Source of the DNA: a virus | Length of the DNA stretch: 64,000 nt | IMG/VR virus record: IMGVR_UViG_3300045988_079296 | Span: 32,001 to 96,000 of that record | Strand: one strand, 5' to 3' | Part shown: one piece after another, positions 1 to 64,000 of the stretch | Layout: each line of letters opens with the position of its first letter | Numbering within the stretch: position 1 is the stretch's first letter | Notes under the pieces: generated by a model | What the model was told of the DNA's origin: nothing | Databases searched by the model: none | What the model saw: the letters and a program-made list of their open reading frames with translations, nothing else | Position numbers and translations under genes: made by a program

Positions 1-788
1 ATACCCGCTCCACCTGCTGAAATCATGAACCGTTGTTCATCGTTATCCAAGAACTCCAAATATTGTTCGTTCAAGTCTTGTACTACTTCAACTGGGTCTT
101 TGTAGTCCTTCTCCTTTTTCTTCATCCGATAAACAAACTGGTCGTATTTGATACGTCCTTCTTTCGTTTTCAGATTGAACATTTTCTTGACACGGTCATC
201 GTTTTTGTCCAAATACCACTTCTCGGTGATTTTCGTTCCATCCGTTCCTCCCTCGTCTGCATCATCGTCAATATCTACGCTTGCATACTGATTGGTTGGA
301 GCTACATCGTCCTCATCATCGTCAGTTCCTGTGGTGGTTGAAGAAGAACTCTTTTTGCCCGTCATTTTCATGAGTTGAGCCAACGTTCCCGAAGTATCAA
401 CCTGAGACATGTCAAAACCTCTTGATTCCAAAGCGTCATAGGCAATCTTTCTCATTTGAGCGTTGCCGTTCTTACTATTAGCAACTTTCAAAAGGTTGTC
501 ATCGGAAGTCTTTTGAGCCCAAACTACTAATTGCTGTGAGTTCATAGCTTTACCGCCTTGAGCCTTTGCGTTGGCTATTTGTTGCGCTGACGGTTTTGAA
601 GGGGTTTTCTTTGCTCCACCTCCAGAGGCATTGTCGTCATCATCCTCCGAACCCGAAGAACTTCCACTTGCTTGTTTCTTGTTCTTAATCGGTCTCCAGT
701 CAAATTTGCCAGGCTTATACTCTGTCCAAACCCAAGGTTTGGATGGGTGAGTGTCACCTACCTGACGTGCTTTTTTAATTTCGTCCAT
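1..788 (-). CDS. hypothetical charged protein, truncated by left window edge
   Basis: ATG at 788-786 and the frame stays open to position 2. It is absent from the ORF track because there is no stop inside the window. Translation starts MDEIKKARQVGDTHPSKPWVWTEYKPGKFDWRPIK and continues with acidic/Ser-rich linkers. It supersedes + ORF 33-341 and - ORF 575-757. Confidence 0.6.
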   Translation of the reverse strand, partial: MDEIKKARQVGDTHPSKPWVWTEYKPGKFDWRPIKNKKQASGSSSGSEDDDDNASGGGAKKTPSKPSAQQIANAKAQGGKAMNSQQLVVWAQKTSDDNLLKVANSKNGNAQMRKIAYDALESRGFDMSQVDTSGTLAQLMKMTGKKSSSSTTTGTDDDEDDVAPTNQYASVDIDDDADEGGTDGTKITEKWYLDKNDDRVKKMFNLKTKEGRIKYDQFVYRMKKKEKDYKDPVEVVQDLNEQYLEFLDNDEQRFMISAGGAG

Positions 789-846
789 ATTACGATTATT
801 TAAACATTATGAAATATTCGTTACTATGGTATGTTTATAACTGGGC

Positions 847-2286
847 TCAATCAGTCTCCCATTCAATTGGAAGTTCTATACCATAGAAGTCCTCCATGAT
901 TTCCTTAGTTATCTTCTTAACATTTGGTGAATCCTTTCCTTTTTCAAGCTCCTTGTTAACAAGTTTTTCGCCTCCCTTAACAAGTCTGATAACCTCTTTC
1001 ATGTTATTCTTAGCATTAAAGACTTCATGAACCAAGGCATAATTCTCCAACGTATCTTTCAAATACTTCGCTGGACTCATCTTGTTCGCTTTCGCCAGAG
1101 CCTTCGCAAATTCCTTCGGAGTAGCATCCCAAGGAATAATGATTGCGTTGATGCTATCGAATAACGGGTCACACACTTCTTCGGTCATACCCTTTATCAG
1201 TCCTCTATAATCACGCAAAACTGGATAACAACCGTTCAACATAGCTTCTATAATGAAGCCGTTAATATGAGTTCGACAATATTGAGAATAATGAGCCGCC
1301 CAAGAAGGGTCAACGGCAAATCGACTTCTTCGGAGCTTCGCTGTAACTTCCTTAGAACTTATCTGCCCAAGATACTCCATACCATATTGTTCCGCTACAT
1401 CCCAAATCTTTTGTCCAATATATTCTTCACTAATGTCAGGGTCACGCTTTCGGCTGACCTTGTAAGGCTCTTTGCATTTCGTAGGAGCTACCATATATGC
1501 TTGTTCTATTCCCGAACCTGCTATTTGAACAGAATACTCGGAGTTTTTATTGAAATGCGGTACGGCTCTGATAAGGTCGTCAACGTGCTTCATGGACTTG
1601 AATATATGAGCGGCAAAGAAGTCAATATCACGCTTCGGTTTCATTACAATAGGCATCTTCGCCTTATCGTCCAAATATCTCGGATTAAGCAACAGAACTC
1701 TCGGTATTCCTAAATGCTCGCAGCAACGATATGCAGCAACGTGAGCGCATTCTATGAACAATATCTTCTCCCGTAAAGCCGTAATATTTGAGGCACGTAC
1801 ATCAAAGTAAGCATCGTGAGCAATGAATATTTGTTTTATCTTATCGGTTGGTAAATCGTAGAACTTCCACCAAAATGAAAAGTCTCTATCTCCCCAAGCA
1901 CTTGACTTAGTAGGCATAAAGTTCCACATTATTAAATCGAAGTTATCTACAAGATTATGCCAACGTTCAAGAGCGTTTGGTTCAAATACTCCGATACGAT
2001 TGCTGGGTGGTAAGAAAAACCCATAATAATTATTCTTCCAATATCCCGTTGCTTCATCATATTCATACCCTCCGTTTTGGGAATTGATTTTCAACTTCTC
2101 GGAGAACGTTCCATTTTCAAGTTTCTTGACCTTACTGTCGTAGGTCTTTTGCGTAGTTGCGGCGCAAGACAATTGGGCTATATCGACAACGTGGCCAAGA
2201 GCTTTTAATGCCTTGACCTTCGCTGTTACGTGTTCAATTATTCCTCCGTACTTAGCAATCTCAAAATCTGCTATAAGTATTCTCAT
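847..2286 (-). CDS. GT-B fold glycosyltransferase (GT4-like)
   Basis: 479 aa. The N-terminus MRILIADFEIAKYGGIIEHVTAKVKALKALGHVV fits the GT4 N-terminal pattern. C-terminal NGFIIEAMLNGCYPV resembles the EX7E segment. ATG at 2286. Confidence 0.6.
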   Translation of the reverse strand: MRILIADFEIAKYGGIIEHVTAKVKALKALGHVVDIAQLSCAATTQKTYDSKVKKLENGTFSEKLKINSQNGGYEYDEATGYWKNNYYGFFLPPSNRIGVFEPNALERWHNLVDNFDLIMWNFMPTKSSAWGDRDFSFWWKFYDLPTDKIKQIFIAHDAYFDVRASNITALREKILFIECAHVAAYRCCEHLGIPRVLLLNPRYLDDKAKMPIVMKPKRDIDFFAAHIFKSMKHVDDLIRAVPHFNKNSEYSVQIAGSGIEQAYMVAPTKCKEPYKVSRKRDPDISEEYIGQKIWDVAEQYGMEYLGQISSKEVTAKLRRSRFAVDPSWAAHYSQYCRTHINGFIIEAMLNGCYPVLRDYRGLIKGMTEEVCDPLFDSINAIIIPWDATPKEFAKALAKANKMSPAKYLKDTLENYALVHEVFNAKNNMKEVIRLVKGGEKLVNKELEKGKDSPNVKKITKEIMEDFYGIELPIEWETD

Positions 2287-2289
2287 AAT

Positions 2290-2976
2290 CTAAAATGGTA
2301 AATCTGAATCGTACCTTCTCCAAATTTCTTCGGGAAGGTTTTTCTTTATATAACCCTGCTCGTAAAACAATAAACCTGATTGTGAACGATAGAATTTGGA
2401 TGCTAATTTCCACTTAATATCCGCAAACTCTTCAACGGGAACTGAACGAGATAAATACCAATCTTCCTTTTGCTCTTTTACTTGCGCTTGAGAACGTCTC
2501 TTGTAAGAGTGCGGGAACTCCCGATAATAGTCCATGTCAGAGAAGTGAGTTTGTAACGTTTCCCGAACGAATAAGTGGAACGGGTGTCCAACCCCCCAAG
2601 GAGCAAGAACCTTGTACCCTTTATTCTTTTTCAAGAACTTTCTTACCCATTCAACCAACGCATCTTCAATCTCGGTTAATGTCTCACGTCCGAAGTATTG
2701 ATTCAGGTATTTATAAGCATTTTCCAAGGTGACTCCCTTCGGGTATGCCTTATTATACCCGTAATAACTTTCATCCTTGAAATCAAGCTCCAAATGATGA
2801 TACGGGATATTTAAAAACTCAAATAGCTTCGCATCCTCCGCTACTCTCTTCTCATCATTCTCAACGTTCAAAACTTGAACTTCATATTCGGGGAAGAATA
2901 GTACATGAGAACAGCAGAATAAAGCATCGTCCGAATGCGGAGCTACTATGAGATATTTTTGTTTTATTTTTCCCAT
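2290..2976 (-). CDS. PIG-L/LmbE-family de-N-acetylase-like protein
   Basis: 228 aa. LIVAPHSDDALF matches the family AHPDD-type motif, and a later GHPFH looks like a metal-ligand motif. It overlaps the upstream gene by 13 nt. Confidence 0.55.
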   Translation of the reverse strand: MGKIKQKYLIVAPHSDDALFCCSHVLFFPEYEVQVLNVENDEKRVAEDAKLFEFLNIPYHHLELDFKDESYYGYNKAYPKGVTLENAYKYLNQYFGRETLTEIEDALVEWVRKFLKKNKGYKVLAPWGVGHPFHLFVRETLQTHFSDMDYYREFPHSYKRRSQAQVKEQKEDWYLSRSVPVEEFADIKWKLASKFYRSQSGLLFYEQGYIKKNLPEEIWRRYDSDLPF

Positions 2977-3920
2977 TTCCTTCTTACGATAATAGGAGAT
3001 AAAAAGCCATCTTTGTGCACACTTTGTGCTAACTTCTTGACCTCTGGAGTTATCTCTGGCAAAGTCTCTTGACCCGAACTATCAGGCAAGAACCCTACAC
3101 GCATACTAATATTCGTACAACCACTACAAGGTCGGAAGTTACGACTGTAATTGTAGAGCATAATTCTCGCAGCTCGAAAACGTTCATGATTCCAAAGCTC
3201 TACAATCCCCATGTCGTTGATATTAGCAATCGGATATTCCCCACGGAAGTCATCGCAACATAAAGAAACGTTGCCATCGTATCGGAAAGCTAATTCACGG
3301 AAAGGCATAGCACAACGCTTGTTGTTATACGACTTATCCAACGGAGCTGCTGCACCGCAATGATTGGCAAGTTTACGTGTTATCTTGTTGTCCTCCTTAA
3401 TCGGTGGCAATAACAATATTCTCGGTTTCTTGTTGTTAGTGTACAACGGTATTCCCTTTTCATAGAATACAACGTTCCACGCCCCTTCGGGAAGTTTATT
3501 TACAAAATTCCAATCTCCCTCGTCCGTATAACAATCCACGATAAGATTGTTTATTCCAGCATCGAAAAGGCTCTCAACATATTCCTCTGTATTCTCGGCT
3601 CTATTTGCCGCATAACCGTTCGTGTACATATGTAAAATAGCATTCGGCAATTCCTCTCGGAATATCTTTACTATTTCCATAATCTTCGGATTCAACGTTG
3701 GCTCTCCATGCTGAGCGAATACTATTTTGCTATTCCAACCTGCTTTAGCAATCTCGCTCGCTATTCTCTTTGCGGTTTTGATACTCATGTGATTCCAAGG
3801 TTTCGTTCCTTTTTCACGCATACCTCTCAACCCACAGAAAGAGCATCCCAAATTACATCCTTCGGTTGGTTCAATTAGCACCGTGAACGGTGCTTGTTGT
3901 ACAATTTTCTTTTTAGCCAT
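2964..3920 (-). CDS. radical SAM enzyme with SPASM/twitch-like C-terminal Cys cluster
   Basis: 318 aa. CNLGCSFC is the CX3CX2C motif near the N-terminus. The C-terminal region reads CAMPFRELAFRYDGNVSLCCDDF...RPCSGC. Confidence 0.8.
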   Translation of the reverse strand: MAKKKIVQQAPFTVLIEPTEGCNLGCSFCGLRGMREKGTKPWNHMSIKTAKRIASEIAKAGWNSKIVFAQHGEPTLNPKIMEIVKIFREELPNAILHMYTNGYAANRAENTEEYVESLFDAGINNLIVDCYTDEGDWNFVNKLPEGAWNVVFYEKGIPLYTNNKKPRILLLPPIKEDNKITRKLANHCGAAAPLDKSYNNKRCAMPFRELAFRYDGNVSLCCDDFRGEYPIANINDMGIVELWNHERFRAARIMLYNYSRNFRPCSGCTNISMRVGFLPDSSGQETLPEITPEVKKLAQSVHKDGFLSPIIVRRKWEK

Positions 3921-3921
3921 T

Positions 3922-4854
3922 TTACTTTGAAACTTTTATATTCAACTTTACTCCTTTTAACTTTGGATTTTTTGATACTTTCTTTATCGGAACTGTGAAA
4001 GCTCTCGTTTCATCGCTCCAAGCAAAACCTTCCTTCTTATGGTTGATTGTGCAACGACAATATGGATGTATAGGAGATATGGTTGGAAGCCATTCTGCTA
4101 CCTTCCTCCCGATATTATTGCCGTTTGCTATAATGTCCTTTAGCTTGAATACAATCGGCTCGCTGTTTACGTCCTCTGGGTCGGTTAATAAAAGTTCTCT
4201 ACAATGCTTACAAGCACCTGGGTAAACATCGAAGTACACCTCAGCATCCGCTCCGTAATTCTTCAAGATACTTTGCGCTCTTCCTGCGTTGAACGCTTCG
4301 TGAGTAAGATAGTAGGCTATTCTCAACCAATCTACTTCCCAATCCTTAGACGTATCAGCAAGGTCAGCCGCCAATCCTCTCGCTCCCATTCTTAGCTCGG
4401 TAGCCTTAATAGTCTTTTGACGTATCATTTGTTGAACGACAAGAGCTTGTTGTTGATTGTTCCGTAGAACGTTATTACTCAATCCCGTCCTCATTCGGTT
4501 GCCCAAACTCGTTATATCGGTGTAGGCTCTATTCTTTACCGTTTCCAAGGCAAACTCTTCCTCTTCGGTAAGAGGAATGAAGTTGCCCGATTTCAAGAAC
4601 TTCTTGAATTGCGCATAAGACATATTTTGCGCTCTCTTATCTCCGATTGCTTCGGCAAGAATACCGAAAAGAAAAGCATGCTCAATTATTCCTTGAGCGT
4701 TCTTATACTTATCCAAATCTACTCCTGAAGCAATCAATATATCCTTATCCGTCTGGGATAGATAGTCTAATCCCAACTGTCCTGCTATGAACAAAAGCTC
4801 GTACCGCTTGAGTATTGATAGCATGTCTTGTATTTGTCCTTGGCTATAAATCAT
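3922..4854 (-). CDS. phage head morphogenesis protein (SPP1 gp7 / Mu F-like)
   Basis: 310 aa. The C-terminal IHPYCRCTI motif is typical of this family. ATG at 4854. Confidence 0.55.
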   Translation of the reverse strand: MIYSQGQIQDMLSILKRYELLFIAGQLGLDYLSQTDKDILIASGVDLDKYKNAQGIIEHAFLFGILAEAIGDKRAQNMSYAQFKKFLKSGNFIPLTEEEEFALETVKNRAYTDITSLGNRMRTGLSNNVLRNNQQQALVVQQMIRQKTIKATELRMGARGLAADLADTSKDWEVDWLRIAYYLTHEAFNAGRAQSILKNYGADAEVYFDVYPGACKHCRELLLTDPEDVNSEPIVFKLKDIIANGNNIGRKVAEWLPTISPIHPYCRCTINHKKEGFAWSDETRAFTVPIKKVSKNPKLKGVKLNIKVSK

Positions 4855-5042
4855 TTCTTTACCTCCGTTTCTTTAACGGCAGAAGCAGTTGCTTTGGCCA
4901 TGTACTTTAGAACCTCTGCGACTGCTTCTGCGGTATTGTTATTCCAAACCTTTACAAATTCATTTTCGTAAGCGGTTACTGCGGGAAACGGAGAAGGAAT
5001 GAAGTGGCCATTTTTTACAACTTCCTTCTTCGGCTTATCCAT
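4851..5042 (-). CDS. hypothetical protein
   Basis: 63 aa with an ATG start. Its stop overlaps the next start by 4 nt (ATGA). Confidence 0.5.
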   Translation of the reverse strand: MDKPKKEVVKNGHFIPSPFPAVTAYENEFVKVWNNNTAEAVAEVLKYMAKATASAVKETEVKK

Positions 5043-5046
5043 ATTG

Positions 5047-5622
5047 TTAAAATTTAATTCCTAAATCAAACGTGTATCCATATTCGTCTCTTATTCTTAA
5101 CCCTGATACGCCTATGATATATTTATTTTGAATATCCAACCCAAATTGTATCTTTTGAGCATCCAACTTTGGAGACGTACCGAACATTAACCAAGGTTGT
5201 AATTTAGGCACTTTGTAGATAGTTTCTGTCCTCGTGATAACCTTCCTTATAGGTTGAACGGTAGAAGTGGCAGAAAGCAGCTTATTTTCTTGTATAGATA
5301 CATCTGCGATGAACGTACCAAGCGTATCATTAGAGAAGTCCAATTTGTACTCTCTTTTCAAGTAATAGTCGCACCAAACTGCAAATAGAGCAGCGGTATC
5401 AGTCGGAACGGGAACTGGTCGGTCAACGGGAACTTCTACCCGATACGGAACTGGTCGGTCAATCGTATCATGTACGGCATACGGCTCTTTCTCCCATTTG
5501 ACAACTTCCTTTATCTCTGGAGCTGGTAGCTCAACGCTTGACCTCCCCCAAAGATAACCCAAGAACAGAGCTATGCCCACGACAATTAAAGCTCCTACGG
5601 AAATTTTGATTTTCTTATTCAT
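5047..5622 (-). CDS. secreted/membrane-anchored protein with DRPVP repeats
   Basis: 191 aa. There is an N-terminal hydrophobic helix, ISVGALIVVGIALFLGYLW. A 16-nt direct repeat ggaactggtcggtcaa at 5411-5426 and 5447-5462 encodes the DRPVP repeats. The C-terminus YGYTFDLGIKF resembles an outer-membrane beta-signal. Confidence 0.55.
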   Translation of the reverse strand: MNKKIKISVGALIVVGIALFLGYLWGRSSVELPAPEIKEVVKWEKEPYAVHDTIDRPVPYRVEVPVDRPVPVPTDTAALFAVWCDYYLKREYKLDFSNDTLGTFIADVSIQENKLLSATSTVQPIRKVITRTETIYKVPKLQPWLMFGTSPKLDAQKIQFGLDIQNKYIIGVSGLRIRDEYGYTFDLGIKF

Positions 5623-6106
5623 TGCCTTTATTTAATTTAGCTTCGTAATCACTTACCAACTTTTCCAATTGATTGATACGTTGCTTGTAATTACTTTCAG
5701 CCTTGTTTGACTCTTCCTCGAAAGCTCGGTATTGACTTAACAACTCATCATACTTCTTTCGGTCATTCTCCCGTTGTTGCTCATAGTCAATCCTCATTTG
5801 ATTGAGTTCTTCCCTAAAAGACTTAACTATGTTGTTGCTTAACTGCCTTTCGTTCTGAAATTCGGAGTACAGAGTATCATAACGTTGCTTCCACCAGATG
5901 TCCTTTGATTCAACCTCTTTCTGGAGAACGTCATAACGTGCTTTCCAAAATTCATCGCTCTTGATGTCCGCATTTGCCGTTGCTTCTCGGACTGTCTGTT
6001 GATACTTCTTCCTATCCAACGCCCTTTGAACGCAGGCATAACCTATACTGCCTGCTCCAAACAGCAAAGATAAAATTGTTACGATATTACTTGTAATCCA
6101 CTCCAT
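5615..6106 (-). CDS. membrane-anchored coiled-coil protein (holin/spanin-like candidate)
   Basis: 163 aa. An N-terminal TM helix (IVTILSLLFGAGSIGYA) is followed by a long charged coiled-coil region. It overlaps the next gene by 8 nt. Confidence 0.5.
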   Translation of the reverse strand: MEWITSNIVTILSLLFGAGSIGYACVQRALDRKKYQQTVREATANADIKSDEFWKARYDVLQKEVESKDIWWKQRYDTLYSEFQNERQLSNNIVKSFREELNQMRIDYEQQRENDRKKYDELLSQYRAFEEESNKAESNYKQRINQLEKLVSDYEAKLNKGNE

Positions 6107-6108
6107 GA

Positions 6109-6678
6109 CTATTCTTTGTTATTCTTCACACGAGTTATCCTCATTTTTGCTTGTTTCACTCTTTTCTGATAGTCCTCAACATTATAATCGGAGCGTAAAC
6201 AACGAACAATCTCGTCAGCAAAGGCTTGTATGATTTTCGGGAACGCTATGGAATAATGATTGAAGTCGCTTGGGTTGTTATACGTGCAAAGATAGAATAT
6301 TGCTTTTGTGTCGGAGCTTATTTTGTTAAAGAACTTGAACCACTCCTTATGATATGAATCAACAAACTTAAAATCTCTCCAATGTATTCTCGGAGTTAAT
6401 ATATCCAAGTTGTTAGATAGATTGTAAGCAAAATCACGGCTTATGTAAGAGCAGTTGCGATTCAACGTCAGTCCGCATCCTTCCTTGCCGTCTCGGAAGA
6501 AGTCTATGGCTATTGCAATTCCATACGTCTTATGCTGTCTGAAATAATTCAAAAGGTCATAAGCATTGTCCTCTACAACCTCAATCTTTCTTCTCCGAAG
6601 CTCTTCAGCAAGAGCCTTTTGGAATTGCTTCGCTGGCTTATCGAAGCGTTTTGTCGTCAAATAAACTATCTTACACAT
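6109..6678 (-). CDS. hypothetical protein; weak Amidase_3-like layout without obvious catalytic His/Glu
   Basis: 189 aa. By-eye segment order (KIVYL.. / IAIAIDFF / GCGLTL / AIFYLCTYNNPSDF / IIQAFADEI) parallels MurNAc-LAA amidases, but the Zn ligands are not recognisable. Confidence 0.25.
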   Translation of the reverse strand: MCKIVYLTTKRFDKPAKQFQKALAEELRRRKIEVVEDNAYDLLNYFRQHKTYGIAIAIDFFRDGKEGCGLTLNRNCSYISRDFAYNLSNNLDILTPRIHWRDFKFVDSYHKEWFKFFNKISSDTKAIFYLCTYNNPSDFNHYSIAFPKIIQAFADEIVRCLRSDYNVEDYQKRVKQAKMRITRVKNNKE

Positions 6679-6684
6679 AGTTGT

Positions 6685-7278
6685 TTATCTTTTTGGAGTG
6701 GCGTATGCAGTTGTTGCCGTTTCAGCACTCCCCTTTAACAATCCTTCCAAACGATTTATTTCATCCCTCTTCGCTTGACGTTCCTTTACAAGCTCATCTG
6801 CGTCATAGGGCATGTTTTCCGCTTTGGTAATCAATGATTCATAGCACTTCATAACCTTATAGTCAGAACCCTCCAAATCATTCTTTAATGCTTGTATTCT
6901 GGCATTAACGGCTGAACGGTCATTCTGTACAACTTCCCACTTTTGTAATACCGTTTCACCTTCCTCTACATAATAAGGTCGGATTGAATCAAGCTCCGTT
7001 TTCTCTCCGTTGAACTCCGACGGTATGTATTCTTTGAACAGCTCCAACTCTTTCAAAAAAGCTGCATATTCATCTTCCAACCCCTTTCGGATAACTATCA
7101 ATTGAAGTTCTTCAATAGTACGCTTATCGTCTTTTTTCTTCAATATAGGATTGATAATTTCATCCGTCACTCCGTTCTTCTCAAGAGACATTTCATATTG
7201 ACTCTTGAGCCTTTGTTGTTCGGCTTCGTAATTGATAACCTGAACAGCGTATCTACTTTTAATGACTGCTTTTAACAT
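6685..7278 (-). CDS. hypothetical coiled-coil protein
   Basis: The track ORF 6685-7317 starts at TTG. The first ATG (MLKAVIKSRY) is at 7278, 11 nt after the upstream stop. Confidence 0.5.
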   Translation of the reverse strand: MLKAVIKSRYAVQVINYEAEQQRLKSQYEMSLEKNGVTDEIINPILKKKDDKRTIEELQLIVIRKGLEDEYAAFLKELELFKEYIPSEFNGEKTELDSIRPYYVEEGETVLQKWEVVQNDRSAVNARIQALKNDLEGSDYKVMKCYESLITKAENMPYDADELVKERQAKRDEINRLEGLLKGSAETATTAYATPKR

Positions 7279-7289
7279 ATCTTTATAGT

Positions 7290-9197
7290 TTATCTTGTCC
7301 AACGTGCAAATAACCAACCTCCTGATGATTGTCCTTCGCCCATAGCAATGGAAGCATTATACAAAAATACAGCAAGCCTTCTCGCTCCCCCGATATTTAT
7401 ATAATCAACATTTTCATTATCAACGATTTTCTTTCCATTCCCTTGAACCGCAATATTAGCAGAATTTACTTGATTGATAATAACAAACTGTCCTTCTGCT
7501 GGAGCGGTTGGAAGAAAGACGTTTTTATTTTCTTGATTCAAGCAAGAAACAAATGAACAATCCGTATCAAGATAAATATCAGTATCGCTCATTACTTGAG
7601 TACCAAATGAAAGTCCTCCACTCTTTAGTCTCGCAAAATAAGCATCAAATACGATATTGGAACTTAATGAACCCTTAACACAAAGAGCTGATAAAGCTGC
7701 TCCAACTCCTACCGAATTATACACAAAGGGTGTTGTTCCTTGTCCGTTTACTACCATTGAAGCCGCACCGACAATATAATCAACTACGCTTCCCAAGAAA
7801 GTTCTTTCATAAGCAGGCAAGGTGAATTGCTGAGAAGTCGGTGTATTAACGCTTACTCCATCCCCCGCAGCATACATTCCCTTACTGTTTGTATCGACAA
7901 TTCTCAATCCCGAAGTTTTACTCAAATAAACATCTACTTGACTGCCTGGGCTTGTTACATCCTTTCGGAAAGTCAAAGCTCCATTCTTAAAATCAAGCGT
8001 AGTTCTACGGGTGGAAGAACTACCATTTACAAATTCTCTTGAATTTACAACTCCATTAGTTATTAAACCAATCTGGTTTAGCTTTCCTTGAGCCTTCGCA
8101 AATGCTTCGTCAATCGTATCTCCCGCAGCAATATCAGGAACAGTTCCTGCATAGTCCTTTGGCTCCCAATCGGAAGATATATTCAACGTACCGATATGAG
8201 AAAGCCAATATTGTAACTTTCTCAAAGCCGAATCAACCGTATCATTATTGTTTACCTTTTCGGGAACGGTTGATTCAGTGAAGTTCGTTGAAACTTTTAT
8301 GCCCGTAGCATATTTGAACTTATTTATGTATCTCTGAAACTTGCTGAGCACTGTATAGAGCGTATCTCCAGCTGCGGCATCCGTAGGCTCACCCCCTACT
8401 GAAAGTGCTGTAATCTTCTTATTTAAGATGTTTGCGTCAGAAGTCTGCTGAGTTATCAAATTAGTCATTTGAGTAAGCAAAGCGGAGTAGTTATTTGCTA
8501 TGTTCTCAATAGACTGGTCTTGCACTTCTTGTTCCTTAACGTAGGTATCATGCAAAACTACACCGCCAGATTTATCTCCCAACTCCAAAAGAGCAGAACT
8601 GAAATTGAAATAAATTCCCTTGTTCCATTTCAGGTCGTTTCCCGTTACCGTAGAAAGAAGGGAACTCAACTTGAATTTAATCAGACGCATTGTATTTGAG
8701 TTTTCGCTTTCTCTGTCCTTACCGTATATGTAAGCGGTGTTGAAAGACGGCTCTGATACTTCTACAAATTCAAAGTTCAGCTTGGTAGTCTCGGAATTAA
8801 ATTGACCGTTCTCCCCATCCAGAGTAAGGTTGTTTGAAGATACAAAGTAAGTCACATTACTTCCTAAATCATCTACAAGTAGATTTCCCGATACATCTAC
8901 ATATTGTATCTTTGTCTTAGTTATCGAAAGGGCAAGAACACTTCCCTTATCGGTAATGATAAAGAACTTACCAACGGATAACCCCGATTGTAATGCAATA
9001 TTGCGTAGCTCGGTATAAGTTATCGTTGAAAGAATACCTTGGTCAAGTATGACCCAATCTTTTAGGTTGTAGTCATATACTTTGTGACATTGCTGAGACG
9101 GTGTACTATCCCACCAAATTAATCTTACGTTCTGAGGTGGGGTAGTTCCAACGTGAATACCAGCGACTTGTCCTACATTTTTTGTATTTCCTGCCAT
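7290..9197 (-). CDS. tail fibre / receptor-binding-like structural protein
   Basis: 635 aa, Thr/Ser/Asn/Gly-rich and predicted beta-rich. It lies directly after the portal gene. The call rests on composition and position only. Confidence 0.35.
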   Translation of the reverse strand: MAGNTKNVGQVAGIHVGTTPPQNVRLIWWDSTPSQQCHKVYDYNLKDWVILDQGILSTITYTELRNIALQSGLSVGKFFIITDKGSVLALSITKTKIQYVDVSGNLLVDDLGSNVTYFVSSNNLTLDGENGQFNSETTKLNFEFVEVSEPSFNTAYIYGKDRESENSNTMRLIKFKLSSLLSTVTGNDLKWNKGIYFNFSSALLELGDKSGGVVLHDTYVKEQEVQDQSIENIANNYSALLTQMTNLITQQTSDANILNKKITALSVGGEPTDAAAGDTLYTVLSKFQRYINKFKYATGIKVSTNFTESTVPEKVNNNDTVDSALRKLQYWLSHIGTLNISSDWEPKDYAGTVPDIAAGDTIDEAFAKAQGKLNQIGLITNGVVNSREFVNGSSSTRRTTLDFKNGALTFRKDVTSPGSQVDVYLSKTSGLRIVDTNSKGMYAAGDGVSVNTPTSQQFTLPAYERTFLGSVVDYIVGAASMVVNGQGTTPFVYNSVGVGAALSALCVKGSLSSNIVFDAYFARLKSGGLSFGTQVMSDTDIYLDTDCSFVSCLNQENKNVFLPTAPAEGQFVIINQVNSANIAVQGNGKKIVDNENVDYINIGGARRLAVFLYNASIAMGEGQSSGGWLFARWTR

Positions 9198-9202
9198 ATC
9201 GT

Positions 9203-10936
9203 TTATGAATTTTTAAGTTCCATTTCCATAAAAGCATCGAACGCCTTTACAAAAGAATTTTCATCCGCTTTCTCCGTTCCTTCGTCCTCCGCTTCTTCCT
9301 CATCCCCCTCGGCATACAAGTCAAACGGGTTTTGCGCTTGGGCTTCTTCCTCTTCTCCGTCTGGAGTAGGTTGTCCACCGCCTTGAGGTTGACCTCCTTG
9401 TCCTGGCATACCTCCACCTAATCCTGCGGCTGCGTTCTTAGCTTGTTGCATATAAACCGTATTTTCAATAATATCTCCGTCAGGCAATGGGGACATTTCA
9501 TACTTCTCACGTATCTCGTTAATCGTAGCAATTGAGCCTACTTTCTTAATATCCATATCAAGTTCTTGTTCGATAGTCATACCGTTCAATCCCATGAATA
9601 CTAATTCAAAGTCAGGGTGAATTTGCTCTACGATATATTTGTTTAGCTTTCTCTGGAGGAACTTGAGCATTGGGTACAATCCCTTGTCTTTGGAATGTTG
9701 AAGACGTTCCTCTTGACCTCCTTCAAACAATCCTTTATTCCCCGAAGAACGGCTGATGTCCCAACCTATCTCGGATGGGTCAATATTATAGATAGCGCAA
9801 GCCAACTTTATAAGGTATTCAATCCAAGAACTGTATTCCATATCTCGGTTGTTCTTCTGCAAATCTATCCACTCAACGTCTTGGTTTACAACGGGTGTTT
9901 TCCAACTCTGCATTACTCCCGTTATCATAGACTGCCATTGCTGCTTAAACTGTTGTAGAGCTGCCTCGTTTACCGTTCCTTTTACTCTCAACATTCCCTT
10001 CGGAGCAGAACCCTGACTAAAGAACCTACGGTTGTATTCATCGCCCCATAGCATTGAAGTAACAACGTTGATAAGCTCTTCAAGCTCGGAACATCCGTAA
10101 CCATTAGAGAAGATTGAAGTTGAAGGATTGCGAACGCCAAAACAAAGCTCCCACGGGTAGAACTCCGATACTTTAGTATTTTGGTAAACTTGTACATAGG
10201 CAGGATAATAACCATGAATTTTTGGTCCAAAATCCTCTCTATCTACGCCCCACAAACCCTTACCGCCTTCAAATATTCGGTTGTCCGTTTCGTAGTCTTT
10301 AGCAAAGTATGAGTTGGCAATTCGGAAAGAAGCGGCATCTGTAGCGACAAAGGACTCAACTTGACCTCTTCGGTTTCTCATAATCTCAAAGGTCATTTGG
10401 TCGTAAGTTAATGAGTCCTCAACAATCTTTCGGATAAAGGTATCAAAGTCATCATGTTCCCAATCTCCTACGTTACCGCCATGAAGAAGGAAGTCGGTAA
10501 TTGCATAGGCAATTTTCTTATCCTTCGTGTCCATCTTTTGGTCAACTCCAAACTTCGGCTTCTTTCGGATAACGAACCCCGTTTGGTATTTGTTTTCTTG
10601 AGGCTCTGCGAAGTCGGCTATTTGGTTTTTCCTCGTTTTAATTATGGAGTTGATGATAGGGGTTTTGGACATCCTCTTTAACGTAGTGTATGTTAAGGAG
10701 AATGACTTGTCTTTGTATCCTAAATTTGAGTTGAACTCCAATGGGTCTATGAAAAACGCCTTTGGGCCAACCGTTCTTTCATCCCTATTTTGTATGCCGT
10801 TGATAGCCTTTTGAGCTCTCAATATATCATCGGGATGGTCTGAACGGATGGCTTTCTCAATCGTCCTCATATTTTTGACTTCCAGCTTCCTCTTAGCTAA
10901 TTCAATAGCGTCAAGCTGTTTCCAATATTCAGCCAT
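9203..10936 (-). CDS. portal protein
   Basis: 577 aa. Size and general pattern fit a portal, with a Gly/Gln-rich then strongly acidic C-terminal tail (GGGMPGQGGQPQGGGQPTPDGEEEE...). It sits in the virion gene neighbourhood. Confidence 0.55.
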   Translation of the reverse strand: MAEYWKQLDAIELAKRKLEVKNMRTIEKAIRSDHPDDILRAQKAINGIQNRDERTVGPKAFFIDPLEFNSNLGYKDKSFSLTYTTLKRMSKTPIINSIIKTRKNQIADFAEPQENKYQTGFVIRKKPKFGVDQKMDTKDKKIAYAITDFLLHGGNVGDWEHDDFDTFIRKIVEDSLTYDQMTFEIMRNRRGQVESFVATDAASFRIANSYFAKDYETDNRIFEGGKGLWGVDREDFGPKIHGYYPAYVQVYQNTKVSEFYPWELCFGVRNPSTSIFSNGYGCSELEELINVVTSMLWGDEYNRRFFSQGSAPKGMLRVKGTVNEAALQQFKQQWQSMITGVMQSWKTPVVNQDVEWIDLQKNNRDMEYSSWIEYLIKLACAIYNIDPSEIGWDISRSSGNKGLFEGGQEERLQHSKDKGLYPMLKFLQRKLNKYIVEQIHPDFELVFMGLNGMTIEQELDMDIKKVGSIATINEIREKYEMSPLPDGDIIENTVYMQQAKNAAAGLGGGMPGQGGQPQGGGQPTPDGEEEEAQAQNPFDLYAEGDEEEAEDEGTEKADENSFVKAFDAFMEMELKNS

Positions 10937-10984
10937 ATGTTCTACAATTTATTATTTTCTTGAATATCTATAACTGTAGATGTG

Positions 10985-11025
10985 TGAACAAAAAGAAAGG
11001 AGACAACTTTTGATATTGTCTCCTT
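10985..11025 (-). terminator. rho-independent terminator
   Basis: Perfect 10-bp stem aaggagacaa (10997-11006) / ttgtctcctt (11016-11025) with a 9-nt loop. On the minus strand it is followed by tctttttgtt. Confidence 0.8.
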
Positions 11026-11049
11026 CTACAAGCCGTTAATTAATAGGAC

Positions 11050-11580
11050 TTAATTGGGCGGTGTAACAGTTATCGCAAGCGCAACTGCTTTATCCGCATC
11101 GGCTGTCCAAGTGCCTGGGTCACCGCTTGTAATAGCGGCATTACTCTGAGGAAGAGTAATTTTGTACTCAAAACCGTCAATGATTTTGAGAACCTTAGCA
11201 ACTCCCGTATTAACATCAACGGTGTCCTGAATAGGCTCTGCGCCTTCCTTCGTTCCCGACAAAGTGAGCTTGCAAGTCGTTGCTCCCGTAATGGTAGGAG
11301 TGATGGTCAAATCGAAGGTTTCAGCACCCATAAGGATAACTTGCTCACCTCCGTAGATATAACCGTCAATAAGTCCTTGGTAAGTCTCAAACCACTCTTC
11401 CATTTCGGCTTTTGTGGTTACTGTGCCAGGCTTGAACGGCATAATTTTCTCAAAGATTGTTCCTTGAACTCCTTCTAACCACATGATTGTAAAGCGTTCC
11501 GAACCATCCTCAATTATGTCCGTTCTTAGAGTTGCCTTGATTATAGGCTCGTCTTTAGTTACAAATACATAATCTCTCAT
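11050..11580 (-). CDS. hypothetical protein (possibly structural)
   Basis: 176 aa with an ATG start. It is followed by a strong terminator. The C-terminal half is Thr/Gly-rich and beta-like. Confidence 0.5.
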   Translation of the reverse strand: MRDYVFVTKDEPIIKATLRTDIIEDGSERFTIMWLEGVQGTIFEKIMPFKPGTVTTKAEMEEWFETYQGLIDGYIYGGEQVILMGAETFDLTITPTITGATTCKLTLSGTKEGAEPIQDTVDVNTGVAKVLKIIDGFEYKITLPQSNAAITSGDPGTWTADADKAVALAITVTPPN

Positions 11581-11606
11581 TTTTACTAAACTTTAAATGG
11601 TAAAAT

Positions 11607-11942
11607 TCAATTTACCTCTTTATAATTGTTTAGTGCTTCTTCAATCTTTTGGGTGACCGCTCCGTCAAAGATAATATACTTTGCTTCCAAAGTCTCGTGG
11701 ATGATTATGGCTTCGTCCAAATACTCTATCAAAACCGTATTATCATCCAAACTCGTTATCTCTGGAGCTGTCTCCTTGATATTATCCCATAGAAGTTGAA
11801 AAGCTCGGATGCTTAGAGCATCTTCCATGATTGTATTAGACAGATACTTCATTCGGGGTACAGAAGTATCAATTTCAGCAGCCGCCAGTTGTAAATCGGT
11901 CTCCAACGGCTCTTGCATTGTTGTTAGCTTCTTTGAATACAT
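11607..11942 (-). CDS. hypothetical protein
   Basis: The track ORF starts at TTG (11972). The first ATG is at 11942, 4 nt after the upstream stop. Confidence 0.45.
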   Translation of the reverse strand: MYSKKLTTMQEPLETDLQLAAAEIDTSVPRMKYLSNTIMEDALSIRAFQLLWDNIKETAPEITSLDDNTVLIEYLDEAIIIHETLEAKYIIFDGAVTQKIEEALNNYKEVN

Positions 11943-11946
11943 AACG

Positions 11947-13050
11947 CTATAATGATTTTGTTTTCGGTACAAATTTACTTCGTTGCTTACCCTCTCCGAT
12001 AATCATCTTCCAATACTTCTGAAATTCGCAAAGCCACATTTCAATTTGGTGAAGAGTTATATTGGGCTCATCTGACGTGTAATATTCTCCGTCCTCCATA
12101 TCCCAATACAGATAGGGAAAGTTTTCTTTTTTCTCTTCGCTTATTCTTCCCAACCATTCTTCTGCCAAATCTCTTAACCAATATATGGCAGGTTTTTGTT
12201 CTCGGAGCGTAGAAAGGTTTGGATATATGAGACGAATGCCGATACTACACCCTGGCCCAACGTTCGTGAAGTCGTTTTGGTCAAACTTCATAAAACGTCT
12301 GCCCGTGTACTTCGGTATATATGTGAAGTCCTGATAGAACTCATGAGCAATAAAATCGGCTACCGCAGGGAACGTTTTCAAGTACTCAATAATCTCTTCT
12401 GGCTTCTTAGCGGTCATCACCTTAGCAATGAGCTTATCCATGTTCTTATGCAGATGCGGAATAACAACCCTTGTATAGCAATAGTCTCTCGGTTGACCAG
12501 GTGTTGCTTGAGAGTTAATCAAGTAAGCAGTTGTATAAGGGTTTTGCCCCGAACTACGAACGCCAGCAATGAAACGGCTGAACTCGTCCTCATCGTATTC
12601 ATCCCAATCGGGTATGCCGTTCTTCCACTTTGTAGCCGCAATCAATTCGTCTTTCGATTGAGCTTGTTTTAATCCCGATTTCACTGGTGCTCCAAATAAG
12701 CTCGGTTGAAGTGTTTTTCCTTTCGGCTCAAACATAAACGTTTCGGGGCAATTAAAGAAGCGGAAAACCATCATCTTCCAAACCAAGTTCTTCAACGACA
12801 AACTTTCGTCAAGAAGAATGTTCTTGATTTGCCATTGACTATTTCGGTCAAGCTCCCGATACACGTTGGTGAACTTTGACTCTTGAAAAATCTTGTTCTT
12901 TGTCCAAGGTCGTTCTTTCCCGTCTATGAACCTCCGTTTCCATATAAGCTGGCGTTCATACATAGTCTCAAAGAACAAACGCAAATGAGGCTCGTACACC
13001 TCAAGATTTTCGTCAGGTAACTTATCGTACCATGCTGCATTTTCAAACAT
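11947..13050 (-). CDS. candidate alpha-glutamyl/putrescinyl-thymine pyrophosphorylase-like (aGPT-Pplase-like) DNA base-modification enzyme
   Basis: 367 aa. The segment ERQLIWKRRF..GKERPWTKNKIFQESKFTNVYRELDRNSQW resembles, from memory, the conserved N-terminal block of aGPT-Pplase families. This was not verified by a search. Confidence 0.4.
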   Translation of the reverse strand: MFENAAWYDKLPDENLEVYEPHLRLFFETMYERQLIWKRRFIDGKERPWTKNKIFQESKFTNVYRELDRNSQWQIKNILLDESLSLKNLVWKMMVFRFFNCPETFMFEPKGKTLQPSLFGAPVKSGLKQAQSKDELIAATKWKNGIPDWDEYDEDEFSRFIAGVRSSGQNPYTTAYLINSQATPGQPRDYCYTRVVIPHLHKNMDKLIAKVMTAKKPEEIIEYLKTFPAVADFIAHEFYQDFTYIPKYTGRRFMKFDQNDFTNVGPGCSIGIRLIYPNLSTLREQKPAIYWLRDLAEEWLGRISEEKKENFPYLYWDMEDGEYYTSDEPNITLHQIEMWLCEFQKYWKMIIGEGKQRSKFVPKTKSL

Positions 13051-13051
13051 C

Positions 13052-13393
13052 TTATAAACTTTTAGTATTTAATCTCATAAAAAACTCTCGTTTGGCTTCC
13101 ACATTACCCTTCTTCATTAAGTTCAAAAGAACTTTCTTGGGCATCTTTCGGAACGGTCTTTGTTTAGCGTTAATCAACTTCACAAACCTAACATCTAAGT
13201 TACAGCGTTGCGGGTTGCCGCTGGGGTAGAACTTACTGCATATGTTTGTAGATAACAAAGGACAATACCAATTGCCGTGGAAGCCAGTTATTTCAAATTT
13301 GGTTTTGCCCCAAACGCTATCATCGCTGTCTCGGACAATATCTCCATTCTTAAAATATTTCCAAACTTTTTGGTCTGTATTCTCGCTCGGCAT
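13052..13393 (-). CDS. hypothetical protein
   Basis: 113 aa with an ATG start, 1 nt after the upstream stop. Confidence 0.5.
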   Translation of the reverse strand: MPSENTDQKVWKYFKNGDIVRDSDDSVWGKTKFEITGFHGNWYCPLLSTNICSKFYPSGNPQRCNLDVRFVKLINAKQRPFRKMPKKVLLNLMKKGNVEAKREFFMRLNTKSL

Positions 13394-13491
13394 AATTAAT
13401 CATATTTTCCTTATTAACGTTGAAAAAGAAAGCTCCGAACTTCGCAGCCCAGAGCTTACCCCATGTCCTCAAATTAAAACAAAGAACCTCC

Positions 13492-14145
13492 TTAAAAACG
13501 GAATGTAGCAAACTGTTTAGGAGTCAACTCATACTCTTTTTCATCCTTTAGGCTTTGCACTACTCGGCATGCTTCCAAATCTACCATGACGTTACATACC
13601 GCTCGAACGCAATCATTGTATTGGTTACGTGCCATTGCTTCGGCTTCGGTTTTAGCAAAATTGTACTTCTTTTCCATTTCGGCTGTGTGTTCGGCAGATA
13701 GAGTTTCAACCATTCGGTCATCCGTTGATTTCATTCTCATTTCCTCCCAATCGTAAACCTTGAATGGAACTTCGATACGCAAGTCATCGGTCCACCAAGG
13801 GTTGATGTCCTTAGTAGGAGCTTGACCGCAAGATTTCAAACACTCGTTAGCTTCCTTTTTCTTAGTAGCTAATGCAGCATTAAGTTCGGGAATGAGGATG
13901 TCTGTAACGTTCTTCTTAATCTCCTTTCCAGTCTTGGTGACTTTGATATCACCTCCGTACTGAATGGCGTTCATAACGTCAGATTTCTCAATTTCTTGGG
14001 CAGCTACATCAAACGGGTTGGCATCGCTTTCTCCCTTTTGAATAGCTTCCTCCGAAGGCTGATTAAGGTCACCTTCAAAACCTTTCAAGAGGTGAGCATG
14101 TTGTTTCGCTCTCGCTCCGTGAATTGCATCATGAATTTCGTTCAT
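13492..14145 (-). CDS. hypothetical protein
   Basis: 217 aa with an ATG start. Confidence 0.5.
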   Translation of the reverse strand: MNEIHDAIHGARAKQHAHLLKGFEGDLNQPSEEAIQKGESDANPFDVAAQEIEKSDVMNAIQYGGDIKVTKTGKEIKKNVTDILIPELNAALATKKKEANECLKSCGQAPTKDINPWWTDDLRIEVPFKVYDWEEMRMKSTDDRMVETLSAEHTAEMEKKYNFAKTEAEAMARNQYNDCVRAVCNVMVDLEACRVVQSLKDEKEYELTPKQFATFRF

Positions 14146-14152
14146 TTCTTTG

Positions 14153-15127
14153 TTATTTTATTAAACTACCATAAAAATCTTCCAGTGTGTACGCCTTATT
14201 ATAACTGTACGTGTTCTTGTTTGCGTTCACGTCATCAAGCATTATCTCAAGTAAGCTCTTACCGCTACGTGAGTGATAGTCCGTTTCGTTGTAAACAGAT
14301 AGATTGAGCCATGTTAGTTTTAAGTTGAAAAGAACCTTTCCCAATACATCTTCGTATTTCATGCCCGTAAACTCGGAGAACCTTCCAGCAATCCATTGAC
14401 CCATGGTAATCAAATCAACGTCCTTCGGCTCTTTATACGGAGAAATTGATTCAATAAACTTCTCAAACCCCTTATCACCTATACCCTTCTTAACCTTCGG
14501 AACATTATCGGATGTATCCCCCATGAGAACTTTATAAAGAAGAACCTCAAACGGCTTATTGGGAATGACTTGTATGTCCGTCTCCAAATATTCGTTCCAA
14601 AATACTTCCTTCTCTGGAATACAATACATCTTTAGGTTTTTAGAGTTATTGTTGAACAATGAAACGTTCTTGTTCATGATTTGCCTAATATCGGAGTCAC
14701 CCGTAATTATTACCAATTCCTCGTCCAAAATATATCCGAAGTAAAGTGACCAGACATAAAGAAGGTCATCGCCCTCTGCTCCCATGACCCTACTGACGAT
14801 AATTCCCTTTTTCCGAAGAAGAGCCTCAAACATATCTAAACAAGTCAGAAAATGCTTGTAATATGGGTCTCTGACTTTGGTAAGAGCGTACTTATAATCA
14901 TCGTAGATATTGTAACGCCAACTGGAAGAGTCAATAACAAACGCAACTCTCTTTATATCTCGGAACTTACCCAGAGCGAAGCACATATCAATTATGCACT
15001 TGCGCATGAGCACTTGTTGTTTCTCCCTATCTTGGAGAACTTCTGCCATATCCTGCCCCTTGTAATAGGTTGAGAATACATTGAACGTCTTGTGGAATAA
15101 ATAATTTCCGTCAAATAGTATATTCAT
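14153..15127 (-). CDS. 5'-3' exonuclease / flap endonuclease (PIN + H3TH)
   Basis: Motifs seen: ILFDGNYLFHK, VIITGDSDIRQ and GDTSDNVPKVKKGIGDKGFEKF. The track start at 15181 is GTG and lies inside a terminator hairpin, so ATG 15127 (MNILFDG) is preferred. Confidence 0.85.
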   Translation of the reverse strand: MNILFDGNYLFHKTFNVFSTYYKGQDMAEVLQDREKQQVLMRKCIIDMCFALGKFRDIKRVAFVIDSSSWRYNIYDDYKYALTKVRDPYYKHFLTCLDMFEALLRKKGIIVSRVMGAEGDDLLYVWSLYFGYILDEELVIITGDSDIRQIMNKNVSLFNNNSKNLKMYCIPEKEVFWNEYLETDIQVIPNKPFEVLLYKVLMGDTSDNVPKVKKGIGDKGFEKFIESISPYKEPKDVDLITMGQWIAGRFSEFTGMKYEDVLGKVLFNLKLTWLNLSVYNETDYHSRSGKSLLEIMLDDVNANKNTYSYNKAYTLEDFYGSLIK

Positions 15128-15139
15128 GTTATATCCTTT

Positions 15140-15181
15140 TCTAAAATAAACCGTGGGGCAATCTCCGAAGAAACGCCCCAC
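15140..15181 (-). terminator. rho-independent terminator
   Basis: Stem gtggggc (15153-15159) / gccccac (15175-15181). On the minus strand it is followed by ggtttatttt. Confidence 0.6.
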
Positions 15182-15201
15182 AGTCTAACAACTAATTCAG
15201 A

Positions 15202-15987
15202 TTATTTAAGCAACTTTACTTTTGATGTCTGAGCTTGCTTACTCTCAGATACTCCTTTATGAATTTGAGTGTTCTTTCCATCCTTTACTCCGAAAGCGAA
15301 GCAAGAGTCATGTTTGGCATTCGGTTGCTTTCTTCCCTTGGCATAACCTCCGAACTTTTGAGCTACATATGTATCAATCTCCGCTCCCGTCCGAACTACC
15401 AAGGCTGTAACCTTCGTGCCATAGTCCTTATCTTCGTTTTGCACCTTCTCACGGTCACTCTCTTCCTTGAACTTCATATCCAATCCTGCGGCACAACCTT
15501 CCAAATATCTCCGAAGGTATGTATCAAGTCCGATAGGTTTTACAAGATAGTCCATTGTTTCCTGATACTCCTTGTATCTGTTCTTCCCGAAGGCTATGAA
15601 CTTCTCACACAGCATATTGTATAACCACTTAACGGTTTCCATGTTCTCTTCCTTACCGAAGAAAATCATGTTTTTGTCCTTTTGTTTCCCATAGCGGAAT
15701 ACCTTACAAAAGTTCCACTTACAAATAACGAACATCAACTTGAACTCCCAATCACCTCCGATAAACTTGAAGCGGTAGCAAGACATGATGTTTTCTTTAA
15801 CAACGTCTCTTTCTTGCTCTTCCTGAGATACGTCACCCATAGTAAGGTTGTACTGAGTAAGCAGCCGTTGAATTGCGGCAGCCGCAGCATTTGCTTCGCC
15901 TTCGGAATTGATTTTCTTTGCTCCTTCGTACAAACGCATTAACTTTTGAAGTTTCGTCTTAATCTTGTCTAAATTTGTTGCTTCCAT
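15202..15987 (-). CDS. hypothetical protein, DUF2786-like N-terminus
   Basis: 261 aa. KIKTKLQKLMRLYEGAKK..EGEANAAAAAIQRLLTQYNL resembles the DUF2786 helical N-terminus. It is the first gene after promoter P1. Confidence 0.45.
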   Translation of the reverse strand: MEATNLDKIKTKLQKLMRLYEGAKKINSEGEANAAAAAIQRLLTQYNLTMGDVSQEEQERDVVKENIMSCYRFKFIGGDWEFKLMFVICKWNFCKVFRYGKQKDKNMIFFGKEENMETVKWLYNMLCEKFIAFGKNRYKEYQETMDYLVKPIGLDTYLRRYLEGCAAGLDMKFKEESDREKVQNEDKDYGTKVTALVVRTGAEIDTYVAQKFGGYAKGRKQPNAKHDSCFAFGVKDGKNTQIHKGVSESKQAQTSKVKLLK

Positions 15988-16000
15988 AACTTGATATTTT

Positions 16001-16016
16001 CAATTTGATTTACAAT
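16001..16016 (-). promoter_or_regulatory. conserved leader motif copy 1 (plus-strand caatttgatttacaat)
   Basis: 13 nt upstream of ATG 15987, downstream of the P1 -7 box. Confidence 0.7.
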
Positions 16017-16036
16017 TTATATTTCCAATTACAGTA

Positions 16037-16067
16037 CAAAGATACGGACTATTTTTGTAACCGCAAA
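16037..16067 (-). promoter_or_regulatory. Bacteroidota sigma-A-type promoter P1
   Basis: The minus strand reads TTTG(16067-16064), 19 nt, TATCTTTG(16044-16037). Confidence 0.75.
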
Positions 16068-16096
16068 ATATTTTGCCAACTTTTTTACGTTTTTAA

Positions 16097-16303
16097 CTAA
16101 TTTTCTGCATTCCCGCAGTCCAAAGTGAAATTCTTTATCTCCGTTATGGATTTTATTTCGGCTCTTCCAAGAAGATTTATCAACGGCTCTACAAAGTCAG
16201 AAGCGCAAACCGTACTGGATTGGGTTGCCGTTCTCATCAACTCCAAAAATTGTTTCCCATCGCTCTCGCTAAATTCTAATTTTTGTGCAATTTCTATAAT
16301 CAT
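16097..16303 (-). CDS. hypothetical protein
   Basis: 68 aa with an ATG start. Confidence 0.45.
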   Translation of the reverse strand: MIIEIAQKLEFSESDGKQFLELMRTATQSSTVCASDFVEPLINLLGRAEIKSITEIKNFTLDCGNAEN

Positions 16304-16330
16304 ACCCGTAAACGTTTAAATCTACGGGTA
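16303..16330 (-). promoter_or_regulatory. 8-bp hairpin abutting a start codon
   Basis: tacccgta (16303-16310) pairs with tacgggta (16323-16330) around a 12-nt loop. There is no T-run. The stem includes the A of ATG 16303. Confidence 0.4.
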
Positions 16331-16339
16331 TTATAAATG

Positions 16340-17821
16340 TCAAGCTACAAAGTCCTTGACGAACCCAAGATAATGTTTCGCCCTCGTATAAGCTACATAA
16401 ACAAGATTGCTTTCTTGCTCTGCCATCCAAGGAACGTTCATGCAAGGCTTAAACCACAACTTATCTTCGCATATGATAAATACTCGGTCACTCTCCAACC
16501 CCTTCGATTTATGAATGGTGCTTAGACAAATACCCGATTTATTTCCATCGGAGAAGATTGTTTCAATACGGTCAATAACTTCTTTGGCGGTTTGTAATCC
16601 TTCGGAAAGAACCTCAATTGCTTTGACCTTATCTTCGTATCTTTTATAAACATCGCTCTCCCGTGCTTCCTTTTCGGTGCATTTCTGCTTGCTAACCACC
16701 TTTCCTATTATCCGTGATAATTCTCTCTGGAGACGTTCTTCCACGTCCTTAATCTGCTTGCGATTGGTCTTTTTAATCATATTAACGAGATTGGTTCCAA
16801 TATCCCTTCCCTTAACATATGCTTTAACTCCCGAACTGATATATTTCATACATAAATCTACCAAAGGAGCTGTGAGACGGCAAAGCACCATATCTCCGTC
16901 TTGTATCTCGGATAAAGTTGCATTGCGATTTACCATTCCCGAAGGAGCATTATCACGTGCTTCTATTTGGGGCACGATACTTTTGGCAAGGTCAATTATG
17001 TCCTTATCGCAACGGTAGCATACCGATAACGGAAGTTTAACCGTGCCAGGAATTTTCTTTAACAAATTGAAACTCTCAACGTCCGCTCCTGCGAACCCGT
17101 ATATTGCTTGTCTTGGGTCGCCTACTGCAATGAACCTTCCTCCGTTCGGCTTAACGCATTTCAAGAATAATTCCCGTTGAGCTGCATTAAGGTCTTGGCA
17201 CTCGTCTATAAATACCCAATCATATTTGAATATTTTCAATTGCTTAACGTTCGGGAAGTATATCATGTCGGTAAAGTCTATGAAAGCTGTTTCCCGTTCT
17301 CCCCATTGAATACCTTTGAGAGCCAAATCGGCTTCGTTATCTAAGAGGTCAATATCATGCTTGTAAGAAAGGTCTTCAAGTTCAGCTACGGTCTTGACTA
17401 AATTACATCTGCCAAGGTCTATAAGTTTGAGAATATTTTGCTTCCAAGCTCCCATTTGCTCATCGGGAAGAGGAACTGACGGAACTAAGTTTGAATAATT
17501 TACTCCGTTATTAACCCAAACCCGATACTTATCATCTTGAATTTGACAATCTAAGTTTCTCATACATAAAGAAGCTCCAAGACTGTGTAAGGTCTTTATA
17601 TCTACGTTGGGCATATTCCCTATTTTGATTTTCAGCTCTTCCACGATAGCCTTATTGAAAGCCAAGAACAAAACTCTTTTCCCTTTCGGAATTTGTTTCA
17701 ACGCTTCTACTATTGTTGTAGATTTACCCGAACCCGCCACTGCGTCTATAACCGCATTGCCCTTACCTATCCGAATGTAGGTGTAAACAGTTCTTTGATA
17801 TTTGCTTGGTAAAAATGCCAT
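16340..17821 (-). CDS. UvrD/Rep/PcrA-like SF1 helicase (paralog 1)
   Basis: 493 aa. Motifs seen: AVAGSGKSTT, VFIDECQDLN, VGDPRQAIYGFAGA, LSTIHKSKGLESDRVFI and VAYTRAKHYL. Confidence 0.9.
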   Translation of the reverse strand: MAFLPSKYQRTVYTYIRIGKGNAVIDAVAGSGKSTTIVEALKQIPKGKRVLFLAFNKAIVEELKIKIGNMPNVDIKTLHSLGASLCMRNLDCQIQDDKYRVWVNNGVNYSNLVPSVPLPDEQMGAWKQNILKLIDLGRCNLVKTVAELEDLSYKHDIDLLDNEADLALKGIQWGERETAFIDFTDMIYFPNVKQLKIFKYDWVFIDECQDLNAAQRELFLKCVKPNGGRFIAVGDPRQAIYGFAGADVESFNLLKKIPGTVKLPLSVCYRCDKDIIDLAKSIVPQIEARDNAPSGMVNRNATLSEIQDGDMVLCRLTAPLVDLCMKYISSGVKAYVKGRDIGTNLVNMIKKTNRKQIKDVEERLQRELSRIIGKVVSKQKCTEKEARESDVYKRYEDKVKAIEVLSEGLQTAKEVIDRIETIFSDGNKSGICLSTIHKSKGLESDRVFIICEDKLWFKPCMNVPWMAEQESNLVYVAYTRAKHYLGFVKDFVA

Positions 17822-17849
17822 AATCTTGAAATTTAAGTAGTTGTTGATA

Positions 17850-17880
17850 CAAAGGTACGGAGTAATTTTGTAACTACAAA
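17850..17880 (-). promoter_or_regulatory. Bacteroidota sigma-A-type promoter P2
   Basis: The minus strand reads TTTG(17880-17877), 19 nt, TACCTTTG(17857-17850). Confidence 0.75.
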
Positions 17881-17980
17881 ACTTTTTGTCAATTATTTTT
17901 CTTTTTAACTTTGTTTAACAAAAAGAGGAATAACTTCACAGTCACCCCTCCCTCGTTACAGCTTTACTATGGCAGTACAG

Positions 17981-18262
17981 CTATACATTTAAAATCAAAT
18001 TGTCGCTTTTCAAAAGTCCTTCCAGCTTTTCTTCGGTAGGTATCCAGCCGCAAACAAAGACAATCGTTTCTCCTTGAGCTTTTGCAGCCTTATGCCAAGC
18101 ATCTGATAGCTTCTTGAACCTTTGGTTGTGCATATAAAAATCGAAGTCTGAAACGGATATTTCCCACCAACTTCTATTCTTGTATGCGTAGGCAATCAAA
18201 CCATCTTGCATTCCTTCTACCTTTTGGAGTATGCTCAAAATAAAATCTTCAATCTTCTTCAT
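17981..18262 (-). CDS. hypothetical protein
   Basis: 93 aa with an ATG start. Confidence 0.5.
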   Translation of the reverse strand: MKKIEDFILSILQKVEGMQDGLIAYAYKNRSWWEISVSDFDFYMHNQRFKKLSDAWHKAAKAQGETIVFVCGWIPTEEKLEGLLKSDNLILNV

Positions 18263-18860
18263 ACATGAATTTGTTGAACTCTTCTTCTCCGATAACTAAC
18301 TTCAACCGCTCGGATAACAAACTGAGGTGTACTTCCTCGTCCGCAATCAGCTTAGACGTTAATTGCATTGCTATCGTCATTGTCTTGGAATAGTTCTCCG
18401 ATACTTCAGATATTCTCGCTTGAATACCTTCGTAGAAACGGATTGTTTCTTGCTCGGCTGTTATCGCTATCTTCAACGCTTCTTCTGCGTCTTTCCCAAC
18501 CTTTACGCCTGAGTTTACAAAACGTTGGTCTATCTTACCGCCTAACTTACGAATGAAGTCTGAAAGTTTATCGTAGTGCTTCATTTCAGTCATTCCAATA
18601 CCCAACATCAGCTCTCCTATATCTTCAAAAGTCGCTTCTTGGGTAGTGTACATATGTATGGCTGTAAGCTCGGAGAAAGAGTTTGAACCGTTATGTATCG
18701 GATAGAACCATTCAGCTGCTACTCCGTCATCCGCTTTCGCCCCATCATACTCTGGATATTCATAATCGGGGTTTGAATAGCGCATAGCATTTACCAACCC
18801 GTCAGTAAGGTCGTCAAGTTGATTTTTGCTCAACGGCTTCATTTTCGCAAAGTCTTTCAT
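18249..18860 (-). CDS. ferritin-like di-iron carboxylate superfamily protein
   Basis: Four-helix pattern E..(ELTAIHMY), ExxH (EMKHYDKL), E (AEQETIRFYE), ExxH (DEEVHLSLL). The track start at 18869 is TTG, so ATG 18860 is used (alternative ATG at 18842). Confidence 0.45.
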   Translation of the reverse strand: MKDFAKMKPLSKNQLDDLTDGLVNAMRYSNPDYEYPEYDGAKADDGVAAEWFYPIHNGSNSFSELTAIHMYTTQEATFEDIGELMLGIGMTEMKHYDKLSDFIRKLGGKIDQRFVNSGVKVGKDAEEALKIAITAEQETIRFYEGIQARISEVSENYSKTMTIAMQLTSKLIADEEVHLSLLSERLKLVIGEEEFNKFMYEED

Positions 18861-19053
18861 ATTCCTCAATTTTTCTTTGTTTATCTTCTTCGGTCATATT
18901 GCAAGTGCGTCCTATAATGTTACTTGATAATATCTTCACGCTTCCATCAGGCTGCTTTTGCATCATAGTTTCAACGGCAAAGTCGTTACCTTGACCGAAG
19001 TCAACCCCGATAAACAAACCTTTGCCGTTGGTGAATTGTTGGAACTGTCTCAT
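18814..19053 (-). CDS. hypothetical protein
   Basis: 79 aa. Its ATG overlaps the dUTPase stop as TAATG. Confidence 0.45.
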   Translation of the reverse strand: MRQFQQFTNGKGLFIGVDFGQGNDFAVETMMQKQPDGSVKILSSNIIGRTCNMTEEDKQRKIEEYERLCENEAVEQKST

Positions 19054-19508
19054 TATTTCATTCCCGTGTGTCCATAACCTCCCGCACCTCTCTCGGAGTC
19101 ACGCTGAAAGCCTTCTACTGGTTTCCATGTAGCTTGGAATAAACCGCCTGAGCCGTTGCACACCGCCTGAGCAATTCTCTCCCCTCTCTTAACAACAAAC
19201 GTCTCGTTGCTGAGATTAATCAAAGGCACTCCAACTTCTCCTTGGTAGTCGGCATCTATTGTGCCAGGTGCGTTGATAACTGTTATGCCTTTCTTAACAG
19301 CCAAACCGCTTCTCGGTCTTATCTGCATTTCGGCATCCGTAGGTAGCTCAACATATACTCCCGTAGGAACAACGCAACGTTCCATGGGTTGAAGTACAAT
19401 GTCATTAACGTTTGCAGCATACAAATCTGCTCCTGCCGAAAGTTCGGTTGCATAATAGGGAAGTTTACCAAAACCTTTGATAATAATTCTTACGTCTCTC
19501 TTTTCCAT
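19053..19508 (-). CDS. dut: dUTP pyrophosphatase
   Basis: 151 aa. Motifs seen: SAGADLYA, RSGLAVKKGITV.NAPGTIDADYQGEVGV, GERIAQ and RGAGGYGHTG. Confidence 0.95.
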   Translation of the reverse strand: MEKRDVRIIIKGFGKLPYYATELSAGADLYAANVNDIVLQPMERCVVPTGVYVELPTDAEMQIRPRSGLAVKKGITVINAPGTIDADYQGEVGVPLINLSNETFVVKRGERIAQAVCNGSGGLFQATWKPVEGFQRDSERGAGGYGHTGMK

Positions 19509-19525
19509 TGTTGTTTATTTAATTG

Positions 19526-21196
19526 TTATAAAAATGTATATTTGAATCCCGTTGTTATCAAATTAGCTCCTAACTTAGCCAACCAGAAGCTGGATGAAAT
19601 ATCATCATGCTCTCCTACACTCTCCAATCCCTTATCCGTGAACGCCACAGAACCAAGGTCGGAGAATATGAGGTCTTTAACGTTGCGAGAATAGTCATCG
19701 CCTACGGGAATGTGGATTTTGCCACGCTCAAAGTCTATCGCCAAACCTGGCCAACCCGTCTTCAAGTCATACTTATCTATTCCCGTAGTATGTCCCACAA
19801 CTGGAAGTCCTTGACGGTCACTCTCTTGTACGAATATTTGTTGGAATGTGTTTTGCTCCAATATCATCGTATCAGGTCTGAACCTTGCGTTGATACCTTT
19901 CAACGTCTGCATTTGTTCGTTGAAAGTCATTCCCTTTTGGCGGTGGAAATTAAGCAACCATCTTTCTCCCGTCTCGTCATCTACTCCCCATGTACTGAAC
20001 ACGGTGTAGTCGGCTGCTACGTTAGCGGAGATTGCGAAGTCACAACCCGTTACAACTTTGTTAAACTTAATAGGGAAGTCATCACGATTTCTTACCAATA
20101 CATAATTTTCCATACGGAGTAAAGAACGCTCAAGAACCTTCAACGGGAAGATTGATGCTTCATTCGTAATAGGTCGGCATAAGTTCTCACGGGAAAAGAT
20201 TATGTTACCTTGGGTTGACCTCTTATCTAACAAATCGAAGAAGCTCCAACGCTGTGGCCAAAGTATTCGTCCATCGGGAAAGATTGCAGGATATTCAATT
20301 ACAAACCATCCTTTCTTGCTCTTCAAATCTCCGTATAAGTCGGCTGCGTGAAATGGAGTTCCAACGACTACTATTTGTCCACCTGGTACAAGCATGTTCA
20401 TAATTACCGAATGGAAATAGTCAATGCTCTTCTGCCTTTGTAGCTGACTGTATATGACGTTATCTTTCAGTCCGTCATCTACGACTATCCAGAAGGGGTG
20501 AGCACCACGTACAGAGCTTCCAAACCCCTTACACGTCAATCTCGCTCCGTTCTTACATACGATATTCGTACTTGCCCACGCTCCGCTGTTTCTCGTATCG
20601 GGGAAAAGACGATTGCGAAGAATGTCGTTGCTCTCTATCGTTCCCTTCAAAATCTCCATTAAGTCCACGGACTGCTGGAGTGAGAAGCTAAACAAATACC
20701 CACGATTGGAATTTGCCTTCGTTGGTCTTGCCGAAAACACATTGCCTCTCGGCTTTGCGTAGGAATAAAGTTTCCAAGCAGCGTATGCGTTGGAGAAGTA
20801 GAAAGATTTACCGTGGTCACGGGCAGCTTCAATACAGAGCTTTCTATGACGGTGCACCAAATCTCCCCATTCCAAATGATGCCAAGATAGTTGGAAGTCT
20901 GGAATGACCGAAGTAATGAAGTATGTAAGGTTTCTTGTCCTTAAAGTTTCCTCAATACTCTCTGAAAGTCTCTCGGTGTACTTCGGGGAAAAGTCTATAT
21001 CAGTCTTGCCCGTGTACATAACTTCAAAAGTGTCTCGGATTAAGTTATCAATAACAAAGTCCAAGTCACCCTCCGAACCTTCAAGAAGCTCGTTTATGCC
21101 TCTTTCGTCCAAACCTTCTATAATTTCATCAACGACATTCAAACATTCCAATCGGTGCATTGGGGTTTGAAGTATCAATCCTGAGTCTGTAATCAT
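19526..21196 (-). CDS. terL: terminase large subunit
   Basis: 556 aa. It has a Walker A-like AARDHGKSF, a Walker B-like FWIVVDDGL, VVVGTPFH, and a C-terminal RNaseH-like nuclease region (GCDFAIS ... HDDISSS). Confidence 0.8.
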   Translation of the reverse strand: MITDSGLILQTPMHRLECLNVVDEIIEGLDERGINELLEGSEGDLDFVIDNLIRDTFEVMYTGKTDIDFSPKYTERLSESIEETLRTRNLTYFITSVIPDFQLSWHHLEWGDLVHRHRKLCIEAARDHGKSFYFSNAYAAWKLYSYAKPRGNVFSARPTKANSNRGYLFSFSLQQSVDLMEILKGTIESNDILRNRLFPDTRNSGAWASTNIVCKNGARLTCKGFGSSVRGAHPFWIVVDDGLKDNVIYSQLQRQKSIDYFHSVIMNMLVPGGQIVVVGTPFHAADLYGDLKSKKGWFVIEYPAIFPDGRILWPQRWSFFDLLDKRSTQGNIIFSRENLCRPITNEASIFPLKVLERSLLRMENYVLVRNRDDFPIKFNKVVTGCDFAISANVAADYTVFSTWGVDDETGERWLLNFHRQKGMTFNEQMQTLKGINARFRPDTMILEQNTFQQIFVQESDRQGLPVVGHTTGIDKYDLKTGWPGLAIDFERGKIHIPVGDDYSRNVKDLIFSDLGSVAFTDKGLESVGEHDDISSSFWLAKLGANLITTGFKYTFL

Positions 21197-21209
21197 ACCA
21201 AACGTCTTT

Positions 21210-21246
21210 AAACAGCAAAAGCTAACAAAGATTGCTCCTTGTTAGC
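21210..21246 (-). terminator. rho-independent terminator
   Basis: Stem gctaacaa (21221-21228) / ttgttagc (21239-21246). On the minus strand it is followed by ttttgctgttt. Confidence 0.65.
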
Positions 21247-21270
21247 TCCCACACTTATATTACCTTGTTG

Positions 21271-22035
21271 TTAGTATTCGATTGTGCCGTCAATATCGGC
21301 TTGTAACTTCCTATAAAGTTCATCCTTTTCCTCCTTCGTCAAACTATCATCCGAATCAATCGAAGCCTTGTATCGCAAAATGTCGTTATTGAGAATTTTG
21401 CACATCGACAATACATCTGTCTTTATGGTATCTCTTTGAGCCTTCTTATTAAAGACAAGACGGAACTCATAATCACCTTTCGTAAACTCCAACAATCCGA
21501 ATATTTGCAGAGCGTTCAAAGCGTTCGCTGCCTTCTGATGAGATAACTTCGTAGCCTTACAAAGTTGAGTTCTTGTAAATATGGTATGTTCCGCTTGTTC
21601 GATAGGAGTTGAACCCGCAAGGATTAACCAAACTTGTTTTGCATTACGCTCGGATTGGATGCGGTTGGTTGCATCTGAAAGAAAGTTTGAGAGATTGTTT
21701 TTGTTTGCCGTTTCTCCTTTCGCATCAAGATAGTCGTCAATTATCTTATCTTCCAATATAACTACTTCCACCCCGTTCTCCTTTGCAGCCGAAGTAGCAA
21801 TTTGAGCCACAGTCGGATGGAGACATGCCATAATCAATACTGACTGTTCTCTCGGTGGAACAGGTTTCTTGTATGTTTCCTCTTTAGGTGCTTGCTCTTC
21901 AAGTTTCGGAGCTTCTTCAACCTTCTTCCTCGTTCTCTTTGCAGGAAGTTCACCTGCGGCACGGGCAGCTTCAATTTCTGCCTTCGTTCTCCGTTTACGC
22001 TTCGGAGCTTCTGATTTGTTTTCCAATTCTGACAT
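21271..22035 (-). CDS. DNA-binding protein, possible small terminase subunit
   Basis: 254 aa. The N-terminus is basic and there is a helix-turn-helix-like TRTQLCKATKLSHQKAANALNALQIFGLLEF. It lies immediately upstream of terL. Confidence 0.3.
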   Translation of the reverse strand: MSELENKSEAPKRKRRTKAEIEAARAAGELPAKRTRKKVEEAPKLEEQAPKEETYKKPVPPREQSVLIMACLHPTVAQIATSAAKENGVEVVILEDKIIDDYLDAKGETANKNNLSNFLSDATNRIQSERNAKQVWLILAGSTPIEQAEHTIFTRTQLCKATKLSHQKAANALNALQIFGLLEFTKGDYEFRLVFNKKAQRDTIKTDVLSMCKILNNDILRYKASIDSDDSLTKEEKDELYRKLQADIDGTIEY

Positions 22036-22066
22036 AGTCTTTACAATTTACGATATTATACTTGTT

Positions 22067-22822
22067 TTATCTCTTAATGTATTTCAAAGTGTGACGTATC
22101 AAATAGTCGGCAGCAACTTGAGGTGTCTCAAATAAGTCCTTAACGCTTACATCTTGCATCAATGAATACTTATTAGGAGCTGGTGAAGGTTCAATATCTT
22201 CATCCATATCTTCATAATAAGCGTTCCAATCAATCCATTTTTGGTTTACAATCTCCAAGTTATACAGAATTGACTTGCCGTCCTCTCCGTAATGCAAGGA
22301 GATTATCTTGCCCTCAACAATACCTCCGTCTTTCAACGCAAATCTCATATCTCCTAAATTGGGGATAATTACTTGTCGTTTTACTTTGACGGCTGGAGAA
22401 GAGTGTTGATGCGCATCCTTGCGTGTGCTTGAGCGTTTTGGCTGAAGGTCGGAACTCTTTGATGCGGGATAACCTTCAAAGTCCTCCGCTTTCCGTTCTC
22501 CTACGGGAACATAATACGACTTGCGTTCCGCTTTGGCTTCCTCGTGAATAGTCTTAACCAAATACTTAATGTCGGGAATGATTTGGGACTTAACCATGTA
22601 ACGCTTCCCAGACATTTCTCCTTCTTCCTCTACCAAACCTAATTTAGCAAGAGCCTTCATAACGTATGGAGCGTATTTCTTTTCTACTCCTGCGCTTTCA
22701 AGAATTTTACCAATTGGTCTTTCCTTTACATTTATCCATACGTTCAAGTTGGATACATTTAAAATCTCTTCCAAAGCCAGCTCCAACGCTGCTCTTACTT
22801 CATCGACAGTTGCTCTTGCCAT
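22067..22822 (-). CDS. hypothetical protein with winged-helix-like segment
   Basis: The track ORF extends to 22918 by translating the leader motif. ATG 22822 (MARATVDEV) is preferred. Confidence 0.5.
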   Translation of the reverse strand: MARATVDEVRAALELALEEILNVSNLNVWINVKERPIGKILESAGVEKKYAPYVMKALAKLGLVEEEGEMSGKRYMVKSQIIPDIKYLVKTIHEEAKAERKSYYVPVGERKAEDFEGYPASKSSDLQPKRSSTRKDAHQHSSPAVKVKRQVIIPNLGDMRFALKDGGIVEGKIISLHYGEDGKSILYNLEIVNQKWIDWNAYYEDMDEDIEPSPAPNKYSLMQDVSVKDLFETPQVAADYLIRHTLKYIKR

Positions 22823-22833
22823 AATTATTACTA

Positions 22834-22849
22834 CAATTTGATTTACAAT
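22834..22849 (-). promoter_or_regulatory. conserved leader motif copy 2
   Basis: caatttgatttacaat, 11 nt upstream of ATG 22822. It is preceded on the minus strand by a -7-like TATATTTG (22869-22862) with no TTTG -33 box. Confidence 0.65.
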
Positions 22850-22883
22850 TTTGTTAATATACAAATATAAACTTTGGCGACTT

Positions 22884-23558
22884 TTATTTTGGGTTTTTGC
22901 CTGCACATCTAAACTCAAAGAACTCCTTGCCTTTCGTGCGCTCTCTTACTTCCTTTTCAACGCTCGCTTCTCCCTTCTTACTTCGGAGCTTCTTCATAAA
23001 CCAACGGAGAAGGTCTGCGGTTGCTTCTACGTCATTCATAGCACCGTGAGCATCGGTTATCTTCAACTTGGCGTATCGGATTGCATCTGATAATGTAATT
23101 TTCTCGTTTCCGTTTACTCCCCAAGTAAGTTTAGTCAAAGTCATGGTATCAATAAAGTTATCTTGGAGTAATTGCCAAATACTTCCTTTCTTACAGTATT
23201 GGAAGGCCCATTCCAACATACGGTGGTCAAATGATATATTATGTCCTACCGATACCATGCGCCTTGCATCTTCCCATTTCGCCTTCGATTGATATTGTTT
23301 CCAAAGCTCATGAGTAGTACTGATGAACTCCTTGACTGGAATACCGTTCTTTATATCGGACATCGTTACCATGGTCTTATCCAAAGCAGCTTGTTCAATC
23401 TTTAGGTCGGCATAAGGCTTGACAAATGTCTCGTATCGGTCAAGCTCCTTTAGCGTTGTTCCTTCGAGAATAATACAAGCATATTGAGTGATTGGGTTTT
23501 CTTCGGGTTTCAATCCTCCCGTCTCGCAGTCGTGAACTATAAAATTACTTGTTATCAT
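22884..23558 (-). CDS. DEDDh 3'-5' exonuclease (DnaQ/epsilon-like)
   Basis: 224 aa. ExoI is FIVHDCETGG, ExoII is GHNISFDHRML and ExoIII is HGAMNDVEATADL. Confidence 0.85.
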   Translation of the reverse strand: MITSNFIVHDCETGGLKPEENPITQYACIILEGTTLKELDRYETFVKPYADLKIEQAALDKTMVTMSDIKNGIPVKEFISTTHELWKQYQSKAKWEDARRMVSVGHNISFDHRMLEWAFQYCKKGSIWQLLQDNFIDTMTLTKLTWGVNGNEKITLSDAIRYAKLKITDAHGAMNDVEATADLLRWFMKKLRSKKGEASVEKEVRERTKGKEFFEFRCAGKNPK

Positions 23559-23639
23559 ATTACCTTTAAATTAAGAATACCGTAAACTTAGTAAATAAAC
23601 CTTGTTCACGGTATTCGGGGATATGGAAAGATACAAAGA

Positions 23640-24233
23640 TTATTTCGTTTCTTCTCCTTCTACGGGTTGATGTTCGTTATTATCTGCTTCAGACGGTGCT
23701 TTATCTGCCTGCTCCGTGCCTTTCGTTTCTTCCGCAGCTTCTTCCTCGTTCTCTTCAAATTCTGCCTTTAAAACAGTTTGGTAGATGCCGCAATCTTCTT
23801 TGTTATCGCAGCTTTCGCAAGTTTCCTTGTTGAAAGTCATCCCTGGCAATATTACGCCGCTGGGGAACGGTCTCAAATGACCAACATATTTCTCGGCTTC
23901 ACCCGTCATGTCTTCCCATGTACGTTGCTTAACTGCTTCGGAACGCCCATGACGCACGCCCTTGGCGTATGCTTCTTTGGCTATTGCGTCAACCTTCTCG
24001 CTCAAAAGCTCCGAACTCTTCTCAATGAGTTGCTCAACTTCCTTCTTTGACCAAGACTTCTTTTCAGCAAACATCTTCGGTTCAATCTCGGTCATGACTT
24101 GGTAAACTACGGCTGCACCTTCGGGGTTGTTACGTCTCTTGTACGTATGTGCGCTGAATTGAAGAGCTTGCCAAATTACTTCTCTCTGTCTCTCGTTGAG
24201 CAACATGCTCAAAATGAATCTTCTTAATTTCAT
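23640..24233 (-). CDS. hypothetical protein with acidic C-terminus
   Basis: 197 aa with an ATG start. Confidence 0.5.
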   Translation of the reverse strand: MKLRRFILSMLLNERQREVIWQALQFSAHTYKRRNNPEGAAVVYQVMTEIEPKMFAEKKSWSKKEVEQLIEKSSELLSEKVDAIAKEAYAKGVRHGRSEAVKQRTWEDMTGEAEKYVGHLRPFPSGVILPGMTFNKETCESCDNKEDCGIYQTVLKAEFEENEEEAAEETKGTEQADKAPSEADNNEHQPVEGEETK

Positions 24234-24523
24234 TTCTTTTTGTTTTTATTGTTTAACGTATTGAATATATCCCAACCTGCTGTGTAAACCAAAGTCCACT
24301 GACCCTCTTCGTCCTTTCGTATTACCTTCACATACTTCTTTCGGAACTCCGCTGGCGGTGTATTAACCGTTGGATGTGAAACTTGCTCTTCAAACGGAGC
24401 TACTTTTACAAGCTCACCTTTCTTCCAAGGCTTCAAGAGGTGCTTGTTGTACGAACGCTTTTCAGGCTCTTCGTTTACTACCAAGAACTTTGGTAATGCT
24501 TCTTTGCTCGTGATTGCTTTCAT
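24230..24523 (-). CDS. hypothetical protein
   Basis: 97 aa. It overlaps the next gene by 4 nt (ATGA). Confidence 0.5.
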   Translation of the reverse strand: MKAITSKEALPKFLVVNEEPEKRSYNKHLLKPWKKGELVKVAPFEEQVSHPTVNTPPAEFRKKYVKVIRKDEEGQWTLVYTAGWDIFNTLNNKNKKK

Positions 24524-24559
24524 TATTAATATTGTTTAATCTTCTGGACTTATAAACTT

Positions 24560-24606
24560 TGGGCAAAAAGAAACTGGGCAGGAAGATAAACCTCCAAAAC
24601 CCAGTT
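24560..24606 (-). terminator. rho-independent terminator after the HU gene
   Basis: Stem aactggg (24572-24578) / cccagtt (24600-24606). On the minus strand it is followed by tctttttgccc. Confidence 0.55.
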
Positions 24607-24633
24607 CCCAAAAGCATATTGATGGAGCATGCT

Positions 24634-24939
24634 TTATTTCTTGCCTTTCTTAGCAGCCTTCTTCGGCTGGATGACCTTCTTCACCTTCGTAGAAGCCTTG
24701 AAGCCTACGGTGTGTGATTCGGGGATGTCCAACGCTTCGCCAGTCAACGGGTTGCGTCCTTTACGGGCAGTGAAGATAGAAGGTTTGAACTTACCCAATT
24801 CAGGGAAGTTTACTTCATCGCCATTTTCTACTACTGCTTCAACAATAATCGGCTGCATTGCGTCAATTACGCTGTTTACTACATCTTGGGTGTGACCCGT
24901 CTGTTTTGCAATCGCTTGCACTAATTCAAACTTTTTCAT
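24634..24939 (-). CDS. HU/IHF-family DNA-binding protein
   Basis: 101 aa. MKKFELVQAIAKQTG...GKFKPSIFTARKGRNPLTGEALDIPESHTVGFKAS is a classic HU signature. It carries a Lys-rich C-terminal tail. Confidence 0.9.
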   Translation of the reverse strand: MKKFELVQAIAKQTGHTQDVVNSVIDAMQPIIVEAVVENGDEVNFPELGKFKPSIFTARKGRNPLTGEALDIPESHTVGFKASTKVKKVIQPKKAAKKGKK

Positions 24940-24991
24940 CTTTACAATTTGTTAATTAAACAATATTCAAAACACTTTATAGTTGTTCTTT

Positions 24992-25435
24992 CTATACTTC
25001 GATAACGTTGAGTCCATTTTCTTTAAGGACTTCAAGCAATTTCTCCATTTTCTCGTCTCTTGCTTCCTCCGTCATAAACCAAAAGGATATATTGGTTTTC
25101 GTGATAAACTGACCAGGCGTTAAGTCCTTGTTTATGGTTATACCGAACTCCCAGTGAGCCTTCGGTTTTTCCACAAAACGCATATCATACTCCATGGTAT
25201 GGAAGTCATAAGCTGATATGGTTACTCCGAACTCTTTGAAGTGCAGAACGGTCTTGGAAAGCCGTTTCTTTTCTTCCTCTCCATTGTCCCAATCATCGTC
25301 TTGACCTTCGGCTTCCTCTTCTTCCTCGTCCTCATCAATATCGCCAATTAAACCTTTCTTTGGTTTAGCAGCGTGTTTACGGGTAAACTTTGGTTTTCCG
25401 CTATCTTCGGGAATTTGACTCAATCGTACTTTCAT
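24992..25435 (-). CDS. hypothetical protein with acidic tract
   Basis: The track start at 25447 is TTG. ATG 25435 forms an ATGA overlap with the upstream stop. Confidence 0.5.
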   Translation of the reverse strand: MKVRLSQIPEDSGKPKFTRKHAAKPKKGLIGDIDEDEEEEEAEGQDDDWDNGEEEKKRLSKTVLHFKEFGVTISAYDFHTMEYDMRFVEKPKAHWEFGITINKDLTPGQFITKTNISFWFMTEEARDEKMEKLLEVLKENGLNVIEV

Positions 25436-25623
25436 TTGTCTAACCAATTTTTGAATTTCTTACTCTTCTTGGAATATAAAACTATTAAAGCCATGATGAA
25501 CAAAAACAAATAGGTTGATAATAAAACCCAACCTGCATCGTTTGTCATCAAATATACGATTGTATTGCTTAATAGCCAAATTAAAGCATAGCAATTTACA
25601 AACTTATCTCTATTTGTTTTCAT
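25432..25623 (-). CDS. small membrane protein
   Basis: 63 aa with two hydrophobic helices. It has ATGA overlaps on both sides. Confidence 0.5.
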   Translation of the reverse strand: MKTNRDKFVNCYALIWLLSNTIVYLMTNDAGWVLLSTYLFLFIMALIVLYSKKSKKFKNWLDK

Positions 25624-26189
25624 AACAATCCTTGTTCTCTAAATTCTGATAAAACATTATTTTGAGCTCTTATGAACTCTGTTGACATCGCCCATGCTTC
25701 TTCGCTTAACATTCTTATGCCTGCTCCGTAGAAGTCCCAAAAGTATGTATCAATGGCGGTCTGAACTCCGTACACTTCATAGTTCACATTCTCTCGTCTC
25801 AGCGGTATCGTTACCATGATATTGTAATCGGAGATATGAACTGTTAAACCTTGTATGCTTCCTTCTCCGATAACTTTAACAAATTTAATTGTATGCTGAA
25901 ACTCTCGTCCATTAAGTTTATCTACAAAACAACGACTTCTCGCAGAAAGCTCCGAAGAAGTTAAACCGCCCGTTCCTGCTTTGTTTGGGTCGGGTAACAT
26001 TTCTACTATCGTTTGTACCATAATCTGGGATAGTAGGACTTTGCGACTTCCAAACAATTTGTCATTCAAATATCCTATTTTGGTAAGAGCCGCTGAAAGT
26101 TCTCTCTTCAAACTGCGTCTTTCATTTCTGAAGTTCTCAAGTTCGTCTCGGAGAACCCACCGTGCTATTCGTTTTACAATTTTCTTCAT
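25620..26189 (-). CDS. hypothetical protein
   Basis: The track start at 26246 is GTG and lies inside a terminator stem. ATG 26189 (MKKIVKRIARW) is preferred. Confidence 0.5.
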   Translation of the reverse strand: MKKIVKRIARWVLRDELENFRNERRSLKRELSAALTKIGYLNDKLFGSRKVLLSQIMVQTIVEMLPDPNKAGTGGLTSSELSARSRCFVDKLNGREFQHTIKFVKVIGEGSIQGLTVHISDYNIMVTIPLRRENVNYEVYGVQTAIDTYFWDFYGAGIRMLSEEAWAMSTEFIRAQNNVLSEFREQGLL

Positions 26190-26212
26190 AACGTTCAATC
26201 TATATCTGGGAA

Positions 26213-26251
26213 TAAAAAAAACTGAGGTGAATAACTTTGACGTCACTCACC
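26213..26251 (-). terminator. rho-independent terminator
   Basis: Stem ggtgaat (26226-26232) / actcacc (26245-26251) with one G-U pair. On the minus strand it is followed by a T7 run. Confidence 0.6.
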
Positions 26252-26377
26252 CCCTTATATACCAAGAAAAGTGCCCAAAAGAAGTATATTCAATTCTTTT
26301 ATGGTTTAAATCTTGATATGCCCTTACGTACATATGCGCTCGCTACGCTCGCAATAAAACCCCCTTAAAACAACCCC
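26252..26377. other. non-coding G/C-run island with repeated CCCCCT(T)A motif and a GC-rich 9-nt tandem
   Basis: ccccctta occurs at 26250-26257 and 26360-26367, ccccct(a) at 26374-26380, and cccttа-like at 26321-26326. gcgctcgctacgctcgc occurs at 26336-26352. No ORF is present. Confidence 0.5.
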
Positions 26378-26549
26378 CTATTTGCCAATGTTCTCTTGTA
26401 GCTTCGCCAAATCTGATTGGAACTTAATTAATCCGTCTTTGAGAACGGGAATTGGGTGACTGGTGTAGTTCGGCTCTCTTCCTTCGATAATGTCTTGAAG
26501 GACTTTGATGTCTCTTTTCCAGTTGTTTGATTTGTTTCGTTTTGTCCAT
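26378..26549 (-). pseudogene. small gene whose sensible reading frame needs a +1 shift at an A4 run
   Basis: ATG 26549 gives MDKTKQIKQLEK and then a basic, nonsense-like tail (stop at 26424). The +1 frame has no start codon. It reads RDIKVLQDIIEGREPNYTSHPIPVLKDGLIKFQSDLAKLQENIGK* (stop 26380-26378). The junction is at ggaaaag, which is plus-strand tttt at 26515-26518. Confidence 0.35.
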
Positions 26550-26634
26550 AACTTCGATATTTGCTTGCTACAAGATTATCATACCGTGTGAAGGTCTTTT
26601 ATCCTCCCTTATCGGTTAATCGTCAGCAAAGTGG

Positions 26635-26883
26635 TTAAACAATTTGTATTTCGTATCTTTTAGCCAGTTTCGCTCTTGCTTTAAATATCCGCTCCCGTCT
26701 ATTCATTGCATAGCTGATTTGACTCTCTATCGTTCCGTCAATCCAACAAGCTCCCTTGAGGATATTTTCACGGTCTTTAGGTTTGAAGCTGTTCGCTCTT
26801 GCTACCAATCCCAAGAAGCGTTCTTGCTTCGTTATCTCCCATGACATCTTCTTGATAACCTTTTCAGCCGTTTCAATCTTCAT
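26635..26883 (-). CDS. hypothetical protein
   Basis: 82 aa with an ATG start. Confidence 0.5.
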   Translation of the reverse strand: MKIETAEKVIKKMSWEITKQERFLGLVARANSFKPKDRENILKGACWIDGTIESQISYAMNRRERIFKARAKLAKRYEIQIV

Positions 26884-27022
26884 CCTCTTCTATTTTGTTT
26901 AATTTCTTCCGAAGAGTAGAATTGTAAAAAGCAATCCTTTTCATCTTTACGGTGCTTTTGAGAAAACTCCAGCATTTACCTTGTCGTTTAGCTATTTTTG
27001 CTTTTTTGTTTTCGCTCGCCAT
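26873..27022 (-). CDS. small basic protein (below ORF-track cutoff)
   Basis: 49 aa, MASENKKAKIAKRQGKCWSF.... Its ATG is 4 nt after the upstream stop and it overlaps the next start. Confidence 0.3.
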   Translation of the reverse strand: MASENKKAKIAKRQGKCWSFLKSTVKMKRIAFYNSTLRKKLNKIEEDED

Positions 27023-27026
27023 AATA

Positions 27027-27224
27027 TTATCCCCAAATTACATAATTAAGAAAATCTACAACTCCATCCCACCAATCGAAGAATGGGAACATAACGTATC
27101 TGATGAACAACCAAGATAACGTTCCGTAGGTTATGCACTGCCAAATCTTTCTATACTTCGGTTTAAGAACCTTCTTTCCAAACCGTCCGTCAATTGCGTA
27201 TAATACTTTCATAATCGTTTTCAT
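27027..27224 (-). CDS. small membrane protein
   Basis: 65 aa from ATG 27224 (MKTIMKVLYAI...), with an ATGA overlap with the upstream stop. The track's longer ORF overlaps the neighbouring gene. Confidence 0.45.
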   Translation of the reverse strand: MKTIMKVLYAIDGRFGKKVLKPKYRKIWQCITYGTLSWLFIRYVMFPFFDWWDGVVDFLNYVIWG

Positions 27225-27409
27225 GACAATTCTGAATTGATAATCTTTTGCGTTTCTCTCTTCTCTATCTTCCTCACAATCTTGCGAAGAATTTTTCTGT
27301 ACTTCGTTCTTCCTCTCCGAACTCCTTTGCATTGACCTTTCCAGTCGCATAGTTCTATGAAGTCCCAACCGAAGTGAACTGAAATTTGTTTATAATTCCT
27401 TCTTTTCAT
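27221..27409 (-). CDS. small highly basic protein
   Basis: 62 aa from ATG 27409 (MKRRNYKQ...), with a TAATG overlap with the upstream stop. Confidence 0.45.
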   Translation of the reverse strand: MKRRNYKQISVHFGWDFIELCDWKGQCKGVRRGRTKYRKILRKIVRKIEKRETQKIINSELS

Positions 27410-27951
27410 TATTTCTTGAGCTTTGAGATAATTAACGTTGTTAACAAAATTCCTACCAAACAAGCAACTCCGATTAAAGAGCATTTCAGATTGAACTCAA
27501 AGAAAGCTCCGATACTTCCCCAAATGAACTTGATGTAGAAGTAGCTCCCTAATAGAGCTACCAAAACTATGATTGCTAAACTTCTTCCTTTCATGACGCT
27601 TATTTCTTGTAAATGAATATATACCCGTCTTTGCCTTTGCATTGACCGCTTTCGCAAGATACGAACTCCACTGAATAAATCTCGGTTGCGGCTTCCAACG
27701 TTTTTGCGTTCGTCACTTACAGCCCATTCGTCTATCAATTTCACATCGGTCTTAACTGAACGTCCAGTTGTGTATCGGTTTTCTGACCTTGTTCCTTCTA
27801 TCCCGTACCAATCTACAAGCTGTTTTGCGTAGTTCCAAATTGCATCACCCTTCTTTGTAGGTGCTCCGAAGTCACATGCGTCTCCATAAATTTTAACGCT
27901 TCTCTTTGTAATTTCTTCTACGGCTTTGTAGCCTTCTCTGTAAACTGCCAT
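27409..27951 (-). CDS. hypothetical protein with C-terminal double TM segment
   Basis: 180 aa. It is the first gene after promoter P3. The C-terminus reads SLAIIVLVALLGSYFYIKFIW...LIGVACLVGILLTTLII. Confidence 0.55.
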   Translation of the reverse strand: MAVYREGYKAVEEITKRSVKIYGDACDFGAPTKKGDAIWNYAKQLVDWYGIEGTRSENRYTTGRSVKTDVKLIDEWAVSDERKNVGSRNRDLFSGVRILRKRSMQRQRRVYIHLQEISVMKGRSLAIIVLVALLGSYFYIKFIWGSIGAFFEFNLKCSLIGVACLVGILLTTLIISKLKK

Positions 27952-27978
27952 ATCTTTGTATTTTTAATGTTTCTGTTA

Positions 27979-28009
27979 CAAAGGTAAGGACTATTTTCCA
28001 AACGGCAAA
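27979..28009 (-). promoter_or_regulatory. Bacteroidota sigma-A-type promoter P3
   Basis: The minus strand reads TTTG(28009-28006), 19 nt, TACCTTTG(27986-27979). A 34-nt stretch is identical to P5. Confidence 0.8.
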
Positions 28010-28046
28010 AAGAAAAGCGAAGAATTTTGGTAAAAACTTCGCTTTT
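28005..28046 (-). terminator. rho-independent terminator overlapping the P3 -33 box
   Basis: Perfect 10-bp stem aaaagcgaag (28013-28022) / cttcgctttt (28037-28046). Its T-run supplies the TTTG of P3. Confidence 0.75.
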
Positions 28047-28071
28047 TAACGTTTTGGCGGTATTTATTAAC

Positions 28072-28497
28072 TTATTTTGCCATTCTCACAACTATCTCCA
28101 CATCTGAAAAGTCGCTTGCAAAAGAACAAGAACGAATATCATAGGAATGACTTCCAGTGTTAATCGTAGTAAGCACCAAAGGATAATAAGTCAACACGCT
28201 TAACTCGGTAGGAGCGGATGTCAAAGCATAAGACGTTACAAGGTTTGAAGCTGCCTGACCTCCGAAGCGTTCAGATACTATTTTAACCGTCATAGGAACG
28301 TCAGAGGATGCTTGTATGCTCACTTCTGTCTCCGTCTTTAAGGAGATTATGAGATTCAAGTTTCCTATCTTAGCATTGATGGGAGCGGTCTTTAAGTTTC
28401 CGTTTAAAACTATCGGCTTGTAACTTACAAAGTCCAATCCTCCTTCTACTCCATTGTCAATCTCTTCTCCCGTATATGCGCTTTGATAATCTTCCAT
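28072..28497 (-). CDS. hypothetical protein
   Basis: 141 aa with an ATG start. Confidence 0.5.
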   Translation of the reverse strand: MEDYQSAYTGEEIDNGVEGGLDFVSYKPIVLNGNLKTAPINAKIGNLNLIISLKTETEVSIQASSDVPMTVKIVSERFGGQAASNLVTSYALTSAPTELSVLTYYPLVLTTINTGSHSYDIRSCSFASDFSDVEIVVRMAK

Positions 28498-28655
28498 TAT
28501 TGTTTAACTTTAAATTTGTTTCCTCCTTTTGTCGCAAAAGTTTCACCGCTGGAAGTTTTCAAATATCCCTTTCCTTCAACTGGCGGAGAAGTGCTTGGTT
28601 TGAGTTTTGTGCTTCCGCTCAACTTACCAATTGAACCTAACTTACCAACTCTCAT
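28497..28655 (-). CDS. small Gly/Lys/Ser-rich protein (below ORF-track cutoff)
   Basis: 52 aa, MRVGKLGSIGKLSGSTKLKPSTSPP.... Its stop overlaps the next ATG as TAATG. Confidence 0.3.
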   Translation of the reverse strand: MRVGKLGSIGKLSGSTKLKPSTSPPVEGKGYLKTSSGETFATKGGNKFKVKQ

Positions 28656-28659
28656 GGCA

Positions 28660-28923
28660 TCAATACATTACGTTAATAGAACCCGAAACAAGTTCCAATT
28701 TAGAGTCAATGTAGAAATATTCCGTTTCTCCTTCGGATATTACTACACCATCACCTGGCTGGTTTTCCAAGCGAATAACGGCATCACCGCCAGTCGCCTT
28801 AACTCGGATAAACTGATTGGGAGTTATTTGCTCTACAACTCCTGCTGCGCTTACGTTCAAACCCATACTTAGACGGGCAACTTGTACGGAGCGACTGTTT
28901 GCATCTACATAAAGACTTTTCAT
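28660..28923 (-). CDS. hypothetical protein
   Basis: The track start at 28959 is TTG inside a terminator. ATG 28923 (MKSLYVDAN) is preferred. Confidence 0.5.
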   Translation of the reverse strand: MKSLYVDANSRSVQVARLSMGLNVSAAGVVEQITPNQFIRVKATGGDAVIRLENQPGDGVVISEGETEYFYIDSKLELVSGSINVMY

Positions 28924-28929
28924 ATTTTT

Positions 28930-28975
28930 ACAAATTAAAAAAGGAGTATAAAACCCCAATGTTGTTATACTCCTT
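28930..28975 (-). terminator. rho-independent terminator
   Basis: Perfect 11-bp stem aaggagtataa (28941-28951) / ttatactcctt (28965-28975). On the minus strand it is followed by ttttttaattt. Confidence 0.8.
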
Positions 28976-28984
28976 TAATAGTTG

Positions 28985-29227
28985 TTATTGTTTGACTCTT
29001 ATCCTGGGCGGGTTATGCTCGTCCAGCGTGTTCCCGTCCTTCCTCATTTCGTACCGAAGTGTATCAAAACCCAATTCCACACGTTCATATTTCCAAACTC
29101 TCATAATTACGGTTGTATCTGTTCTTGATACTTCCTCTTTGTACGTTACTTTCGTTGGGTCTTTGTCGGAACATTCCGTCAGGAATAAGAACCCAAGAAA
29201 GCATAAACATAGAAAATACATTTTCAT
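28985..29227 (-). CDS. small secreted protein, possible lipoprotein
   Basis: 80 aa. The signal peptide MKMYFLCLCFLGFLFLTEC is followed by SDKD. Glu at -1 is atypical for a lipobox. Confidence 0.45.
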   Translation of the reverse strand: MKMYFLCLCFLGFLFLTECSDKDPTKVTYKEEVSRTDTTVIMRVWKYERVELGFDTLRYEMRKDGNTLDEHNPPRIRVKQ

Positions 29228-29385
29228 AGGTCGTGTATTTTTAATCCGTTAATAACTTCCCAACCTTCGGAGCGGAGTTTGTCTTCAACTTTGTCTCGGC
29301 TCTCCGCTTCCACTTCGGTCTTTTGTAACTTGATTTGTTCTTTTCGGCTTCTACTACCGAAAAATTTGACTTTAAACTTCTTCAT
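29224..29385 (-). CDS. small protein (below ORF-track cutoff)
   Basis: 53 aa, MKKFKVKFFGSRSRKEQIKLQ.... It has an ATGA overlap with the next gene. Confidence 0.3.
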   Translation of the reverse strand: MKKFKVKFFGSRSRKEQIKLQKTEVEAESRDKVEDKLRSEGWEVINGLKIHDL

Positions 29386-29599
29386 ATTCTACATCAATTG
29401 CTCTTGCTTTCATTTTGTCCAAACTCGCTCTTTGTTCTGGTGTGAACCGCTTCTTCGGCTCTCCTTCCCATTTCTCTTCGGGTTGAGTATTATCGTAGTA
29501 AGTACGATTGCGCCAAGTCTCTCTTGACATGTTATCACTCATTCCCGAAGTCCTGTACATAAATTCAAACCATTCATCTATCCAATCGAACCTTCCCAT
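29372..29599 (-). CDS. hypothetical protein
   Basis: 75 aa with an ATG start. Confidence 0.45.
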   Translation of the reverse strand: MGRFDWIDEWFEFMYRTSGMSDNMSRETWRNRTYYDNTQPEEKWEGEPKKRFTPEQRASLDKMKARAIDVEYEEV

Positions 29600-30821
29600 A
29601 TTTAAACCATTTATTTTCGATAACTTTGATGTAATAATCCCTTACCCAAGTTGGACTTGCCGTTGCGTAGAAAGCATCGCTATCGCAGAAGTTATCCCAA
29701 AACGGCTTCCCGAACCCGATACGGACAAACTCTTCATCCAATATATCCTCACAACGTGTTTGCATTACATGCCATCCTTCTTCTCCAAGGGTCATAGACT
29801 TCAAGCGGTCTATAATGCGTGACAAACTGCCCCCTTGAACCCGTTCAGTGTATAAGATAGGACTTACAATGCCCATAGCAGCAAGATAGTCGGTGAGGTT
29901 CATTCCCGTTGGTATCTCGTCTTTAAAGCATCCTACGGGCACGGAAAGCTCTTGTAATGACGCAATCTTATTGTCCCATACTTCCTTATTCAAGTTTATC
30001 CATTCCCGAACGTCTGGACGGGTATCGTAAATGTTGAAATAGCGTTCTTTCTCTGCTGCATTTGGGTAAATAACCAAGTACGGTATTCCCAAGGCTTTGA
30101 ATATCTTCCTTGCTTCGGGATGCATGGCACAAACGATAATTCTGCCCCGTTGAAGCTCCTTCGATATTTTGCGAGCATAGTTGATTGGAAACTCTGGATT
30201 GATGATACCCTTCTCTTTGTCTAAGTAGTAATGTTCTGAAAAGAAACAATCTACAAATCGGCTATCTACGTTTGTCAAGAATGTTTTACCAATCCCTGGA
30301 TAACCACATATTGCTCTGATAGTGCCTTGCTTAAACGCTTCTTGTATAGCAAGACGGTTTGTTGTTACTTCCATAATAATGCTATGATTAAAAAGGATTG
30401 CTAAAACTCCGCATAATATCCATGCTTTCTTATCGGAGCTTTTAACTACATGTTGAATGTGCGCTCCTGCCGCTTTGAGTTCTTGAACCTCTTCATCCAA
30501 GAATAGGTCATTACCATTATTCCACTTGATTATTGCTTTTCTACAAGCATCGTTCAACGGCTTCATAAGTTCTTCGGGATAACCATATGAAAGGTCATAA
30601 CGGGCATCGCCTTTGTGTACTTCGCCAAACATAGCTTGACCAGTCTCTGGGCTTCCTCTGAATTGCCATTCCGTTCTTAGAAAGCCAGGCACTGTTTTAG
30701 CGGTTATGAAATAAATACCATCCTCATCATCCATAGATACTTTGGTAATGATAGGAGCGGTTGAGAAGTATTTCTGTAATATCTTCTCCGCTTGTTCTTT
30801 GTTACAATGTATTACTGACAT
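29574..30821 (-). CDS. two-domain protein with C-terminal P-loop nucleotide/nucleic-acid kinase-like domain
   Basis: Walker A is CGYPGIGKTFL. The fold pattern is adenylate-kinase-like (RIIVCAMHPEARKIF..LVIYPN). The track start at 30869 is TTG, so ATG 30821 (MSVIHCNK) is preferred. Confidence 0.55.
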   Translation of the reverse strand: MSVIHCNKEQAEKILQKYFSTAPIITKVSMDDEDGIYFITAKTVPGFLRTEWQFRGSPETGQAMFGEVHKGDARYDLSYGYPEELMKPLNDACRKAIIKWNNGNDLFLDEEVQELKAAGAHIQHVVKSSDKKAWILCGVLAILFNHSIIMEVTTNRLAIQEAFKQGTIRAICGYPGIGKTFLTNVDSRFVDCFFSEHYYLDKEKGIINPEFPINYARKISKELQRGRIIVCAMHPEARKIFKALGIPYLVIYPNAAEKERYFNIYDTRPDVREWINLNKEVWDNKIASLQELSVPVGCFKDEIPTGMNLTDYLAAMGIVSPILYTERVQGGSLSRIIDRLKSMTLGEEGWHVMQTRCEDILDEEFVRIGFGKPFWDNFCDSDAFYATASPTWVRDYYIKVIENKWFKYGKVRLDR

Positions 30822-30835
30822 GATTCGATTTTGTT

Positions 30836-31048
30836 TTACAATAATCCAGCTTTTACCATTTCTCGGCAATCCTTACAAACCTTAGTGGGCGGCGTTACAT
30901 AATTTTCAGGCAAAGTGTCTGAAAGGTGACCGCAATATTTGCAATAAAAGTACATCGGAGAACCCGCAGGCAATAAGTTGTTATTCTTTTGCTCAGGTTG
31001 ATTTTTTAAGCGTTCTTCAAACGCTCTCTTCATTTCTTCCTTTTCCAT
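30836..31048 (-). CDS. zinc-ribbon protein
   Basis: 70 aa from ATG 31048 (the track start is TTG). It has two CxxC pairs, CKYCGH ... CKDC. Confidence 0.5.
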   Translation of the reverse strand: MEKEEMKRAFEERLKNQPEQKNNNLLPAGSPMYFYCKYCGHLSDTLPENYVTPPTKVCKDCREMVKAGLL

Positions 31049-31051
31049 ATT

Positions 31052-31067
31052 CAATTTGATTTACAAT
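31052..31067 (-). promoter_or_regulatory. conserved leader motif copy 3
   Basis: caatttgatttacaat, 3 nt upstream of ATG 31048. Confidence 0.65.
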
Positions 31068-31084
31068 TTTGTTAATTAACTTTG

Positions 31085-31288
31085 TTAAACTCTTTGGGTC
31101 GCAAACTCAATTCTGAATTTCTTATTCTTCAAAGTTGGTCGCTTCTCCAATACAAACTTCTCGACTTCCTTTATGTCGATAGGAAATAAAGGACAATAAT
31201 GGTAAGGAATTTGAGTCAAGAACTTCTCCCCTACCATTATATCAAGATAAATCACTTTCAACCCACTATTCTCCATCCCGTTTCCCAT
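31085..31288 (-). CDS. hypothetical protein
   Basis: 67 aa. The ATG is at 31288 (alternative at 31276). It overlaps the upstream gene. Confidence 0.4.
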   Translation of the reverse strand: MGNGMENSGLKVIYLDIMVGEKFLTQIPYHYCPLFPIDIKEVEKFVLEKRPTLKNKKFRIEFATQRV

Positions 31289-31482
31289 TCCTTACCTTGG
31301 CGGTGAGCCCAAAAATCATCTGCTGGTATCTGTAAGCCTTCTTCGTCTATATAGAAGTTTGACCCATCTTCTTCACAATAACCTCCCCAAATGTACTCTC
31401 CTTCTCCGAAAAATCGGTGGGCAACTTTATACCCACCTTGTTCCATAGCCGCAATAGCAGCTTCTTTTGTCATATCTTCCAT
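31258..31482 (-). CDS. hypothetical protein
   Basis: 74 aa with a TAATG junction to the upstream gene. Confidence 0.45.
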   Translation of the reverse strand: MEDMTKEAAIAAMEQGGYKVAHRFFGEGEYIWGGYCEEDGSNFYIDEEGLQIPADDFWAHRQGKEWETGWRIVG

Positions 31483-31715
31483 TATTCAAGTCCTTTTAGA
31501 AATATGCGCCCAATTGAGCTTGGTGAATAAATCTTAGTAGTATTGGGATATTGACCTATAAAAGATACATTTGTCAAAGGTCTCCACTTTGATTCCCAAA
31601 TGCTTCCTCCGTCCATTTCTTTGAGCTTCTCATATATTTTTAGGCAATCTTCGGCATCCTTCTTATGCTCTTCCATCTTCAATTGCTTCTGTAAGCTATC
31701 ATATAACTTTCCCAT
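31482..31715 (-). CDS. hypothetical protein
   Basis: 77 aa with an ATG start. Confidence 0.45.
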   Translation of the reverse strand: MGKLYDSLQKQLKMEEHKKDAEDCLKIYEKLKEMDGGSIWESKWRPLTNVSFIGQYPNTTKIYSPSSIGRIFLKGLE

Positions 31716-31716
31716 A

Positions 31717-32166
31717 TCAAGATATTGTTTTACGCCATAACTCGTTCAGTTCCTTCTCCGATACTTCAACAGAGGTGTCTGGGTAGGTTAATACCAATTG
31801 CTTAGCGAAGTTGATATGATTGTGACCAAAATCTCCCATGCCTACGCTATTCATTTCTTGGGCATCCGATAGATGACTCATAATAGCCATTTGTACCTGA
31901 ATATGGCGTTCTCCCTTCGCTCTCGGAACTTCGTCAGTTATCCACTTGCGCTCCGTTAAATCCACGTCATAGGCTTGTTGAACTACTTCTACGATTTTGC
32001 CCGTATATCCGCAAATACCTTCCCATTCCAACCAAATCTTGAGTAGGTCATATCCGCTCTTTTCTTCCAATTCTTCTTGAGTGTACTTTGGGTCATCGCT
32101 CCAATCAGCGGTTACATTCTCCAAAATCCAATCTATCAATTCCGCTCTGTTTTCTGTTGTTGCCAT
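31717..32166 (-). CDS. hypothetical protein
   Basis: The track ORF to 32247 translates the leader motif. ATG 32166 (MATTENRAE) is preferred. Confidence 0.5.
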   Translation of the reverse strand: MATTENRAELIDWILENVTADWSDDPKYTQEELEEKSGYDLLKIWLEWEGICGYTGKIVEVVQQAYDVDLTERKWITDEVPRAKGERHIQVQMAIMSHLSDAQEMNSVGMGDFGHNHINFAKQLVLTYPDTSVEVSEKELNELWRKTIS

Positions 32167-32170
32167 AATA

Positions 32171-32356
32171 TCAATTTGTTTTACGATTTTTGTTATTAAC
32201 CTTGGGGCAAGTGGCGTATTTACAAGAACCTCCTGCGTTCCCTTCATTTGTGCAAGTCGCTCTTGCTATCTTAGAAGCATCCCTCACCCATTTAAGATGA
32301 GGGCATGAATCTTGCTTCTTGTAAAAGTCCTTAACCTTTTCTTGCTCTGATTTCAT
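32171..32356 (-). CDS. small Cys-rich protein
   Basis: 61 aa with an ATGA overlap with the upstream gene. It has four Cys (CPH...C..........C....CP). Its 3' end runs into the leader motif. Confidence 0.4.
   Translation of the reverse strand: MKSEQEKVKDFYKKQDSCPHLKWVRDASKIARATCTNEGNAGGSCKYATCPKVNNKNRKTN
32172..32187 (-). promoter_or_regulatory. conserved leader motif copy 4 (variant caatttgttttacgat)
   Basis: 5 nt upstream of ATG 32166. Confidence 0.6.
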
Positions 32357-32832
32357 ATTTTGTTCTTGTTATAGATTATCGGATAAATCGAAGTATAAAA
32401 ACCTTCTTTGGAAACAATATCAACTACGGTATTTTGCTCATATTCTCCCAACGCCATATATTCTTCTTGACTTGGGTCTCTTCCTAAAGCAAGCTCCATA
32501 GTGATATCAGCGTACTTTTCGCCTACCTTATTCCAAGCATGCTCAATTCCGAACGTTCCGCAGCAAGTCATTTTCCCCTCAACATATTTAACCTCTGGAA
32601 AGATATGAGCGAACAAAGTTGCATTACGATAGCATTCTTTCACTTGAGGCTTGACGAACGTCTTTATTGCTTTAATCTCGTCTGGGGAAAATACTTTGGA
32701 TAGTCTTACAACCTCAACGCTCCTTGCGTCTTTTAGCATTTGATTGTAGAACTCCTTTTGTCTCCCTTCCATAAAACCTGCAAAGGTGCGGAGTTCTACA
32801 ATCAGACTATTCTCTTTTACTTCGGTGCTCAT
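32353..32832 (-). CDS. transglutaminase-like / papain-fold putative cysteine peptidase
   Basis: 159 aa. The Cys is in KECYRNATLFAHIF. His and Asp are in GIEHAWNKVGEKYADIT, which matches the HAW..V....D.T core of the transglutaminase-like superfamily. Confidence 0.45.
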   Translation of the reverse strand: MSTEVKENSLIVELRTFAGFMEGRQKEFYNQMLKDARSVEVVRLSKVFSPDEIKAIKTFVKPQVKECYRNATLFAHIFPEVKYVEGKMTCCGTFGIEHAWNKVGEKYADITMELALGRDPSQEEYMALGEYEQNTVVDIVSKEGFYTSIYPIIYNKNKI

Positions 32833-34127
32833 TTCTTGATAAGTCCTTCGGGTATGTAATCAATTCCGTATCTCTTAAACATCGCTGTAACGCTATCTAT
32901 GTTACAAGCCTTGCGGTCTCCATCCTTCTCAAAGAACTTTTGGTCAGCGGTTATGGTATAACCTTTCATGATAAGTTTGAACGCTTCCTTTTGTGCATCG
33001 CTCGGCTTCTTGTTACCTTTAGCGGTCTTAACGGGAAGAGCTATAAATTCAGCAATTGTAAGCTGTTTCGGAGCTTCGGGTGAGTTCTTCTTCGTCTCAC
33101 CCTTCTTCGTTTGCTTAGCATTGCTCTTTCCAGCCTTCGCTGCTTTCGTAGCAGTCTGCTTCTTATCCGCTTTCTTAGTCTCGGACTTCGGAGCGGTTTC
33201 AGTCTTTGGCTTCGCTCCCGTCTTTTGCTTCATCGTTGGGATAGTACGCCAATCAAATTTTCCTGGTTGGTATTCCGTCCACATCCATTTACCATTCTTG
33301 TGAATGTCACCTACCTTCTTGGTTGACTTCGGAGCAGAAGCGGTCTTTGCCTCTTCCTGCTTGTCCTCTTTTTTCGGCTCTGCCTTCTTGGTAGCCTTCG
33401 TTGTCTTCTTAGCTTTCGGAGCTTCATCAACGATACCTGCTGCTTCCAAACCTGCCTTGGTTATTGTTCCGTCAAAGTAAGAGTCACCGTTGGATGCTAA
33501 AACCATACCTTTAGAGCAAAGTGAAGACATCGTGCCTGAAAGTGAGCTTGTACTTCTCGCCCTTTCCAGTTTGAGTTCGGATAGAACAAACGCATCATCC
33601 TCACCGTAATGTTTTGCGTTCACCGCCATAGCTTGAAGAACTTCCAACTCATTCTTGGTCAGTTTCACTTCTTCGGTCTTTACTTCCTCAGCCTTGGGTT
33701 GAGCCTTCTTAGCGGTTGCTGATTTACCCATACCTTTCTGAAGTTCCACAGTTACCGCTTTCTTGCCCTTGGTAGCTTTCTCAACAAGCTCTTTTTGAGC
33801 CTTGGTTAGCTTCGCTTTCTTCGGAGCTTCTTCCACTGCCTTCTTACATGCTTCCTTAGCATCTGCGAAGTTTACCAAACGACTGGTAAGGATAGCTTTG
33901 ATGTCCTCGTTCGTTACTTCGGAGTCATCAAGCATCTTAACCAATTCAAACTCGTTATCCCAATTTTCAAGAATATACGCTGCTTGTAGCTTCGCTTCCT
34001 TGGCGGCTGGTCTCTTACCCTTAGACAGACTTGCCATCTTTACACTTTTCAGTTCGTTCAATTTAACGATACGGCTGTCCATTACTTCGTTTACGTTCTC
34101 GGCTGTTTGATTTGCTGTTGCTTTCAT
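32829..34127 (-). CDS. Lys/Ala/Glu-rich early protein with winged-helix-like core and WxWTEYxPGKFDWR motif
   Basis: 432 aa. It is the first gene after promoter P4. It has long KA(P)K tracts, LEVLQAMAVNAKHYG...SLCSKGMV, and VGDIHKNGKWMWTEYQPGKFDWRTI encoded at 33314-33240. Confidence 0.6.
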   Translation of the reverse strand: MKATANQTAENVNEVMDSRIVKLNELKSVKMASLSKGKRPAAKEAKLQAAYILENWDNEFELVKMLDDSEVTNEDIKAILTSRLVNFADAKEACKKAVEEAPKKAKLTKAQKELVEKATKGKKAVTVELQKGMGKSATAKKAQPKAEEVKTEEVKLTKNELEVLQAMAVNAKHYGEDDAFVLSELKLERARSTSSLSGTMSSLCSKGMVLASNGDSYFDGTITKAGLEAAGIVDEAPKAKKTTKATKKAEPKKEDKQEEAKTASAPKSTKKVGDIHKNGKWMWTEYQPGKFDWRTIPTMKQKTGAKPKTETAPKSETKKADKKQTATKAAKAGKSNAKQTKKGETKKNSPEAPKQLTIAEFIALPVKTAKGNKKPSDAQKEAFKLIMKGYTITADQKFFEKDGDRKACNIDSVTAMFKRYGIDYIPEGLIKK

Positions 34128-34215
34128 AATTCTGAATATTAAGTTGTTTATAAATTATCTGTTTATTGTTTCTAACTTTGTAACCTTTAACAGTTGTTCC
34201 GTTATGATTACGTTA

Positions 34216-34246
34216 CAAAGGTACGAACAATAAATTAATCTACAAA
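34216..34246 (-). promoter_or_regulatory. Bacteroidota sigma-A-type promoter P4
   Basis: The minus strand reads TTTG(34246-34243), 19 nt, TACCTTTG(34223-34216). The leader to ATG 34127 is about 89 nt. Confidence 0.75.
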
Positions 34247-34315
34247 ACTTTTTCCAAATTATTTTTGGTAAATCGCCAATATTTAACTTTTCTTGGTAAC
34301 TTTTTAACTAAACGC

Positions 34316-34353
34316 CAATAAAAAAGCTCCGATTTATCGCAAACCAGAGCTTT
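34316..34353 (-). terminator. rho-independent terminator
   Basis: Stem aaagctc (34323-34329) / gagcttt (34347-34353). On the minus strand it is followed by tttatt. Confidence 0.55.
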
Positions 34354-34409
34354 CTCGGTTGACAGTCCTGCAACGTCTTGTCAAACCATTATTATGAAAA
34401 TAGTCTATG

Positions 34410-34943
34410 TTACAATATCTCTCGCATCACCAACATAGTATATCGTTCTTCAACGCTTTGTTTCATTTCCGTATCGCCTGCATTGATAGCCTTCAATTGG
34501 GCTTGAGCTTCCTTCTCTTCCATTCCCAAGAGATAAACCATATACTCATAATCCCGAATGTCTTGTATCGTAATAGTAGGAGTTACAACCGTACCAATAA
34601 GATTGCACGTAAATAGAACATGACAACGGTTATTGCCTGGGCGGTTATCTCTCGCCACTACCATATATTTGAATCCCGTCATTGCGTTCATCGGGGTTAT
34701 CTCCTTAATCACCCACCCGTTCCGTAGGATAACGGCAGGAGTAGGTTTCATTCGTTTCCAAGCAATTTCTGCCACTCTACGCTTCAACTCTTCGTAGGAT
34801 AGTTCAGAAGCCTTCTTAACCTTCAGCAAGCGGTTTAAACCGAATGTATCAATCATCTTCTGACGGGTGAACCGTATCATGTAGAATAAAGAGCCTGCAA
34901 TAATCAGCGTCACAAGCGCACAGAGTAATAATGTAAGTGTCAT
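34410..34943 (-). CDS. membrane-anchored hypothetical protein
   Basis: 177 aa with an N-terminal TM segment, LTLLLCALVTLIIAGSLFYMI. Confidence 0.5.
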   Translation of the reverse strand: MTLTLLLCALVTLIIAGSLFYMIRFTRQKMIDTFGLNRLLKVKKASELSYEELKRRVAEIAWKRMKPTPAVILRNGWVIKEITPMNAMTGFKYMVVARDNRPGNNRCHVLFTCNLIGTVVTPTITIQDIRDYEYMVYLLGMEEKEAQAQLKAINAGDTEMKQSVEERYTMLVMREIL

Positions 34944-35170
34944 AATGTTTCCCTTTCGTATTTAATTGTTAATTTAAGTTTTGTTTGCTCTTCGGGCATT
35001 GGTATTTCTTCGTAGGTGAAATTGACCTCCGCTTCTGCTCCAACTTCCCGTTTGACTTCTCTCCGATACTCTTCCAAGTCCTTGACTTTGGCGGTACGCT
35101 TATCAAGATGCCTATGACCATTCTGGGTGATATGCGTCCTGCGGATTGCATAATAATACTTTTGTTCCAT
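34940..35170 (-). CDS. hypothetical protein
   Basis: 76 aa with an ATGA overlap downstream. Confidence 0.45.
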   Translation of the reverse strand: MEQKYYYAIRRTHITQNGHRHLDKRTAKVKDLEEYRREVKREVGAEAEVNFTYEEIPMPEEQTKLKLTIKYERETL

Positions 35171-35171
35171 T

Positions 35172-35369
35172 TTAGTTTACAATTTTAATGTTCCTTTTGT
35201 ACGGTATTATAATTGTTCCAACGTAAGGATACAAGCCGCCTTCACCTTGTACGATAGTTCTGATGCGGTAGGTTTTGGCGTATTCACCAAGAACTTCTAC
35301 GGGCATAGAGAAATTGCCGTAATACAATATTGCCCTTTTAGGCTCGGAGTATTCTTGATAAGTTGCCAT
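35172..35369 (-). CDS. hypothetical protein
   Basis: 65 aa with an ATG start. Confidence 0.45.
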   Translation of the reverse strand: MATYQEYSEPKRAILYYGNFSMPVEVLGEYAKTYRIRTIVQGEGGLYPYVGTIIIPYKRNIKIVN

Positions 35370-35372
35370 GGC

Positions 35373-35564
35373 TCAATCCTCGTCCAACATAAAGAGGTCG
35401 CTGAAATGACTCTTCCTCTCTTCTTGCTTACCTATATAGATACCAAGACATAGCCATTCAAACTCAAATTCCCGATTGTGTATATTTATATTCAACGCAG
35501 GAAGGATTGCCCAAAACTCCTTCGGTGTGAAGTCAATACTCACTTTTAGTTCTATTCTTTTCAT
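35373..35564 (-). CDS. hypothetical protein
   Basis: The track start is TTG. ATG 35564 forms an ATGA overlap with the upstream stop. Confidence 0.45.
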   Translation of the reverse strand: MKRIELKVSIDFTPKEFWAILPALNINIHNREFEFEWLCLGIYIGKQEERKSHFSDLFMLDED

Positions 35565-35749
35565 TCTTCCCAAACTATTGCTGTATATACTTCCGTTTCT
35601 ATCTCCGACAAATGTATCGCCGTACCATCTACAATGATATACAAATCTCCATCATCATCGGCAAATACTTCGCTTTCCGCCAAATCTTCTCGGCTCAAGT
35701 CTCTTACAACATCGCCTTCTTCAATTAATCTTCCATTAACGTCTTTCAT
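35561..35749 (-). CDS. hypothetical acidic protein
   Basis: 62 aa with ATGA overlaps on both sides. Confidence 0.45.
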   Translation of the reverse strand: MKDVNGRLIEEGDVVRDLSREDLAESEVFADDDGDLYIIVDGTAIHLSEIETEVYTAIVWEE

Positions 35750-36237
35750 CTTGTTAATACTTTTTGTAATTTCTTTCTTGCCATATGTATTCGGCTCTTA
35801 ACTGTTCCCAGTGGTACTCCAAAGATTTCCGCCATACGTTCGTAGGTATAACCGCAAATCAAGTAGTTCATTGCAATTCTTTCTCCCTCTGGCAGAGCGT
35901 CAATTGCCTCTCGTATATCAAGAACTTTGGAAAGGTCATCCGTATCAGGAGCGTACAATTCAAGCCGTCCAAATATGTCTGCTCCTTCCGTCTCGCTTTC
36001 TACGACAAAGCCTTGTCTGGATGACCTCCGATACTCGTTAATGAACAAATTGCGCATTATGGTCAATCCCCAACCCAAGAGGTTTGAACCTTCCTCAAAC
36101 TTATCCTTATTTCGTAGCATCTTCTCAACCGTATCATTACAAAGGTCAAGAGCGTTGTCCATACTATGAGGATAGTAGAACTTGGCTTGACGTACAAGAC
36201 GGTCATACAATGCTGCTATTTCTTGCTCGAAGTCCAT
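35746..36237 (-). CDS. ECF-type sigma-70 family factor
   Basis: 163 aa. The region-2-like segment is LLGWGLTIMRNLFINEYRR. Region 4 is ERIAMNYLICGYTYERMAEIFGVPLGTVKSRIHMARKKL. Confidence 0.85.
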   Translation of the reverse strand: MDFEQEIAALYDRLVRQAKFYYPHSMDNALDLCNDTVEKMLRNKDKFEEGSNLLGWGLTIMRNLFINEYRRSSRQGFVVESETEGADIFGRLELYAPDTDDLSKVLDIREAIDALPEGERIAMNYLICGYTYERMAEIFGVPLGTVKSRIHMARKKLQKVLTR

Positions 36238-36244
36238 ACGCTGA

Positions 36245-36263
36245 CTCTCTCTCTCTCTCTCTC
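36245..36263 (-). repeat. (GA)n microsatellite, 19 nt
   Basis: The plus strand is (ct)9c. It starts inside the TGA stop of ORF 36262-36459 and ends 7 nt before the sigma ATG at 36237. Confidence 0.95.
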
Positions 36264-36459
36264 AACCTTCGGTCTTGTCTTCATTACTCTTCTTAGCTAA
36301 ATGTCTAAATATAGCTTTACCAACGCAACGTAATTGCTCATCGTTCATAGCCACAAGAAAGCTATAACTCCAACCGTTTAACGATATTCCCATTTCGGTC
36401 AAATCTTTTTGATGCTTGGGGGTTTGAAACTTGACCTTTATGCCTACTTTCTTATTCAT
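36262..36459 (-). CDS. hypothetical protein
   Basis: 65 aa with an ATG start. Confidence 0.45.
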   Translation of the reverse strand: MNKKVGIKVKFQTPKHQKDLTEMGISLNGWSYSFLVAMNDEQLRCVGKAIFRHLAKKSNEDKTEG

Positions 36460-36649
36460 ACATTTTCTTATCGCTTGGAACTAATGTAACCTTACCGCAC
36501 TTTTGACAATGCAAGGTCGTTATGGTTACTTCTCCCACGGGTTGATAAACTTTCTTCCGAACTCCCATTATATTGAATCTTTCTCGCTTTAAAGTTTCCC
36601 AACGGTGGAAACAAAAGGCTTGCTTGATTAATCTCTTTAGTGTCTTCAT
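36452..36649 (-). CDS. hypothetical protein, possible zinc ribbon
   Basis: 65 aa, CFHRW ... HCQKCGK. Confidence 0.45.
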   Translation of the reverse strand: MKTLKRLIKQAFCFHRWETLKRERFNIMGVRKKVYQPVGEVTITTLHCQKCGKVTLVPSDKKMYE

Positions 36650-36849
36650 ACTCTTTTAAGTGTAGTTATTTGCTTTGTAACTTTGTCTTCCAATATAGCT
36701 ACTTTGACTGTTTCGTCAATCCATTGCTCCGCTTCCATCCTTCTTTTCAGAGGAACTTTCATATCAGCAAAAGCGTGTTGAGCCCAAGGCATACCTTCGA
36801 TAAAGAAGAATAGACTCAACTCATATCTACTTTGTTGTTTATTCGCCAT
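36646..36849 (-). CDS. hypothetical protein
   Basis: 67 aa with an ATGA overlap. Confidence 0.45.
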   Translation of the reverse strand: MANKQQSRYELSLFFFIEGMPWAQHAFADMKVPLKRRMEAEQWIDETVKVAILEDKVTKQITTLKRV

Positions 36850-37057
36850 CAGGAGCTACGTTGTATTTGATTTCATACTCTTGACTTAATCTCTCCAGTT
36901 CGTCTAATTCAACAACCCAAAGATAGGGGATGTCTCTTTTGGCTTCTATGAACCTATTCATGGCATTGCGTAAATCTACAATGCGCTTTTGGCGGCATTC
37001 TTCTTCCCAAATAAATCTCGGCTTAACTCCCAATGGAGGTTTTTCTTCCTTTTCCAT
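36839..37057 (-). CDS. hypothetical protein
   Basis: 72 aa. A relaxed leader motif (tttatttacaatatcc, 37065-37080) lies upstream. Confidence 0.45.
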   Translation of the reverse strand: MEKEEKPPLGVKPRFIWEEECRQKRIVDLRNAMNRFIEAKRDIPYLWVVELDELERLSQEYEIKYNVAPDGE

Positions 37058-37065
37058 ATCAATCT

Positions 37066-37308
37066 TTATTTACAATATCCAAATCTCTTTTCTACATCCC
37101 ACTGGGTGAGGTTACTTCTTACTTTGCCCCTCCCTAATTTCTTTCCGCAACAGCCACATCTACGTTCTTCCCAAAGGTCGTATCTGAGGTGATGCGTATA
37201 AGAACCTTTCTTGAGAACTTTGTACTTTGGCTTAGCATACTCCGTACATATATGCTCATAATACGGATGCTTGCACCAAAGACGTTTTATGTACTTCCAA
37301 AGTTTCAT
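37066..37308 (-). CDS. Cys-rich small protein
   Basis: The track start is TTG, so ATG 37308 (MKLWKYIK) is used. It has CKHPYYEHIC and CGCCGKK. Confidence 0.45.
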   Translation of the reverse strand: MKLWKYIKRLWCKHPYYEHICTEYAKPKYKVLKKGSYTHHLRYDLWEERRCGCCGKKLGRGKVRSNLTQWDVEKRFGYCK

Positions 37309-37698
37309 GTCCAAACAATCTTATTAGCTCTTACAAAGTAATGAGCTTTATTAGGGCAATGTTTATTTAGCAAACTCGGATTAAAAGTAACCAAGTCGCC
37401 TTCTCTCTTATACGTCCAATCCATATCGGAATGTTCTGTAACGGATATTGGAATATGAACTTTATTACCGCAGCCGCAAGGACAAAGATGAGTTGAGCAC
37501 TCGCATTCCCTCGCTTACATACAATACTCCATAATGTAGCTTCTCTGGAAAGAACTCGCAAAAGACGGTATGATAAAACTTGTCAATCTTATTAGCAATT
37601 AACTCGTTGTAGTCGTACACCGATTTCATGACTTCCTCTTCCGACATAGGAACTATATGGCCATCTGTGAACTTATAACCAAAGTCTTTCTTTGTCAT
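37305..37698 (-). pseudogene. DUF6527-like CPCGCG protein gene split by a frame change (+1 needed)
   Basis: Frame A runs from ATG 37698: MTKKDF...FFPEKLHYGVLYVSEG, then hits a stop at 37467-37465. The +1 frame is open from 37514: ECSTHLCPCGCGNKVHIPISV...WTYKREGDLVTFNPSLLNKHCPNKAHYFVRANKIVWT*, ending at 37305. It has no start codon. Together the two halves reproduce the family layout as I remember it. Confidence 0.6.
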
Positions 37699-37711
37699 AC
37701 TATTCTTGTTT

Positions 37712-38953
37712 TCATTTCTTCTTTTTCTTAAATTGACCAAAGTAGTCTTTATTCTTAACCTTGTCTGCATTACGTTTCAGTTTGGACGGTGGAATTTTAT
37801 CCTTTCCGCTTCCCTTGCCTCTCTCAATAGGCTCAAATATATCTTCGCTCGCTCCTTCCTTCGCAATCTCCGCTTCGGCATCAAAAGCGGCATTGCGTTT
37901 CTCCAAGTCTGCTTTTTGCTTCCGTATCTTCTTCAAGAACATTTCTTTGGTACGCTCGGCTGACGTCTTTTCCTGCTCTGTAACGTCCTCCGCTTTAATA
38001 TCCTGAACTTCCCTACCAGATTGCCTTTCGATTGCTGTAAAGTCATACGCCATTGATGAAGGATACACCATTTCTGCATTCTCGTCATACTCTCCCGATA
38101 TATCCACGAACTTCGCATAATATGAGTTATGAAGTCCAGCAATAAGTTTTCCCAAATCAAAGTTCATTCTTGCCGCTACACGCCCCAAGATAACTTCCTT
38201 GAGGTTTATAGTACGCAAGATTTCCTTTTGGATATGGTTCTGAATAGTAACCTCAATATTTACATCCAAAGCTCCGTTAATGTTCAAGATGTCTCCTTCG
38301 GCTTCCTTCCGTATTTGTTCCAACGTCCGTAGCATGCAATTGTACGCATCAATGGAGTTGAGCGCAATATATCTCGCTTTCATCTTAGAGTACATCCAAC
38401 CCAGTTCGTCAAGTCTTGGTCTCTTATTGTAAAGTCTGACATCGGTTATCTTATTGCGGTATTCCTCACGCTTCCTTTCTATCTCTACAATATTCTGCTT
38501 CAAGACTTTCTTTACATCATCCTCGTCTATTGCTATTCCATTATCCTCTCCAAGTATTTTTACAACCTCTGGAATAGTGAACATACGCCCAAGGAGTTCC
38601 ATTATATCTTCCTCGAAAGGAGAACGCTTCAAAACTGGCTTCCCATTAGTAGATTTCTTTCCTCCATTACAACCCATCCTACCATACGCCATCGCCTTGG
38701 CTACGCTCCTTTTGGAATTTAGAGTTATCCATTTCTTTTTGAGCTCCAATATATCTTCTTGTTCTTTGGGACTCAAATGGGCTATGAAAGTTTTGAGCCT
38801 ATGAGGTAGCATTGCTATATTGATTTCTTCTCCCGTAGATACAGTTTGTATTGGGTTTGTCAATATAGGATGCTTACAATAGGCTACCCACTTCAAATAC
38901 TCTTTGGGGTTTACAACGTCCTCTGGGATAGGTATTCTTTTTCTTTCTTCCAT
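37712..38953 (-). CDS. hypothetical protein with HTH-like segment
   Basis: 413 aa with an ATG start. It has FTIPEVVKILGEDNG and a Lys-rich C-terminus. Confidence 0.5.
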   Translation of the reverse strand: MEERKRIPIPEDVVNPKEYLKWVAYCKHPILTNPIQTVSTGEEINIAMLPHRLKTFIAHLSPKEQEDILELKKKWITLNSKRSVAKAMAYGRMGCNGGKKSTNGKPVLKRSPFEEDIMELLGRMFTIPEVVKILGEDNGIAIDEDDVKKVLKQNIVEIERKREEYRNKITDVRLYNKRPRLDELGWMYSKMKARYIALNSIDAYNCMLRTLEQIRKEAEGDILNINGALDVNIEVTIQNHIQKEILRTINLKEVILGRVAARMNFDLGKLIAGLHNSYYAKFVDISGEYDENAEMVYPSSMAYDFTAIERQSGREVQDIKAEDVTEQEKTSAERTKEMFLKKIRKQKADLEKRNAAFDAEAEIAKEGASEDIFEPIERGKGSGKDKIPPSKLKRNADKVKNKDYFGQFKKKKK

Positions 38954-39025
38954 ATTTTATTTACAATTAGTTTTACAATACAAACGTATTATAATTGCTA
39001 TTGTTTGTAGAAGAATAGCGTATCT

Positions 39026-39280
39026 TTACGTTTTGTGATATTCTTTCTTTAATCGTAAACGACGCAAGTGTATTACTATTGCAGGATGCGTTGGTAATAT
39101 AGGTTCATACTCTGATATACGAATAATTTCCCAATCATCTTTCTTATCTATTGCGTTAGCTATTGCGTAGCGTTTGAGTTTAGAGAAAAGAAAGATGCGG
39201 AACTCTTTTGTATTGTCTTTTTTGAGCTCCGCAGTTTCGTCATAACTTAGAATGAGTTTCTTTAGTTTTGCTTCTGTCAT
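39026..39280 (-). CDS. hypothetical protein
   Basis: 84 aa with an ATG start. Confidence 0.45.
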   Translation of the reverse strand: MTEAKLKKLILSYDETAELKKDNTKEFRIFLFSKLKRYAIANAIDKKDDWEIIRISEYEPILPTHPAIVIHLRRLRLKKEYHKT

Positions 39281-39861
39281 TTTCTTTTTAGAATATTTTC
39301 AAACTTCTTTCCGTATTTCTCGTAATAAGCAAGCATTTGTTCCAATCTTTGGGCGGGAACTCTTTTTGATTCTTCTCTCTCGGAATTTCTTTCAAAACAA
39401 AGCCATAAAGGAACATCAAAGAAGCTCTTGTACTCTATTTCTACATAATCCCGATACTTAGAATTATCAATTGCTTTCTTTATCAATTCTGCTCCTGACG
39501 AATATATGTTTGTATCATCTACAATAACGTCCATGTGGTTACTTTGGTCTATTGCACAAACTGTTATCTTTCTCCGTATATCTTGAAGCATTGGCGGTTG
39601 AGGCAATTCCTTCCTTGCCGTCTCAACTATCTCTCTTTTTGTTAAGTCATCCGCAAGAGGTTTTAAAAGTTCCAACGCCAATTCCTTCGCTTCCTCAAAT
39701 TGGTCTGCCGTTAGGGGTTGGCGAACACTACCTGCTTTGAAGGAAGGATAACGGCTGCAAGTCATCGAAGCTCTGTCAGACGTTATGCAAATTGTTATTG
39801 ACCTCCCTTCTTCCTCGCATACAAAGAATTGATTATTTACATGATAATAAGTCTTTTCCAT
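39277..39861 (-). CDS. hypothetical protein
   Basis: The track ORF to 40026 overlaps the upstream gene by 163 nt. ATG 39861 (MEKTYYHV) lies 2 nt after the upstream stop. Confidence 0.5.
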   Translation of the reverse strand: MEKTYYHVNNQFFVCEEEGRSITICITSDRASMTCSRYPSFKAGSVRQPLTADQFEEAKELALELLKPLADDLTKREIVETARKELPQPPMLQDIRRKITVCAIDQSNHMDVIVDDTNIYSSGAELIKKAIDNSKYRDYVEIEYKSFFDVPLWLCFERNSEREESKRVPAQRLEQMLAYYEKYGKKFENILKRK

Positions 39862-39863
39862 AC

Positions 39864-40304
39864 CTACATTTTGTTTAATATTCCATATATTACTTTCGTT
39901 TTCAAATAACCTTGTATCTCCCTTTGATAATGATAACCATCTTCCAATGGCGTCAATTCTTTCGTAGGTAGGAGCTGGGTTGCCATAGCAAAGTCTATCT
40001 TTGGAAGTCCGCAACCGTTCAACCAACGCTCTATCTTATCCGATACCTCAGCCCAAACTCCACCTCGCTTCAAGAGGTCGTGAAACTCTTCTATCAGCAT
40101 CCGCTTTGCTTCTTTGGTTTGGAGACTTCCCGACATACATACTTTCTTACCCCAAGGAGTGTCTTTCATTATGATTATCGCTTTCGGTCTTGCACTATTC
40201 GGACTAAAAAGCAATTTCCAATACTTTTCGTCATTGTAGAGCAACTTATCTACGTTCCGATATAAGAACCCTTCAGACGTTCCCGAATATGACTCAGAAA
40301 GCAT
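39864..40304 (-). CDS. hypothetical protein (frame open upstream to 40406 through the GA tract)
   Basis: The first ATG is at 40304 (MLSESYSG). The track start at 40406 is TTG. The upstream 34 codons are stop-free and protein-like. Confidence 0.45.
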   Translation of the reverse strand: MLSESYSGTSEGFLYRNVDKLLYNDEKYWKLLFSPNSARPKAIIIMKDTPWGKKVCMSGSLQTKEAKRMLIEEFHDLLKRGGVWAEVSDKIERWLNGCGLPKIDFAMATQLLPTKELTPLEDGYHYQREIQGYLKTKVIYGILNKM

Positions 40305-40348
40305 TGTAATCACTTCGTCAAGATATTTCCTTTTCTCGTACCGATTAT

Positions 40349-41335
40349 TCAAAATGATTGAACTGGTCTCTCTCTCTCTCTCTCTTGACTCTTCAATTCT
40401 CGCCAAATATTCATCTTTGGAACTATTATATGATTTGGGTCAATTTCTCCGTTCTTGCCATTATATAGAGGTCGGTGGTTAAACATATTAATGTACTCAA
40501 CGTCCACTATAACTTCTTGTTCGTTACAAAACTCCATTTCCATCTTTGGGTGATTATGAAGTCGGTGAGGTCTTTTAGCTGGTATGAATTCAACTTCCGT
40601 TCCTTCGGTTATCGTAATAGGTTGACCGCTCTTCAATTGTTTATTCCATTCTTCGGCAAATTTATCAATTTCCTCTTTTGTAACGTTTTCGGGATTAATC
40701 TTCAATATGAAATGGCCAGTTGGGTTTGTTATTCCATTATTCTTTCCAATAGCTCCTAATACCCATAACTTTTGTCTTTCAATCCATTCCATCTGCTGCT
40801 TTTTAGTTCGGATATTATCAGGCATAAGGTCATCCAAATCGTCCATTATCATGAAGTTTGGTTTCTCGTTACCTCTTGCATATCTCCCCAATTCGGGCAT
40901 TCCTTTTATTACCGCATCGTCATATCCGTGAGGCTCGCGCATGGAATGAAACGTTGGCTCAAATATCGGCTCGTTCAAATATTCTCTTCGGAACTCGTCA
41001 GGAGATTTCCGCTTCATAGCTTCGGCAAACGAATTAATTGGATTTACGCCTTGATGCATCCATTCCATTTGTCTCTTAATCATATTATCCATAGCCTTAG
41101 CGTGGAATGCTATTTGCTCTCGGATAATACGATTAACCAAACGTTTTGTCCATTTATTTCTCTTCGCTCCGTCTTTGAGCTTTACACGCTGATGATACGT
41201 CATTATCATTTTAGTAACCGAAGCAATCATTTCATTTGGGTATCTCCAATGCGGCTGAGTTTGCTCTATACATTCAATCTTATGGAACTCTTTCTTGAGC
41301 TTCCTTGGTATCTTTCTTCCTTTTAACTTTCCCAT
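40349..41335 (-). CDS. hypothetical protein
   Basis: 328 aa with an ATG start. Confidence 0.55.
   Translation of the reverse strand: MGKLKGRKIPRKLKKEFHKIECIEQTQPHWRYPNEMIASVTKMIMTYHQRVKLKDGAKRNKWTKRLVNRIIREQIAFHAKAMDNMIKRQMEWMHQGVNPINSFAEAMKRKSPDEFRREYLNEPIFEPTFHSMREPHGYDDAVIKGMPELGRYARGNEKPNFMIMDDLDDLMPDNIRTKKQQMEWIERQKLWVLGAIGKNNGITNPTGHFILKINPENVTKEEIDKFAEEWNKQLKSGQPITITEGTEVEFIPAKRPHRLHNHPKMEMEFCNEQEVIVDVEYINMFNHRPLYNGKNGEIDPNHIIVPKMNIWRELKSQERERERPVQSF
40367..40385 (-). repeat. (GA)n microsatellite, 19 nt
   Basis: The plus strand is (tc)9t. It lies in the C-terminal codons of ORF 40349-41335 (QERERER) and in the open upstream frame of the next gene (SRERERE). Confidence 0.95.
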
Positions 41336-41730
41336 CCCTTTGGCAGTATTATGTTTTCTTGTATTCCCAAATTCTTCTCCGCTTCACGGAATAGAGGAAT
41401 GATTTCACTTTCCTCAAAACCTGCTATGCCGCATCCTATCTTAGTTACCAAGAAGTCCTTTTCAGGCATCGTCTTAGCATCCAAATAAAGTCGCATAATG
41501 CTCGTACCGATTGCTGAAAGACTCATCTTGTTACCTTCGGTTGTTAGAGTAGGTATTGCCCAACTTCTTCCAGTCAATCCTACATTTACGCCCCATTCAG
41601 CTCCGAACTCCTTATGAGCTTGCGCTGCTGCACCTCCGAAGTGTCTGCCGCCCATATTAGAACCAAATACAAATATTTCGTTGTCTCGCAGTTTAGACAC
41701 TTGCTTCGGTGTATGTTTTCTTCGTTTCAT
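41323..41730 (-). CDS. SLOG/LOG-like Rossmann protein (A1S_2505-type phage protein)
   Basis: 135 aa from ATG 41730 (the track start is TTG). The motif is IFVFGSNMGGRHFGGAAAQAHKEFGAEWGV..GLTGRSWAIPT. Confidence 0.5.
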   Translation of the reverse strand: MKRRKHTPKQVSKLRDNEIFVFGSNMGGRHFGGAAAQAHKEFGAEWGVNVGLTGRSWAIPTLTTEGNKMSLSAIGTSIMRLYLDAKTMPEKDFLVTKIGCGIAGFEESEIIPLFREAEKNLGIQENIILPKGWES

Positions 41731-41764
41731 ATTTCTATTCTGTTTGATTATGTTTAGTAACCTT

Positions 41765-41803
41765 GGATAAAAAGAAAGAGCTACTTTCACAAGCAACTCT
41801 TTC
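41765..41803 (-). terminator. rho-independent terminator
   Basis: Stem gaaagag (41774-41780) / ctctttc (41797-41803). On the minus strand it is followed by tttttatcc. Confidence 0.55.
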
Positions 41804-41828
41804 CGAAAATAAATCATTTGGTAAATAA

Positions 41829-42248
41829 TCAACTTTTCTTAAACTCTATTCCTAACATCTTACAAGTTGTTTCGTTGTAATAGTAGTATTCCCATATCTC
41901 TTGATTTCGGCATATGAATCCATTACTTTGTACCCCTCTCAAAATAGTCTTAGTATATTCCAAACCATTATCTGAAAGTCTTGCTAAGTTTCTGCTCTCG
42001 CTTATTGTTACGGGTTGAACGGCTATTAACTTACCATGAGAAATAACGGCTACCAAGTCACCGTTTGATAATTCGCTCGGAATAAAGCGTTCATGGAACG
42101 AACTCTCAGAGCGTACATAGTCGCTACCTTCTTTGTTTACGTCCGTATAATTAACCGCATTAACCCAACTGCCGTCTGCATTCTTCATCTTCGGGTATTT
42201 TATAACCCGATACACGTTGCCTTTGTAATACCAAACCTTATTGTTCAT
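41829..42248 (-). CDS. hypothetical protein, DUF1653-like N-terminus
   Basis: 139 aa. VWYYKGNVYRVIKYPKMKN...YVRSESSFHERF resembles the DUF1653 pattern. Confidence 0.35.
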   Translation of the reverse strand: MNNKVWYYKGNVYRVIKYPKMKNADGSWVNAVNYTDVNKEGSDYVRSESSFHERFIPSELSNGDLVAVISHGKLIAVQPVTISESRNLARLSDNGLEYTKTILRGVQSNGFICRNQEIWEYYYYNETTCKMLGIEFKKS

Positions 42249-42622
42249 GATTTCAAACTTTCTTGATAAATGATTAATTCTTCTTTCTCTTTGGCAGTTA
42301 ATTCCAATTTGAAGTCCTTCGGCAAAAGGTTTTCATATTCCTTCTTTTCGGGTTGTCTTGACCAAGAAGGAGTGTCAACATCCATTTCGTATTGAACCAA
42401 CTCCCAATCGGCTTCTTTTATACCGCAACTTTGTATTTGGATTAATGCCATAGTTTTGGCTATCTCTAATTTGGTCTGACCTCGCCAACCAAACTCTGGA
42501 AAGGAAGTCATGCTCAACTGTCTGCCTCCGATACTCGGAGAAACAAGGTGTTGAAGATACATAACCCTCCCTTGTTTATCAATCGTTCTAAAACAATAGA
42601 ACTTACTTTTTATTGCTTCCAT
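42245..42622 (-). CDS. hypothetical protein
   Basis: The track start at 42706 is TTG. The first ATG is at 42622 (MEAIKSKFY). Confidence 0.45.
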   Translation of the reverse strand: MEAIKSKFYCFRTIDKQGRVMYLQHLVSPSIGGRQLSMTSFPEFGWRGQTKLEIAKTMALIQIQSCGIKEADWELVQYEMDVDTPSWSRQPEKKEYENLLPKDFKLELTAKEKEELIIYQESLKS

Positions 42623-42749
42623 TTTCTTTCCCTTTTTGTTCCTTCTTAACTTTGGGGACTGGAATGAACTTTCTTGGTTGTCTCGAAAGGTCTTCACCCT
42701 TCTCAATGTTTAGCTCGTTGTCTTGAGCTTTCTTCTTAATATCTTCCAT
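42603..42749 (-). CDS. small Lys-rich protein (below ORF-track cutoff)
   Basis: 48 aa, MEDIKKKAQDNELNIEKGEDL.... Its ATG is 1 nt after the helicase stop. Confidence 0.3.
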   Translation of the reverse strand: MEDIKKKAQDNELNIEKGEDLSRQPRKFIPVPKVKKEQKGKENGSNKK

Positions 42750-42750
42750 A

Positions 42751-44241
42751 CTATCTACTTATTTTAATTTGTTGTTTTATATCCTTATTAAACACATTTC
42801 CCCATACATATACAAGGGAAGTCTTTGCCCTTGTAATAGCTACATACTTGAGATTATTTTCTTGCTCGTATTGCCAAGGTTGGGTTGCATACTTACTCGG
42901 TATCAGTTCAGGGGCAAGAAAGAATATCTTATCATTTTCCAACCCTTTCGCCTTATGTATCGTGCTTAGCAGTATTCCTTTAACCTCGTCAGAGAAAATA
43001 TTGCTAATCAAACTCCGTAGCTCCTTAACAGTATCTACTTCTTCACAAAGGCACTGAATAACTTCAATCTTTTGCATCAATGTCTCCATCTTCGGGTGCA
43101 AGCTCGGCTTCTTTACTCCACGTTGCTTTAGTTTGTTATGTAGATGCTCCTTCTCCAAGTCAAGATTTTTTAACAATCCGTCAACCGTTTTCCCTCCCGT
43201 CTTACTTATCAACGCCAATATTCCTTCTCCGATTTCCTTGCCTCTTATCTTTGACTTAATCTTATTCTTCATCAGCCAAAGATATGCTTGTATCAACGGT
43301 TTCAAATTACGGCACAATATCCAATCTCCATAATCAAGCTCTAACAAACTTCCGTCTCTCACTTCTCCCTCAATAGCGTGCGGAGCATAAGAGATTTCAG
43401 GAACAATCTTTTGAGCTTCCTGAACGATACTCTTGGCGCAACGGTACGATACTGAAAGGGGCAGTTTGATTGCCCGTCCGTTTATCTCCGCAAGTCGCTC
43501 GTAGCTTTCGGCATCCGCTCCAGCAAAACCATAAATTGCTTGTCGCTTATCTCCTACCGTTATCAACCTTCCATTCCTCGTCAAGCAACGCTTTATAAAC
43601 TCATGTTGACAACGGGAAAAGTCTTGGCTTTCATCGCAAAATACATACTCATACTTTCTAAAACGGATAGAGCCGTCAACAACGGGTTGATATATCATAT
43701 CCATAAAGTCAAACTGACTCTTATCCTTCTGCATGAGCGTGAATGCTTCCATTGCCACCTTCGCTTCTATCTCGGATATATTCAGGTCATAATGCTCCGC
43801 TATCCACTCAATTGACTCTTGATTATTCTCCAAAAGGTTACAACGCAATAGGTCAAGAATTTTCGGTATGATAAAGAAGAACCAACCCCGTTGTTTATCT
43901 CCAATATCATCCTTCATTCGCTTCAATACTTGCTCCGTTTTAGCAATGCCCTTATTTGGGTTCATCTTCGCTCGGCTTCCGTATCGGCAGAGGATAGAAC
44001 GCCAACCGCAAGAATGTATCGTCATTATCTCGGCATCCCTTCGGGTATTACGGTCTTTGAGCTCATCTACAATTGAGTTATTAAATGCAAGGAACAGGGA
44101 AGTTGCCTTGTCGGGAACGTATTTCAACAATTCCAATAACACGGTTGTCTTCCCTGAACCTGCAACAGCAGAAATATTTATATCTCGCTTAGTTAGCTTG
44201 AATGTTTTGTAAATAGCTTCTTGATATTTACTCGGTTTCAT
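42751..44241 (-). CDS. UvrD/Rep/PcrA-like SF1 helicase (paralog 2)
   Basis: 496 aa. Motifs seen: AVAGSGKTTVLLE, VFCDESQDFS, VGDKRQAIYGFAGA, LSTIHKAKGLENDKIFF and VAITRAKTSL. Confidence 0.9.
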   Translation of the reverse strand: MKPSKYQEAIYKTFKLTKRDINISAVAGSGKTTVLLELLKYVPDKATSLFLAFNNSIVDELKDRNTRRDAEIMTIHSCGWRSILCRYGSRAKMNPNKGIAKTEQVLKRMKDDIGDKQRGWFFFIIPKILDLLRCNLLENNQESIEWIAEHYDLNISEIEAKVAMEAFTLMQKDKSQFDFMDMIYQPVVDGSIRFRKYEYVFCDESQDFSRCQHEFIKRCLTRNGRLITVGDKRQAIYGFAGADAESYERLAEINGRAIKLPLSVSYRCAKSIVQEAQKIVPEISYAPHAIEGEVRDGSLLELDYGDWILCRNLKPLIQAYLWLMKNKIKSKIRGKEIGEGILALISKTGGKTVDGLLKNLDLEKEHLHNKLKQRGVKKPSLHPKMETLMQKIEVIQCLCEEVDTVKELRSLISNIFSDEVKGILLSTIHKAKGLENDKIFFLAPELIPSKYATQPWQYEQENNLKYVAITRAKTSLVYVWGNVFNKDIKQQIKISR

Positions 44242-44601
44242 TTACAATCTTCTTTTCTTCTCATCGCCCATTTGTTGCCATTTAAACCATACGGCATTCT
44301 TGTGGAACTGGCATTGCACTACGGGTGAATCATCAATTACTTTGTTATACGCTGCAATGAATGAACTACGGTTCATGTAGTTCATCGCTTGCTTATTTAA
44401 GAACTCTGTAATATTAATGCCAGTTACCGTATTGAAGTCCACTGATTGGGCACTATTGAAGAATGACTCTGTCCACTCGTACACGCTGAAGAAAGCGCAA
44501 GAGTTATCGGGCAAGATAACTTGAAGGATAGCACAACCCTCCAATACCAATGATTCAATCGCTTTTTGGAATAGCGTAAAATCTACTTGTTGTTGATTCA
44601 T
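44242..44601 (-). CDS. hypothetical protein
   Basis: 119 aa with an ATG start. Confidence 0.5.
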   Translation of the reverse strand: MNQQQVDFTLFQKAIESLVLEGCAILQVILPDNSCAFFSVYEWTESFFNSAQSVDFNTVTGINITEFLNKQAMNYMNRSSFIAAYNKVIDDSPVVQCQFHKNAVWFKWQQMGDEKKRRL

Positions 44602-45221
44602 AATTCTCCTTTCTCTTGTAATTCAATTAACATTTCTTTTATATGCTTTAAACACTTGGAATATTCGGCAGATGTTACTTCGGGATTATCCCTCAAGAAC
44701 TCGGATGTTTTCTGACCGTTCATTCGGCTGCGGCTTATCCTTATTTCAAGCTCCGTAAAATTCATATTTTCCATTAGAATTTCGGCTGTATTCGGCTTCT
44801 CATCTTCTCGTAGGTCGGGATGACAGACGGTGATTGCTTCGGTCAGTTCTACTTTGTCGTTGACCAACGCTCTCTGGTAGTGCTTGAAGAAATAACGGGA
44901 TAACGCCTTGTTGTAATAGAAATAAAAACTATTGGATGGAAGCACTTTGTATTTTTCTACACATTTGTTGAATATCAAGAAGCACTCCGATACCAATTCA
45001 TCCCTTTCAGGCAAATCGTCTTTCAACGGAGTATTCCCCAAAAGATTGAGAAAGTTAGTGACGTTCTTAACAACTATGTCTTTCATCATACGGAATACCA
45101 AATTTGAGAAAGCCAAACGCCTTCTCTCGGTATTACCGAACTTTATCATTACAATAAATTTATTGACCACCTTGGGTCTGTAATGATAATCAGTCTTAAA
45201 TATTTCATGCTCCAATCCCAT
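44598..45221 (-). CDS. sigma-70 family-like factor (divergent)
   Basis: 207 aa. The region-2-like segment is DELVSECFLIFNKCVEKYK...FYFYYNKALSRYFFKHYQR. The region-4-like segment is FTELEIRISRSRMNGQKTSEF. Confidence 0.45.
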   Translation of the reverse strand: MGLEHEIFKTDYHYRPKVVNKFIVMIKFGNTERRRLAFSNLVFRMMKDIVVKNVTNFLNLLGNTPLKDDLPERDELVSECFLIFNKCVEKYKVLPSNSFYFYYNKALSRYFFKHYQRALVNDKVELTEAITVCHPDLREDEKPNTAEILMENMNFTELEIRISRSRMNGQKTSEFLRDNPEVTSAEYSKCLKHIKEMLIELQEKGEL

Positions 45222-45227
45222 AACGCT

Positions 45228-45566
45228 TTATTGACCTTTTTTGTACTTCTTCATTTGCTCCATTGCTTCGTGTAGTTGATGTTCTTTAAACGGCTTGACC
45301 TTCTTCTCATAATGGTCATGAGAGCGTTTTTTAAGCATTTCCTGCTTTTGTTCTTTGGATGCTGAGCCGTACTTACCAACCTCAATATTTTTCTCGGATA
45401 GCGGAATATTTGCGTTTGGGTTTATTTCCTCACGTATCTCTCCGCACTTCGGACAAGGAGCAACTGTTGCTTGAAGATGTCCGTTGACAACTTTATACGT
45501 TACAGAGCTATATTCATCTTCAACTCCACAACGTTCACAATTTTCGTTTCTACAAATAAATTTCAT
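45228..45566 (-). CDS. zinc-ribbon protein
   Basis: 112 aa, CRNENCERCG ... CPKCG. Confidence 0.5.
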   Translation of the reverse strand: MKFICRNENCERCGVEDEYSSVTYKVVNGHLQATVAPCPKCGEIREEINPNANIPLSEKNIEVGKYGSASKEQKQEMLKKRSHDHYEKKVKPFKEHQLHEAMEQMKKYKKGQ

Positions 45567-46075
45567 ATTTTCTCCTTAATTCTTGCATATTCAACAATCA
45601 AAAGAGCATCTGATATGTCTAACCATTCGCCCTTCTTTACAATACCAAATTTAGCCCCAACGCTCGGATAGAGTTGTTGTGCTCGTTCCATTAATTTAGT
45701 TTTCCATTGGTTAGTAGTTTTCTTCCCTTTAGAACCAAGTTGCAAGGCTTTCTGCCATACTTGAGGCGGTGTTTCGATAGTCTTAATCTTTCTGCATAAA
45801 AGAGCCATTTCCAACCATCCAAAACCCTTTCCGAACGTAAACATAGCTTGACCGCCCTGACCTGGCATTCCTTGTACCTTTTCAAGATAGCAAATAGCAT
45901 TCTTTTGATACTTAGAAATAACCAATAAGATACCCATTGGAGTTTCAGGCATCTTACCGACATATATAACTTCGTCTCGGTCTATCGAATAGACTACTAT
46001 ACCACCGTTCTTGCCAGGGTCAATTGCTATTATCTTCTTATCTTTCAGGTATTTAACCCAATCTTTATCCTCCAT
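45563..46075 (-). CDS. RuvC-like Holliday junction resolvase
   Basis: 170 aa. The N-terminal IIAIDPGKNGGIVVYS is the RNaseH-fold catalytic Asp motif. Its position in the recombination module supports the call. Confidence 0.55.
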   Translation of the reverse strand: MEDKDWVKYLKDKKIIAIDPGKNGGIVVYSIDRDEVIYVGKMPETPMGILLVISKYQKNAICYLEKVQGMPGQGGQAMFTFGKGFGWLEMALLCRKIKTIETPPQVWQKALQLGSKGKKTTNQWKTKLMERAQQLYPSVGAKFGIVKKGEWLDISDALLIVEYARIKEKI

Positions 46076-46110
46076 CTATGATATAAGTTTACATGTTATA
46101 CATTTAGGTA

Positions 46111-47982
46111 TTAACTTTGTAAATTTTCAACGTATCGTGCTATATTACGCTCCTTAACCACAAACAATTTATTCTCACTGTTGAAAGTTTCGGAGACGTT
46201 TTGGGTTATCATGAGAATTGTAACGCCAAGTTTCTCGAATATCTTGATAATATTCTCTTGACCCTTTGAATCAACTCCGTGAAAGCATTCATCGAAACAA
46301 AGAAGGTTCAAGCCTTTTCCGTTCGTAGATAAATTGATAAGATGTTGTATTCCCAATACTCCTGCAAGGTTTACACGCCCTTTCTCACCTCCTGACTTAG
46401 CCTTGAAGGTCTCTGCCGTAGTTCCATCGGACTGGATAAATACGTCAATCTTTTCCCGAACCTCGCCAGACTTCAAGACGGTGAACCCCGATATACTTAC
46501 AGACAAGTCAACGTCAAACTTCCGAAGGAATGAATTTGTTATTCCCTCTATGACTTTGATACTCTTATTCGCAAGGTAGGTAGTAAAACCAGAACGCCCC
46601 ATATGGAATTGCCAGAAACGTATCATATCCAACTCTTCCGTGAGCTTAGCAATCTGTTTTAGCTTCGGCTCAATCTCCGCTTCTGTTTGTTTAATCTTCT
46701 CTTGTACGGCTTTTAGTTGCTTGTTATCCTTCTTCCTTGTTTTTAGTTCTACCAACTCCATGCAAAGGTTGGTATCTTTATTCTTCAAGTCAACAACTTC
46801 TTCTTTCTTTCTTCGGAGCTTTCGTTCATATTGAGCTTTCTCTTCCTCTAAGTCATCAAGAAGTTCTTGACCTCGTTCGCCTTCTTCTATCTTTGTTTTG
46901 AGCTTCTTTAGCTTGACTCTTCTTGCTTCCAATTTCTTTTCAATCTTCGGCAAGGTTTGTTCCGCTTCCTTGATAAGCTCTCTTGCTTCTTCGGCTGATA
47001 CGTCAAAGTCATTTTCCTCAACAATCTCTTCTCCGCACTTCGGACAAACAACGACTTCATCCAATACTCCTTGAAGTTTCTTTTTGATAGTCTTTGTCTC
47101 TGAAAGTTCTTCCTCCAGTTCTTCTATCTCGGTACGGACTTGTTTGCGTTGCTTCTTTAACTCCGTTACATCTTCTACCGTAATAGCGGCAATTTGTTCC
47201 TCTCTTATCTGAATTGACTTCTCCAACTTCTTGACTTGCGCTTCGGCTTCCGTCCGTTCTTCTCGTACCTCGTCAATCCTCCCGTTCAGTTCCTCTATAA
47301 GTTCATCGGTATTGTCTTGTTTTACCAATTCCTCTGCTTGCTCTTCATAGATTTCCTTTCTCGTGGATAATTCCCCTACCTCGTCAGAAACAATCTTGTA
47401 ATCTGCTTCTTTTTCTTTCAATCGCATCGAAAGTTCTTCCAAGACTGGATTAACCATATCGGCTGAGGTGATGCGGTTCATTATCTCCTTTTTGTCTCCG
47501 TCCGAAGCCGTGAAGAACGTGTACCGATTATCTTGGCTTATTATGAAGTAACGCAACAAGTCCTCTCGGTTAATTCCTATCAACTCATATACTCGGTCAT
47601 TAGCTTCCGCAACCTTCGTTATTTGCTTGTTGAGTTTATCATCTTCATACAACTCCACTTTAACGGGTTTGTTGCCTCGGTAAAACCTTCTTACAATTCG
47701 GAGCTTCTTTTTTAAGGTTGGATTGAATAGAGAAAAGTCCACGCAACATTCTTCTTCCTCTCGGTTGATGAATGCTTCCTTCTTAACCTCTCTCAAACTC
47801 TCGTTGGTAAGAGCTATGGCAATACCTTCAAGCAACGTTGTTTTCCCAGCTCCGTTATTCTCCATGCCACGGTCAGTGTTGTTTTTTCCGAAGATAACGG
47901 TACACTGGTTGTTCTTGAACTTATACTCGGAATATTTATGAGCAAACAAATTCTCAATCGTTATTTTATCAGGACACCACAT
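46111..47982 (-). CDS. sbcC: SbcC/Rad50-like ATPase (T4 gp46 analogue)
   Basis: 623 aa. Walker A is NNGAGKTTLLEG. There are long coiled coils with a CPKCGEE zinc hook. The signature SGGEKGRV and Walker B LLCFDECF are present. Confidence 0.9.
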   Translation of the reverse strand: MWCPDKITIENLFAHKYSEYKFKNNQCTVIFGKNNTDRGMENNGAGKTTLLEGIAIALTNESLREVKKEAFINREEEECCVDFSLFNPTLKKKLRIVRRFYRGNKPVKVELYEDDKLNKQITKVAEANDRVYELIGINREDLLRYFIISQDNRYTFFTASDGDKKEIMNRITSADMVNPVLEELSMRLKEKEADYKIVSDEVGELSTRKEIYEEQAEELVKQDNTDELIEELNGRIDEVREERTEAEAQVKKLEKSIQIREEQIAAITVEDVTELKKQRKQVRTEIEELEEELSETKTIKKKLQGVLDEVVVCPKCGEEIVEENDFDVSAEEARELIKEAEQTLPKIEKKLEARRVKLKKLKTKIEEGERGQELLDDLEEEKAQYERKLRRKKEEVVDLKNKDTNLCMELVELKTRKKDNKQLKAVQEKIKQTEAEIEPKLKQIAKLTEELDMIRFWQFHMGRSGFTTYLANKSIKVIEGITNSFLRKFDVDLSVSISGFTVLKSGEVREKIDVFIQSDGTTAETFKAKSGGEKGRVNLAGVLGIQHLINLSTNGKGLNLLCFDECFHGVDSKGQENIIKIFEKLGVTILMITQNVSETFNSENKLFVVKERNIARYVENLQS

Positions 47983-49063
47983 ACTTAACTTGCTTTATCA
48001 AATCCAACCCATACTTGAACTTATCTCCCTTTATCTTGCTTTCGGAACAGAAGCGGATGAAGTCTTGCTTTAATGTTTTTGTATCGTAACTCAACACCTC
48101 TTCGTTTTCGCTTATCTCCATGGCTTCAATTTGTTCTTCGGCTTCAAATTTACAATCAATACCGTACTTGGTTTGTATTTCTACCATATTGATTTTATGA
48201 GCATCCGCTCTCTTACCCCGAAAAACGAACCTCACAAAGTCCTCCCGTTCTTCATCGCCATACTTCTCCAGTAAGTTCATCAACGTCTCTTTATCGTTTA
48301 CGTCAATAGCCTCCTTGATATACTTCGGGAACTTAGACGGGATGAACTTCGTACTTCCATCGTCAAATATGACTGTGAAGCCTTTGTCTGTTATATTCTC
48401 GCCATAATTGTTCTGATAAGCCGAACCCGTATATATAACATTATCCGACAGCTTACTTGCGTTATGATAGTGACCAATCAGTACCTTAGTCCAATTCTCA
48501 AACATAGACGGCTTAATCAAAGACTTTACAGCCGTACCGTCATTGTTTAGAACTCCGTCAAACCCCGAATGAGTTATGAGTATTTTCGGATAACTCTCAT
48601 CAATGTCTCCATCTTTGTAGTTTTCCTCAATTTCCTCTTCTATCTTTTCAAATTCCTCCAACCACTTCTCGTCTTTGAAATAGGGAATGAACGCCAAAAC
48701 CACCCCGCCAATAATCCTGCGACTACCAGAGCGGTAAAGATGAACACACCGATCAGAATAAACATCCAAATAACTCTTCTCATCGTCTGAATCCGTTTTA
48801 TCATGATTGCCTGGAATGAGGTGAATTTCCATTTCCGCTTCCTCAATCATTTGTAGTATTTCTTTCCAATCCGTTAAACAAGACAGAGGTTGCCCCGAAC
48901 GGTTGGTGAATATATCCCCTCCGCAAATTATACGGTCAGTTCCATAATCAATGCAAAGATTGATAAGCTGACTAAATATATATTTAACCAACTTACCATT
49001 ATCTTTGTCCAAATGTGGGTCATTGATAAGTATTCCAATTGCTTCTTTCTTACTTTTCTTCAT
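47969..49063 (-). CDS. sbcD: SbcD/Mre11-like nuclease (T4 gp47 analogue)
   Basis: Phosphoesterase motifs seen: INDPHLD, GGDIF, IPGNHD, ILITHSG and IGHYHN. The track start at 49114 is TTG. ATG 49063 is preferred (alternative at 49096). Confidence 0.85.
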   Translation of the reverse strand: MKKSKKEAIGILINDPHLDKDNGKLVKYIFSQLINLCIDYGTDRIICGGDIFTNRSGQPLSCLTDWKEILQMIEEAEMEIHLIPGNHDKTDSDDEKSYLDVYSDRCVHLYRSGSRRIIGGVVLAFIPYFKDEKWLEEFEKIEEEIEENYKDGDIDESYPKILITHSGFDGVLNNDGTAVKSLIKPSMFENWTKVLIGHYHNASKLSDNVIYTGSAYQNNYGENITDKGFTVIFDDGSTKFIPSKFPKYIKEAIDVNDKETLMNLLEKYGDEEREDFVRFVFRGKRADAHKINMVEIQTKYGIDCKFEAEEQIEAMEISENEEVLSYDTKTLKQDFIRFCSESKIKGDKFKYGLDLIKQVKYVVS

Positions 49064-49079
49064 ACCCTTAATAACGCTG

Positions 49080-50210
49080 TTAATCCTCTTCTTCATCCTC
49101 CAATCCCTTGGCAAGTGAAGCCTTTAATTCAAGAAGGTCGTTTTGCATTGACTTCTTAATTTTAGCATGTAGGATTAGTAAGAACTTGTCGTGGTCTTGA
49201 TACAACTGAAATAACTCTCTCGGAGAACTCCATGAAAGTTTACCCTTCATGAACGTCATCTTCTTTGCCCCTTCTTTCTTCAATATACCTACCTCCAAGG
49301 CATAGTCAATATCTTCTTGGGATAGGATAACTCCATAACCAAGCAATATTCGTATGTCGGTTGCTTTACGGCTTCCGAAGTCGTTTTTGACAACCTTTAC
49401 TTTGGTTATCTGAGCAACCTCTACATCGTCCAGTTTCTCGGACTTAATAAGCGTTGTTGAAAGACGAATTGTTGGCATAAGTTCTACCCATTCACCTCCC
49501 GTACTTTTCTTGCTCTTGATAAATGAGCCAGGTGCGGTATTGTCGTATTGGTGATTAAGCATTACAAAATGTATAACATGAGAATACATTTCTGACGTGA
49601 GATATTTTGCGAACTTCTTGGCTTCCTTGGCAAAAGCCATCATCTTCTCATTTTTCAACTCCAAGTCTTCAACGTCATCCCCCTTAGCAAGAGCTTTCTC
49701 CATTAACTTGATATTCTCTTCCATAGTGTCAAACTCCGCTTTCGACAAGGTAGCTCCAAGACTATCCCACATAAAGAAGAATTTTGGTTTTAACTTCTCC
49801 GCTTTCAAGACTTCGGTTGCATCGTTTATCAGCTTCTTAACAAGCATAAACATCGCTTCCACATACTTAATCTTGATTATGATTATCCGCTTTACTGGGA
49901 TACCAAGTTGAATAGCATAATCCTTATTGTCTCGGTTTTCGCTGGAAAGAATAACGGCAATGCCATCATCGGGGTTTTCCCTTAGAAAGTTCTTCATCGC
50001 CATAAGTCCTATGGTTGTTTTACCGCTTCTACTTGGCCCAGCAATCTCTATTATTCCCGTAGGTAGTCCGAACGTGCGAAGGTTGTAATCAAGCGTAGGA
50101 CTGCCTGTGTGTGCCCAGCTTTTGATTTCCTTGAATCCGTCCTTATCGGAGAACTTTATGACATCATCGGAGTTGAACCGCCCAACGATTTTATCAATTA
50201 ATTTATTCAT
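49080..50210 (-). CDS. RecA/UvsX-like recombinase
   Basis: Walker A is IAGPSRSGKTTIGL and Walker B is FFFMWDSLGATLSK. The overall layout is like T4 UvsX. ATG 50210 is preferred because the track start lies inside the terminator. Confidence 0.75.
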   Translation of the reverse strand: MNKLIDKIVGRFNSDDVIKFSDKDGFKEIKSWAHTGSPTLDYNLRTFGLPTGIIEIAGPSRSGKTTIGLMAMKNFLRENPDDGIAVILSSENRDNKDYAIQLGIPVKRIIIIKIKYVEAMFMLVKKLINDATEVLKAEKLKPKFFFMWDSLGATLSKAEFDTMEENIKLMEKALAKGDDVEDLELKNEKMMAFAKEAKKFAKYLTSEMYSHVIHFVMLNHQYDNTAPGSFIKSKKSTGGEWVELMPTIRLSTTLIKSEKLDDVEVAQITKVKVVKNDFGSRKATDIRILLGYGVILSQEDIDYALEVGILKKEGAKKMTFMKGKLSWSSPRELFQLYQDHDKFLLILHAKIKKSMQNDLLELKASLAKGLEDEEED

Positions 50211-50221
50211 AATATTTTGTT

Positions 50222-50260
50222 TTACAAAAAGAGCCAACAATATATTGCTACTGTCGGCTC
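50222..50260 (-). terminator. rho-independent terminator
   Basis: 9-bp stem gagccaaca (50231-50239) / tgtcggctc (50252-50260) with one G-U pair. On the minus strand it is followed by tttttgtaaaac. Confidence 0.65.
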
Positions 50261-50287
50261 TCTTTTTTAGTTATCAATATGAAGGAA

Positions 50288-51649
50288 TTATTTCTTGCCG
50301 TTCAACTTACTGCGAATGTCCTTCATTGTAAGTTTTGCTTTTGGCTTTTCTTCTTCCTCATCGTCCTCTTCTTCGGTTTCATCTTCACCCTCTTCGTCAG
50401 AGTCATCCATGGCTTCTCGGATAGCTTCACGCAGGTCATCGTCTGACATAGACTTCTTAACCGATACTTCCAAACCTTGCTCTTTTATGTACTTCTTGAG
50501 CTCGCTTCTGTCCATATCGTCCAAGCCGTCATCCTCCGCTTCTGTTTCCTCTTCTTCGCTCTCTTCCTCTTCGTCATCATCTTCTTCCTCGTCCTCTGGC
50601 TCTTCTACTTTCTTTTTGCCCTTCGGAGCTGCTTTGGAAGATTTCTTGGCGGGTTTTTCTTCCTCTTCTTCATCATCGCTGTCGTCCTCATCTTCTTCCT
50701 CTTCTTTCTTGGAAGTCTTTTTGGACGTTACTTTCTTTGAGGTTTTCTTTTTTGGCTTTTCTTCTTCCTCATCGTCCTCTGCGTCATATTGGGCTTTCAC
50801 CTCTTCTACGATAGCCAACCAATCTTCGTCCTCGAACATTTCCAGTTCATGTTCTTCGTCAAAGTTCTGCAAGCCTTCCAAAGCACGTTCAAAGTCTCTC
50901 ATGCCGTAGGTCGGGATAACCTCTGAAAGTGGTTTAAGGGTCATGAAATACTCAATTTCCTCGTCTGTAAGAGGTCTTGGAGATACCTTTTTGGGGAAGG
51001 TAGTTTCATAGTAATTTTCGCCCTTCTTCTTGTTCGGCTTCTTCATGTACTTAACCATGATTGGCAAACCTTCATCGGGGTCAGTGAACGGGTCAACTTC
51101 AATCGGCTCGTCCTCATCTTCGGAGAATGCAAGTTTGTTCATCTGGTCACGAACCATTTTCTTGAACTCCCACAATTTAGCTCTCAACTCTTCGTCAGCC
51201 ACTACCTTATCAGCGTAGCACAACCAAGTGTACTGCGGGCTCAATGAATCTTGTCCTGAGAAGCATTCCAATTTGTCCGCATCCTTCTTCCACTTGTTCT
51301 TAGCGAACTTGATGAACTCGGCGCAAATATCCTTCTCCGTACCTCCGTGAACTACGGAGTCAAGAACCGTTCCACGTCCTTGTTCGCCATCGTTGCGTTC
51401 GTAGGTTATCCAGTAACACTTCTTGGCTACATAGAAGTTTTCCTCACCAGGGTGACCAGGGAAGATACGAATTTTGATTGTCTTACCGTCCTCCAAGTTC
51501 AGATACTCGTTACTTTGAACGCCAACCATTTCGTTGTCTTCGTCCACTACCTTCTTCAATTTCTTGATTGAAGTAGGTTTTAATGCGGCTCTTAAATCAC
51601 CGCCTTTTGATGCATTTTTCTTTGCCATAGCTTTCTTAAAATCTACCAT
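50288..51649 (-). CDS. gp32-like ssDNA-binding protein with long acidic tail and HeH/SAP-like module
   Basis: 453 aa. GKTIKIRIFPGHPGEENFY parallels T4 gp32 GQAVIRFLPSKND, and KLWEFKKMVRDQMNKL parallels KVFKYRFGKKIWDKI. The C-terminus is extremely acidic. Its position is between UvsY-like and UvsX-like genes. Confidence 0.5.
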   Translation of the reverse strand: MVDFKKAMAKKNASKGGDLRAALKPTSIKKLKKVVDEDNEMVGVQSNEYLNLEDGKTIKIRIFPGHPGEENFYVAKKCYWITYERNDGEQGRGTVLDSVVHGGTEKDICAEFIKFAKNKWKKDADKLECFSGQDSLSPQYTWLCYADKVVADEELRAKLWEFKKMVRDQMNKLAFSEDEDEPIEVDPFTDPDEGLPIMVKYMKKPNKKKGENYYETTFPKKVSPRPLTDEEIEYFMTLKPLSEVIPTYGMRDFERALEGLQNFDEEHELEMFEDEDWLAIVEEVKAQYDAEDDEEEEKPKKKTSKKVTSKKTSKKEEEEDEDDSDDEEEEEKPAKKSSKAAPKGKKKVEEPEDEEEDDDEEEESEEEETEAEDDGLDDMDRSELKKYIKEQGLEVSVKKSMSDDDLREAIREAMDDSDEEGEDETEEEDDEEEEKPKAKLTMKDIRSKLNGKK

Positions 51650-51664
51650 TTAAAATATTGTTAT

Positions 51665-52186
51665 TTAATCTCCAATCAGTTTTTTCGTTCTCTTTATAAG
51701 AACGTTGTTCACTCTACCTTCGATAACTGAATCAGCAATATCTCCTTGCTGAACCGTCAAACTTAATTTATCCAGTTTCTCGGACTTATCCTTGGCTGAC
51801 CAAAAGATAGAGTTCATATAATCTCTCGTCTTTTGTTTTTCAAGATAACTTCTGCGCATAGCTTGATAACCTTTCTCCAATAAAACCGCAGTATTGACTG
51901 CATCTACGCTCGGAGCTTTACCATTTCGGTCAGCAAGTTTGATACGCAAACTCTCCTTGAGTTTTGCTTCGGTTACTTCCAAGTTCAATTTAGCAAGAGC
52001 AACTTGATTTTCGGCTTCCGCAAGTAATTGACCAAAACGGTTTACAATGACTGGGAAGGTTATCATTTCGCCAATAAGGTTTGAATAATCAATCTTTAAT
52101 AGGCTATCAACGTCCACATCCTCGTCAAATTCATCAAACTTCAAAACGTAGGTTTGACTGCCTATGGTAATTACTTTCTTGTCCAT
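51665..52186 (-). CDS. UvsY-like recombination mediator (tentative)
   Basis: 173 aa and helical, with LLAEAENQVALAKLNLEVTEAKLKE. Its position next to the SSB and UvsX-like genes supports the call. Confidence 0.3.
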   Translation of the reverse strand: MDKKVITIGSQTYVLKFDEFDEDVDVDSLLKIDYSNLIGEMITFPVIVNRFGQLLAEAENQVALAKLNLEVTEAKLKESLRIKLADRNGKAPSVDAVNTAVLLEKGYQAMRRSYLEKQKTRDYMNSIFWSAKDKSEKLDKLSLTVQQGDIADSVIEGRVNNVLIKRTKKLIGD

Positions 52187-52188
52187 AC

Positions 52189-52497
52189 TTATTCTTTTTC
52201 TTGTTCTTCTTTTTCCTCTTCTTCAAGAATGTGTAACCCGATAACGGCATAACCGATAATGTCCTTTAGAGTGTCTTGGATGCTCTCAAAATTCGGCTCT
52301 TCTCCCTTTAATCGGTTTTCCACCATGTTTCTTAACCTTGATGTTTTGTCCCAAATATGAACCATGTTGCCGTTCATACCCAAATCAAAACTCGCTCCTT
52401 TGTAGTCTTTGTTTTTCTTTAACAAGATTTCAGTCATGCCATCAAAGATGCCATTGATACTTTCTCTCGTCATTTCTTCACCTTTCTTCTTACTCAT
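52189..52497 (-). CDS. DUF1599 / nucleotide-modification-associated domain 1 (MazG-fold) protein
   Basis: 102 aa. KNKDYKGASFDLG...IWDKTSRLRNMV...DTLKDIIGYAVIGLHIL fits the DUF1599 pattern as I remember it. Confidence 0.5.
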   Translation of the reverse strand: MSKKKGEEMTRESINGIFDGMTEILLKKNKDYKGASFDLGMNGNMVHIWDKTSRLRNMVENRLKGEEPNFESIQDTLKDIIGYAVIGLHILEEEEKEEQEKE

Positions 52498-53131
52498 CGT
52501 TAAATAAGTTTTTTAAATTATACAATTCGGTTATGTTAATCTCCACATCGGGGAAATTTATTTTCAAACTGTTTATAACAGCATCAACCGCTTTCGGGAA
52601 ATTTTGTTTTGCTCTCTCCCATTGTTCATCCAATCCTCTATTACCCAATGAACGTTCTCTTTTCATATAGAAGTAAAGAGCCATCCAATCGCATAGTTTA
52701 GCGAACTTCTTTTCAGGCTCTGGGCAAGCGCAAACCATAGATAACATCATATTTGATGCATCGGTATCTGTTCCGTGTTCGTCTGTTTCCTTGAACTCCC
52801 TTAACGCTATATGCTTTGATAGATTGTCAAGAACTCTTCTGACTTCCTCTCCGTTGTAGTCGTTATACTTAGTTTCATGGGACATATCCCGAAGTATCAA
52901 TGCTTCATCCCAATCGTGGAAGATAGCTCTTGAAACTACATCCAACTTAAACAATAATACCTTCGGGTCAATACTATGACCAAATACATCCTCCAATAAA
53001 ACTCTTGCGAATACCGCATCTTTATAAGAGTGTTGACTCACGCTTTCTTCCTTGAAAACGTCCATTTCCTGCCACTGCTTAATATTATCAAGTCTGTGCA
53101 GATACTTACTTTTGATAATCTTGTTTAACAT
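52490..53131 (-). CDS. HD-domain phosphohydrolase, YfbR-like 5'-deoxynucleotidase
   Basis: 213 aa. ESVSQHSYKDAVFARVL (H) plus AIFHDWDEALILRD (HD...D) parallels YfbR NVAEHS.../LFHDASE..TGD. Confidence 0.65.
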   Translation of the reverse strand: MLNKIIKSKYLHRLDNIKQWQEMDVFKEESVSQHSYKDAVFARVLLEDVFGHSIDPKVLLFKLDVVSRAIFHDWDEALILRDMSHETKYNDYNGEEVRRVLDNLSKHIALREFKETDEHGTDTDASNMMLSMVCACPEPEKKFAKLCDWMALYFYMKRERSLGNRGLDEQWERAKQNFPKAVDAVINSLKINFPDVEINITELYNLKNLFNDE

Positions 53132-53133
53132 TT

Positions 53134-53149
53134 CAATTTGATTTACGAT
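53134..53149 (-). promoter_or_regulatory. conserved leader motif copy 5 (caatttgatttacgat)
   Basis: 2 nt upstream of ATG 53131, within the 11-nt gap after dnaE. Confidence 0.65.
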
Positions 53150-56100
53150 ATTATATAAATTTTTGTTCTTTCGTCTGAATAAAGAACCTTTTGATTTTTG
53201 AACTTATCCTTCTTGACCCGTCCGCAAATTGCCACTACTCGGTTTTTATACTCCGATATATTTTCAGGAAGTCTATCCACCGCATCTGGCCAAAGTGTAA
53301 CAGGTATGATGGTATTATTACAGTCTATATTAACGCTGACCATCGTTCCGTTCTTAATTTGACGCTCTTGGTAGTAGATTAACTTGCCTGCTATTGTGGC
53401 TTCTCTGCCCTCCTTAGTGTTCGCAAATTCAAAGTCATTAACGTATAACTTTGCCACTCTCTTATTTGGAATAGCATCCCTAATCATTGTTTCATAATCT
53501 ACCTCTCCAAACCCAGTAAGACGTTTCTGTTCAAATACCCAAAATGAGTTTTTGTTAGCTTCTTCGGTCTGATACTCCTTAGCAATATCCGCTTTCTTAT
53601 ACTCGGCAAACCATTGCAACAACTTTTTCCTATCTCTTGGGTTTTTCAAGTTTTCTACAATGTCGAAAGCTCCAGCAACAATCAGACGTTCTATGACTTT
53701 CTTGTTTACTTTGGACGGAACTCTTTCCACGAACTCTTCAAGAGAAAAGAACTTGCCCCCCTTCTCCCGTTCTTCGATAATATACGGCACAACTTTCTCT
53801 CCAACGTCCTTAATCTTTGTTAAGCTAAAGAAGATGCGTTGTTCCTTCGGGTCACAAGTAAAGGTTTGAGCTGAGAAGTTCACATCAGGCGGTCTTATCT
53901 CAATTTCCGCTCCCGTCTTTTTAAGCTCTGCAAGTCGGTATGGCACTTCACCTTCTTTAGAGAATTGCAGAGCTGTTGTCCAAAATTCCAACGGGTAGTT
54001 TACTTTCATATATTGACTCCAATACGACATTATGGAATATGCCGCAGCATGAGACTTATTAAAACCATAACCAGAGAAGGCAAGAAGTTTAGCCCAAACT
54101 TTCTCGGCATACTCGTCTGGCTTCTCAATCTTGTTTTTCCTTAATAGCTCGCTGTAACCTTTCTTGAATTTCTCTCCGTAGGATGATAGTGTTTTAACAT
54201 CCTTCTTTTTTATGGTAGTTCGGAGAATATCTGATTCAACCTCCGTCAATCCTCCTACCACAACGCCCTTCATGATTTGCTCTTGATAGACGTATAATCC
54301 AAAAGTTTCTGCCGTTATCTCTTCCATACCGAAGTCGTATGTTGGTTTCTTCTTTCCGTTCTTAATATCGGCAAAATCAGAGTGAGCGTTGAGCTCCATT
54401 GGGCCAGGTCGGAATAGAGCGGTCATGGCTATGAGTTGAGCCAACGTATCGGGTTTCACTTGTCTTGAGTAGTTCATAAGTCCTTGCGTACCGAACTGAA
54501 AGACATCTTCATTCCAACCTCTCTTAAAGTATTTGAATGTTTCCTCGTCATCAAGCGGAATAGCGTTCCAATCAATCTTCTTTCCGTAATTCTTTTGGAT
54601 TAATACTTCCATGTTCTTGAACTTATCTAATTGGTTTAATCCCAATATATCCTCTTTCAAGAAGCCAGACTTGTCTATGTATTTACCTTCCCACTCCGAC
54701 ACTAAGACACCGTCAATCATCTTAACGGGCATCCATTCCCATATATCAATCGGTCTATTCGTACCGTCCACAGTATGTTTCGGAACTATGATTGCGGCTG
54801 AAGGGTGAACGGATGCCGCCTTGCATTGCAACATGCCATACTTCGTTAGATGTACAATATCGGGGTTTTCTTGAACGAACTTAAACAACGCTTTCGATTT
54901 ACTGGCATACTCAAGCAAGTCGCCCCAAGTGTATTCAATTTGGTCGTCAATATCCTTCGTTAGTTTATTCATGGTATCAAATGGAATACCCTTGACTTTC
55001 CCGAAGTCCTTCAAACAAGTCTTCAATTTCATTCGGGTGTACGTTCCGATACTGCATGTATAATCATAACCATATTTTTCCTTGATATAATTCTTAACCG
55101 CATCACGGTGTTCGGTTGGAAAGTCAACGTCAATATCGGGCATACTATCCGCTGATTTGGCTCGCTCTCCCGATACACGTGTCTCATTCAAGAAACGTTC
55201 AAACATTAATCCGTACTTCAACGGGTCAACATCCGTAATATGTAAGCAATAAGCTACAAGACTACCGCAAACCGAACCACGCCCAGTACCAACCATTATA
55301 CCTCGTTTCTTACACCAATTGATTATATCCCAAAGTATCATAAAGTAGTCCACAAGGTCGTTGGGAACAATTACGTTACATTCGATTTCCAAACGTTTCA
55401 TGTATATCGCCAATTCTTTCTTGGGAAGATGCCCCAACCTTTCGTTTGCCCCCTTCTCTACCATATCAAAGAATAACCCAACGGCATCATCTACCTCAAA
55501 CGCAGGTAGTTTCTTTTCTCCGCTCGGTATCTTGAAGTCAACCTTATCAACTAACAAGGTTGCATTCTCAATGCCTTCTACGATAGTTTGGAATAACGGC
55601 TCAACCTCTTCCAACCAATCGGAATATTCCTCAAAGGTTTCTCCACAAGTCTTGAAGTATTGGTTTATAGCTTCGGGTGCGGCTTTTCCTAACACTTTGT
55701 TGATAACGCCTTTCAACTCGTGCATTTCTCGGTCAAGATAATAGGAGTCATTTATCAATATCGGCTTCAATAGCTTCTTATAGTTACAAATATATGTATC
55801 TATGTTTTCCAAGTGCTTCTTGAAGAGATTATCAGAGACGAACTCAACGGTGTCCACCTGATAATAAACTCTTGTAAAATGCTTCTTATACTTTGCTATG
55901 AGCTTGATAGTTTCCTTCTTATCGTCTTTAATGTAGTTGAACTCTGACTCCTTCGGGATAACGCAAACCAAACCTTTCCCAAGTTCCAACAATTCGCTCT
56001 CTGGGATGAAACCATTATACGTTACATTAACAGCCTTATTTATCAACAAAAGGTTTTTCCAACCTTCGTAATTCAGTATGTAAAACTTTAATTCAAACGT

Positions 56101-56682
56101 TTCTTGGTTTTGTTTATCTTTTGAATAGTCCTTCGCTACCGTTATTGTTTCACCGATAACGGACTTCACGCCATACTTATCGCAGAAGGTCTGAAAGGAT
56201 AACGCTCCAGCCAACGTATTTCGGTCACATATCCCCAACGCCTTAACTCCAACAAACTTTGCTTTCTTTGCCCATGTATCGCAACCTCCCGAACCATTCA
56301 ATATTTCATATTCGGTATGTACACCAAGATGTGCAAAGTCCATTATGTACTCTTCGCTAATTTTACCAAGATACTTGAAGTCCAAGAATTGTGGCTTGAA
56401 GATAATTTCGTTGTATCGGTTTTTATCCTTCTTTATTCCCGAATAATAGAACTTGCTTCCAAATTCAAAGAGGATGTATTTGACTTTCCCCTCGTCCAGC
56501 ATATCAAATTCTTCATCTGAAAGGATAAACCCAAAGTCCTCGTCAATTATTTTACCATCAAAAGGATGAAGATACAAAAAGTCTCCAACCTCTTCGATAG
56601 AGATAATATCAGAGCCGTCCAACGTTGACTCTGATATTACCATGTGATTATCTTCTATCCACTTTTGTAGATTTTCCGTCAT
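53143..56682 (-). CDS. dnaE: DNA polymerase III alpha subunit (DnaE family, PHP domain)
   Basis: 1179 aa. The PHP N-terminus is HLGVHTEYEILNGSG and the palm/fingers region includes GRGSVCGSLVAYCLHITDVDP, PDIDVDF and FNKSHAAAYS. There is an N-terminal extension of about 110 aa. Confidence 0.95.
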   Translation of the reverse strand: MTENLQKWIEDNHMVISESTLDGSDIISIEEVGDFLYLHPFDGKIIDEDFGFILSDEEFDMLDEGKVKYILFEFGSKFYYSGIKKDKNRYNEIIFKPQFLDFKYLGKISEEYIMDFAHLGVHTEYEILNGSGGCDTWAKKAKFVGVKALGICDRNTLAGALSFQTFCDKYGVKSVIGETITVAKDYSKDKQNQETFELKFYILNYEGWKNLLLINKAVNVTYNGFIPESELLELGKGLVCVIPKESEFNYIKDDKKETIKLIAKYKKHFTRVYYQVDTVEFVSDNLFKKHLENIDTYICNYKKLLKPILINDSYYLDREMHELKGVINKVLGKAAPEAINQYFKTCGETFEEYSDWLEEVEPLFQTIVEGIENATLLVDKVDFKIPSGEKKLPAFEVDDAVGLFFDMVEKGANERLGHLPKKELAIYMKRLEIECNVIVPNDLVDYFMILWDIINWCKKRGIMVGTGRGSVCGSLVAYCLHITDVDPLKYGLMFERFLNETRVSGERAKSADSMPDIDVDFPTEHRDAVKNYIKEKYGYDYTCSIGTYTRMKLKTCLKDFGKVKGIPFDTMNKLTKDIDDQIEYTWGDLLEYASKSKALFKFVQENPDIVHLTKYGMLQCKAASVHPSAAIIVPKHTVDGTNRPIDIWEWMPVKMIDGVLVSEWEGKYIDKSGFLKEDILGLNQLDKFKNMEVLIQKNYGKKIDWNAIPLDDEETFKYFKRGWNEDVFQFGTQGLMNYSRQVKPDTLAQLIAMTALFRPGPMELNAHSDFADIKNGKKKPTYDFGMEEITAETFGLYVYQEQIMKGVVVGGLTEVESDILRTTIKKKDVKTLSSYGEKFKKGYSELLRKNKIEKPDEYAEKVWAKLLAFSGYGFNKSHAAAYSIMSYWSQYMKVNYPLEFWTTALQFSKEGEVPYRLAELKKTGAEIEIRPPDVNFSAQTFTCDPKEQRIFFSLTKIKDVGEKVVPYIIEEREKGGKFFSLEEFVERVPSKVNKKVIERLIVAGAFDIVENLKNPRDRKKLLQWFAEYKKADIAKEYQTEEANKNSFWVFEQKRLTGFGEVDYETMIRDAIPNKRVAKLYVNDFEFANTKEGREATIAGKLIYYQERQIKNGTMVSVNIDCNNTIIPVTLWPDAVDRLPENISEYKNRVVAICGRVKKDKFKNQKVLYSDERTKIYIIS

Positions 56683-57878
56683 AGCTTACCAAGATATTTA
56701 TGCTTCATTGGTTTACTTAACCTTGCTGCAAAGAAGTTCTTTGCTAATATCGACATATCCCAACCGTCCGCACCTTCGGCTTCCAACAACTCAATCTCGG
56801 CAATAGCGGTCTTTCTTATCGCATCCTTTTCAAGAGCCGTTTTTGCAAGCGTCATTTTCTGCTTGTAGAGCACGTATATCTTCAAGAGCTGATAAACGTT
56901 ATAAAAGTAAGTTGAAAACTCTTGTAGCTGCTTAATTTCATCTTGTACGTCAGTCTCTCCGTTCTTTACCCTCATAAGGTTTTCGATAACGATATTCAAG
57001 TGAGCATCTACCTCTCTGAGACGGTTGACCGCTACTTCGTGAGAGAACGCAAAGTCCATCGGTCTTGCTTCGGCTTCGGTTGCCTCATAGAGCGAATGAC
57101 CCATGCCTTGTTGTTGGTATATCTCGTCCATCTTTTGAGCCGTACCATTCCAATCATAAATATGTAAGCTCTGGGAGTTGTGAGTTTGCGTTCCTAACTC
57201 AATACCTAAACAACGGCACATTATCTCGGTAAGGAAGGAGAATTGGAATATGTTCGTAGGCAATCCCCAATGAAGGTCGTTACTTCGGTTTGCGATAGTA
57301 GTTATCAATTTGCCCTTCCGAACTTTCAACTTTATGAGGTCATTGCACGGTATATCCTTACTTTTTGCCCCAAGGTCAAAACTTGGATTCCAAATCGCCA
57401 TTACAACTTGTCTGGTATTCATATTCTCGGATAACAAACGAACCGCATCTGCTACTTGGTCATATCCTTGAGCTGCCGTTACTCCGTTCTCATATTTATC
57501 CTCCGTCCGAATACCCCAGTGGCGAAGTCTGAACCCGTAAGGAGCGTGGAATGTTTTGCCATCATCAGAAAAGTCTTTCATTCGTGCGTTGAAGATTTCC
57601 AAAAATTCCAAATCTTTTCTTCCTACGGCTATCCACATAGCTTCGGCAAGAAGGAAGAAGATGTTTATATCTCTTCCATAACCGCCAACACACCTCGCAA
57701 TGGGATTGGTGATAATAGTTTTGATGTCTAATAATTCTTTAGCATCCCCAGCACGGCTCTCTTCGCTTTCTTGGTTGTTCAAGATGTAGTTATTAATCAC
57801 TGGATAGAGTGCTCCAAATTCCTCCACTTTTGCTACTCCGTAGTCAGGCAGGAAACAATTTGTCTTTGGTAGTCCCAT
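56679..57878 (-). CDS. thymidylate synthase superfamily enzyme (ThyA / pyrimidine hydroxymethylase-like, divergent)
   Basis: 399 aa. DIPCNDLIKLKVRKGKLITTIANRSNDLHWGLPTNIFQFSFL aligns to ThyA [40 protein letters not shown]. The folate/W80-region is divergent. A helical C-terminal extension of about 100 aa is present. It has an ATGA overlap with dnaE. Confidence 0.8.
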   Translation of the reverse strand: MGLPKTNCFLPDYGVAKVEEFGALYPVINNYILNNQESEESRAGDAKELLDIKTIITNPIARCVGGYGRDINIFFLLAEAMWIAVGRKDLEFLEIFNARMKDFSDDGKTFHAPYGFRLRHWGIRTEDKYENGVTAAQGYDQVADAVRLLSENMNTRQVVMAIWNPSFDLGAKSKDIPCNDLIKLKVRKGKLITTIANRSNDLHWGLPTNIFQFSFLTEIMCRCLGIELGTQTHNSQSLHIYDWNGTAQKMDEIYQQQGMGHSLYEATEAEARPMDFAFSHEVAVNRLREVDAHLNIVIENLMRVKNGETDVQDEIKQLQEFSTYFYNVYQLLKIYVLYKQKMTLAKTALEKDAIRKTAIAEIELLEAEGADGWDMSILAKNFFAARLSKPMKHKYLGKL

Positions 57879-57949
57879 GTCAACACTTAATTTTATTGTT
57901 ATTAATTCAATTTATCTCTCTTCGTTATCTCTATAACTTTGTAACGGTG

Positions 57950-57984
57950 GAGAAAAGAAAAAGGAGATACTTTTCAGCACCTCC
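57950..57984 (-). terminator. rho-independent terminator
   Basis: Stem ggagat (57963-57968) / acctcc (57979-57984) with one G-U pair. On the minus strand it is followed by tttttctttt. Confidence 0.5.
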
Positions 57985-58010
57985 CTTTTCAACGGGTTTT
58001 TTGAGACAGC

Positions 58011-59327
58011 TTATTTCTTTTTAACTGTTTTCTTTGCGGCAGGTTTTGCGGCTTTGGCAGATTTCTTCGGAGCAGGTTTTTCATCCTCGTCCTCCTCTTC
58101 TTCCTCTTCAGGCTCTTCTACTTTCTTGCCTTTCTTAGCAGGTTTCGCCTTTGCTTTCGGCTTTTCCTCTTCGTCCTCATCTTCTTCCTCTTCTTCGGCT
58201 TCCTCCTGCTTAGCAGACTTCTTTCCAGCTTTGTTGTCTTTCTTCAAGCCTTCTTCCATTTTCTTGCGGTTGTCGCCCAATTTCTTGTCGATACCTCCAA
58301 CCAACTTGTCCATGTCTTCCTTAACGGCTTTGATGATTTCAATTGCTTCGCTGGTTTCGATAGCCTTGATGACTGGAGCACCGTTCCAACATTTTTCAAA
58401 TTCCACTTCGGCTTTTTCAAGAACTTCGTACTTGTTGTTCAAGATGAGAAGGAACAGATTGCAGGTCATTACCTGATTTTTGCCTTCGCCCTTCAACGTA
58501 CAATTCTCAAGACTGATAACCGAACGGTTGGAATTTTTACCTTTATGTTTGATAGTCAAACCAGCGGCAATCCATGCGTAGATATAATCCTTTTCGGGGA
58601 ACAACTTCTTCAAGAAGTCAAAATGTTCTCTGTCCTCTTCGTTGTTCTTCGGGTCAAGTTTTGTACCTCTCTTGGAAGGAGCTTTGGCAGCTTTCTTCTC
58701 TTCCTTCTTCGGCTCAGCTTTCTTTCCAGACTTCGGAGCTTCTTTGGTTTCGGTTTTACCCTTGGCGGCAGCGGCTTTCTTCGGAGCAGGTTTTTCTTCC
58801 TCTTCTTCGGCTTCTTCCTCATCGCCCATAGCTTCACGAATTTTCTCACGGATGTCGTCATCTGACCAAGACTTCTTCACGGAGATTTCCAGCTCATTTT
58901 CCTTGATAAAGGTTTTCAGCTCGCTTCTGTCCATTGAATCAAGCTCATCGCCTTCTTCCTCGTTTTCCTCTTCATCGTCCTCATCTTCTTCCTCTTCTTC
59001 GGGTTCAGGCTCAGGCTCAGGTTGCTTTTTGGAAGCAGCTTTCTTACCAGTAGCCTTCTTGGCAGGTTTTTCTTCTTCCTCTTCAACCTCTTCAGCTAAA
59101 GCGTCATTTTCTTCTTCCTCGCTACCTTCGTTGTCGTCATCGTCACCTGCTTCGACAAATGATTCAGCAATTTCTACCAGAGTAGTGATGTCCTCATCGT
59201 CCATCTGTTCAATACCATTCTCTTCCAGAATTTCCAGCAATTTTGGTCTTGCTGCTTCGTCTGTTGTTGCGTTAATGCCTAATGCCTTAACTCTCTTTGC
59301 CACATTGGCGGTCAATTTTGTTGCCAT
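58011..59327 (-). CDS. polyampholyte (Glu/Lys/Ala-rich) protein with HeH/SAP-like module and a small globular core
   Basis: 438 aa. It has DSMDRSELKTFIKENELEISVKKSWSDDDIREKIREAM, a central core HFDFLKKLFPEKDYIYAWIAAGL..., and KAKPAKKGKK tails. Confidence 0.6.
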   Translation of the reverse strand: MATKLTANVAKRVKALGINATTDEAARPKLLEILEENGIEQMDDEDITTLVEIAESFVEAGDDDDNEGSEEEENDALAEEVEEEEEKPAKKATGKKAASKKQPEPEPEPEEEEEDEDDEEENEEEGDELDSMDRSELKTFIKENELEISVKKSWSDDDIREKIREAMGDEEEAEEEEEKPAPKKAAAAKGKTETKEAPKSGKKAEPKKEEKKAAKAPSKRGTKLDPKNNEEDREHFDFLKKLFPEKDYIYAWIAAGLTIKHKGKNSNRSVISLENCTLKGEGKNQVMTCNLFLLILNNKYEVLEKAEVEFEKCWNGAPVIKAIETSEAIEIIKAVKEDMDKLVGGIDKKLGDNRKKMEEGLKKDNKAGKKSAKQEEAEEEEEDEDEEEKPKAKAKPAKKGKKVEEPEEEEEEDEDEKPAPKKSAKAAKPAAKKTVKKK

Positions 59328-59369
59328 CTTTTTTACGATTTTAATTGTTTATAACTAATATTTGTCTAA

Positions 59370-60020
59370 TTATTCCTCATCAAGACTGTACGTTGCGAAC
59401 GTTCTCCGTAGCTGTTGCAATTCGTTTCCGTATTTCTTGATTAAGAAGTTACATTGCATTTCTATTATATCTGCTACTCCAAACGGCTCGTCACCACTGT
59501 CCAAGATTTCTTTTCTTTGCGCCTTCTCTTTGGCGTTGTTAAAGTAAACTTTGGTAAGAATTTTATTGCTATGTCCACGGAGATAAAGACTGAATATTGC
59601 TCGTTCTTTTCCCGTTAAACCTTCCAATAAGTCAATCCCGTTAATAACGAACTTGTTAAGCTCTGGAACTACCTCGTTATCATCTTCCACGCCAAAGTCG
59701 TAATTAATCTCATCAATCCGTACTTTGTAATTCTCTCTTGAAATGTACTTCATGAAGTCTCGCATCTTATTAGCGCATGCTGCTTCTAAGTAATATTTCA
59801 AAGGAACTGGCTTGGCATAACCTTCTTTCCGATATTTCAACCAACGCTTACCGTAGCTCTTTATTGACGTGAATATCTTTATTCGGAACTCTTGTACCAA
59901 ATCATCGAACTCGTAAGAAAGTTGTTCGTATGAATAGATACGGCTTGCGTAACGTTTGGCAAGATATTCATATCTATGGTACAAAATTTCAGAAATTTTT
60001 TGTTTATTATCCATCGCCAT
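59370..60020 (-). CDS. sigma-70 family-like factor (divergent), early gene
   Basis: 216 aa. The region-2-like segment is FDDLVQEFRIKIFTSIKSY...YYLEAACANKMRDFMKYISR. The region-4-like segment is LTGKERAIFSLYLRGHSNK. It is the first gene after promoter P5. Confidence 0.45.
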   Translation of the reverse strand: MAMDNKQKISEILYHRYEYLAKRYASRIYSYEQLSYEFDDLVQEFRIKIFTSIKSYGKRWLKYRKEGYAKPVPLKYYLEAACANKMRDFMKYISRENYKVRIDEINYDFGVEDDNEVVPELNKFVINGIDLLEGLTGKERAIFSLYLRGHSNKILTKVYFNNAKEKAQRKEILDSGDEPFGVADIIEMQCNFLIKKYGNELQQLRRTFATYSLDEE

Positions 60021-60023
60021 TTA

Positions 60024-60039
60024 CAATTTGATTTACGAT
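60024..60039 (-). promoter_or_regulatory. conserved leader motif copy 6 (caatttgatttacgat)
   Basis: 3 nt upstream of ATG 60020 and 8 nt downstream of the P5 -7 box. Confidence 0.7.
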
Positions 60040-60047
60040 TTATAGTA

Positions 60048-60078
60048 CAAAGGTAAGGACTATTTTCCAAACGGCAAA
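60048..60078 (-). promoter_or_regulatory. Bacteroidota sigma-A-type promoter P5
   Basis: The minus strand reads TTTG(60078-60075), 19 nt, TACCTTTG(60055-60048). It is identical to P3 over 34 nt (tacaaaggtaaggactattttccaaacggcaaaa). Confidence 0.8.
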
Positions 60079-60175
60079 ATATTTTTATAAAAAAGTTGAT
60101 TTTACCCAAAGATTTAACTTTTGTTAAGTTTTCCTCAGGTAAAACCAACTCTAAATTGGGTTTTCGTGGCGTTCC

Positions 60176-60616
60176 TTACAATATCCTGCAAACCTCGTCT
60201 TGGGTTGCTTCTTCGTACCTTTCATGCTTAATATTATATAACGTCAATTTGCCATCCTCCGATACTTGGTCAAGCAACCAAATCTCTCCTTTAAAAGAGA
60301 ACTCATTGCCGACTGCGTAATAATTCAAGCGGTCATTCTCGTCCAATTCAAATCTCGGCTTCCCTATTATGGTGAACAATTCGTCTTGGACTTGCTTTAA
60401 TGTAACGTTGTCATTAAAGATACTATTCAAACGGTTTCTTTTTGCTATACTTTCAATCTTTTCCTTTTTATAACCCATTACCCTTTTATAATAGGCTTTG
60501 TCCTTCGGGTTGAAGTATATCTTCCTCCGAAAGTCAGCAAGCAAATACTCCTTCTGCAACTGCAAGAAGTATTCAGCAACCGATAAATTTCTTGTCTTAT
60601 TCCTCTCCATTGTCAT
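60176..60616 (-). CDS. hypothetical protein
   Basis: 146 aa with an ATG start and an ATGA overlap with the primase gene. Confidence 0.5.
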   Translation of the reverse strand: MTMERNKTRNLSVAEYFLQLQKEYLLADFRRKIYFNPKDKAYYKRVMGYKKEKIESIAKRNRLNSIFNDNVTLKQVQDELFTIIGKPRFELDENDRLNYYAVGNEFSFKGEIWLLDQVSEDGKLTLYNIKHERYEEATQDEVCRIL

Positions 60617-61587
60617 TTCAATTTTCCTATCACATCCAAATTAAACTCTCTCGGCTGTTTAAGGTTATTGAAAACCTCCAAAGCCTCATCCGTTGTACAT
60701 TCGTCAATATCTTTTTTCATTGTATAAGTAATACTTGTATTGAAATATTCCTCCAACTCCAAACCATATTTTTTAATATCTTTGAGAGCGTCAAAGTCAT
60801 ATAACAAAACAACATTCTCTACACCCCTCATGATAAGTTTCCTGCGTTGTTCCTCGCTTATCTTCTTACCGAACGTACAAACGCATTTTATTTCGTCAAT
60901 ATCCCAAAGCTGGAGAACCTTGTCAACCGCTATCTTGTCAAATATACCTTCTACCAATATAACGGTTTCCGTCTTATCTTTTATTATTTCGTCATACCCA
61001 AATAACAATTGACCGAACTCCGTATTGGAACTATTATTATATCGGAGCTTATCTGATGGAACTCGTTTTGCTCCGTAACGTCCCAAGAACCCTCTCACCT
61101 CTCCATTATCGTATATTGGGATGATAACATAATTCTTGTATTTACGGTACAAATCAGTAGCTCCGATATTATAACGCTTGCAATCTTCGGGTGTAATGCC
61201 TCTATCCAATAAATACGGTGTGCTTTTAGCACTTATCTTCCACCCCACAGGTAACTTCTTCACGGGAAGAAGTTCCAATGCTTCTTCGTGCTCTTCCATT
61301 TCCTCTTCAAGTAACAACTTAATGCTCTTGATTTGCTCTCTATCTTCTACCGTAGCACCGCCAAGAAGGTAGGTTTTATTTAATTGTTTGAGAAGTTTGT
61401 AGATACTCCCGTACTCACCGCACTTCTTACAATCCCAAAGTTGAGTTTCCTTAGATATATAGAAGTGTTGAGCCTTACCGCAGAAAGGACAATCGCAAAT
61501 GTATTGCCCCCTTCGGTTTAAGGTTGGATTGATAAGAAGGTCTTTCAAATCCGCATCATCAATCTTCCTCGTTCTCTTCTTTTTCAT
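60613..61587 (-). CDS. dnaG: DnaG-like primase (zinc finger + TOPRIM)
   Basis: 324 aa. The zinc finger is CDCPFCGKAQHFY...CKKCGEYG. TOPRIM is ILVEGIFDKIAV and VLLYDFD. Confidence 0.8.
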   Translation of the reverse strand: MKKKRTRKIDDADLKDLLINPTLNRRGQYICDCPFCGKAQHFYISKETQLWDCKKCGEYGSIYKLLKQLNKTYLLGGATVEDREQIKSIKLLLEEEMEEHEEALELLPVKKLPVGWKISAKSTPYLLDRGITPEDCKRYNIGATDLYRKYKNYVIIPIYDNGEVRGFLGRYGAKRVPSDKLRYNNSSNTEFGQLLFGYDEIIKDKTETVILVEGIFDKIAVDKVLQLWDIDEIKCVCTFGKKISEEQRRKLIMRGVENVVLLYDFDALKDIKKYGLELEEYFNTSITYTMKKDIDECTTDEALEVFNNLKQPREFNLDVIGKLK

Positions 61588-62935
61588 CCCAATCGGTGTT
61601 TAACGTTCTTACACGGTCATAGAACCTCGCATAAGCAAAGTTGTTACAAATATGTATTGGGTCGCCATTCTTATAGTCTCGGAGCTTATCTGTATGAATG
61701 CGCATGATTTCCTCTCGCATTTCATCACGGGTTTGGTTAATCGTAATGAATATATCGAAAGGTCTGATTTTACCTTTATCCTCCGACAGTTGAGCACGGG
61801 TGATAACGAATTGGGGGTCATTCTTTTGTTCCTCCGCTATATTACTGGATTGGGTTGCCGTATGAACTACCGCATTAAACTCCATCGCCAAGGTCTTCAT
61901 TCCCTTCGCAAGTTTAGCTTGTCGGAAACGTTCATCTTTTGGCATATAAAGAATACCATCGCCAACCTCTAACAACTCCAAGTAGTCTATGATAATAACG
62001 TCTATCTTACCATAGATTTTCTCCATTTCTTTCAGCTCCCTACGAACGTCAACAAGGCTCTTACCTCCCCATTTCTCTTCGGAGCTTACAATAACATCGG
62101 ACTTGCGCAACTTCTTAATGATACGTTGCGTTACTTTCATCTTTTTATCCGATATATTGCCTTGCTTAACGTCTTGATAAAGCGTTCCTGTCCAAGCTGC
62201 ATCGTAACGATTCAAACATTGCTCTTTCGTTCCTTCCAACTGGAAGTGGGCTACCCTGAACCCCTGCCTTGCGGCTGATATCCCAAGAGAAGTCAAACAT
62301 TGACTCTTACCAGATCCTGAATCTCCTAACCAAAGAACGCATTCACCCGTCTCTGGGCCACCGAACTCTCCGCCCAAACGATAATCAATTTCATCAATTC
62401 CCGTAGGTATCTTGAAACGAAAGTTGTAATCTTCGCTCTTTCTCTTCGCTTGTCGCTCGGAGAAGTCCGCAAAGACGGTTTCAAACTTCGGCTTCATTAT
62501 GGAGAATTTGGAAAAGTCCTCGGCATACTTAACGAATGTATCATATGCTTTGTCCTTTTCTCCACGGTTGTATATATCCGCTATCTTATCATTAACTTCA
62601 ATGAACTTCATACGCTTGATGAAGTCCTCAAAGCTCTTCATCAAATCATCCTCGAAGTTATCTTCATCATCAAACTCAACATCGACTATCTCTCCCAACA
62701 AATCAAGAACCTTCTCTGAATCAGCAAACTGTTGTTGAGCTATACCGATTGTTGGCGTTCTTCCCGTCCTATCATAATGCTTAACCGCCCATTGCCATAA
62801 CTGTTTTTCAGCTTCTGTTTGTAAGAAGGAGAATTTCAGATACTCACGTATTGTATCAAAAACTCCCCTTCTTTGGAACGCAGCCGCAAATAGCTCGTTG
62901 ATATAATTACTCGTCAAAGAATTATTTCTTGCCAT
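61559..62935 (-). CDS. dnaB: DnaB-like replicative helicase
   Basis: 458 aa. Walker A is WLGDSGSGKSQCL and Walker B is VIIIDYLELL. The C-terminal domain is RecA-like. Confidence 0.8.
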   Translation of the reverse strand: MARNNSLTSNYINELFAAAFQRRGVFDTIREYLKFSFLQTEAEKQLWQWAVKHYDRTGRTPTIGIAQQQFADSEKVLDLLGEIVDVEFDDEDNFEDDLMKSFEDFIKRMKFIEVNDKIADIYNRGEKDKAYDTFVKYAEDFSKFSIMKPKFETVFADFSERQAKRKSEDYNFRFKIPTGIDEIDYRLGGEFGGPETGECVLWLGDSGSGKSQCLTSLGISAARQGFRVAHFQLEGTKEQCLNRYDAAWTGTLYQDVKQGNISDKKMKVTQRIIKKLRKSDVIVSSEEKWGGKSLVDVRRELKEMEKIYGKIDVIIIDYLELLEVGDGILYMPKDERFRQAKLAKGMKTLAMEFNAVVHTATQSSNIAEEQKNDPQFVITRAQLSEDKGKIRPFDIFITINQTRDEMREEIMRIHTDKLRDYKNGDPIHICNNFAYARFYDRVRTLNTDWDEKEENEED

Positions 62936-63518
62936 AACCTCTCTTTACATATATTTTTGGATATTGTTTTTCAAGCAATTCCTTACATTCTCCTTTAAAT
63001 TTACATACGGTACAAAGAGAACTGCGATGGTGAAATAGCGTTGTGTTAGCTATGCACCAAGCATATCCCCGTTCCGTATTGTGATAAGCCTTTTTGAAGT
63101 TTTCTTCGGCAGGTCTTATCTTCTGAATTAACTCTGCTATCTTAGACGTTCGGTTGACTTTAGGTTTGTAAATTCCCAATTTCTTTATGTGTCCTTGGAC
63201 AATCCTTCGGTTTGTGGTTGGGTCAAAAGCTCTATAACGTTTTATAGCAGCTTTACCAAACATCCACCCGAACCGAACTGAACGTGAGTAGTCTTTTTCA
63301 GTACCCGTATTGAACCAACTTTGAAAGCCGTATTCAAGAAAGGTATTGATAAAGTCCGTTCCGATAATATTGGTATCAAACTCGTCTATGAATGCTTGCC
63401 AAGCGGCAACATCGGCATCGTTGCATTTATAGTTCACCCTTCGCTTGGTAATATTCTCAAGCATATCTATGAACATATCAACCGCCTGACGATATAATTG
63501 TCTTTCTTTTCTTGTCAT
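62922..63518 (-). CDS. hypothetical protein (possible helicase-associated factor)
   Basis: 198 aa with an ATG start. It overlaps both neighbours. It has a C-terminal CTVCKFKGEC. Confidence 0.45.
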   Translation of the reverse strand: MTRKERQLYRQAVDMFIDMLENITKRRVNYKCNDADVAAWQAFIDEFDTNIIGTDFINTFLEYGFQSWFNTGTEKDYSRSVRFGWMFGKAAIKRYRAFDPTTNRRIVQGHIKKLGIYKPKVNRTSKIAELIQKIRPAEENFKKAYHNTERGYAWCIANTTLFHHRSSLCTVCKFKGECKELLEKQYPKIYVKRGYGKK

Positions 63519-64000
63519 TCTTTTCTAAACCATTTCTTCAACCAACGCTCCAAAGTCTCGTAGCAATCATCAACTCCTGAATCAAGTATTCCTACACGTT
63601 TCTCCCCGATAGCGTCAATATAGGTCTGTAACCTTGCTTCTGAATGCTCGGAAAAGTAAGCGTCAAACTCATCGAAGAAGTCTATGATTGCGGAACGGTC
63701 TTTGTCCTTCGTAGCTCCAAGAACACGCCCTTTCTTTTGAACCGTATTGGCATCCTCAAGTCCTCCGTCCACGTTTATCATAACCTCAACGGCTGGAAGT
63801 GTTACGCCCTTCTTGAATATTCCCGAAGCCGACAAAAACCCTCCCTTGCCATCAAGAAATTCATTCTTTGCCGCTTCCCTCTCGTCACCCGAATGGTCAC
63901 CGCAGATAAAAGGTATTCCCGTAAGCTCTTCCAACTTGTATCCATGCTCTTTCGATTGGAAAATCAATAAAGTCTTTAGGTTCAACCTTCGTAGTATTTT
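63515..64000 (-). CDS. SF2 helicase, C-terminal domain only (N-terminus beyond right window edge)
   Basis: The frame is open to position 64000 (KILRRLNLKTLLIF...). The track start at 63985 is TTG. Helicase-C motifs are SASGIFKKGVTLP and QKKGRVLG. Confidence 0.65.
   Translation of the reverse strand, partial: KILRRLNLKTLLIFQSKEHGYKLEELTGIPFICGDHSGDEREAAKNEFLDGKGGFLSASGIFKKGVTLPAVEVMINVDGGLEDANTVQKKGRVLGATKDKDRSAIIDFFDEFDAYFSEHSEARLQTYIDAIGEKRVGILDSGVDDCYETLERWLKKWFRKE

Follow-up and report, generated by a model that had tools for sequence, protein, structure and literature searches.

A stretch of 64,000 nucleotides (the window) from the genome of an uncultured gut phage of ~100 kb encodes a radical SAM (rSAM) enzyme, a de-N-acetylase and a glycosyltransferase (GT) in immediate succession (Table 1); about 34 kb of the genome lie beyond the window. 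Which acceptor does the phage modify with this set of enzymes: a DNA base, a virion protein or a glycan of its host? We lean towards a DNA base: the phage DNA would contain 5-hydroxymethyluracil, and the block would be a cassette for its post-replicative hypermodification.

Three tightly packed genes follow a MuF-like gene

The sequence-only reading had described three coupled genes, and the coordinates agree exactly: the rSAM and deacetylase reading frames share 13 nt (2964-2976) and 3 nt (2287-2289) separate the deacetylase from the GT gene. On the upstream side, the MuF-like gene stops 1 nt ahead of the rSAM start. The next gene on the same strand begins 58 nt past the GT stop and leaves the window at its edge, and a search for a terminator-like site behind the GT gene found none. 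The product of this truncated gene is homologous to a 667-aa acidic Walker-A protein, which is encoded in full length in the close relative L004 (12193-14196); from this relative, the region beyond the GT is known for ~8.5 kb downstream. Since each of the three cassette reading frames has hundreds of full-length homologues on metagenomic contigs of phage size, we consider them to be real genes.

The cassette had also been said to follow a head-morphogenesis gene. The adjacency is correct and is kept in nearly all related loci, whereas the label finds no support in Pfam, PHROGs or PDB, where the MuF-like product has no match. A putative role in head morphogenesis is suggested by the position of the gene, by a C-terminal HPxCRC-like motif and by the InPase and ART-PolyVal domains that are fused to or adjoin its homologues, among them fusions with the PF18823 InPase domain. 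The cassette lies in a morphogenesis block, beside the MuF-like gene and genes for large polyvalent-like proteins, a place where genes for virion-protein glycosylation could also sit.

Table 1. Features of the window discussed in the text (all on the minus strand).
Feature	Coordinates	Strand	Length	Basis or remark
5' part of downstream gene	1..788	-		start codon 788..786; cut by window end
GT4-like GT-B glycosyltransferase	847..2286	-	479 aa	ORF listing
LmbE/PIG-L-fold de-N-acetylase	2290..2976	-	228 aa	ORF listing
Radical SAM enzyme	2964..3920	-	318 aa	ORF listing
MuF-like gene (putative head-morphogenesis / polyvalent-protein-type)	3922..4854	-	310 aa	syntenic anchor of the cassette
aGPT-Pplase clade-1-like protein (Pfam HMUDK_hel)	11947..13050	-		PF18723, 3.4e-50
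dUTPase	19053..19508	-		PF00692, 1.1e-25
YfbR-like 5'-deoxynucleotidase	52490..53131	-		PF12917, 2.5e-13
Thymidylate-synthase (TS) homologue, closest to SPO1-type dUMP hydroxymethylases	56679..57878	-		PF00303, 5.5e-24

Family assignment of the three enzymes

Profile and fold searches show that the three enzyme classes proposed earlier are correct at the superfamily level. The rSAM protein passes the Pfam cut-offs for both PF04055 (9.5e-16) and SPASM (PF13186, 9.3e-12) and matches the NCBIfam twitch-domain model at 6.6e-11. Its CX3CX2C motif comprises C22, C26 and C29, and C203, C221/C222, C265 and C268 form the set expected for one auxiliary cluster of the BtrN 'twitch' type; the cysteines are invariant in the family alignment. 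BtrN (4m7s/4m7t, 3.6e-11) is also the nearest PDB sequence, with the auxiliary cysteines lining up. The radical SAM class therefore stands, but the term 'SPASM-type' is imprecise, since the family conserves the cysteines of just one auxiliary cluster and in this resembles the twitch enzyme BtrN.

The deacetylase alone scores only 14.2 bits for PIG-L (Pfam cut-off 28.2), but its assignment to the LmbE/PIG-L fold holds in profile, fold and family-wide tests. PF02585 was found in 27 of 29 family members (best 5e-6), and the family profile matches Dbv21 (3dfi, 4.7e-5) and Orf2, whose motifs align with those of the family. An AF2 model (pLDDT 94) gave the teicoplanin deacetylase 2xad as the sole significant Foldseek match in the PDB (1.9e-6), and all five significant matches in BFVD are of the LmbE/PIG-L type. 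The invariant motifs PHSDD (H14, D16, D17) and GHPFH (H131, H134) leave the zinc-site motifs intact. One subclade of the family has degenerate motifs, so deacetylation would not be universal.

Likewise, the GT alone reaches 18.2 bits for Glycos_transf_1 against a cut-off of 26.4, and the same kinds of test uphold it as a divergent, GT4-like GT-B enzyme of the Glycos_transf_1 clan. PF00534 is found in 32 of 98 diverse family members (best 2.6e-12) and Glyco_transf_4 in 13 of the 98, while the family profile matches GlgA (1.2e-8) and BshA (4e-7, 2e-6 and 1e-4) in the PDB. The top 50 Foldseek matches, obtained with a low-confidence input model (pLDDT 57), are all GT-B enzymes and include T4 AGT, BshA, SdgB and GtfA. 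The family is small (198 clusters among 1.84 billion representatives) and confined to phage or phage-like contigs.

The deacetylase and the glycosyltransferase form the conserved core

In 75 of 80 related loci the deacetylase and GT genes stand as a pair directly behind the MuF-like gene, whereas the rSAM gene is present in just 26. The conserved core is thus this pair and not the triad that had been taken as the unit; the rSAM enzyme is a facultative member and is equally found partnered with a TET-associated glycosyltransferase (TAGT). The suggested logic of glycosyl transfer followed by deacetylation is reasonable. The pair is conserved to the same depth as portal and MuF. A survey of 185,579 species genomes for the cassette family returned 3 matches, all on phage-like MAG contigs.

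This distribution bears on a host-directed function, either synthesis of a BshA/BshB- or MshA/MshB-like GlcN conjugate as a thiol-cofactor precursor or remodelling of envelope glycans for superinfection exclusion. Bacillithiol and mycothiol synthesis classically begins with a GT4 and an LmbE enzyme, which catalyse its first two steps, and BshA structures are among the best matches of the GT. However, the family is essentially missing from cellular genomes, the loci examined contain neither a cysteine ligase nor another pathway partner, and we saw no hints of membrane anchoring. Conservation as deep as that of portal and MuF would be unexpected for a host-metabolism moron, and the cassette is tightly associated with TAGT and DNA-modification genes (see below). 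We therefore consider a host-directed role highly improbable.

TAGT replacement, fusions and islands point to DNA

Sister phages of the same clade have a TAGT in place of the GT4-like enzyme in the slot between the MuF-like gene and two large downstream proteins. The T6 member of the TAGT family has been assigned the addition of sugar to modified DNA bases (PMC13390438), a DNA specificity based on few studied members. In one sister locus (L190), the slot holds an rSAM, an LmbE-like protein and a separate TAGT (7.8e-13); another sister arrangement consists of an rSAM, an LmbE–TAGT fusion and a second rSAM. This fusion protein of 507 aa has its TAGT domain at residues 234-445 (1.2e-15) and retains all deacetylase motifs. 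A second fusion, in L241, joins a TAGT (residues 42-251, 2e-19) to an rSAM (residues 269-579) that shares 47% identity with the rSAM of the window (4e-86).

The rSAM family is found in independent settings as well. Relatives of the source phage carry an rSAM→TAGT pair between TerL and dUTPase, and 14 loci of ~35-55 kb PolA/D5 phages have the order TAGT→rSAM→dNMP-kinase-like→TS homologue. On five unrelated small contigs (L241, L243, L245, L247 and L249), an aGPT-Pplase-1-like gene, a TAGT-like or GT4-like gene, an rSAM gene and a TS homologue form compact islands. The GT4-like family appears in such an island once, in L249, as a true member of the family found in the window (hhalign probability 100%, E 7.5e-91). 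Among the three acceptors considered earlier (DNA, virion protein, host glycan), DNA is clearly favoured because of the slot replacement by TAGT, the two Rosetta-stone fusions and the independent compact islands.

The same evidence weighs on glycosylation of virion proteins, in which the GT would put HexNAc on products of neighbouring genes (capsid, portal-associated or packaged proteins) and the deacetylase and rSAM would tailor the sugar. Such a role would fit a cassette within the morphogenesis block, after the MuF-like gene and before the large polyvalent-like proteins and the protease/scaffold and lysis genes, as well as the portal- and MuF-like conservation of the pair; the protein-glycosylating GT4 enzymes SdgB and GtfA are among the fold matches. 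Yet nucleotide-metabolism islands far from structural genes house the rSAM family and, in the case of L249, also the GT family, together with TS homologues and aGPT-Pplase-like genes, and a TAGT can occupy the same slot. Moreover, we know of no LmbE-type enzyme that acts on protein-linked GlcNAc. The aGPT-Pplase-1-like gene also adjoins the portal gene in the window, and the late-region position of the cassette is therefore no argument against a role on DNA. Overall, virion proteins appear to us quite improbable acceptors.

The window encodes a putative route to 5-hydroxymethyldeoxyuridine

Thymidine-hypermodification-type genes are present in the genome, as reported before. The TS homologue has its best cultured-phage matches in SPO1 gp29, SP8 and Goe9/10 ('deoxyuridylate hydroxymethyltransferase', 37-43% identity) and is the presumed source of 5-hmdUMP. 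The dUTPase would provide dUMP and keep out dUTP, and the YfbR-like nucleotidase is a candidate dTMP-depleting enzyme. The HMUDK_hel gene is homologous to ViI gp160 and to the non-kinase C-terminal domain of SP10 gp186; its product was rejected as a 5-hmdU kinase because it lacks a P-loop (Walker A motif) and is aGPT-Pplase-1-like instead. Two validated probes, each of which finds the other at 2e-26, detected no 5-HMUDK in the window or the islands. An aGPT-Pplase-1-like gene is present in all examined phages that have the deacetylase and GT pair, down to the most distant one; within the clade, hypermodification genes accompany the pair without exception, so that shared ancestry confounds this co-occurrence.

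This constant partner raises another route to DNA, in which the GT acceptor would be something other than DNA: the GT and deacetylase, with or without the rSAM, would build a free amino-sugar glycoside, which the aGPT-Pplase-1-like protein would graft onto activated 5-hmdU, as aGPT-Pplase-2 does with glycine, serine and putrescine. In compact islands the aGPT-Pplase-1-like gene adjoins the rSAM or GT gene, the best GT4 matches of the GT profile are BshA enzymes with the small acceptor L-malate, and BtrN acts on a free aminocyclitol. Characterised aGPT-Pplase-2 paralogues indeed move free small nucleophiles to 5-PmdU, but the clade-1 protein ViI gp160 has no reported activity, serine being transferred by the clade-2 protein gp247 (PMC8989533). 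The route also needs 5-hmdU to be phosphorylated, against which the undetected 5-HMUDK speaks, and the GT4-like gene is exchangeable with TAGT, whose characterised members glycosylate DNA bases. We regard such a route as rather unlikely.

Proposed pathway

Gene arrangement, fold and family assignments, conserved catalytic residues and genomic associations are direct observations. The functional links follow from guilt by association, from which we infer acceptor, donor, order of steps and chemistry for direct DNA modification. Judging from homology, the dUMP-hydroxymethylase homologue, the dUTPase and the nucleotidase would lead to 5-hmdU in DNA. The GT would then put an N-acetylhexosamine on the 5-hydroxymethyl oxygen, with UDP-GlcNAc as the simplest donor and GlcNAc as the sugar. 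Given the invariant chemistry of its family and its intact catalytic motifs, the Zn-dependent deacetylase would strip the sugar of its N-acetyl group, and a cationic amino sugar would remain in the major groove. Where encoded, the BtrN-like rSAM may tailor the sugar by 5'-dA-radical H-abstraction, resulting in dehydrogenation to a keto-sugar, epimerisation or dehydration; this is the least certain step, and its substrate may be the DNA-bound sugar or the nucleotide-sugar donor. The product would protect the genome against host nucleases, as do other thymidine hypermodifications and glycosylated hmC. We found no description of amino-sugar decoration of phage 5-hmU DNA in the literature searched.

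Comparison with known systems

Post-replicative addition of sugar to a 5-hydroxymethyl group in DNA, as proposed here, is carried out by the phage T4 alpha- and beta-glucosyltransferases, by T6-type/TAGT enzymes and in the synthesis of kinetoplastid base J (glucosyl-hmU). The cassette differs in that its GT belongs to neither GT63/GT72 nor TAGT but to a separate, GT4-like GT-B family, and, compared with phage DNA glycosylation, in that the predicted base is hmU and not hmC. No DNA glycosylation system is known to contain a radical SAM enzyme or a de-N-acetylase, and the literature examined makes no mention of either in this role.

The sequence-only reading knew of no characterised pathway in which such an rSAM works with a GT4/LmbE pair, but overlooked the butirosin / 2-deoxystreptamine aminoglycoside pathway, with BtrM (GT4), BtrD (LmbE-type deacetylase) and BtrN (twitch rSAM dehydrogenase). 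There, GlcNAc transfer is followed by deacetylation and complemented by radical oxidation of a carbinol, and a single pathway unites the three enzyme classes of the cassette. Of the solved structures, that of BtrN matches the phage rSAM best; the two align at all four cysteine positions of the auxiliary cluster and share only about 25% identity. The ORFs profiled include no other aminoglycoside genes (2-DOI synthase, aminotransferases), and, unlike the butirosin genes, the cassette stands in a context of phage DNA metabolism; the likeness is mechanistic and not one of orthology.

In BshA/BshB, MshA/MshB and PIG-A/PIG-L, GT4-type HexNAc transfer likewise precedes an LmbE/PIG-L Zn-deacetylase, but their acceptors (malate, inositol phosphate and phosphatidylinositol) belong to cellular pathways, whereas the phage family is not found in cellular genomes and is embedded in DNA-modification contexts. 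The nearest solved structures and sequences to the phage deacetylase are Orf2*/Dbv21, LmbE-family glycopeptide pseudoaglycone deacetylases with aligned PHxDD and HPxH motifs, which remove the acetyl group from a GlcNAc that a bulky acceptor already carries; identity is 14%, the acceptor is another one and the genes are genomically unrelated.

The thymidine hypermodification pathway of ViI, M6, SP10 and PhiW-14 leads to products that terminate in a free amine (Lee et al., NAR 2021; PMC8989533). From these phages the window differs in the undetected 5-HMUDK and in its sole aGPT-Pplase paralogue being of the clade-1 type, and the appended group would be a sugar instead of an amino acid or polyamine. 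A radical SAM enzyme that acts on a modification of DNA has a precedent in M6 gp53, although the cassette rSAM is BtrN/twitch-type and not SPL-like. Common to both are a dUMP-hydroxymethylase homologue, an aGPT-Pplase-family gene and, as predicted here, a free-amine product.

Gene arrangement of the cassette

The ORF listing bore out the three minus-strand reading frames assigned from the sequence alone to a radical SAM enzyme (rSAM), an LmbE-type deacetylase and a GT4-like glycosyltransferase (GT), including the 13-nt overlap of the rSAM and deacetylase ORFs and the 3-nt gap between the deacetylase and GT ORFs. Each of the three proteins has hundreds of full-length homologues on phage-like contigs of 90-127 kb, and we therefore regard the ORFs as real genes. 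The block extends further than the sequence-only reading had it, as genes adjoin on both sides: an upstream gene for a 310-aa protein (4854..3922) ends 1 nt short of the rSAM start, and the next gene starts at 788, 58 nt past the GT stop, and continues beyond the window edge. A scan of the window found no terminator-like site between the GT stop and this next gene, and the promoter and terminator scans gave the same counts as shuffled sequence. The 310-aa protein, labeled MuF-like, had no match in Pfam, PHROG or PDB.

The genes that follow the cassette encode two large conserved proteins (1-788, minus strand, in the window; 12193-16566 and 8473-12618 in the relative loci L004 and L190), namely an acidic Walker-A protein of ~600-670 aa and a protein of ~790 aa, neither of which has a confident family match. 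MuF homologues near these large proteins are InPase fusions in L001 and L251; in L171, ART-PolyVal is encoded by the gene that immediately precedes the MuF homologue. The InPase and ART-PolyVal neighbors suggest packaged 'polyvalent' effector proteins.

Positions of the cassette genes and of two further genes discussed in the text
Feature	Sequence	Position	Strand	Product	Source or remark
rSAM	window	3920..2964	minus	318 aa	ORF listing
LmbE-type deacetylase	window	2976..2290	minus	228 aa	ORF listing
GT4-like GT	window	2286..847	minus	479 aa	ORF listing
aGPT-Pplase-1-like gene	window	11947-13050	minus		PF18723, 3.4e-50 (HMUDK_hel, '5-hmdU DNA kinase, helical domain')
Degenerate LmbE-like gene	L190	6924-7631			same gene in L188-L206, L195, L199

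Family assignment of the three proteins

As the sequence-only reading had predicted, profile and structure searches placed the 228-aa protein with LmbE/PIG-L proteins (2xad, Dbv21, Orf2) and the 479-aa protein with GT-B enzymes (GlgA, BshA). Against PF02585 (PIG-L), the 228-aa protein scores 14.2 bits, below the gathering cut-off of 28.2; 27 of the 29 deacetylase family members match this model at E<1, the best at 5.1e-6. Its structural model (pLDDT 94) has one significant fold match in the PDB (Foldseek), the LmbE-family teicoplanin deacetylase 2xad (E 1.9e-6, probability 1.0, TM 0.59), and all five significant matches among the viral predicted structures of BFVD are LmbE/PIG-L-type proteins. 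Narrow profiles built from alignments of close relatives (A1, A2) found no match in the PDB, and the PDB matches of both the GT and the deacetylase needed broadened alignments. The broadened deacetylase profile matches Dbv21 and Orf2, with PHSDD aligned onto PHLDD and GHPFH onto HPDH, and the residues P13-H14-S15-D16-D17 and H131-P-F-H134 do not vary across 43 and 29 sequences, respectively. The 228-aa protein is thus predicted to adopt an LmbE/PIG-L fold with zinc/catalytic motifs.

In one subclade, the LmbE-like motifs are degenerate (PHAGD, GHPFN, FPYSY) and the proteins are probably inactive. Their genes are kept beside either a gene for a TET-associated DNA glycosyltransferase (TAGT) or a GT4-like gene; a non-catalytic role as scaffold or partner is hinted at.

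The 479-aa protein scores 18.2 bits against Pfam Glycos_transf_1, below the gathering cut-off of 26.4. An exhaustive profile search gave a small GT family of 198 clusters, and among 98 diverse members searched individually Glycos_transf_1 (PF00534) is matched by 32 (best 2.6e-12), Glyco_trans_1_4 by 14 and Glyco_transf_4 by 13. In the PDB, the family profile matches GlgA (1.2e-8) and three BshA structures (4e-7 to 1e-4). The structural model (AF2, 22-sequence alignment) has a pLDDT of 57, and its top 50 Foldseek matches are all GT-B enzymes, but at a TM of ~0.3. The second glutamate of the EX7E motif (E347, …FIIEAM…) aligns with the EAM of GlgA; the first position (T339/H340) is not a glutamate. 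At family level, we accept the protein as a homologue of GT-B, GT4-like retaining transferases.

The rSAM scores 58.9 bits against PF04055 (cut-off 29.5) and 45.5 bits against Pfam SPASM (cut-off 21.5). Its C22-X3-C26-X2-C29 motif is kept without exception across 20 diverse members with identities as low as 49%, and the only other invariant cysteines in this set are C203, C221, C222, C265, and C268, with C188 being variable. True SPASM enzymes have a seven-cysteine motif and two auxiliary [4Fe-4S] clusters; twitch enzymes have an abridged SPASM domain and a single auxiliary cluster with C…C…CxxC ligands. The invariant cysteines of the window rSAM suffice for one auxiliary cluster only, which places it outside the SPASM subfamily. 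In the PDB, it is matched best by BtrN (3.6e-11), to whose cysteines C203, C221, C265, and C268 align, and the NCBIfam twitch model matches residues 200-274 (6.6e-11), under the full-length cut-off. Because of the one-cluster cysteine set and the aligned cysteines of BtrN, its best solved match, we classify the protein as a radical SAM superfamily member of the twitch (BtrN-like) type. We rejected orthology to BtrN, a 2-deoxy-scyllo-inosamine dehydrogenase, at an identity of ~25% over two local stretches only, and the window ORFs that were profiled include no aminoglycoside genes.

The rSAM matches in Campylobacter phages were rejected as the same system, since they belong to a separate multi-rSAM cluster. 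In phage CPt10 (L253, 72665-85402), this cluster comprises at least six radical SAM genes and an amidinotransferase-like gene, LmbE and GT family members are absent from it, and one of its rSAM proteins is 23% identical to the window rSAM. For the related Campylobacter virus IBB35, an LmbE-like protein is listed in BFVD.

Conservation of the deacetylase–GT pair

We surveyed 80 IMG/VR loci anchored on the deacetylase (32-92% identity). The GT4-like gene directly follows the deacetylase gene in 75 of them, with the MuF-like gene before, and an rSAM is present in 26. What had been proposed as a triad is therefore conserved as a pair, but not with the rSAM as a fixed member. Over 20 kb, the most distant phages have only portal, MuF, deacetylase, and GT in common with the window. 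In every locus whose flanks extend far enough, the distant lineage included, the aGPT-Pplase-1-like gene is found upstream of the portal gene; in this portal-anchored comparison, it co-occurs with the pair throughout, but shared ancestry confounds the association, as both are core genes of the clade.

Cultured relatives were searched for among 50,697 cultured phage records, in which neither megablast of the first 8 kb nor tblastn of the GT and of the deacetylase gave a match. In a scan of 185,579 species genomes, just three contigs, all phage-like and from MAGs, carried the deacetylase family. This phage-restricted distribution makes a host-directed metabolism of the BshA/BshB kind unlikely, and the genomic contexts of the cassette genes likewise point away from it.

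Several loci deviate from the common arrangement. In L007, the deacetylase and GT genes are separated by a 225-aa GIY-YIG-type homing-endonuclease ORF (10687-11364) inserted precisely at their junction; the same insertion is present in L008 and probably in L022, L026-L028, L051, and L066, and in L068 and L069 this junction holds an insert of 3.2 kb. The deacetylase homologue of L078 (2743-3402, 38% identity) is the sole one that has no MuF-like gene upstream and no GT4-like gene within the 3.3 kb after it. On the 199-kb contig IMGVR_UViG_3300029572_000001 (L139/L150, L192/L206), the portal-to-cassette block occurs twice, ~100 kb apart, most likely because a ~100-kb genome was assembled as a head-to-tail dimer.

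Association with TAGT and nucleotide-metabolism genes

The rSAM family survey found 202 IMG/VR loci, 80 of which were fetched. Unrelated PolA/D5-type phages of ~35-55 kb have the order TAGT, rSAM, dNMP-kinase-like (or DUF1599) gene, and thymidylate-synthase/dUMP-hydroxymethylase homologue (TS homologue), the genes often overlapping. In relatives of the window phage, rSAM followed by TAGT is inserted between TerL and dUTPase, and the contigs with this insert also have the deacetylase–GT pair after MuF. L232 and L252 have the rSAM, with or without TAGT, between TerL and dUTPase, followed in L252 by the anaerobic ribonucleotide reductase NrdD.

In sister phages, the slot after MuF holds either an rSAM, an LmbE-like gene, and a separate TAGT gene, or an rSAM, a 507-aa LmbE–TAGT fusion in which every deacetylase motif is intact (as at 5475-6998 in L251), and a second rSAM. 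In L241, TAGT and rSAM are fused in one 579-aa protein (3324-5063), whose gene has an aGPT-Pplase-1-like gene and a TS homologue as neighbors, and L249 shows the order aGPT-Pplase-1-like, rSAM, GT4-like, TS, with a GT that belongs unambiguously to the window GT family (hhalign probability 100%, E 7.5e-91). TAGT (PF20691) is a TET-associated glycosyltransferase, to which the addition of a second glucose onto glucosyl-hmC in DNA has been assigned in T6 (PMC13390438). Adjacency, slot swap, and fusion therefore link the three enzyme types repeatedly to each other and, by the same evidence, the cassette types to TAGT and pyrimidine hydroxymethylase homologues.

The TAGT slot swap, the fusions, and the TS-homologue islands lend contextual support to the DNA acceptor considered in the sequence-only reading, which is thereby partly borne out and narrowed toward DNA; the candidate GT acceptor is a hydroxymethyl-pyrimidine in DNA. 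The location of the cassette in the morphogenesis block suggests glycosylation of virion proteins instead, which would, however, leave the nucleotide-metabolism islands and the replacement by TAGT without explanation. We lean, with modest confidence, toward a DNA hypermodification cassette.

Putative hydroxymethylation genes and replication genes in the window

Portal, large terminase, DnaE-type polymerase, helicases, RecA, and SbcCD encoded in the window identify it as a phage. The closest cultured terminases are those of Bacteroides thetaiotaomicron phages (38% identity), and the hosts of the clade are probably Bacteroidota. A pair of UvrD-like helicase paralogues and the alpha subunit of a DnaE-type Pol III (16340-17821, 42751-44241, and 53143-56682, all minus strand) form, with RecA and SbcCD, a large self-contained replication/recombination module. 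Three small ORFs of 129, 117, and 82 aa (28483-29527, plus strand) are the only opposite-strand islet; the rest of the window is wholly minus-strand coding with a uniformly negative GC skew.

The presence of hypermodification genes in this genome was confirmed: a TS homologue, a dUTPase, a YfbR-like deoxynucleotidase, and the aGPT-Pplase-1-like gene were detected. The TS homologue is nearest to SPO1 gp29-type dUMP hydroxymethylases (37-43% identity) and is, purely by homology, a putative dUMP hydroxymethylase. A ferritin/rubrerythrin-like gene (18249-18869, minus strand) adjoins the dUTPase gene (19053-19508, minus strand).

The HMUDK_hel-labeled gene was rejected as a 5-hmdU DNA kinase (5-HMUDK). 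Its product has no P-loop and is the counterpart of ViI gp160 and of the C-terminal part of SP10 gp186 outside the kinase domain, and for these reasons we assign it to the aGPT-Pplase clade-1 type. PMC8989533 reports no activity for ViI gp160, a clade-1 aGPT-Pplase. A homologue of the clade-2 aGPT-Pplase, a proven transferase, was not identified among the window ORFs. The validated 5-hmdU DNA kinases used as probes, ViI gp67 and the SP10 gp186 kinase domain, match each other at 2e-26 and match nothing in the 64-kb window or ~250 loci (E<=0.1). A P-loop ORF (39277-40026; AAA_33, 5.6e-4) was also discarded as a kinase candidate, having neither a cultured-phage homologue nor a match to validated 5-HMUDKs. 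A small-molecule route via the aGPT-Pplase-1-like protein is possible, but needs a kinase of the kind absent from these search results. The failure to detect a kinase agrees with a glycosylation directly on the hydroxyl group rather than a phosphate displacement.

Proposed pathway and comparison with known systems

Gene arrangement, fold, motifs, and genomic association are the observed basis of the following scheme, and all beyond them is inference. Judging from homology, 5-hmdU would be made at the nucleotide level and then incorporated. The GT would move HexNAc onto the hydroxymethyl oxygen in DNA, and the LmbE-type enzyme would, given the invariant chemistry of its family, take off the acetyl group and expose an amine. 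Such an amine would fit the free-amine theme of known thymidine hypermodifications (PMC8989533). The twitch rSAM would take a hydrogen from the sugar, resulting in oxidation, epimerisation or dehydration, and may act on either the DNA-bound sugar or the nucleotide-sugar donor. This activity would be independent of deacetylation, because the rSAM is a TAGT partner in deacetylase-less phages and is kept where the deacetylase motifs are degenerate.

We have less confidence in the specific HexN-hmdU product than in DNA hypermodification as such. The complete reading is tentative and rather doubtful: a widespread clade of ~100-kb gut/anaerobe phages would swap thymine for a cationic, de-N-acetylated 'amino base J', an amino-sugar 5-hydroxymethyluracil whose sugar is remodeled by a twitch rSAM and which is made independently of a 5-hmdU kinase. 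If true, DNA would for the first time be the substrate of a de-N-acetylation and of sugar tailoring by a radical SAM enzyme, the rSAM would be a general, unrecognized partner of TAGT-type enzymes in several unrelated phage lineages, and the orphan aGPT-Pplase clade-1 proteins would gain a role.

Among the main means by which phages evade recognition by restriction enzymes and CRISPR nucleases are glycosylated and amine-bearing pyrimidines, and phage pyrimidine-modification systems supply enzymes for epigenetic sequencing. Should the proposal be correct, LmbE deacetylases and twitch radical SAM enzymes would join the DNA hypermodification toolkit, a new family of cationic glyco-thymidines would be predicted in abundant uncultured gut phages, and a role would be suggested for the uncharacterized clade-1 proteins. 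Virome methods that rely on restriction, and possibly those that rely on nanopores, would then mis-handle the modified DNA systematically. The interchangeable GT4-like/TAGT modules and the two fusion proteins are ready-made in vitro constructs.

The kind of system, DNA base glycosylation or thymidine hypermodification, is already known, and the two tailoring enzyme classes would be new to it; our literature search found no description of a de-N-acetylase or twitch rSAM in DNA glycan tailoring. With canonical thymidine hypermodification, the window shares a dUMP hydroxymethylase homologue and an aGPT-Pplase of the clade-1 type, but it has no detectable 5-HMUDK in its 64 kb. The sequence-only reading could name no characterized pathway coupling all three enzyme types. 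This does not hold for butirosin biosynthesis, which we take to be a characterized precedent (BtrM, BtrD, BtrN): it combines the same three enzyme classes, and BtrN is the closest solved relative of the window rSAM. Our literature search turned up no single paper naming BtrM, BtrD and BtrN together. Membership of the cassette in the butirosin pathway itself was rejected owing to the low identity to BtrN and the wrong genomic context. The cassette is proposed to work like the glycosylation of hydroxymethyl-pyrimidines in T-even phages and base J, and like the two-step GT4/LmbE modules BshA/B, MshA/B, and PIG-A/L.

What the first reader, a model, noticed from the sequence alone, without database searches (positions are those of the whole stretch)
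52189..57878. ThyA-like enzyme, Pol III alpha, HD 5'-deoxynucleotidase and DUF1599/Nmad1 in one operon: pyrimidine-replacement logic wired to the replicase
The divergent thymidylate-synthase-superfamily gene overlaps dnaE by ATGA. dnaE is followed by a YfbR-like HD nucleotidase and a MazG-fold DUF1599 protein, and a dUTPase lies at 19053-19508. Bacillus hmU phages (SPO1, phi-e, SP8) combine a dUMP hydroxymethylase with dTMP nucleotidase and dTTP/dUTP-hydrolysing activities to replace T with 5-hmU. The same enzyme classes appear here. The residue aligned to E. coli ThyA Asn177 is Asn (GLPTN), not the Asp found in T4 dCMP hydroxymethylase. That argues for a uracil substrate. The folate/Trp80 region is divergent and there is an extra C-terminal domain of about 100 aa. 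This fits a hydroxymethylase or another non-canonical transferase better than a plain ThyA.
Basis: partly seen in the sequence, partly recalled or inferred. Interest (0 to 1): 0.65.

Follow-up and report, generated by a model that had tools for sequence, protein, structure and literature searches.

The report
Phage thymine-replacement genes coupled to replicase
An uncultured ~98 kb phage, probably of gut Bacteroidota, has a dUMP-hydroxymethylase-type enzyme fused by overlapping codons to its DNA polymerase and followed by a nucleotide-destroying HD enzyme, which predicts that this common phage family replaces thymine with 5-hydroxymethyluracil-derived bases.

Summary
Four minus-strand genes sit at the stated coordinates: a 399-aa ThyA-like protein, a 1179-aa DnaE, a 213-aa YfbR-like HD and a 102-aa DUF1599. 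The ATGA overlap is confirmed.

The ThyA-like protein is not a canonical thymidylate synthase. It misses every NCBIfam ThyA cut-off. It shares the signature of the reference dUMP hydroxymethylases (SPO1 gp29, SP10, SH-Ab 15599): FSDDG in place of the Trp80/Trp83 segment, PCN, RSND, Asn at position 177, and a long C-terminal extension. It groups with them at 93% bootstrap.

The operon is syntenic across the ~80 related viral contigs sampled. The HMase-dnaE gap is -4 to +5 nt in 72 of 76 loci.

In an unrelated phage lineage, Pplase1, HMase and HD recur as one module (66 and 60 of 80 loci).

The "MazG-fold" label for DUF1599 is unsupported. No 5-hmdU DNA kinase, Pplase2 or dCMP deaminase was found.

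Verdict: a new variant of the known hmU/thymidine-hypermodification pathway. The final base is unknown.

The parts
56679..57878 (-). dUMP hydroxymethylase-type ThyA-superfamily enzyme (399 aa). Residues matching E. coli ThyA: catalytic Cys178 (Cys146), Arg198/Ser199/Asp201 (Arg166/Ser167/Asp169), Asn209 (Asn177), Tyr114 (Tyr94), Glu79 (Glu58), His239/Tyr241 (His207/Tyr209). Has a helical C-terminal extension from about residue 260 to 399.
53143..56682 (-). DnaE-type DNA polymerase III alpha (1179 aa; PHP, pol3 alpha, finger and HHH_6 domains). Its start codon overlaps the hydroxymethylase stop codon (ATGA).
52490..53131 (-). YfbR-like HD phosphohydrolase (213 aa) with all catalytic residues present (H34, H72-D73, E76, D82, D148). 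Candidate thymidine-nucleotide (dTMP or dTTP) hydrolase.
52189..52497 (-). DUF1599/Nmad1 protein (102 aa), predicted three-helix bundle with a conserved polar cluster (D31, D38, D50, K51, R54, E71, D75, D79). Overlaps the HD gene by 8 nt. Function unknown.
51665..52186 (-). Conserved 173-aa protein of unknown function. It starts 2 nt after the DUF1599 stop, is syntenic across the family and is probably co-transcribed.
57957..57990 (-). Terminator-like hairpin followed by a T-run, between the upstream acidic-protein gene and the hydroxymethylase. The operon probably starts downstream of it.
11947..13050 (-). Stand-alone clade-1 aGPT-Pplase / HMUDK_hel protein (367 aa) with an HhH-glycosylase-like fold. 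Homologue of the C-terminal half of SP10 gp186 and of SH-Ab 15599 Orf49. Predicted to act on 5-hmdU in DNA.
19053..19508 (-). Trimeric-type dUTPase (151 aa). Supplies dUMP and keeps uracil out of DNA.

Best explanation
The operon is the pre-replicative core of a thymine-replacement pathway.

Proposed steps:
1. The dUTPase at 19053-19508 makes dUMP.
2. The 399-aa enzyme uses its catalytic Cys and methylene-tetrahydrofolate to convert dUMP into 5-hydroxymethyl-dUMP instead of dTMP.
3. Host kinases raise it to the triphosphate.
4. The DnaE polymerase incorporates 5-hmdU opposite A. DnaE is translationally coupled to the hydroxymethylase through an ATGA overlap.
5. The YfbR-like HD phosphohydrolase downstream most likely destroys thymidine nucleotides (dTMP to dT, or dTTP to dT) so that T does not compete. 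This would parallel the HD enzyme DatZ, which removes dATP in phage S-2L.
6. After replication, the stand-alone clade-1 aGPT-Pplase/HMUDK_hel protein at 11947-13050 probably converts part of the 5-hmdU in DNA into a further-modified base, or back to T.

DUF1599/Nmad1 is an accessory protein of unknown activity, and only part of the family has it.

Shown here: gene identities, active-site residues, clade placement, conserved coupling and recurrence of the module.
Inferred: every enzymatic activity, the substrate of the HD, and the final base in virion DNA.
For: Enzyme identity:
- The best matches in cultured phages are SPO1, SP8, SP82G and SP-10 dUMP hydroxymethylases at 37-43% identity, and records annotated 'pyrimidine hmase'.
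- Shared signature with SPO1 gp29, SP10, SH-Ab 15599 and MW202557: [FY]SD[DN]G, PCN, RSND, Asn at position 177. E. coli ThyA and the canonical thyA2 of phage MA9V-3 have W..W, PCH/ACH and RS[CA]D. T4 gp42 has Asp.
- All 133 representative relatives carry the signature.
- The split between {ThyA, thyA2, gp42} and the rest has 186/200 bootstraps.
- Best NCBIfam ThyA equivalog score is 76 bits against a cut-off of 174.55.

Coupling and synteny:
- The HMase-dnaE gap is -4 to +5 nt in 72 of 76 family loci.
- Synteny is conserved across the 80 related viral-contig loci, and in the three metagenome contigs that carry a 68%-identical homologue.

HD:
- All YfbR catalytic residues are present.
- A YfbR-like HD lies within 8 kb of the HMase in 60 of 80 loci of an unrelated phage lineage, and immediately downstream in 34.
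- DatZ is a precedent for a YfbR-class HD that enforces base replacement.

Pplase1:
- Pfam HMUDK_hel, E=3e-50.
- Foldseek match to SP10 gp186, E=2e-13, and to proteins annotated 'Pplase1 clade 1'.
- SP10 gp186C is listed as aG/PT-PPlase1, and the family was found only in hypermodifying phages, not in SPO1.
- Pplase1 accompanies the HMase in 64-66 of 80 loci of the independent lineage.

Pathway logic for hmU phages is described in PMC8989533 and PMC13458397.
Against: - There are no biochemical or DNA-composition data.
- No sequence feature is proven to separate hydroxymethylation from methylation. The assignment rests on clade membership with a few characterised enzymes, on an NJ tree with only three outgroups.
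- No P-loop 5-hmdU DNA kinase, aGPT-Pplase2, dCMP deaminase or dNMP kinase was found in the window or in about 10 kb beyond each end. The known activation step for Pplase-type transfer is therefore missing.
- The substrate of the HD cannot be read from sequence. It scores 37 bits against 122 for the YfbR equivalog.
- DUF1599 is absent from more than half of the family loci and from all 80 loci of the second lineage.
- PHROGs also gives the Pplase1-like protein a weak match to a family labelled 'terminase small subunit'.
Confidence: 0.68

Rival explanations
1. The 399-aa protein is an ordinary, divergent thymidylate synthase that boosts dTMP supply for replication. The HD and the dUTPase are general nucleotide-salvage enzymes, and the phage DNA contains normal thymine.
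For: It belongs to the ThyA superfamily (PF00303). It keeps the catalytic Cys, Arg, Asp, Tyr and the uracil-specifying Asn. PHROGs and JGI label relatives 'thymidylate synthase'. Placing a nucleotide-supply gene next to the polymerase would make sense for plain dTMP supply too.
Against: - It fails all seven NCBIfam ThyA equivalog cut-offs by a wide margin.
- It lacks Trp80/Trp83, His147 and the C-terminal lid of ThyA.
- It separates from canonical ThyA at 93% bootstrap and sits among enzymes from hmU and hypermodifying phages.
- The genome also carries a Pplase1 gene, whose family was reported only in thymidine-hypermodifying phages.
- A related phage that does have a canonical-type thyA2 (MA9V-3) shows what a true ThyA looks like in this setting.
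Confidence: 0.08
2. The enzyme transfers a one-carbon unit to a different substrate or with a different outcome, for example dCMP hydroxymethylation or methylation, or a non-hydroxyl adduct on dUMP. The modified base would then not be 5-hmU-derived.
For: The folate-side residues are divergent, and the function of the C-terminal domain is unknown. Only a handful of members of this large clade (364 clusters at E<=1e-30) have been characterised.
Against: - Asn is invariant at the Asn177 position in the window protein, in all four reference dUMP hydroxymethylases and in all 133 representative relatives tabulated, whereas dCMP-specific T4 gp42 has Asp there.
- The partner Pplase1/HMUDK_hel family is tied to 5-hmdU chemistry in SP10.
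- No cytosine-pathway genes such as a dCTPase or a glucosyltransferase were identified.
Confidence: 0.07
3. The hydroxymethylase call is right, but the HD and DUF1599 are not thymidine-pool clearing enzymes. The HD could be a general dNMP/dNTP phosphohydrolase used for recycling host DNA breakdown products or for counter-defence. DUF1599 could be a replisome or regulatory accessory. Exclusion of T would then rely on host-pool dynamics or on polymerase selectivity.
For: - E. coli YfbR acts on several dNMPs, and RefSeq names it a dCMP phosphohydrolase.
- Specificity cannot be read from the sequence.
- The window HD has no detectable pairwise similarity to the MW202557 HD.
- DUF1599 has no detectable relation to MazG or dUTPase_2 families and is dispensable in many relatives.
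Against: - The HD is retained next to the hydroxymethylase in two unrelated phage groups. In the window's family it is in every locus that extends past dnaE. In the second lineage it is in 60 of 80 loci, 34 of them immediately adjacent.
- Classical hmU phages have dTMPase and dTTPase activities.
- SH-Ab 15599 places a proven dTTPase/dUTPase in the same position downstream of its hydroxymethylase.
Confidence: 0.25

Closest known systems
Bacillus hmU phages (SPO1 gp29 dUMP hydroxymethylase pathway; SP8, 2C, phi-e)
   Same: Same enzyme clade: 37-39% identity over the catalytic core, the same motif signature, and a C-terminal extension (SPO1 gp29 is 383 aa). Same logic of dUMP to 5-hmdUMP, plus removal of T nucleotides, plus a phage polymerase encoded nearby.
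   Different: SPO1 uses a family-A polymerase that does not overlap gene 29. No YfbR-like HD or DUF1599 was found next to gp29. SPO1 lacks any aGPT-Pplase. Different host phylum.
Bacillus phage SP10 (alpha-glutamylthymidine): gp188 hydroxymethylase plus gp186 kinase-Pplase1 fusion
   Same: The hydroxymethylase is in the same clade. The window's 367-aa protein is homologous to the C-terminal (aG/PT-PPlase1/HMUDK_hel) half of gp186: BLASTP E=4e-24, Foldseek E=2e-13. Like this window, SP10 has no detected Pplase2.
   Different: In SP10 the Pplase1 domain is fused to a proven P-loop 5-hmdU DNA kinase. Here it stands alone and no such kinase was found.
Acinetobacter phage SH-Ab 15599 (alpha-dapT pathway, PMC13458397)
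   Same: Gene order is a stand-alone HMUDK_hel protein (Orf49), then the dUMP hydroxymethylase, then a pool-clearing hydrolase (gp18, a proven dTTPase/dUTPase). The functional layout is the same as here.
   Different: Its hydrolase is a P-loop plus all-alpha dUTPase_2 protein, not an HD. It has a 5-HMUDK, a Pplase2 (DADT) and a dCMP deaminase. Its polymerase is not DnaE and is not coupled to the hydroxymethylase.
Cyanophage S-2L DatZ (HD dATP triphosphohydrolase in Z-genome phages)
   Same: A small phage HD phosphohydrolase of the YfbR/OxsA structural class that enforces replacement of a canonical base by destroying its nucleotide. PHROG 7076 'dATP triphosphohydrolase' matches the window HD at E=7e-11.
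   Different: A different base (A rather than T). There was no PDB sequence match to DatZ at E<=0.1. This is a resemblance in mechanism, not membership.
MW202557-like environmental phages with the module [P-loop kinase] - Pplase1 - 'pyrimidine hmase' - HD hydrolase
   Same: The same trio, Pplase1 plus hydroxymethylase plus YfbR-like HD, is found in 30-67 kb viral contigs: 66, 79 and 60 of 80 loci respectively.
   Different: There the genes form one compact cluster, often with a ~190-aa P-loop kinase, and there is no DnaE or DUF1599. Here the trio is dispersed and the hydroxymethylase and HD flank dnaE.
'Gratiaviridae' (proposed family of Bacteroides/Parabacteroides phages, PMC8008677)
   Same: The replication module has DnaG, DnaE, SF1/SF2 helicases, SbcCD and RecA, plus ferritin-like enzymes. 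DnaE is related to that of Cellulophaga phiST.
   Different: Membership was not tested. The only GenBank gut-phage DnaE hits are about 31% identical. That paper does not mention thymidylate synthase, hydroxymethylation or DNA modification.

Membership tests
dUMP hydroxymethylase clade of the ThyA superfamily (SPO1 gp29 type) | ThyA-fold catalytic core with the nucleophilic Cys and the dUMP-binding Arg, Ser, Asp, Tyr and His residues | tested here: met
   C178, R198, S199, D201, Y114, H239 and Y241 are invariant across the family and align to E. coli C146, R166, S167, D169, Y94, H207 and Y209.
dUMP hydroxymethylase clade of the ThyA superfamily (SPO1 gp29 type) | Asn, not Asp, at the E. coli Asn177 position (uracil specificity) | tested here: met
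   N209 in LPTN. It is invariant in A1 and in all 133 representatives. T4 gp42 has Asp there. The meaning of this residue is recalled from the ThyA literature, not tested here.
dUMP hydroxymethylase clade of the ThyA superfamily (SPO1 gp29 type) | Clade signature shared by the characterised members: [FY]SD[DN]G replacing the Trp80/Trp83 segment, PCN instead of PCH, RSND, and a long C-terminal extension instead of the ThyA C-terminal lid | tested here: met
   The signature is empirical, derived here from four reference enzymes.
dUMP hydroxymethylase clade of the ThyA superfamily (SPO1 gp29 type) | Phylogenetic placement with the characterised dUMP hydroxymethylases, apart from ThyA and dCMP hydroxymethylase | tested here: met
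   NJ tree on 233 columns and 141 taxa; the split has 186/200 bootstraps. There are only three outgroup sequences and no ML tree.
dUMP hydroxymethylase clade of the ThyA superfamily (SPO1 gp29 type) | Produces 5-hmdUMP and THF from dUMP and CH2-THF; 5-hmdU or a derivative is present in phage DNA | not testable with these tools
   Needs an enzyme assay and nucleoside LC-MS.
Canonical thymidylate synthase ThyA (EC 2.1.1.45) | Reaches the curated equivalog score of an NCBIfam ThyA model | tested here: not met
   Best scores are 76 bits against 174.55 (TIGR03283) and 68.5 against 327 (NF002497); all seven models fail.
Canonical thymidylate synthase ThyA (EC 2.1.1.45) | Trp80/Trp83 folate-side segment, His147 after the catalytic Cys, and the C-terminal lid | tested here: not met
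   FSDDG, PCN and a ~150-aa helical tail stand in their place.
T4 gp42-type dCMP hydroxymethylase | Asp at the position that specifies cytosine | tested here: not met
   Asn209 here. T4 gp42 falls on the outgroup side of the tree.
YfbR-like HD 5'-deoxynucleotidase (Pfam PF12917) | Pfam domain above the gathering score and the H...HD...E...D...D metal/catalytic residues | tested here: met
   50.6 bits against 25.9. H34, H72-D73, E76, D82 and D148 align to YfbR H33, H68-D69, E72, D77 and D137.
YfbR orthologue (NCBIfam NF003009 equivalog) | Reaches the equivalog cut-off | tested here: not met
   37.2 bits against 122. It is a relative, not an orthologue, so its substrate is open.
MazG / all-alpha NTP pyrophosphohydrolase superfamily (claimed for DUF1599) | Detectable sequence-profile relation to MazG, PRA-PH or dUTPase_2 families | tested here: not met
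   Pfam scan of 28 members at E<=5 found only DUF1599. hhalign against the SH-Ab gp18 dUTPase_2 domain and T4 gp56 gave probability 0.1.
MazG / all-alpha NTP pyrophosphohydrolase superfamily (claimed for DUF1599) | Four-helix-bundle fold matching solved MazG-like structures | tested here: inconclusive
   The model (pLDDT 84) is a three-helix bundle. The best PDB E-value is 0.8. MazG-superfamily entries (2p06, 7mu5, 1vmg, 2gta, 2oie, 2q73, 1yvw) recur among the weak hits at TM 0.43-0.59, mixed with ribosomal L29.
Pfam DUF1599 / Nmad1 (PF07659) | Reaches the Pfam gathering score | tested here: met
   27.9 bits against 25. All 28 aligned homologues match.
aGPT-Pplase clade 1 / HMUDK_hel (PF18723) | Pfam domain above the gathering score, and homology to the C-terminal half of SP10 gp186 | tested here: met
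   171 bits against 25. BLASTP E=4e-24. Foldseek E=2e-13 to SP10 gp186 and 2.6e-4 to 'Pplase1 clade 1'. Weak top PDB hit to the PaMx11 5-PmdU glycinyltransferase, E=0.19.
Characterised thymidine-hypermodification systems (5-HMUDK plus aGPT-Pplase2/AADT) | P-loop 5-hmdU DNA kinase (PF18748) encoded by the phage | tested here: not met
   No Pfam hit among the scanned ORFs. No phmmer hit at E<=10 with the SP10 gp186N or MW202557 kinase. None in the ~10 kb flanks. About 14 kb of the genome was not seen.
Characterised thymidine-hypermodification systems (5-HMUDK plus aGPT-Pplase2/AADT) | Clade-2 aGPT-Pplase (amino-acid or polyamine:DNA transferase) | tested here: not met
   No Pfam or PHROG match in any scanned ORF or in the flanks.
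Bacterial-type DNA polymerase III alpha (DnaE) | PHP, pol3-alpha, finger and HhH domains in order | tested here: met
   PHROG 405, E=2e-207.

The most novel reading that the evidence does not exclude
A large family of ~100 kb phages, probably of human-gut Bacteroidota, carries DNA in which thymine is replaced by a 5-hmU-derived base, possibly a chemically new one. The base would be made by a route that uses a stand-alone clade-1 Pplase without the canonical P-loop 5-hmdU DNA kinase. The YfbR-like HD would be the previously unassigned gene class for the dTMPase/dTTPase activity of hmU phages. Such DNA would be under-recovered or mis-handled by standard virome library methods.
Probability: 0.25. 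Interest if true: 0.75.

Novelty: new variant of a known kind. Interest (0 to 1): 0.55.

Why it matters
If the prediction holds, a widespread family of gut phages has non-canonical thymidine in its DNA. Homologues of the ThyA-like protein occur in hundreds of protein clusters, on contigs of about 95-103 kb from many samples.

This would matter in four ways:
- It would affect how these phages escape Bacteroidota restriction systems.
- It would affect how well they are recovered by tagmentation, restriction-based or nanopore methods.
- It would nominate a gene class, the YfbR-like HD, for the thymidine-nucleotide-clearing activities known biochemically in hmU phages since the 1960s.
- It would give the biochemically uncharacterised clade-1 Pplase a simple genetic setting, with no fused kinase and no Pplase2, in which its activity could be tested.

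Tried and rejected
1. Megablast of the operon against GenBank phages found nothing. There is no close deposited relative.
2. PDB sequence searches gave nothing for the Pplase1-like protein, nothing meaningful for DUF1599, and only a weak 2cqz hit for the HD.
3. MazG hypothesis for DUF1599:
   - hhalign against two all-alpha NTPases gave nothing.
   - A Pfam scan of 28 members at E<=5 gave nothing but DUF1599.
   - Foldseek was not significant.
   - The claim is left as unproven, not disproven.
4. Search for a 5-hmdU DNA kinase:
   - Walker-A scan of all ORFs. The only unassigned P-loop protein (29574-30869, GYPGIGKT, phrog_4182) looks AAA+-like.
   - The 249-aa PNK-like ORF (39277-40026) has no Walker A.
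   - phmmer with known kinases found nothing.
5. A regex search for dCMP deaminase motifs found nothing.
6. 'TRQ' in place of the ThyA 'SRR' was considered as a signature and dropped, because SH-Ab 15599 and many relatives have RR.
8. Iyer et al. 2013, the source of the Nmad1 and aGPT-Pplase names, is not in the library.
9. The first attempt at a distant-lineage locus search failed because no block was conserved enough. It worked with a narrower alignment.
10. Rfam found no intron in the split dnaE genes of relatives.

Full report
**1. Observation**

All four genes lie on the minus strand at the coordinates given.

| Gene | Coordinates | Length | Family evidence |
|---|---|---|---|
| ThyA-like | 57878..56679 | 399 aa | PF00303, E=5.5e-24, residues 75-247 only |
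| DnaE | 56682..53143 | 1179 aa | PHP, DNA_pol3_alpha, finger, HHH_6 |
| HD | 53131..52490 | 213 aa | PF12917 YfbR-like, E=2.5e-13 |
| DUF1599/Nmad1 | 52497..52189 | 102 aa | PF07659, 27.9 bits, cut-off 25 |

- The ThyA-like stop and the dnaE start overlap as ctATGAcg.
- HD and DUF1599 overlap by 8 nt.
- A terminator-like hairpin at 57990-57957 precedes the ThyA-like gene, so the transcription unit probably starts there.
- The dUTPase at 19053-19508 is confirmed.

**2. What the ThyA-like protein is**

Closest cultured phages. A translated search of GenBank phages puts the dUMP hydroxymethylases of the Bacillus hmU phages first: SPO1 gp29, SP8 and SP82G, and SP-10, at 37-43% identity over the catalytic core. 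Records annotated 'pyrimidine hmase' are also near the top.

Alignment with references. The references were SPO1 gp29, the SP10 hydroxymethylase, the SH-Ab 15599 hydroxymethylase, MW202557, T4 gp42, E. coli ThyA and the canonical-type thyA2 of Chryseobacterium phage MA9V-3. The SH-Ab enzyme was used in the published reconstitution of alpha-dapT.

- The window protein keeps every dUMP-binding and catalytic residue, including Asn at the E. coli Asn177 position.
- With the dUMP hydroxymethylases it shares FSDDG where ThyA has IWDEWAD, so Trp80 and Trp83 are missing.
- It has PCN instead of PCH, RSND, and a ~150-aa helical tail in place of the ThyA C-terminal lid.
- T4 gp42 has Asp at the specificity position.

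The link between Asn177 and uracil, and between Asp and cytosine, is recalled from the ThyA literature. It was not tested here.

Wider sampling. A search of 1.84 billion representatives found 364 clusters at E<=1e-30. All 133 full-length representatives examined carry the same signature.

Tree. In a neighbour-joining tree (233 columns, 141 taxa), the split between {E. coli ThyA, MA9V-3 thyA2, T4 gp42} and everything else has 186/200 bootstraps. The window protein is bracketed by SPO1/SP10 and the deeper SH-Ab 15599 enzyme.

Curated models. The protein fails every NCBIfam ThyA equivalog cut-off; the best score is 76 bits against 174.55.

Conclusion. It is a member of the dUMP hydroxymethylase clade and not a plain ThyA.

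**3. Conservation and coupling to the replicase**

- Homologues at 57-98% identity sit on metagenomic contigs of about 95-103 kb.
- In the 80 IMG/VR loci fetched, the order is conserved wherever the sequence extends far enough: DnaB, primase, p146, sigma-like, acidic protein, ThyA-like, DnaE, HD, (DUF1599), p173, SSB-like, RecA.
- The distance from the ThyA-like stop to the dnaE start is -4 to +5 nt in 72 of 76 loci. Twenty-four of them have the 4-nt overlap.

**4. The HD protein**

- It has all the catalytic residues of E. coli YfbR.
- It is far below the YfbR equivalog threshold, 37 bits against 122, so its substrate is open.
- PHROGs links it to 'dATP triphosphohydrolase'.
- DatZ of cyanophage S-2L is a small HD of the YfbR/OxsA structural class that enforces base replacement by destroying dATP.

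The strongest evidence for a role in the pathway is contextual. In GenBank record MW202557 the 'pyrimidine hmase' is directly followed by a YfbR-like HD. In 80 loci of that unrelated lineage (30-67 kb contigs), an HD with the H..HD..E motif lies within 8 kb of the hydroxymethylase in 60 loci, and immediately downstream in 34.

Classical hmU phages have dTMPase and dTTPase activities. SH-Ab 15599 places a proven dTTPase/dUTPase, of a different fold, in the same position.

I infer that the HD removes thymidine nucleotides. This is inference, not demonstration.

**5. DUF1599/Nmad1**

- The family is well conserved, with invariant residues K28, N29, D31, Y32, GASFDLG, W49, D50, K51, R54, E71, D75, D79 and H89.
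- The AlphaFold model (pLDDT 84) is a three-helix bundle.
- Foldseek finds nothing significant. MazG-superfamily entries recur among hits with E of about 1-4, mixed with ribosomal helices.
- Profile comparisons with two all-alpha NTPases, and a permissive Pfam scan of 28 members, show no relation.
- It is detected in only about 30 of 84 family loci and in none of the 80 loci of the second lineage.
- The 'MazG-fold' label is unproven, and the protein is an optional accessory.

**6.

The 367-aa ORF. An all-against-all BLAST against reference loci showed that the ORF at 13050..11947 is homologous to the C-terminal half of SP10 gp186 and to SH-Ab 15599 Orf49. Orf49 lies immediately upstream of that phage's hydroxymethylase.

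- Pfam calls it HMUDK_hel, E=3e-50.
- SP10 gp186 is a P-loop 5-hmdU DNA kinase (N-terminal half) plus HMUDK_hel (C-terminal half).
- The 2018 PNAS paper lists gp186C as aG/PT-PPlase1. It states that this glycosylase-like family was found only in the hypermodifying phages examined, not in SPO1.
- The model (pLDDT 85) matches SP10 gp186 (E=2e-13), a PhiW-14 protein and 'Pplase1 clade 1' entries in BFVD.
- In the PDB its top, weak, hit is the PaMx11 5-PmdU glycinyltransferase, followed by HhH glycosylases.
- It is more conserved than the hydroxymethylase across the family: 76% against 55% mean column identity.
- A non-iterated profile of it hits 64 of the 80 loci of the second lineage. There the common orders are Pplase1>HMase>HD (24 loci) and kinase>Pplase1>HMase>HD (21 loci).

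What was not found:
- No P-loop 5-hmdU DNA kinase, Pplase2, dNMP kinase or dCMP deaminase in the window.
- None in about 10 kb beyond each end, which holds structural and lysis genes.
- About 14 kb of the ~98 kb genome was not seen.

**7. Lineage**

- There is no close nucleotide match in GenBank phages.
- The DnaE is closest (31-35% identity) to those of Chryseobacterium phage MA9V-3, the Cellulophaga phiST group, Tenacibaculum phage Larrie and Bacteroides phages. This points to a Bacteroidota host.
- Identical proteins occur on 96.7-98.7 kb contigs whose sample labels look like human-gut study codes. I did not verify this.
- The replication module and the ferritin-like gene fit the description of the proposed 'Gratiaviridae' of Bacteroides. 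That paper does not mention thymidylate synthase or any DNA modification.
- I found no paper linking gut Bacteroidota phages to 5-hmU chemistry.

**8. Mechanism**

Shown here:
- gene identities, active-site residues and clade placement;
- conserved translational coupling to dnaE;
- recurrence of the Pplase1, hydroxymethylase and HD trio in two unrelated phage groups.

Inferred:
- dUTPase supplies dUMP.
- The hydroxymethylase makes 5-hmdUMP.
- Host kinases make the triphosphate.
- DnaE incorporates it.
- The HD clears dTMP or dTTP.
- Pplase1 further processes 5-hmdU in DNA.

The missing kinase is the main gap. Three explanations are open: it lies in the unseen 14 kb, it is a non-canonical kinase, or clade-1 Pplase works differently from clade 2.

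**9. Rivals**

| Rival | Confidence | Main evidence against |
|---|---|---|
| Plain ThyA | 0.08 | Failed thresholds, missing residues, tree, presence of Pplase1 |
| Different substrate or adduct | 0.07 | Invariant Asn, 5-hmdU-linked partner |
| HD and DUF1599 unrelated to pool clearing | 0.25 (sub-claim) | HD adjacency in two lineages; remains plausible for DUF1599 |

**10. Novelty**

The kind of system is known: the hmU and thymidine-hypermodification pathway. New here are four things:
- the lineage;
- the conserved overlap with a DnaE replicase;
- a YfbR-like HD as the recurrent partner, in place of an all-alpha dTTPase;
- a stand-alone clade-1 Pplase with no detectable kinase or Pplase2.

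I rate it a new variant of a known kind, of moderate interest. All functional statements rest on homology and gene context.

Noticed in passing
window 847-3920 (minus strand): A three-gene cluster next to the head-morphogenesis genes. It holds a radical SAM + SPASM protein (3920..2964; PF04055 E=9.5e-16, PF13186 E=9e-12), a 228-aa protein with PIG-L/LmbE-like motifs (APHSDD...GHPFH, judged by eye only), and a 479-aa protein with a sub-threshold Glycos_transf_1 hit (E=0.002). It is conserved in near-identical contigs. It could be a second DNA- or surface-modification module.
   Followed up: partly
window 24634-24939 (minus strand): An HU-family DNA-binding protein (PF00216, E=1e-22) that is 40% identical to SPO1 TF1, the HU homologue of an hmU phage. 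That level of identity is common among HU proteins, so nothing specific can be inferred.
   Followed up: no
window 50288-51649 and 58011-59327 (minus strand): Two highly acidic, lysine-rich proteins (29% D+E) flank the operon. They share a 47%-identical segment that includes the motif D(D/S)MDRSELKxxIKExxLExSVKKSxSDDDxRExIREAM, which is SAP/Ish1-like. The downstream one weakly matches an SSB PHROG.
   Followed up: partly
L013 8908-13461 and 25 other related loci: In 26 of 76 relatives dnaE is split into two or three ORFs at conserved sites, around residues 505-512 and 850-884. In L013 the gap holds a free-standing 267-aa ORF with GIY-YIG/NUMOD-like features, judged by eye. Rfam finds no intron. 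The window's dnaE is intact. Cellulophaga phage records also annotate DnaE in two pieces.
   Followed up: partly
L001 (Chryseobacterium phage MA9V-3), 17169-20155: The closest cultured DnaE relative carries a canonical-type thyA2 together with queE and folE, which are 7-deazaguanine pathway genes. Related replication modules are therefore paired with a guanine-modification pathway in one lineage and a thymine-modification pathway in another.
   Followed up: no
window 18249-18869 (minus strand): A ferritin/rubrerythrin-like protein (PF00210, E=1.7e-7) lies two genes downstream of the dUTPase, with a small 79-aa ORF (18814-19053) in between. This is consistent with the DPS/Mn-catalase-like genes reported for 'Gratiaviridae'.
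   Followed up: no
window 39277-40026 (minus strand): A 249-aa protein whose C-terminal ~90 residues match polynucleotide-kinase/AAA_33/PSTK-type kinases (phrog_505 E=2e-7; TIGR03574 E=7e-6). It has no Walker A motif. It is not a convincing 5-hmdU DNA kinase.
   Followed up: partly
window 11947-13050 (minus strand): Besides phrog_2396 (unknown function, E=7e-47), the Pplase1/HMUDK_hel protein matches phrog_800, labelled 'terminase small subunit' (E=4e-11, C-terminal part of a 511-position profile). This is probably an annotation artefact of a fusion, but it was not resolved.
   Followed up: no
homologues of window 52189-52497 (alignment A2): Some DUF1599 homologues carry an N-terminal CxxC...zinc-ribbon extension or a ~45-aa C-terminal extension.
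   Followed up: no
window 16340-17821 and 42751-44241; 35746-36237, 44598-45221 and 59370-60020: There are two paralogous UvrD-like SF1 helicases. There is also one clear ECF-type sigma factor (35746-36237) and one weak candidate (59370-60020, Sigma70_r2 E=0.0012). The ORF at 44598-45221 looks sigma-like by eye only, with no family hit.
   Followed up: no
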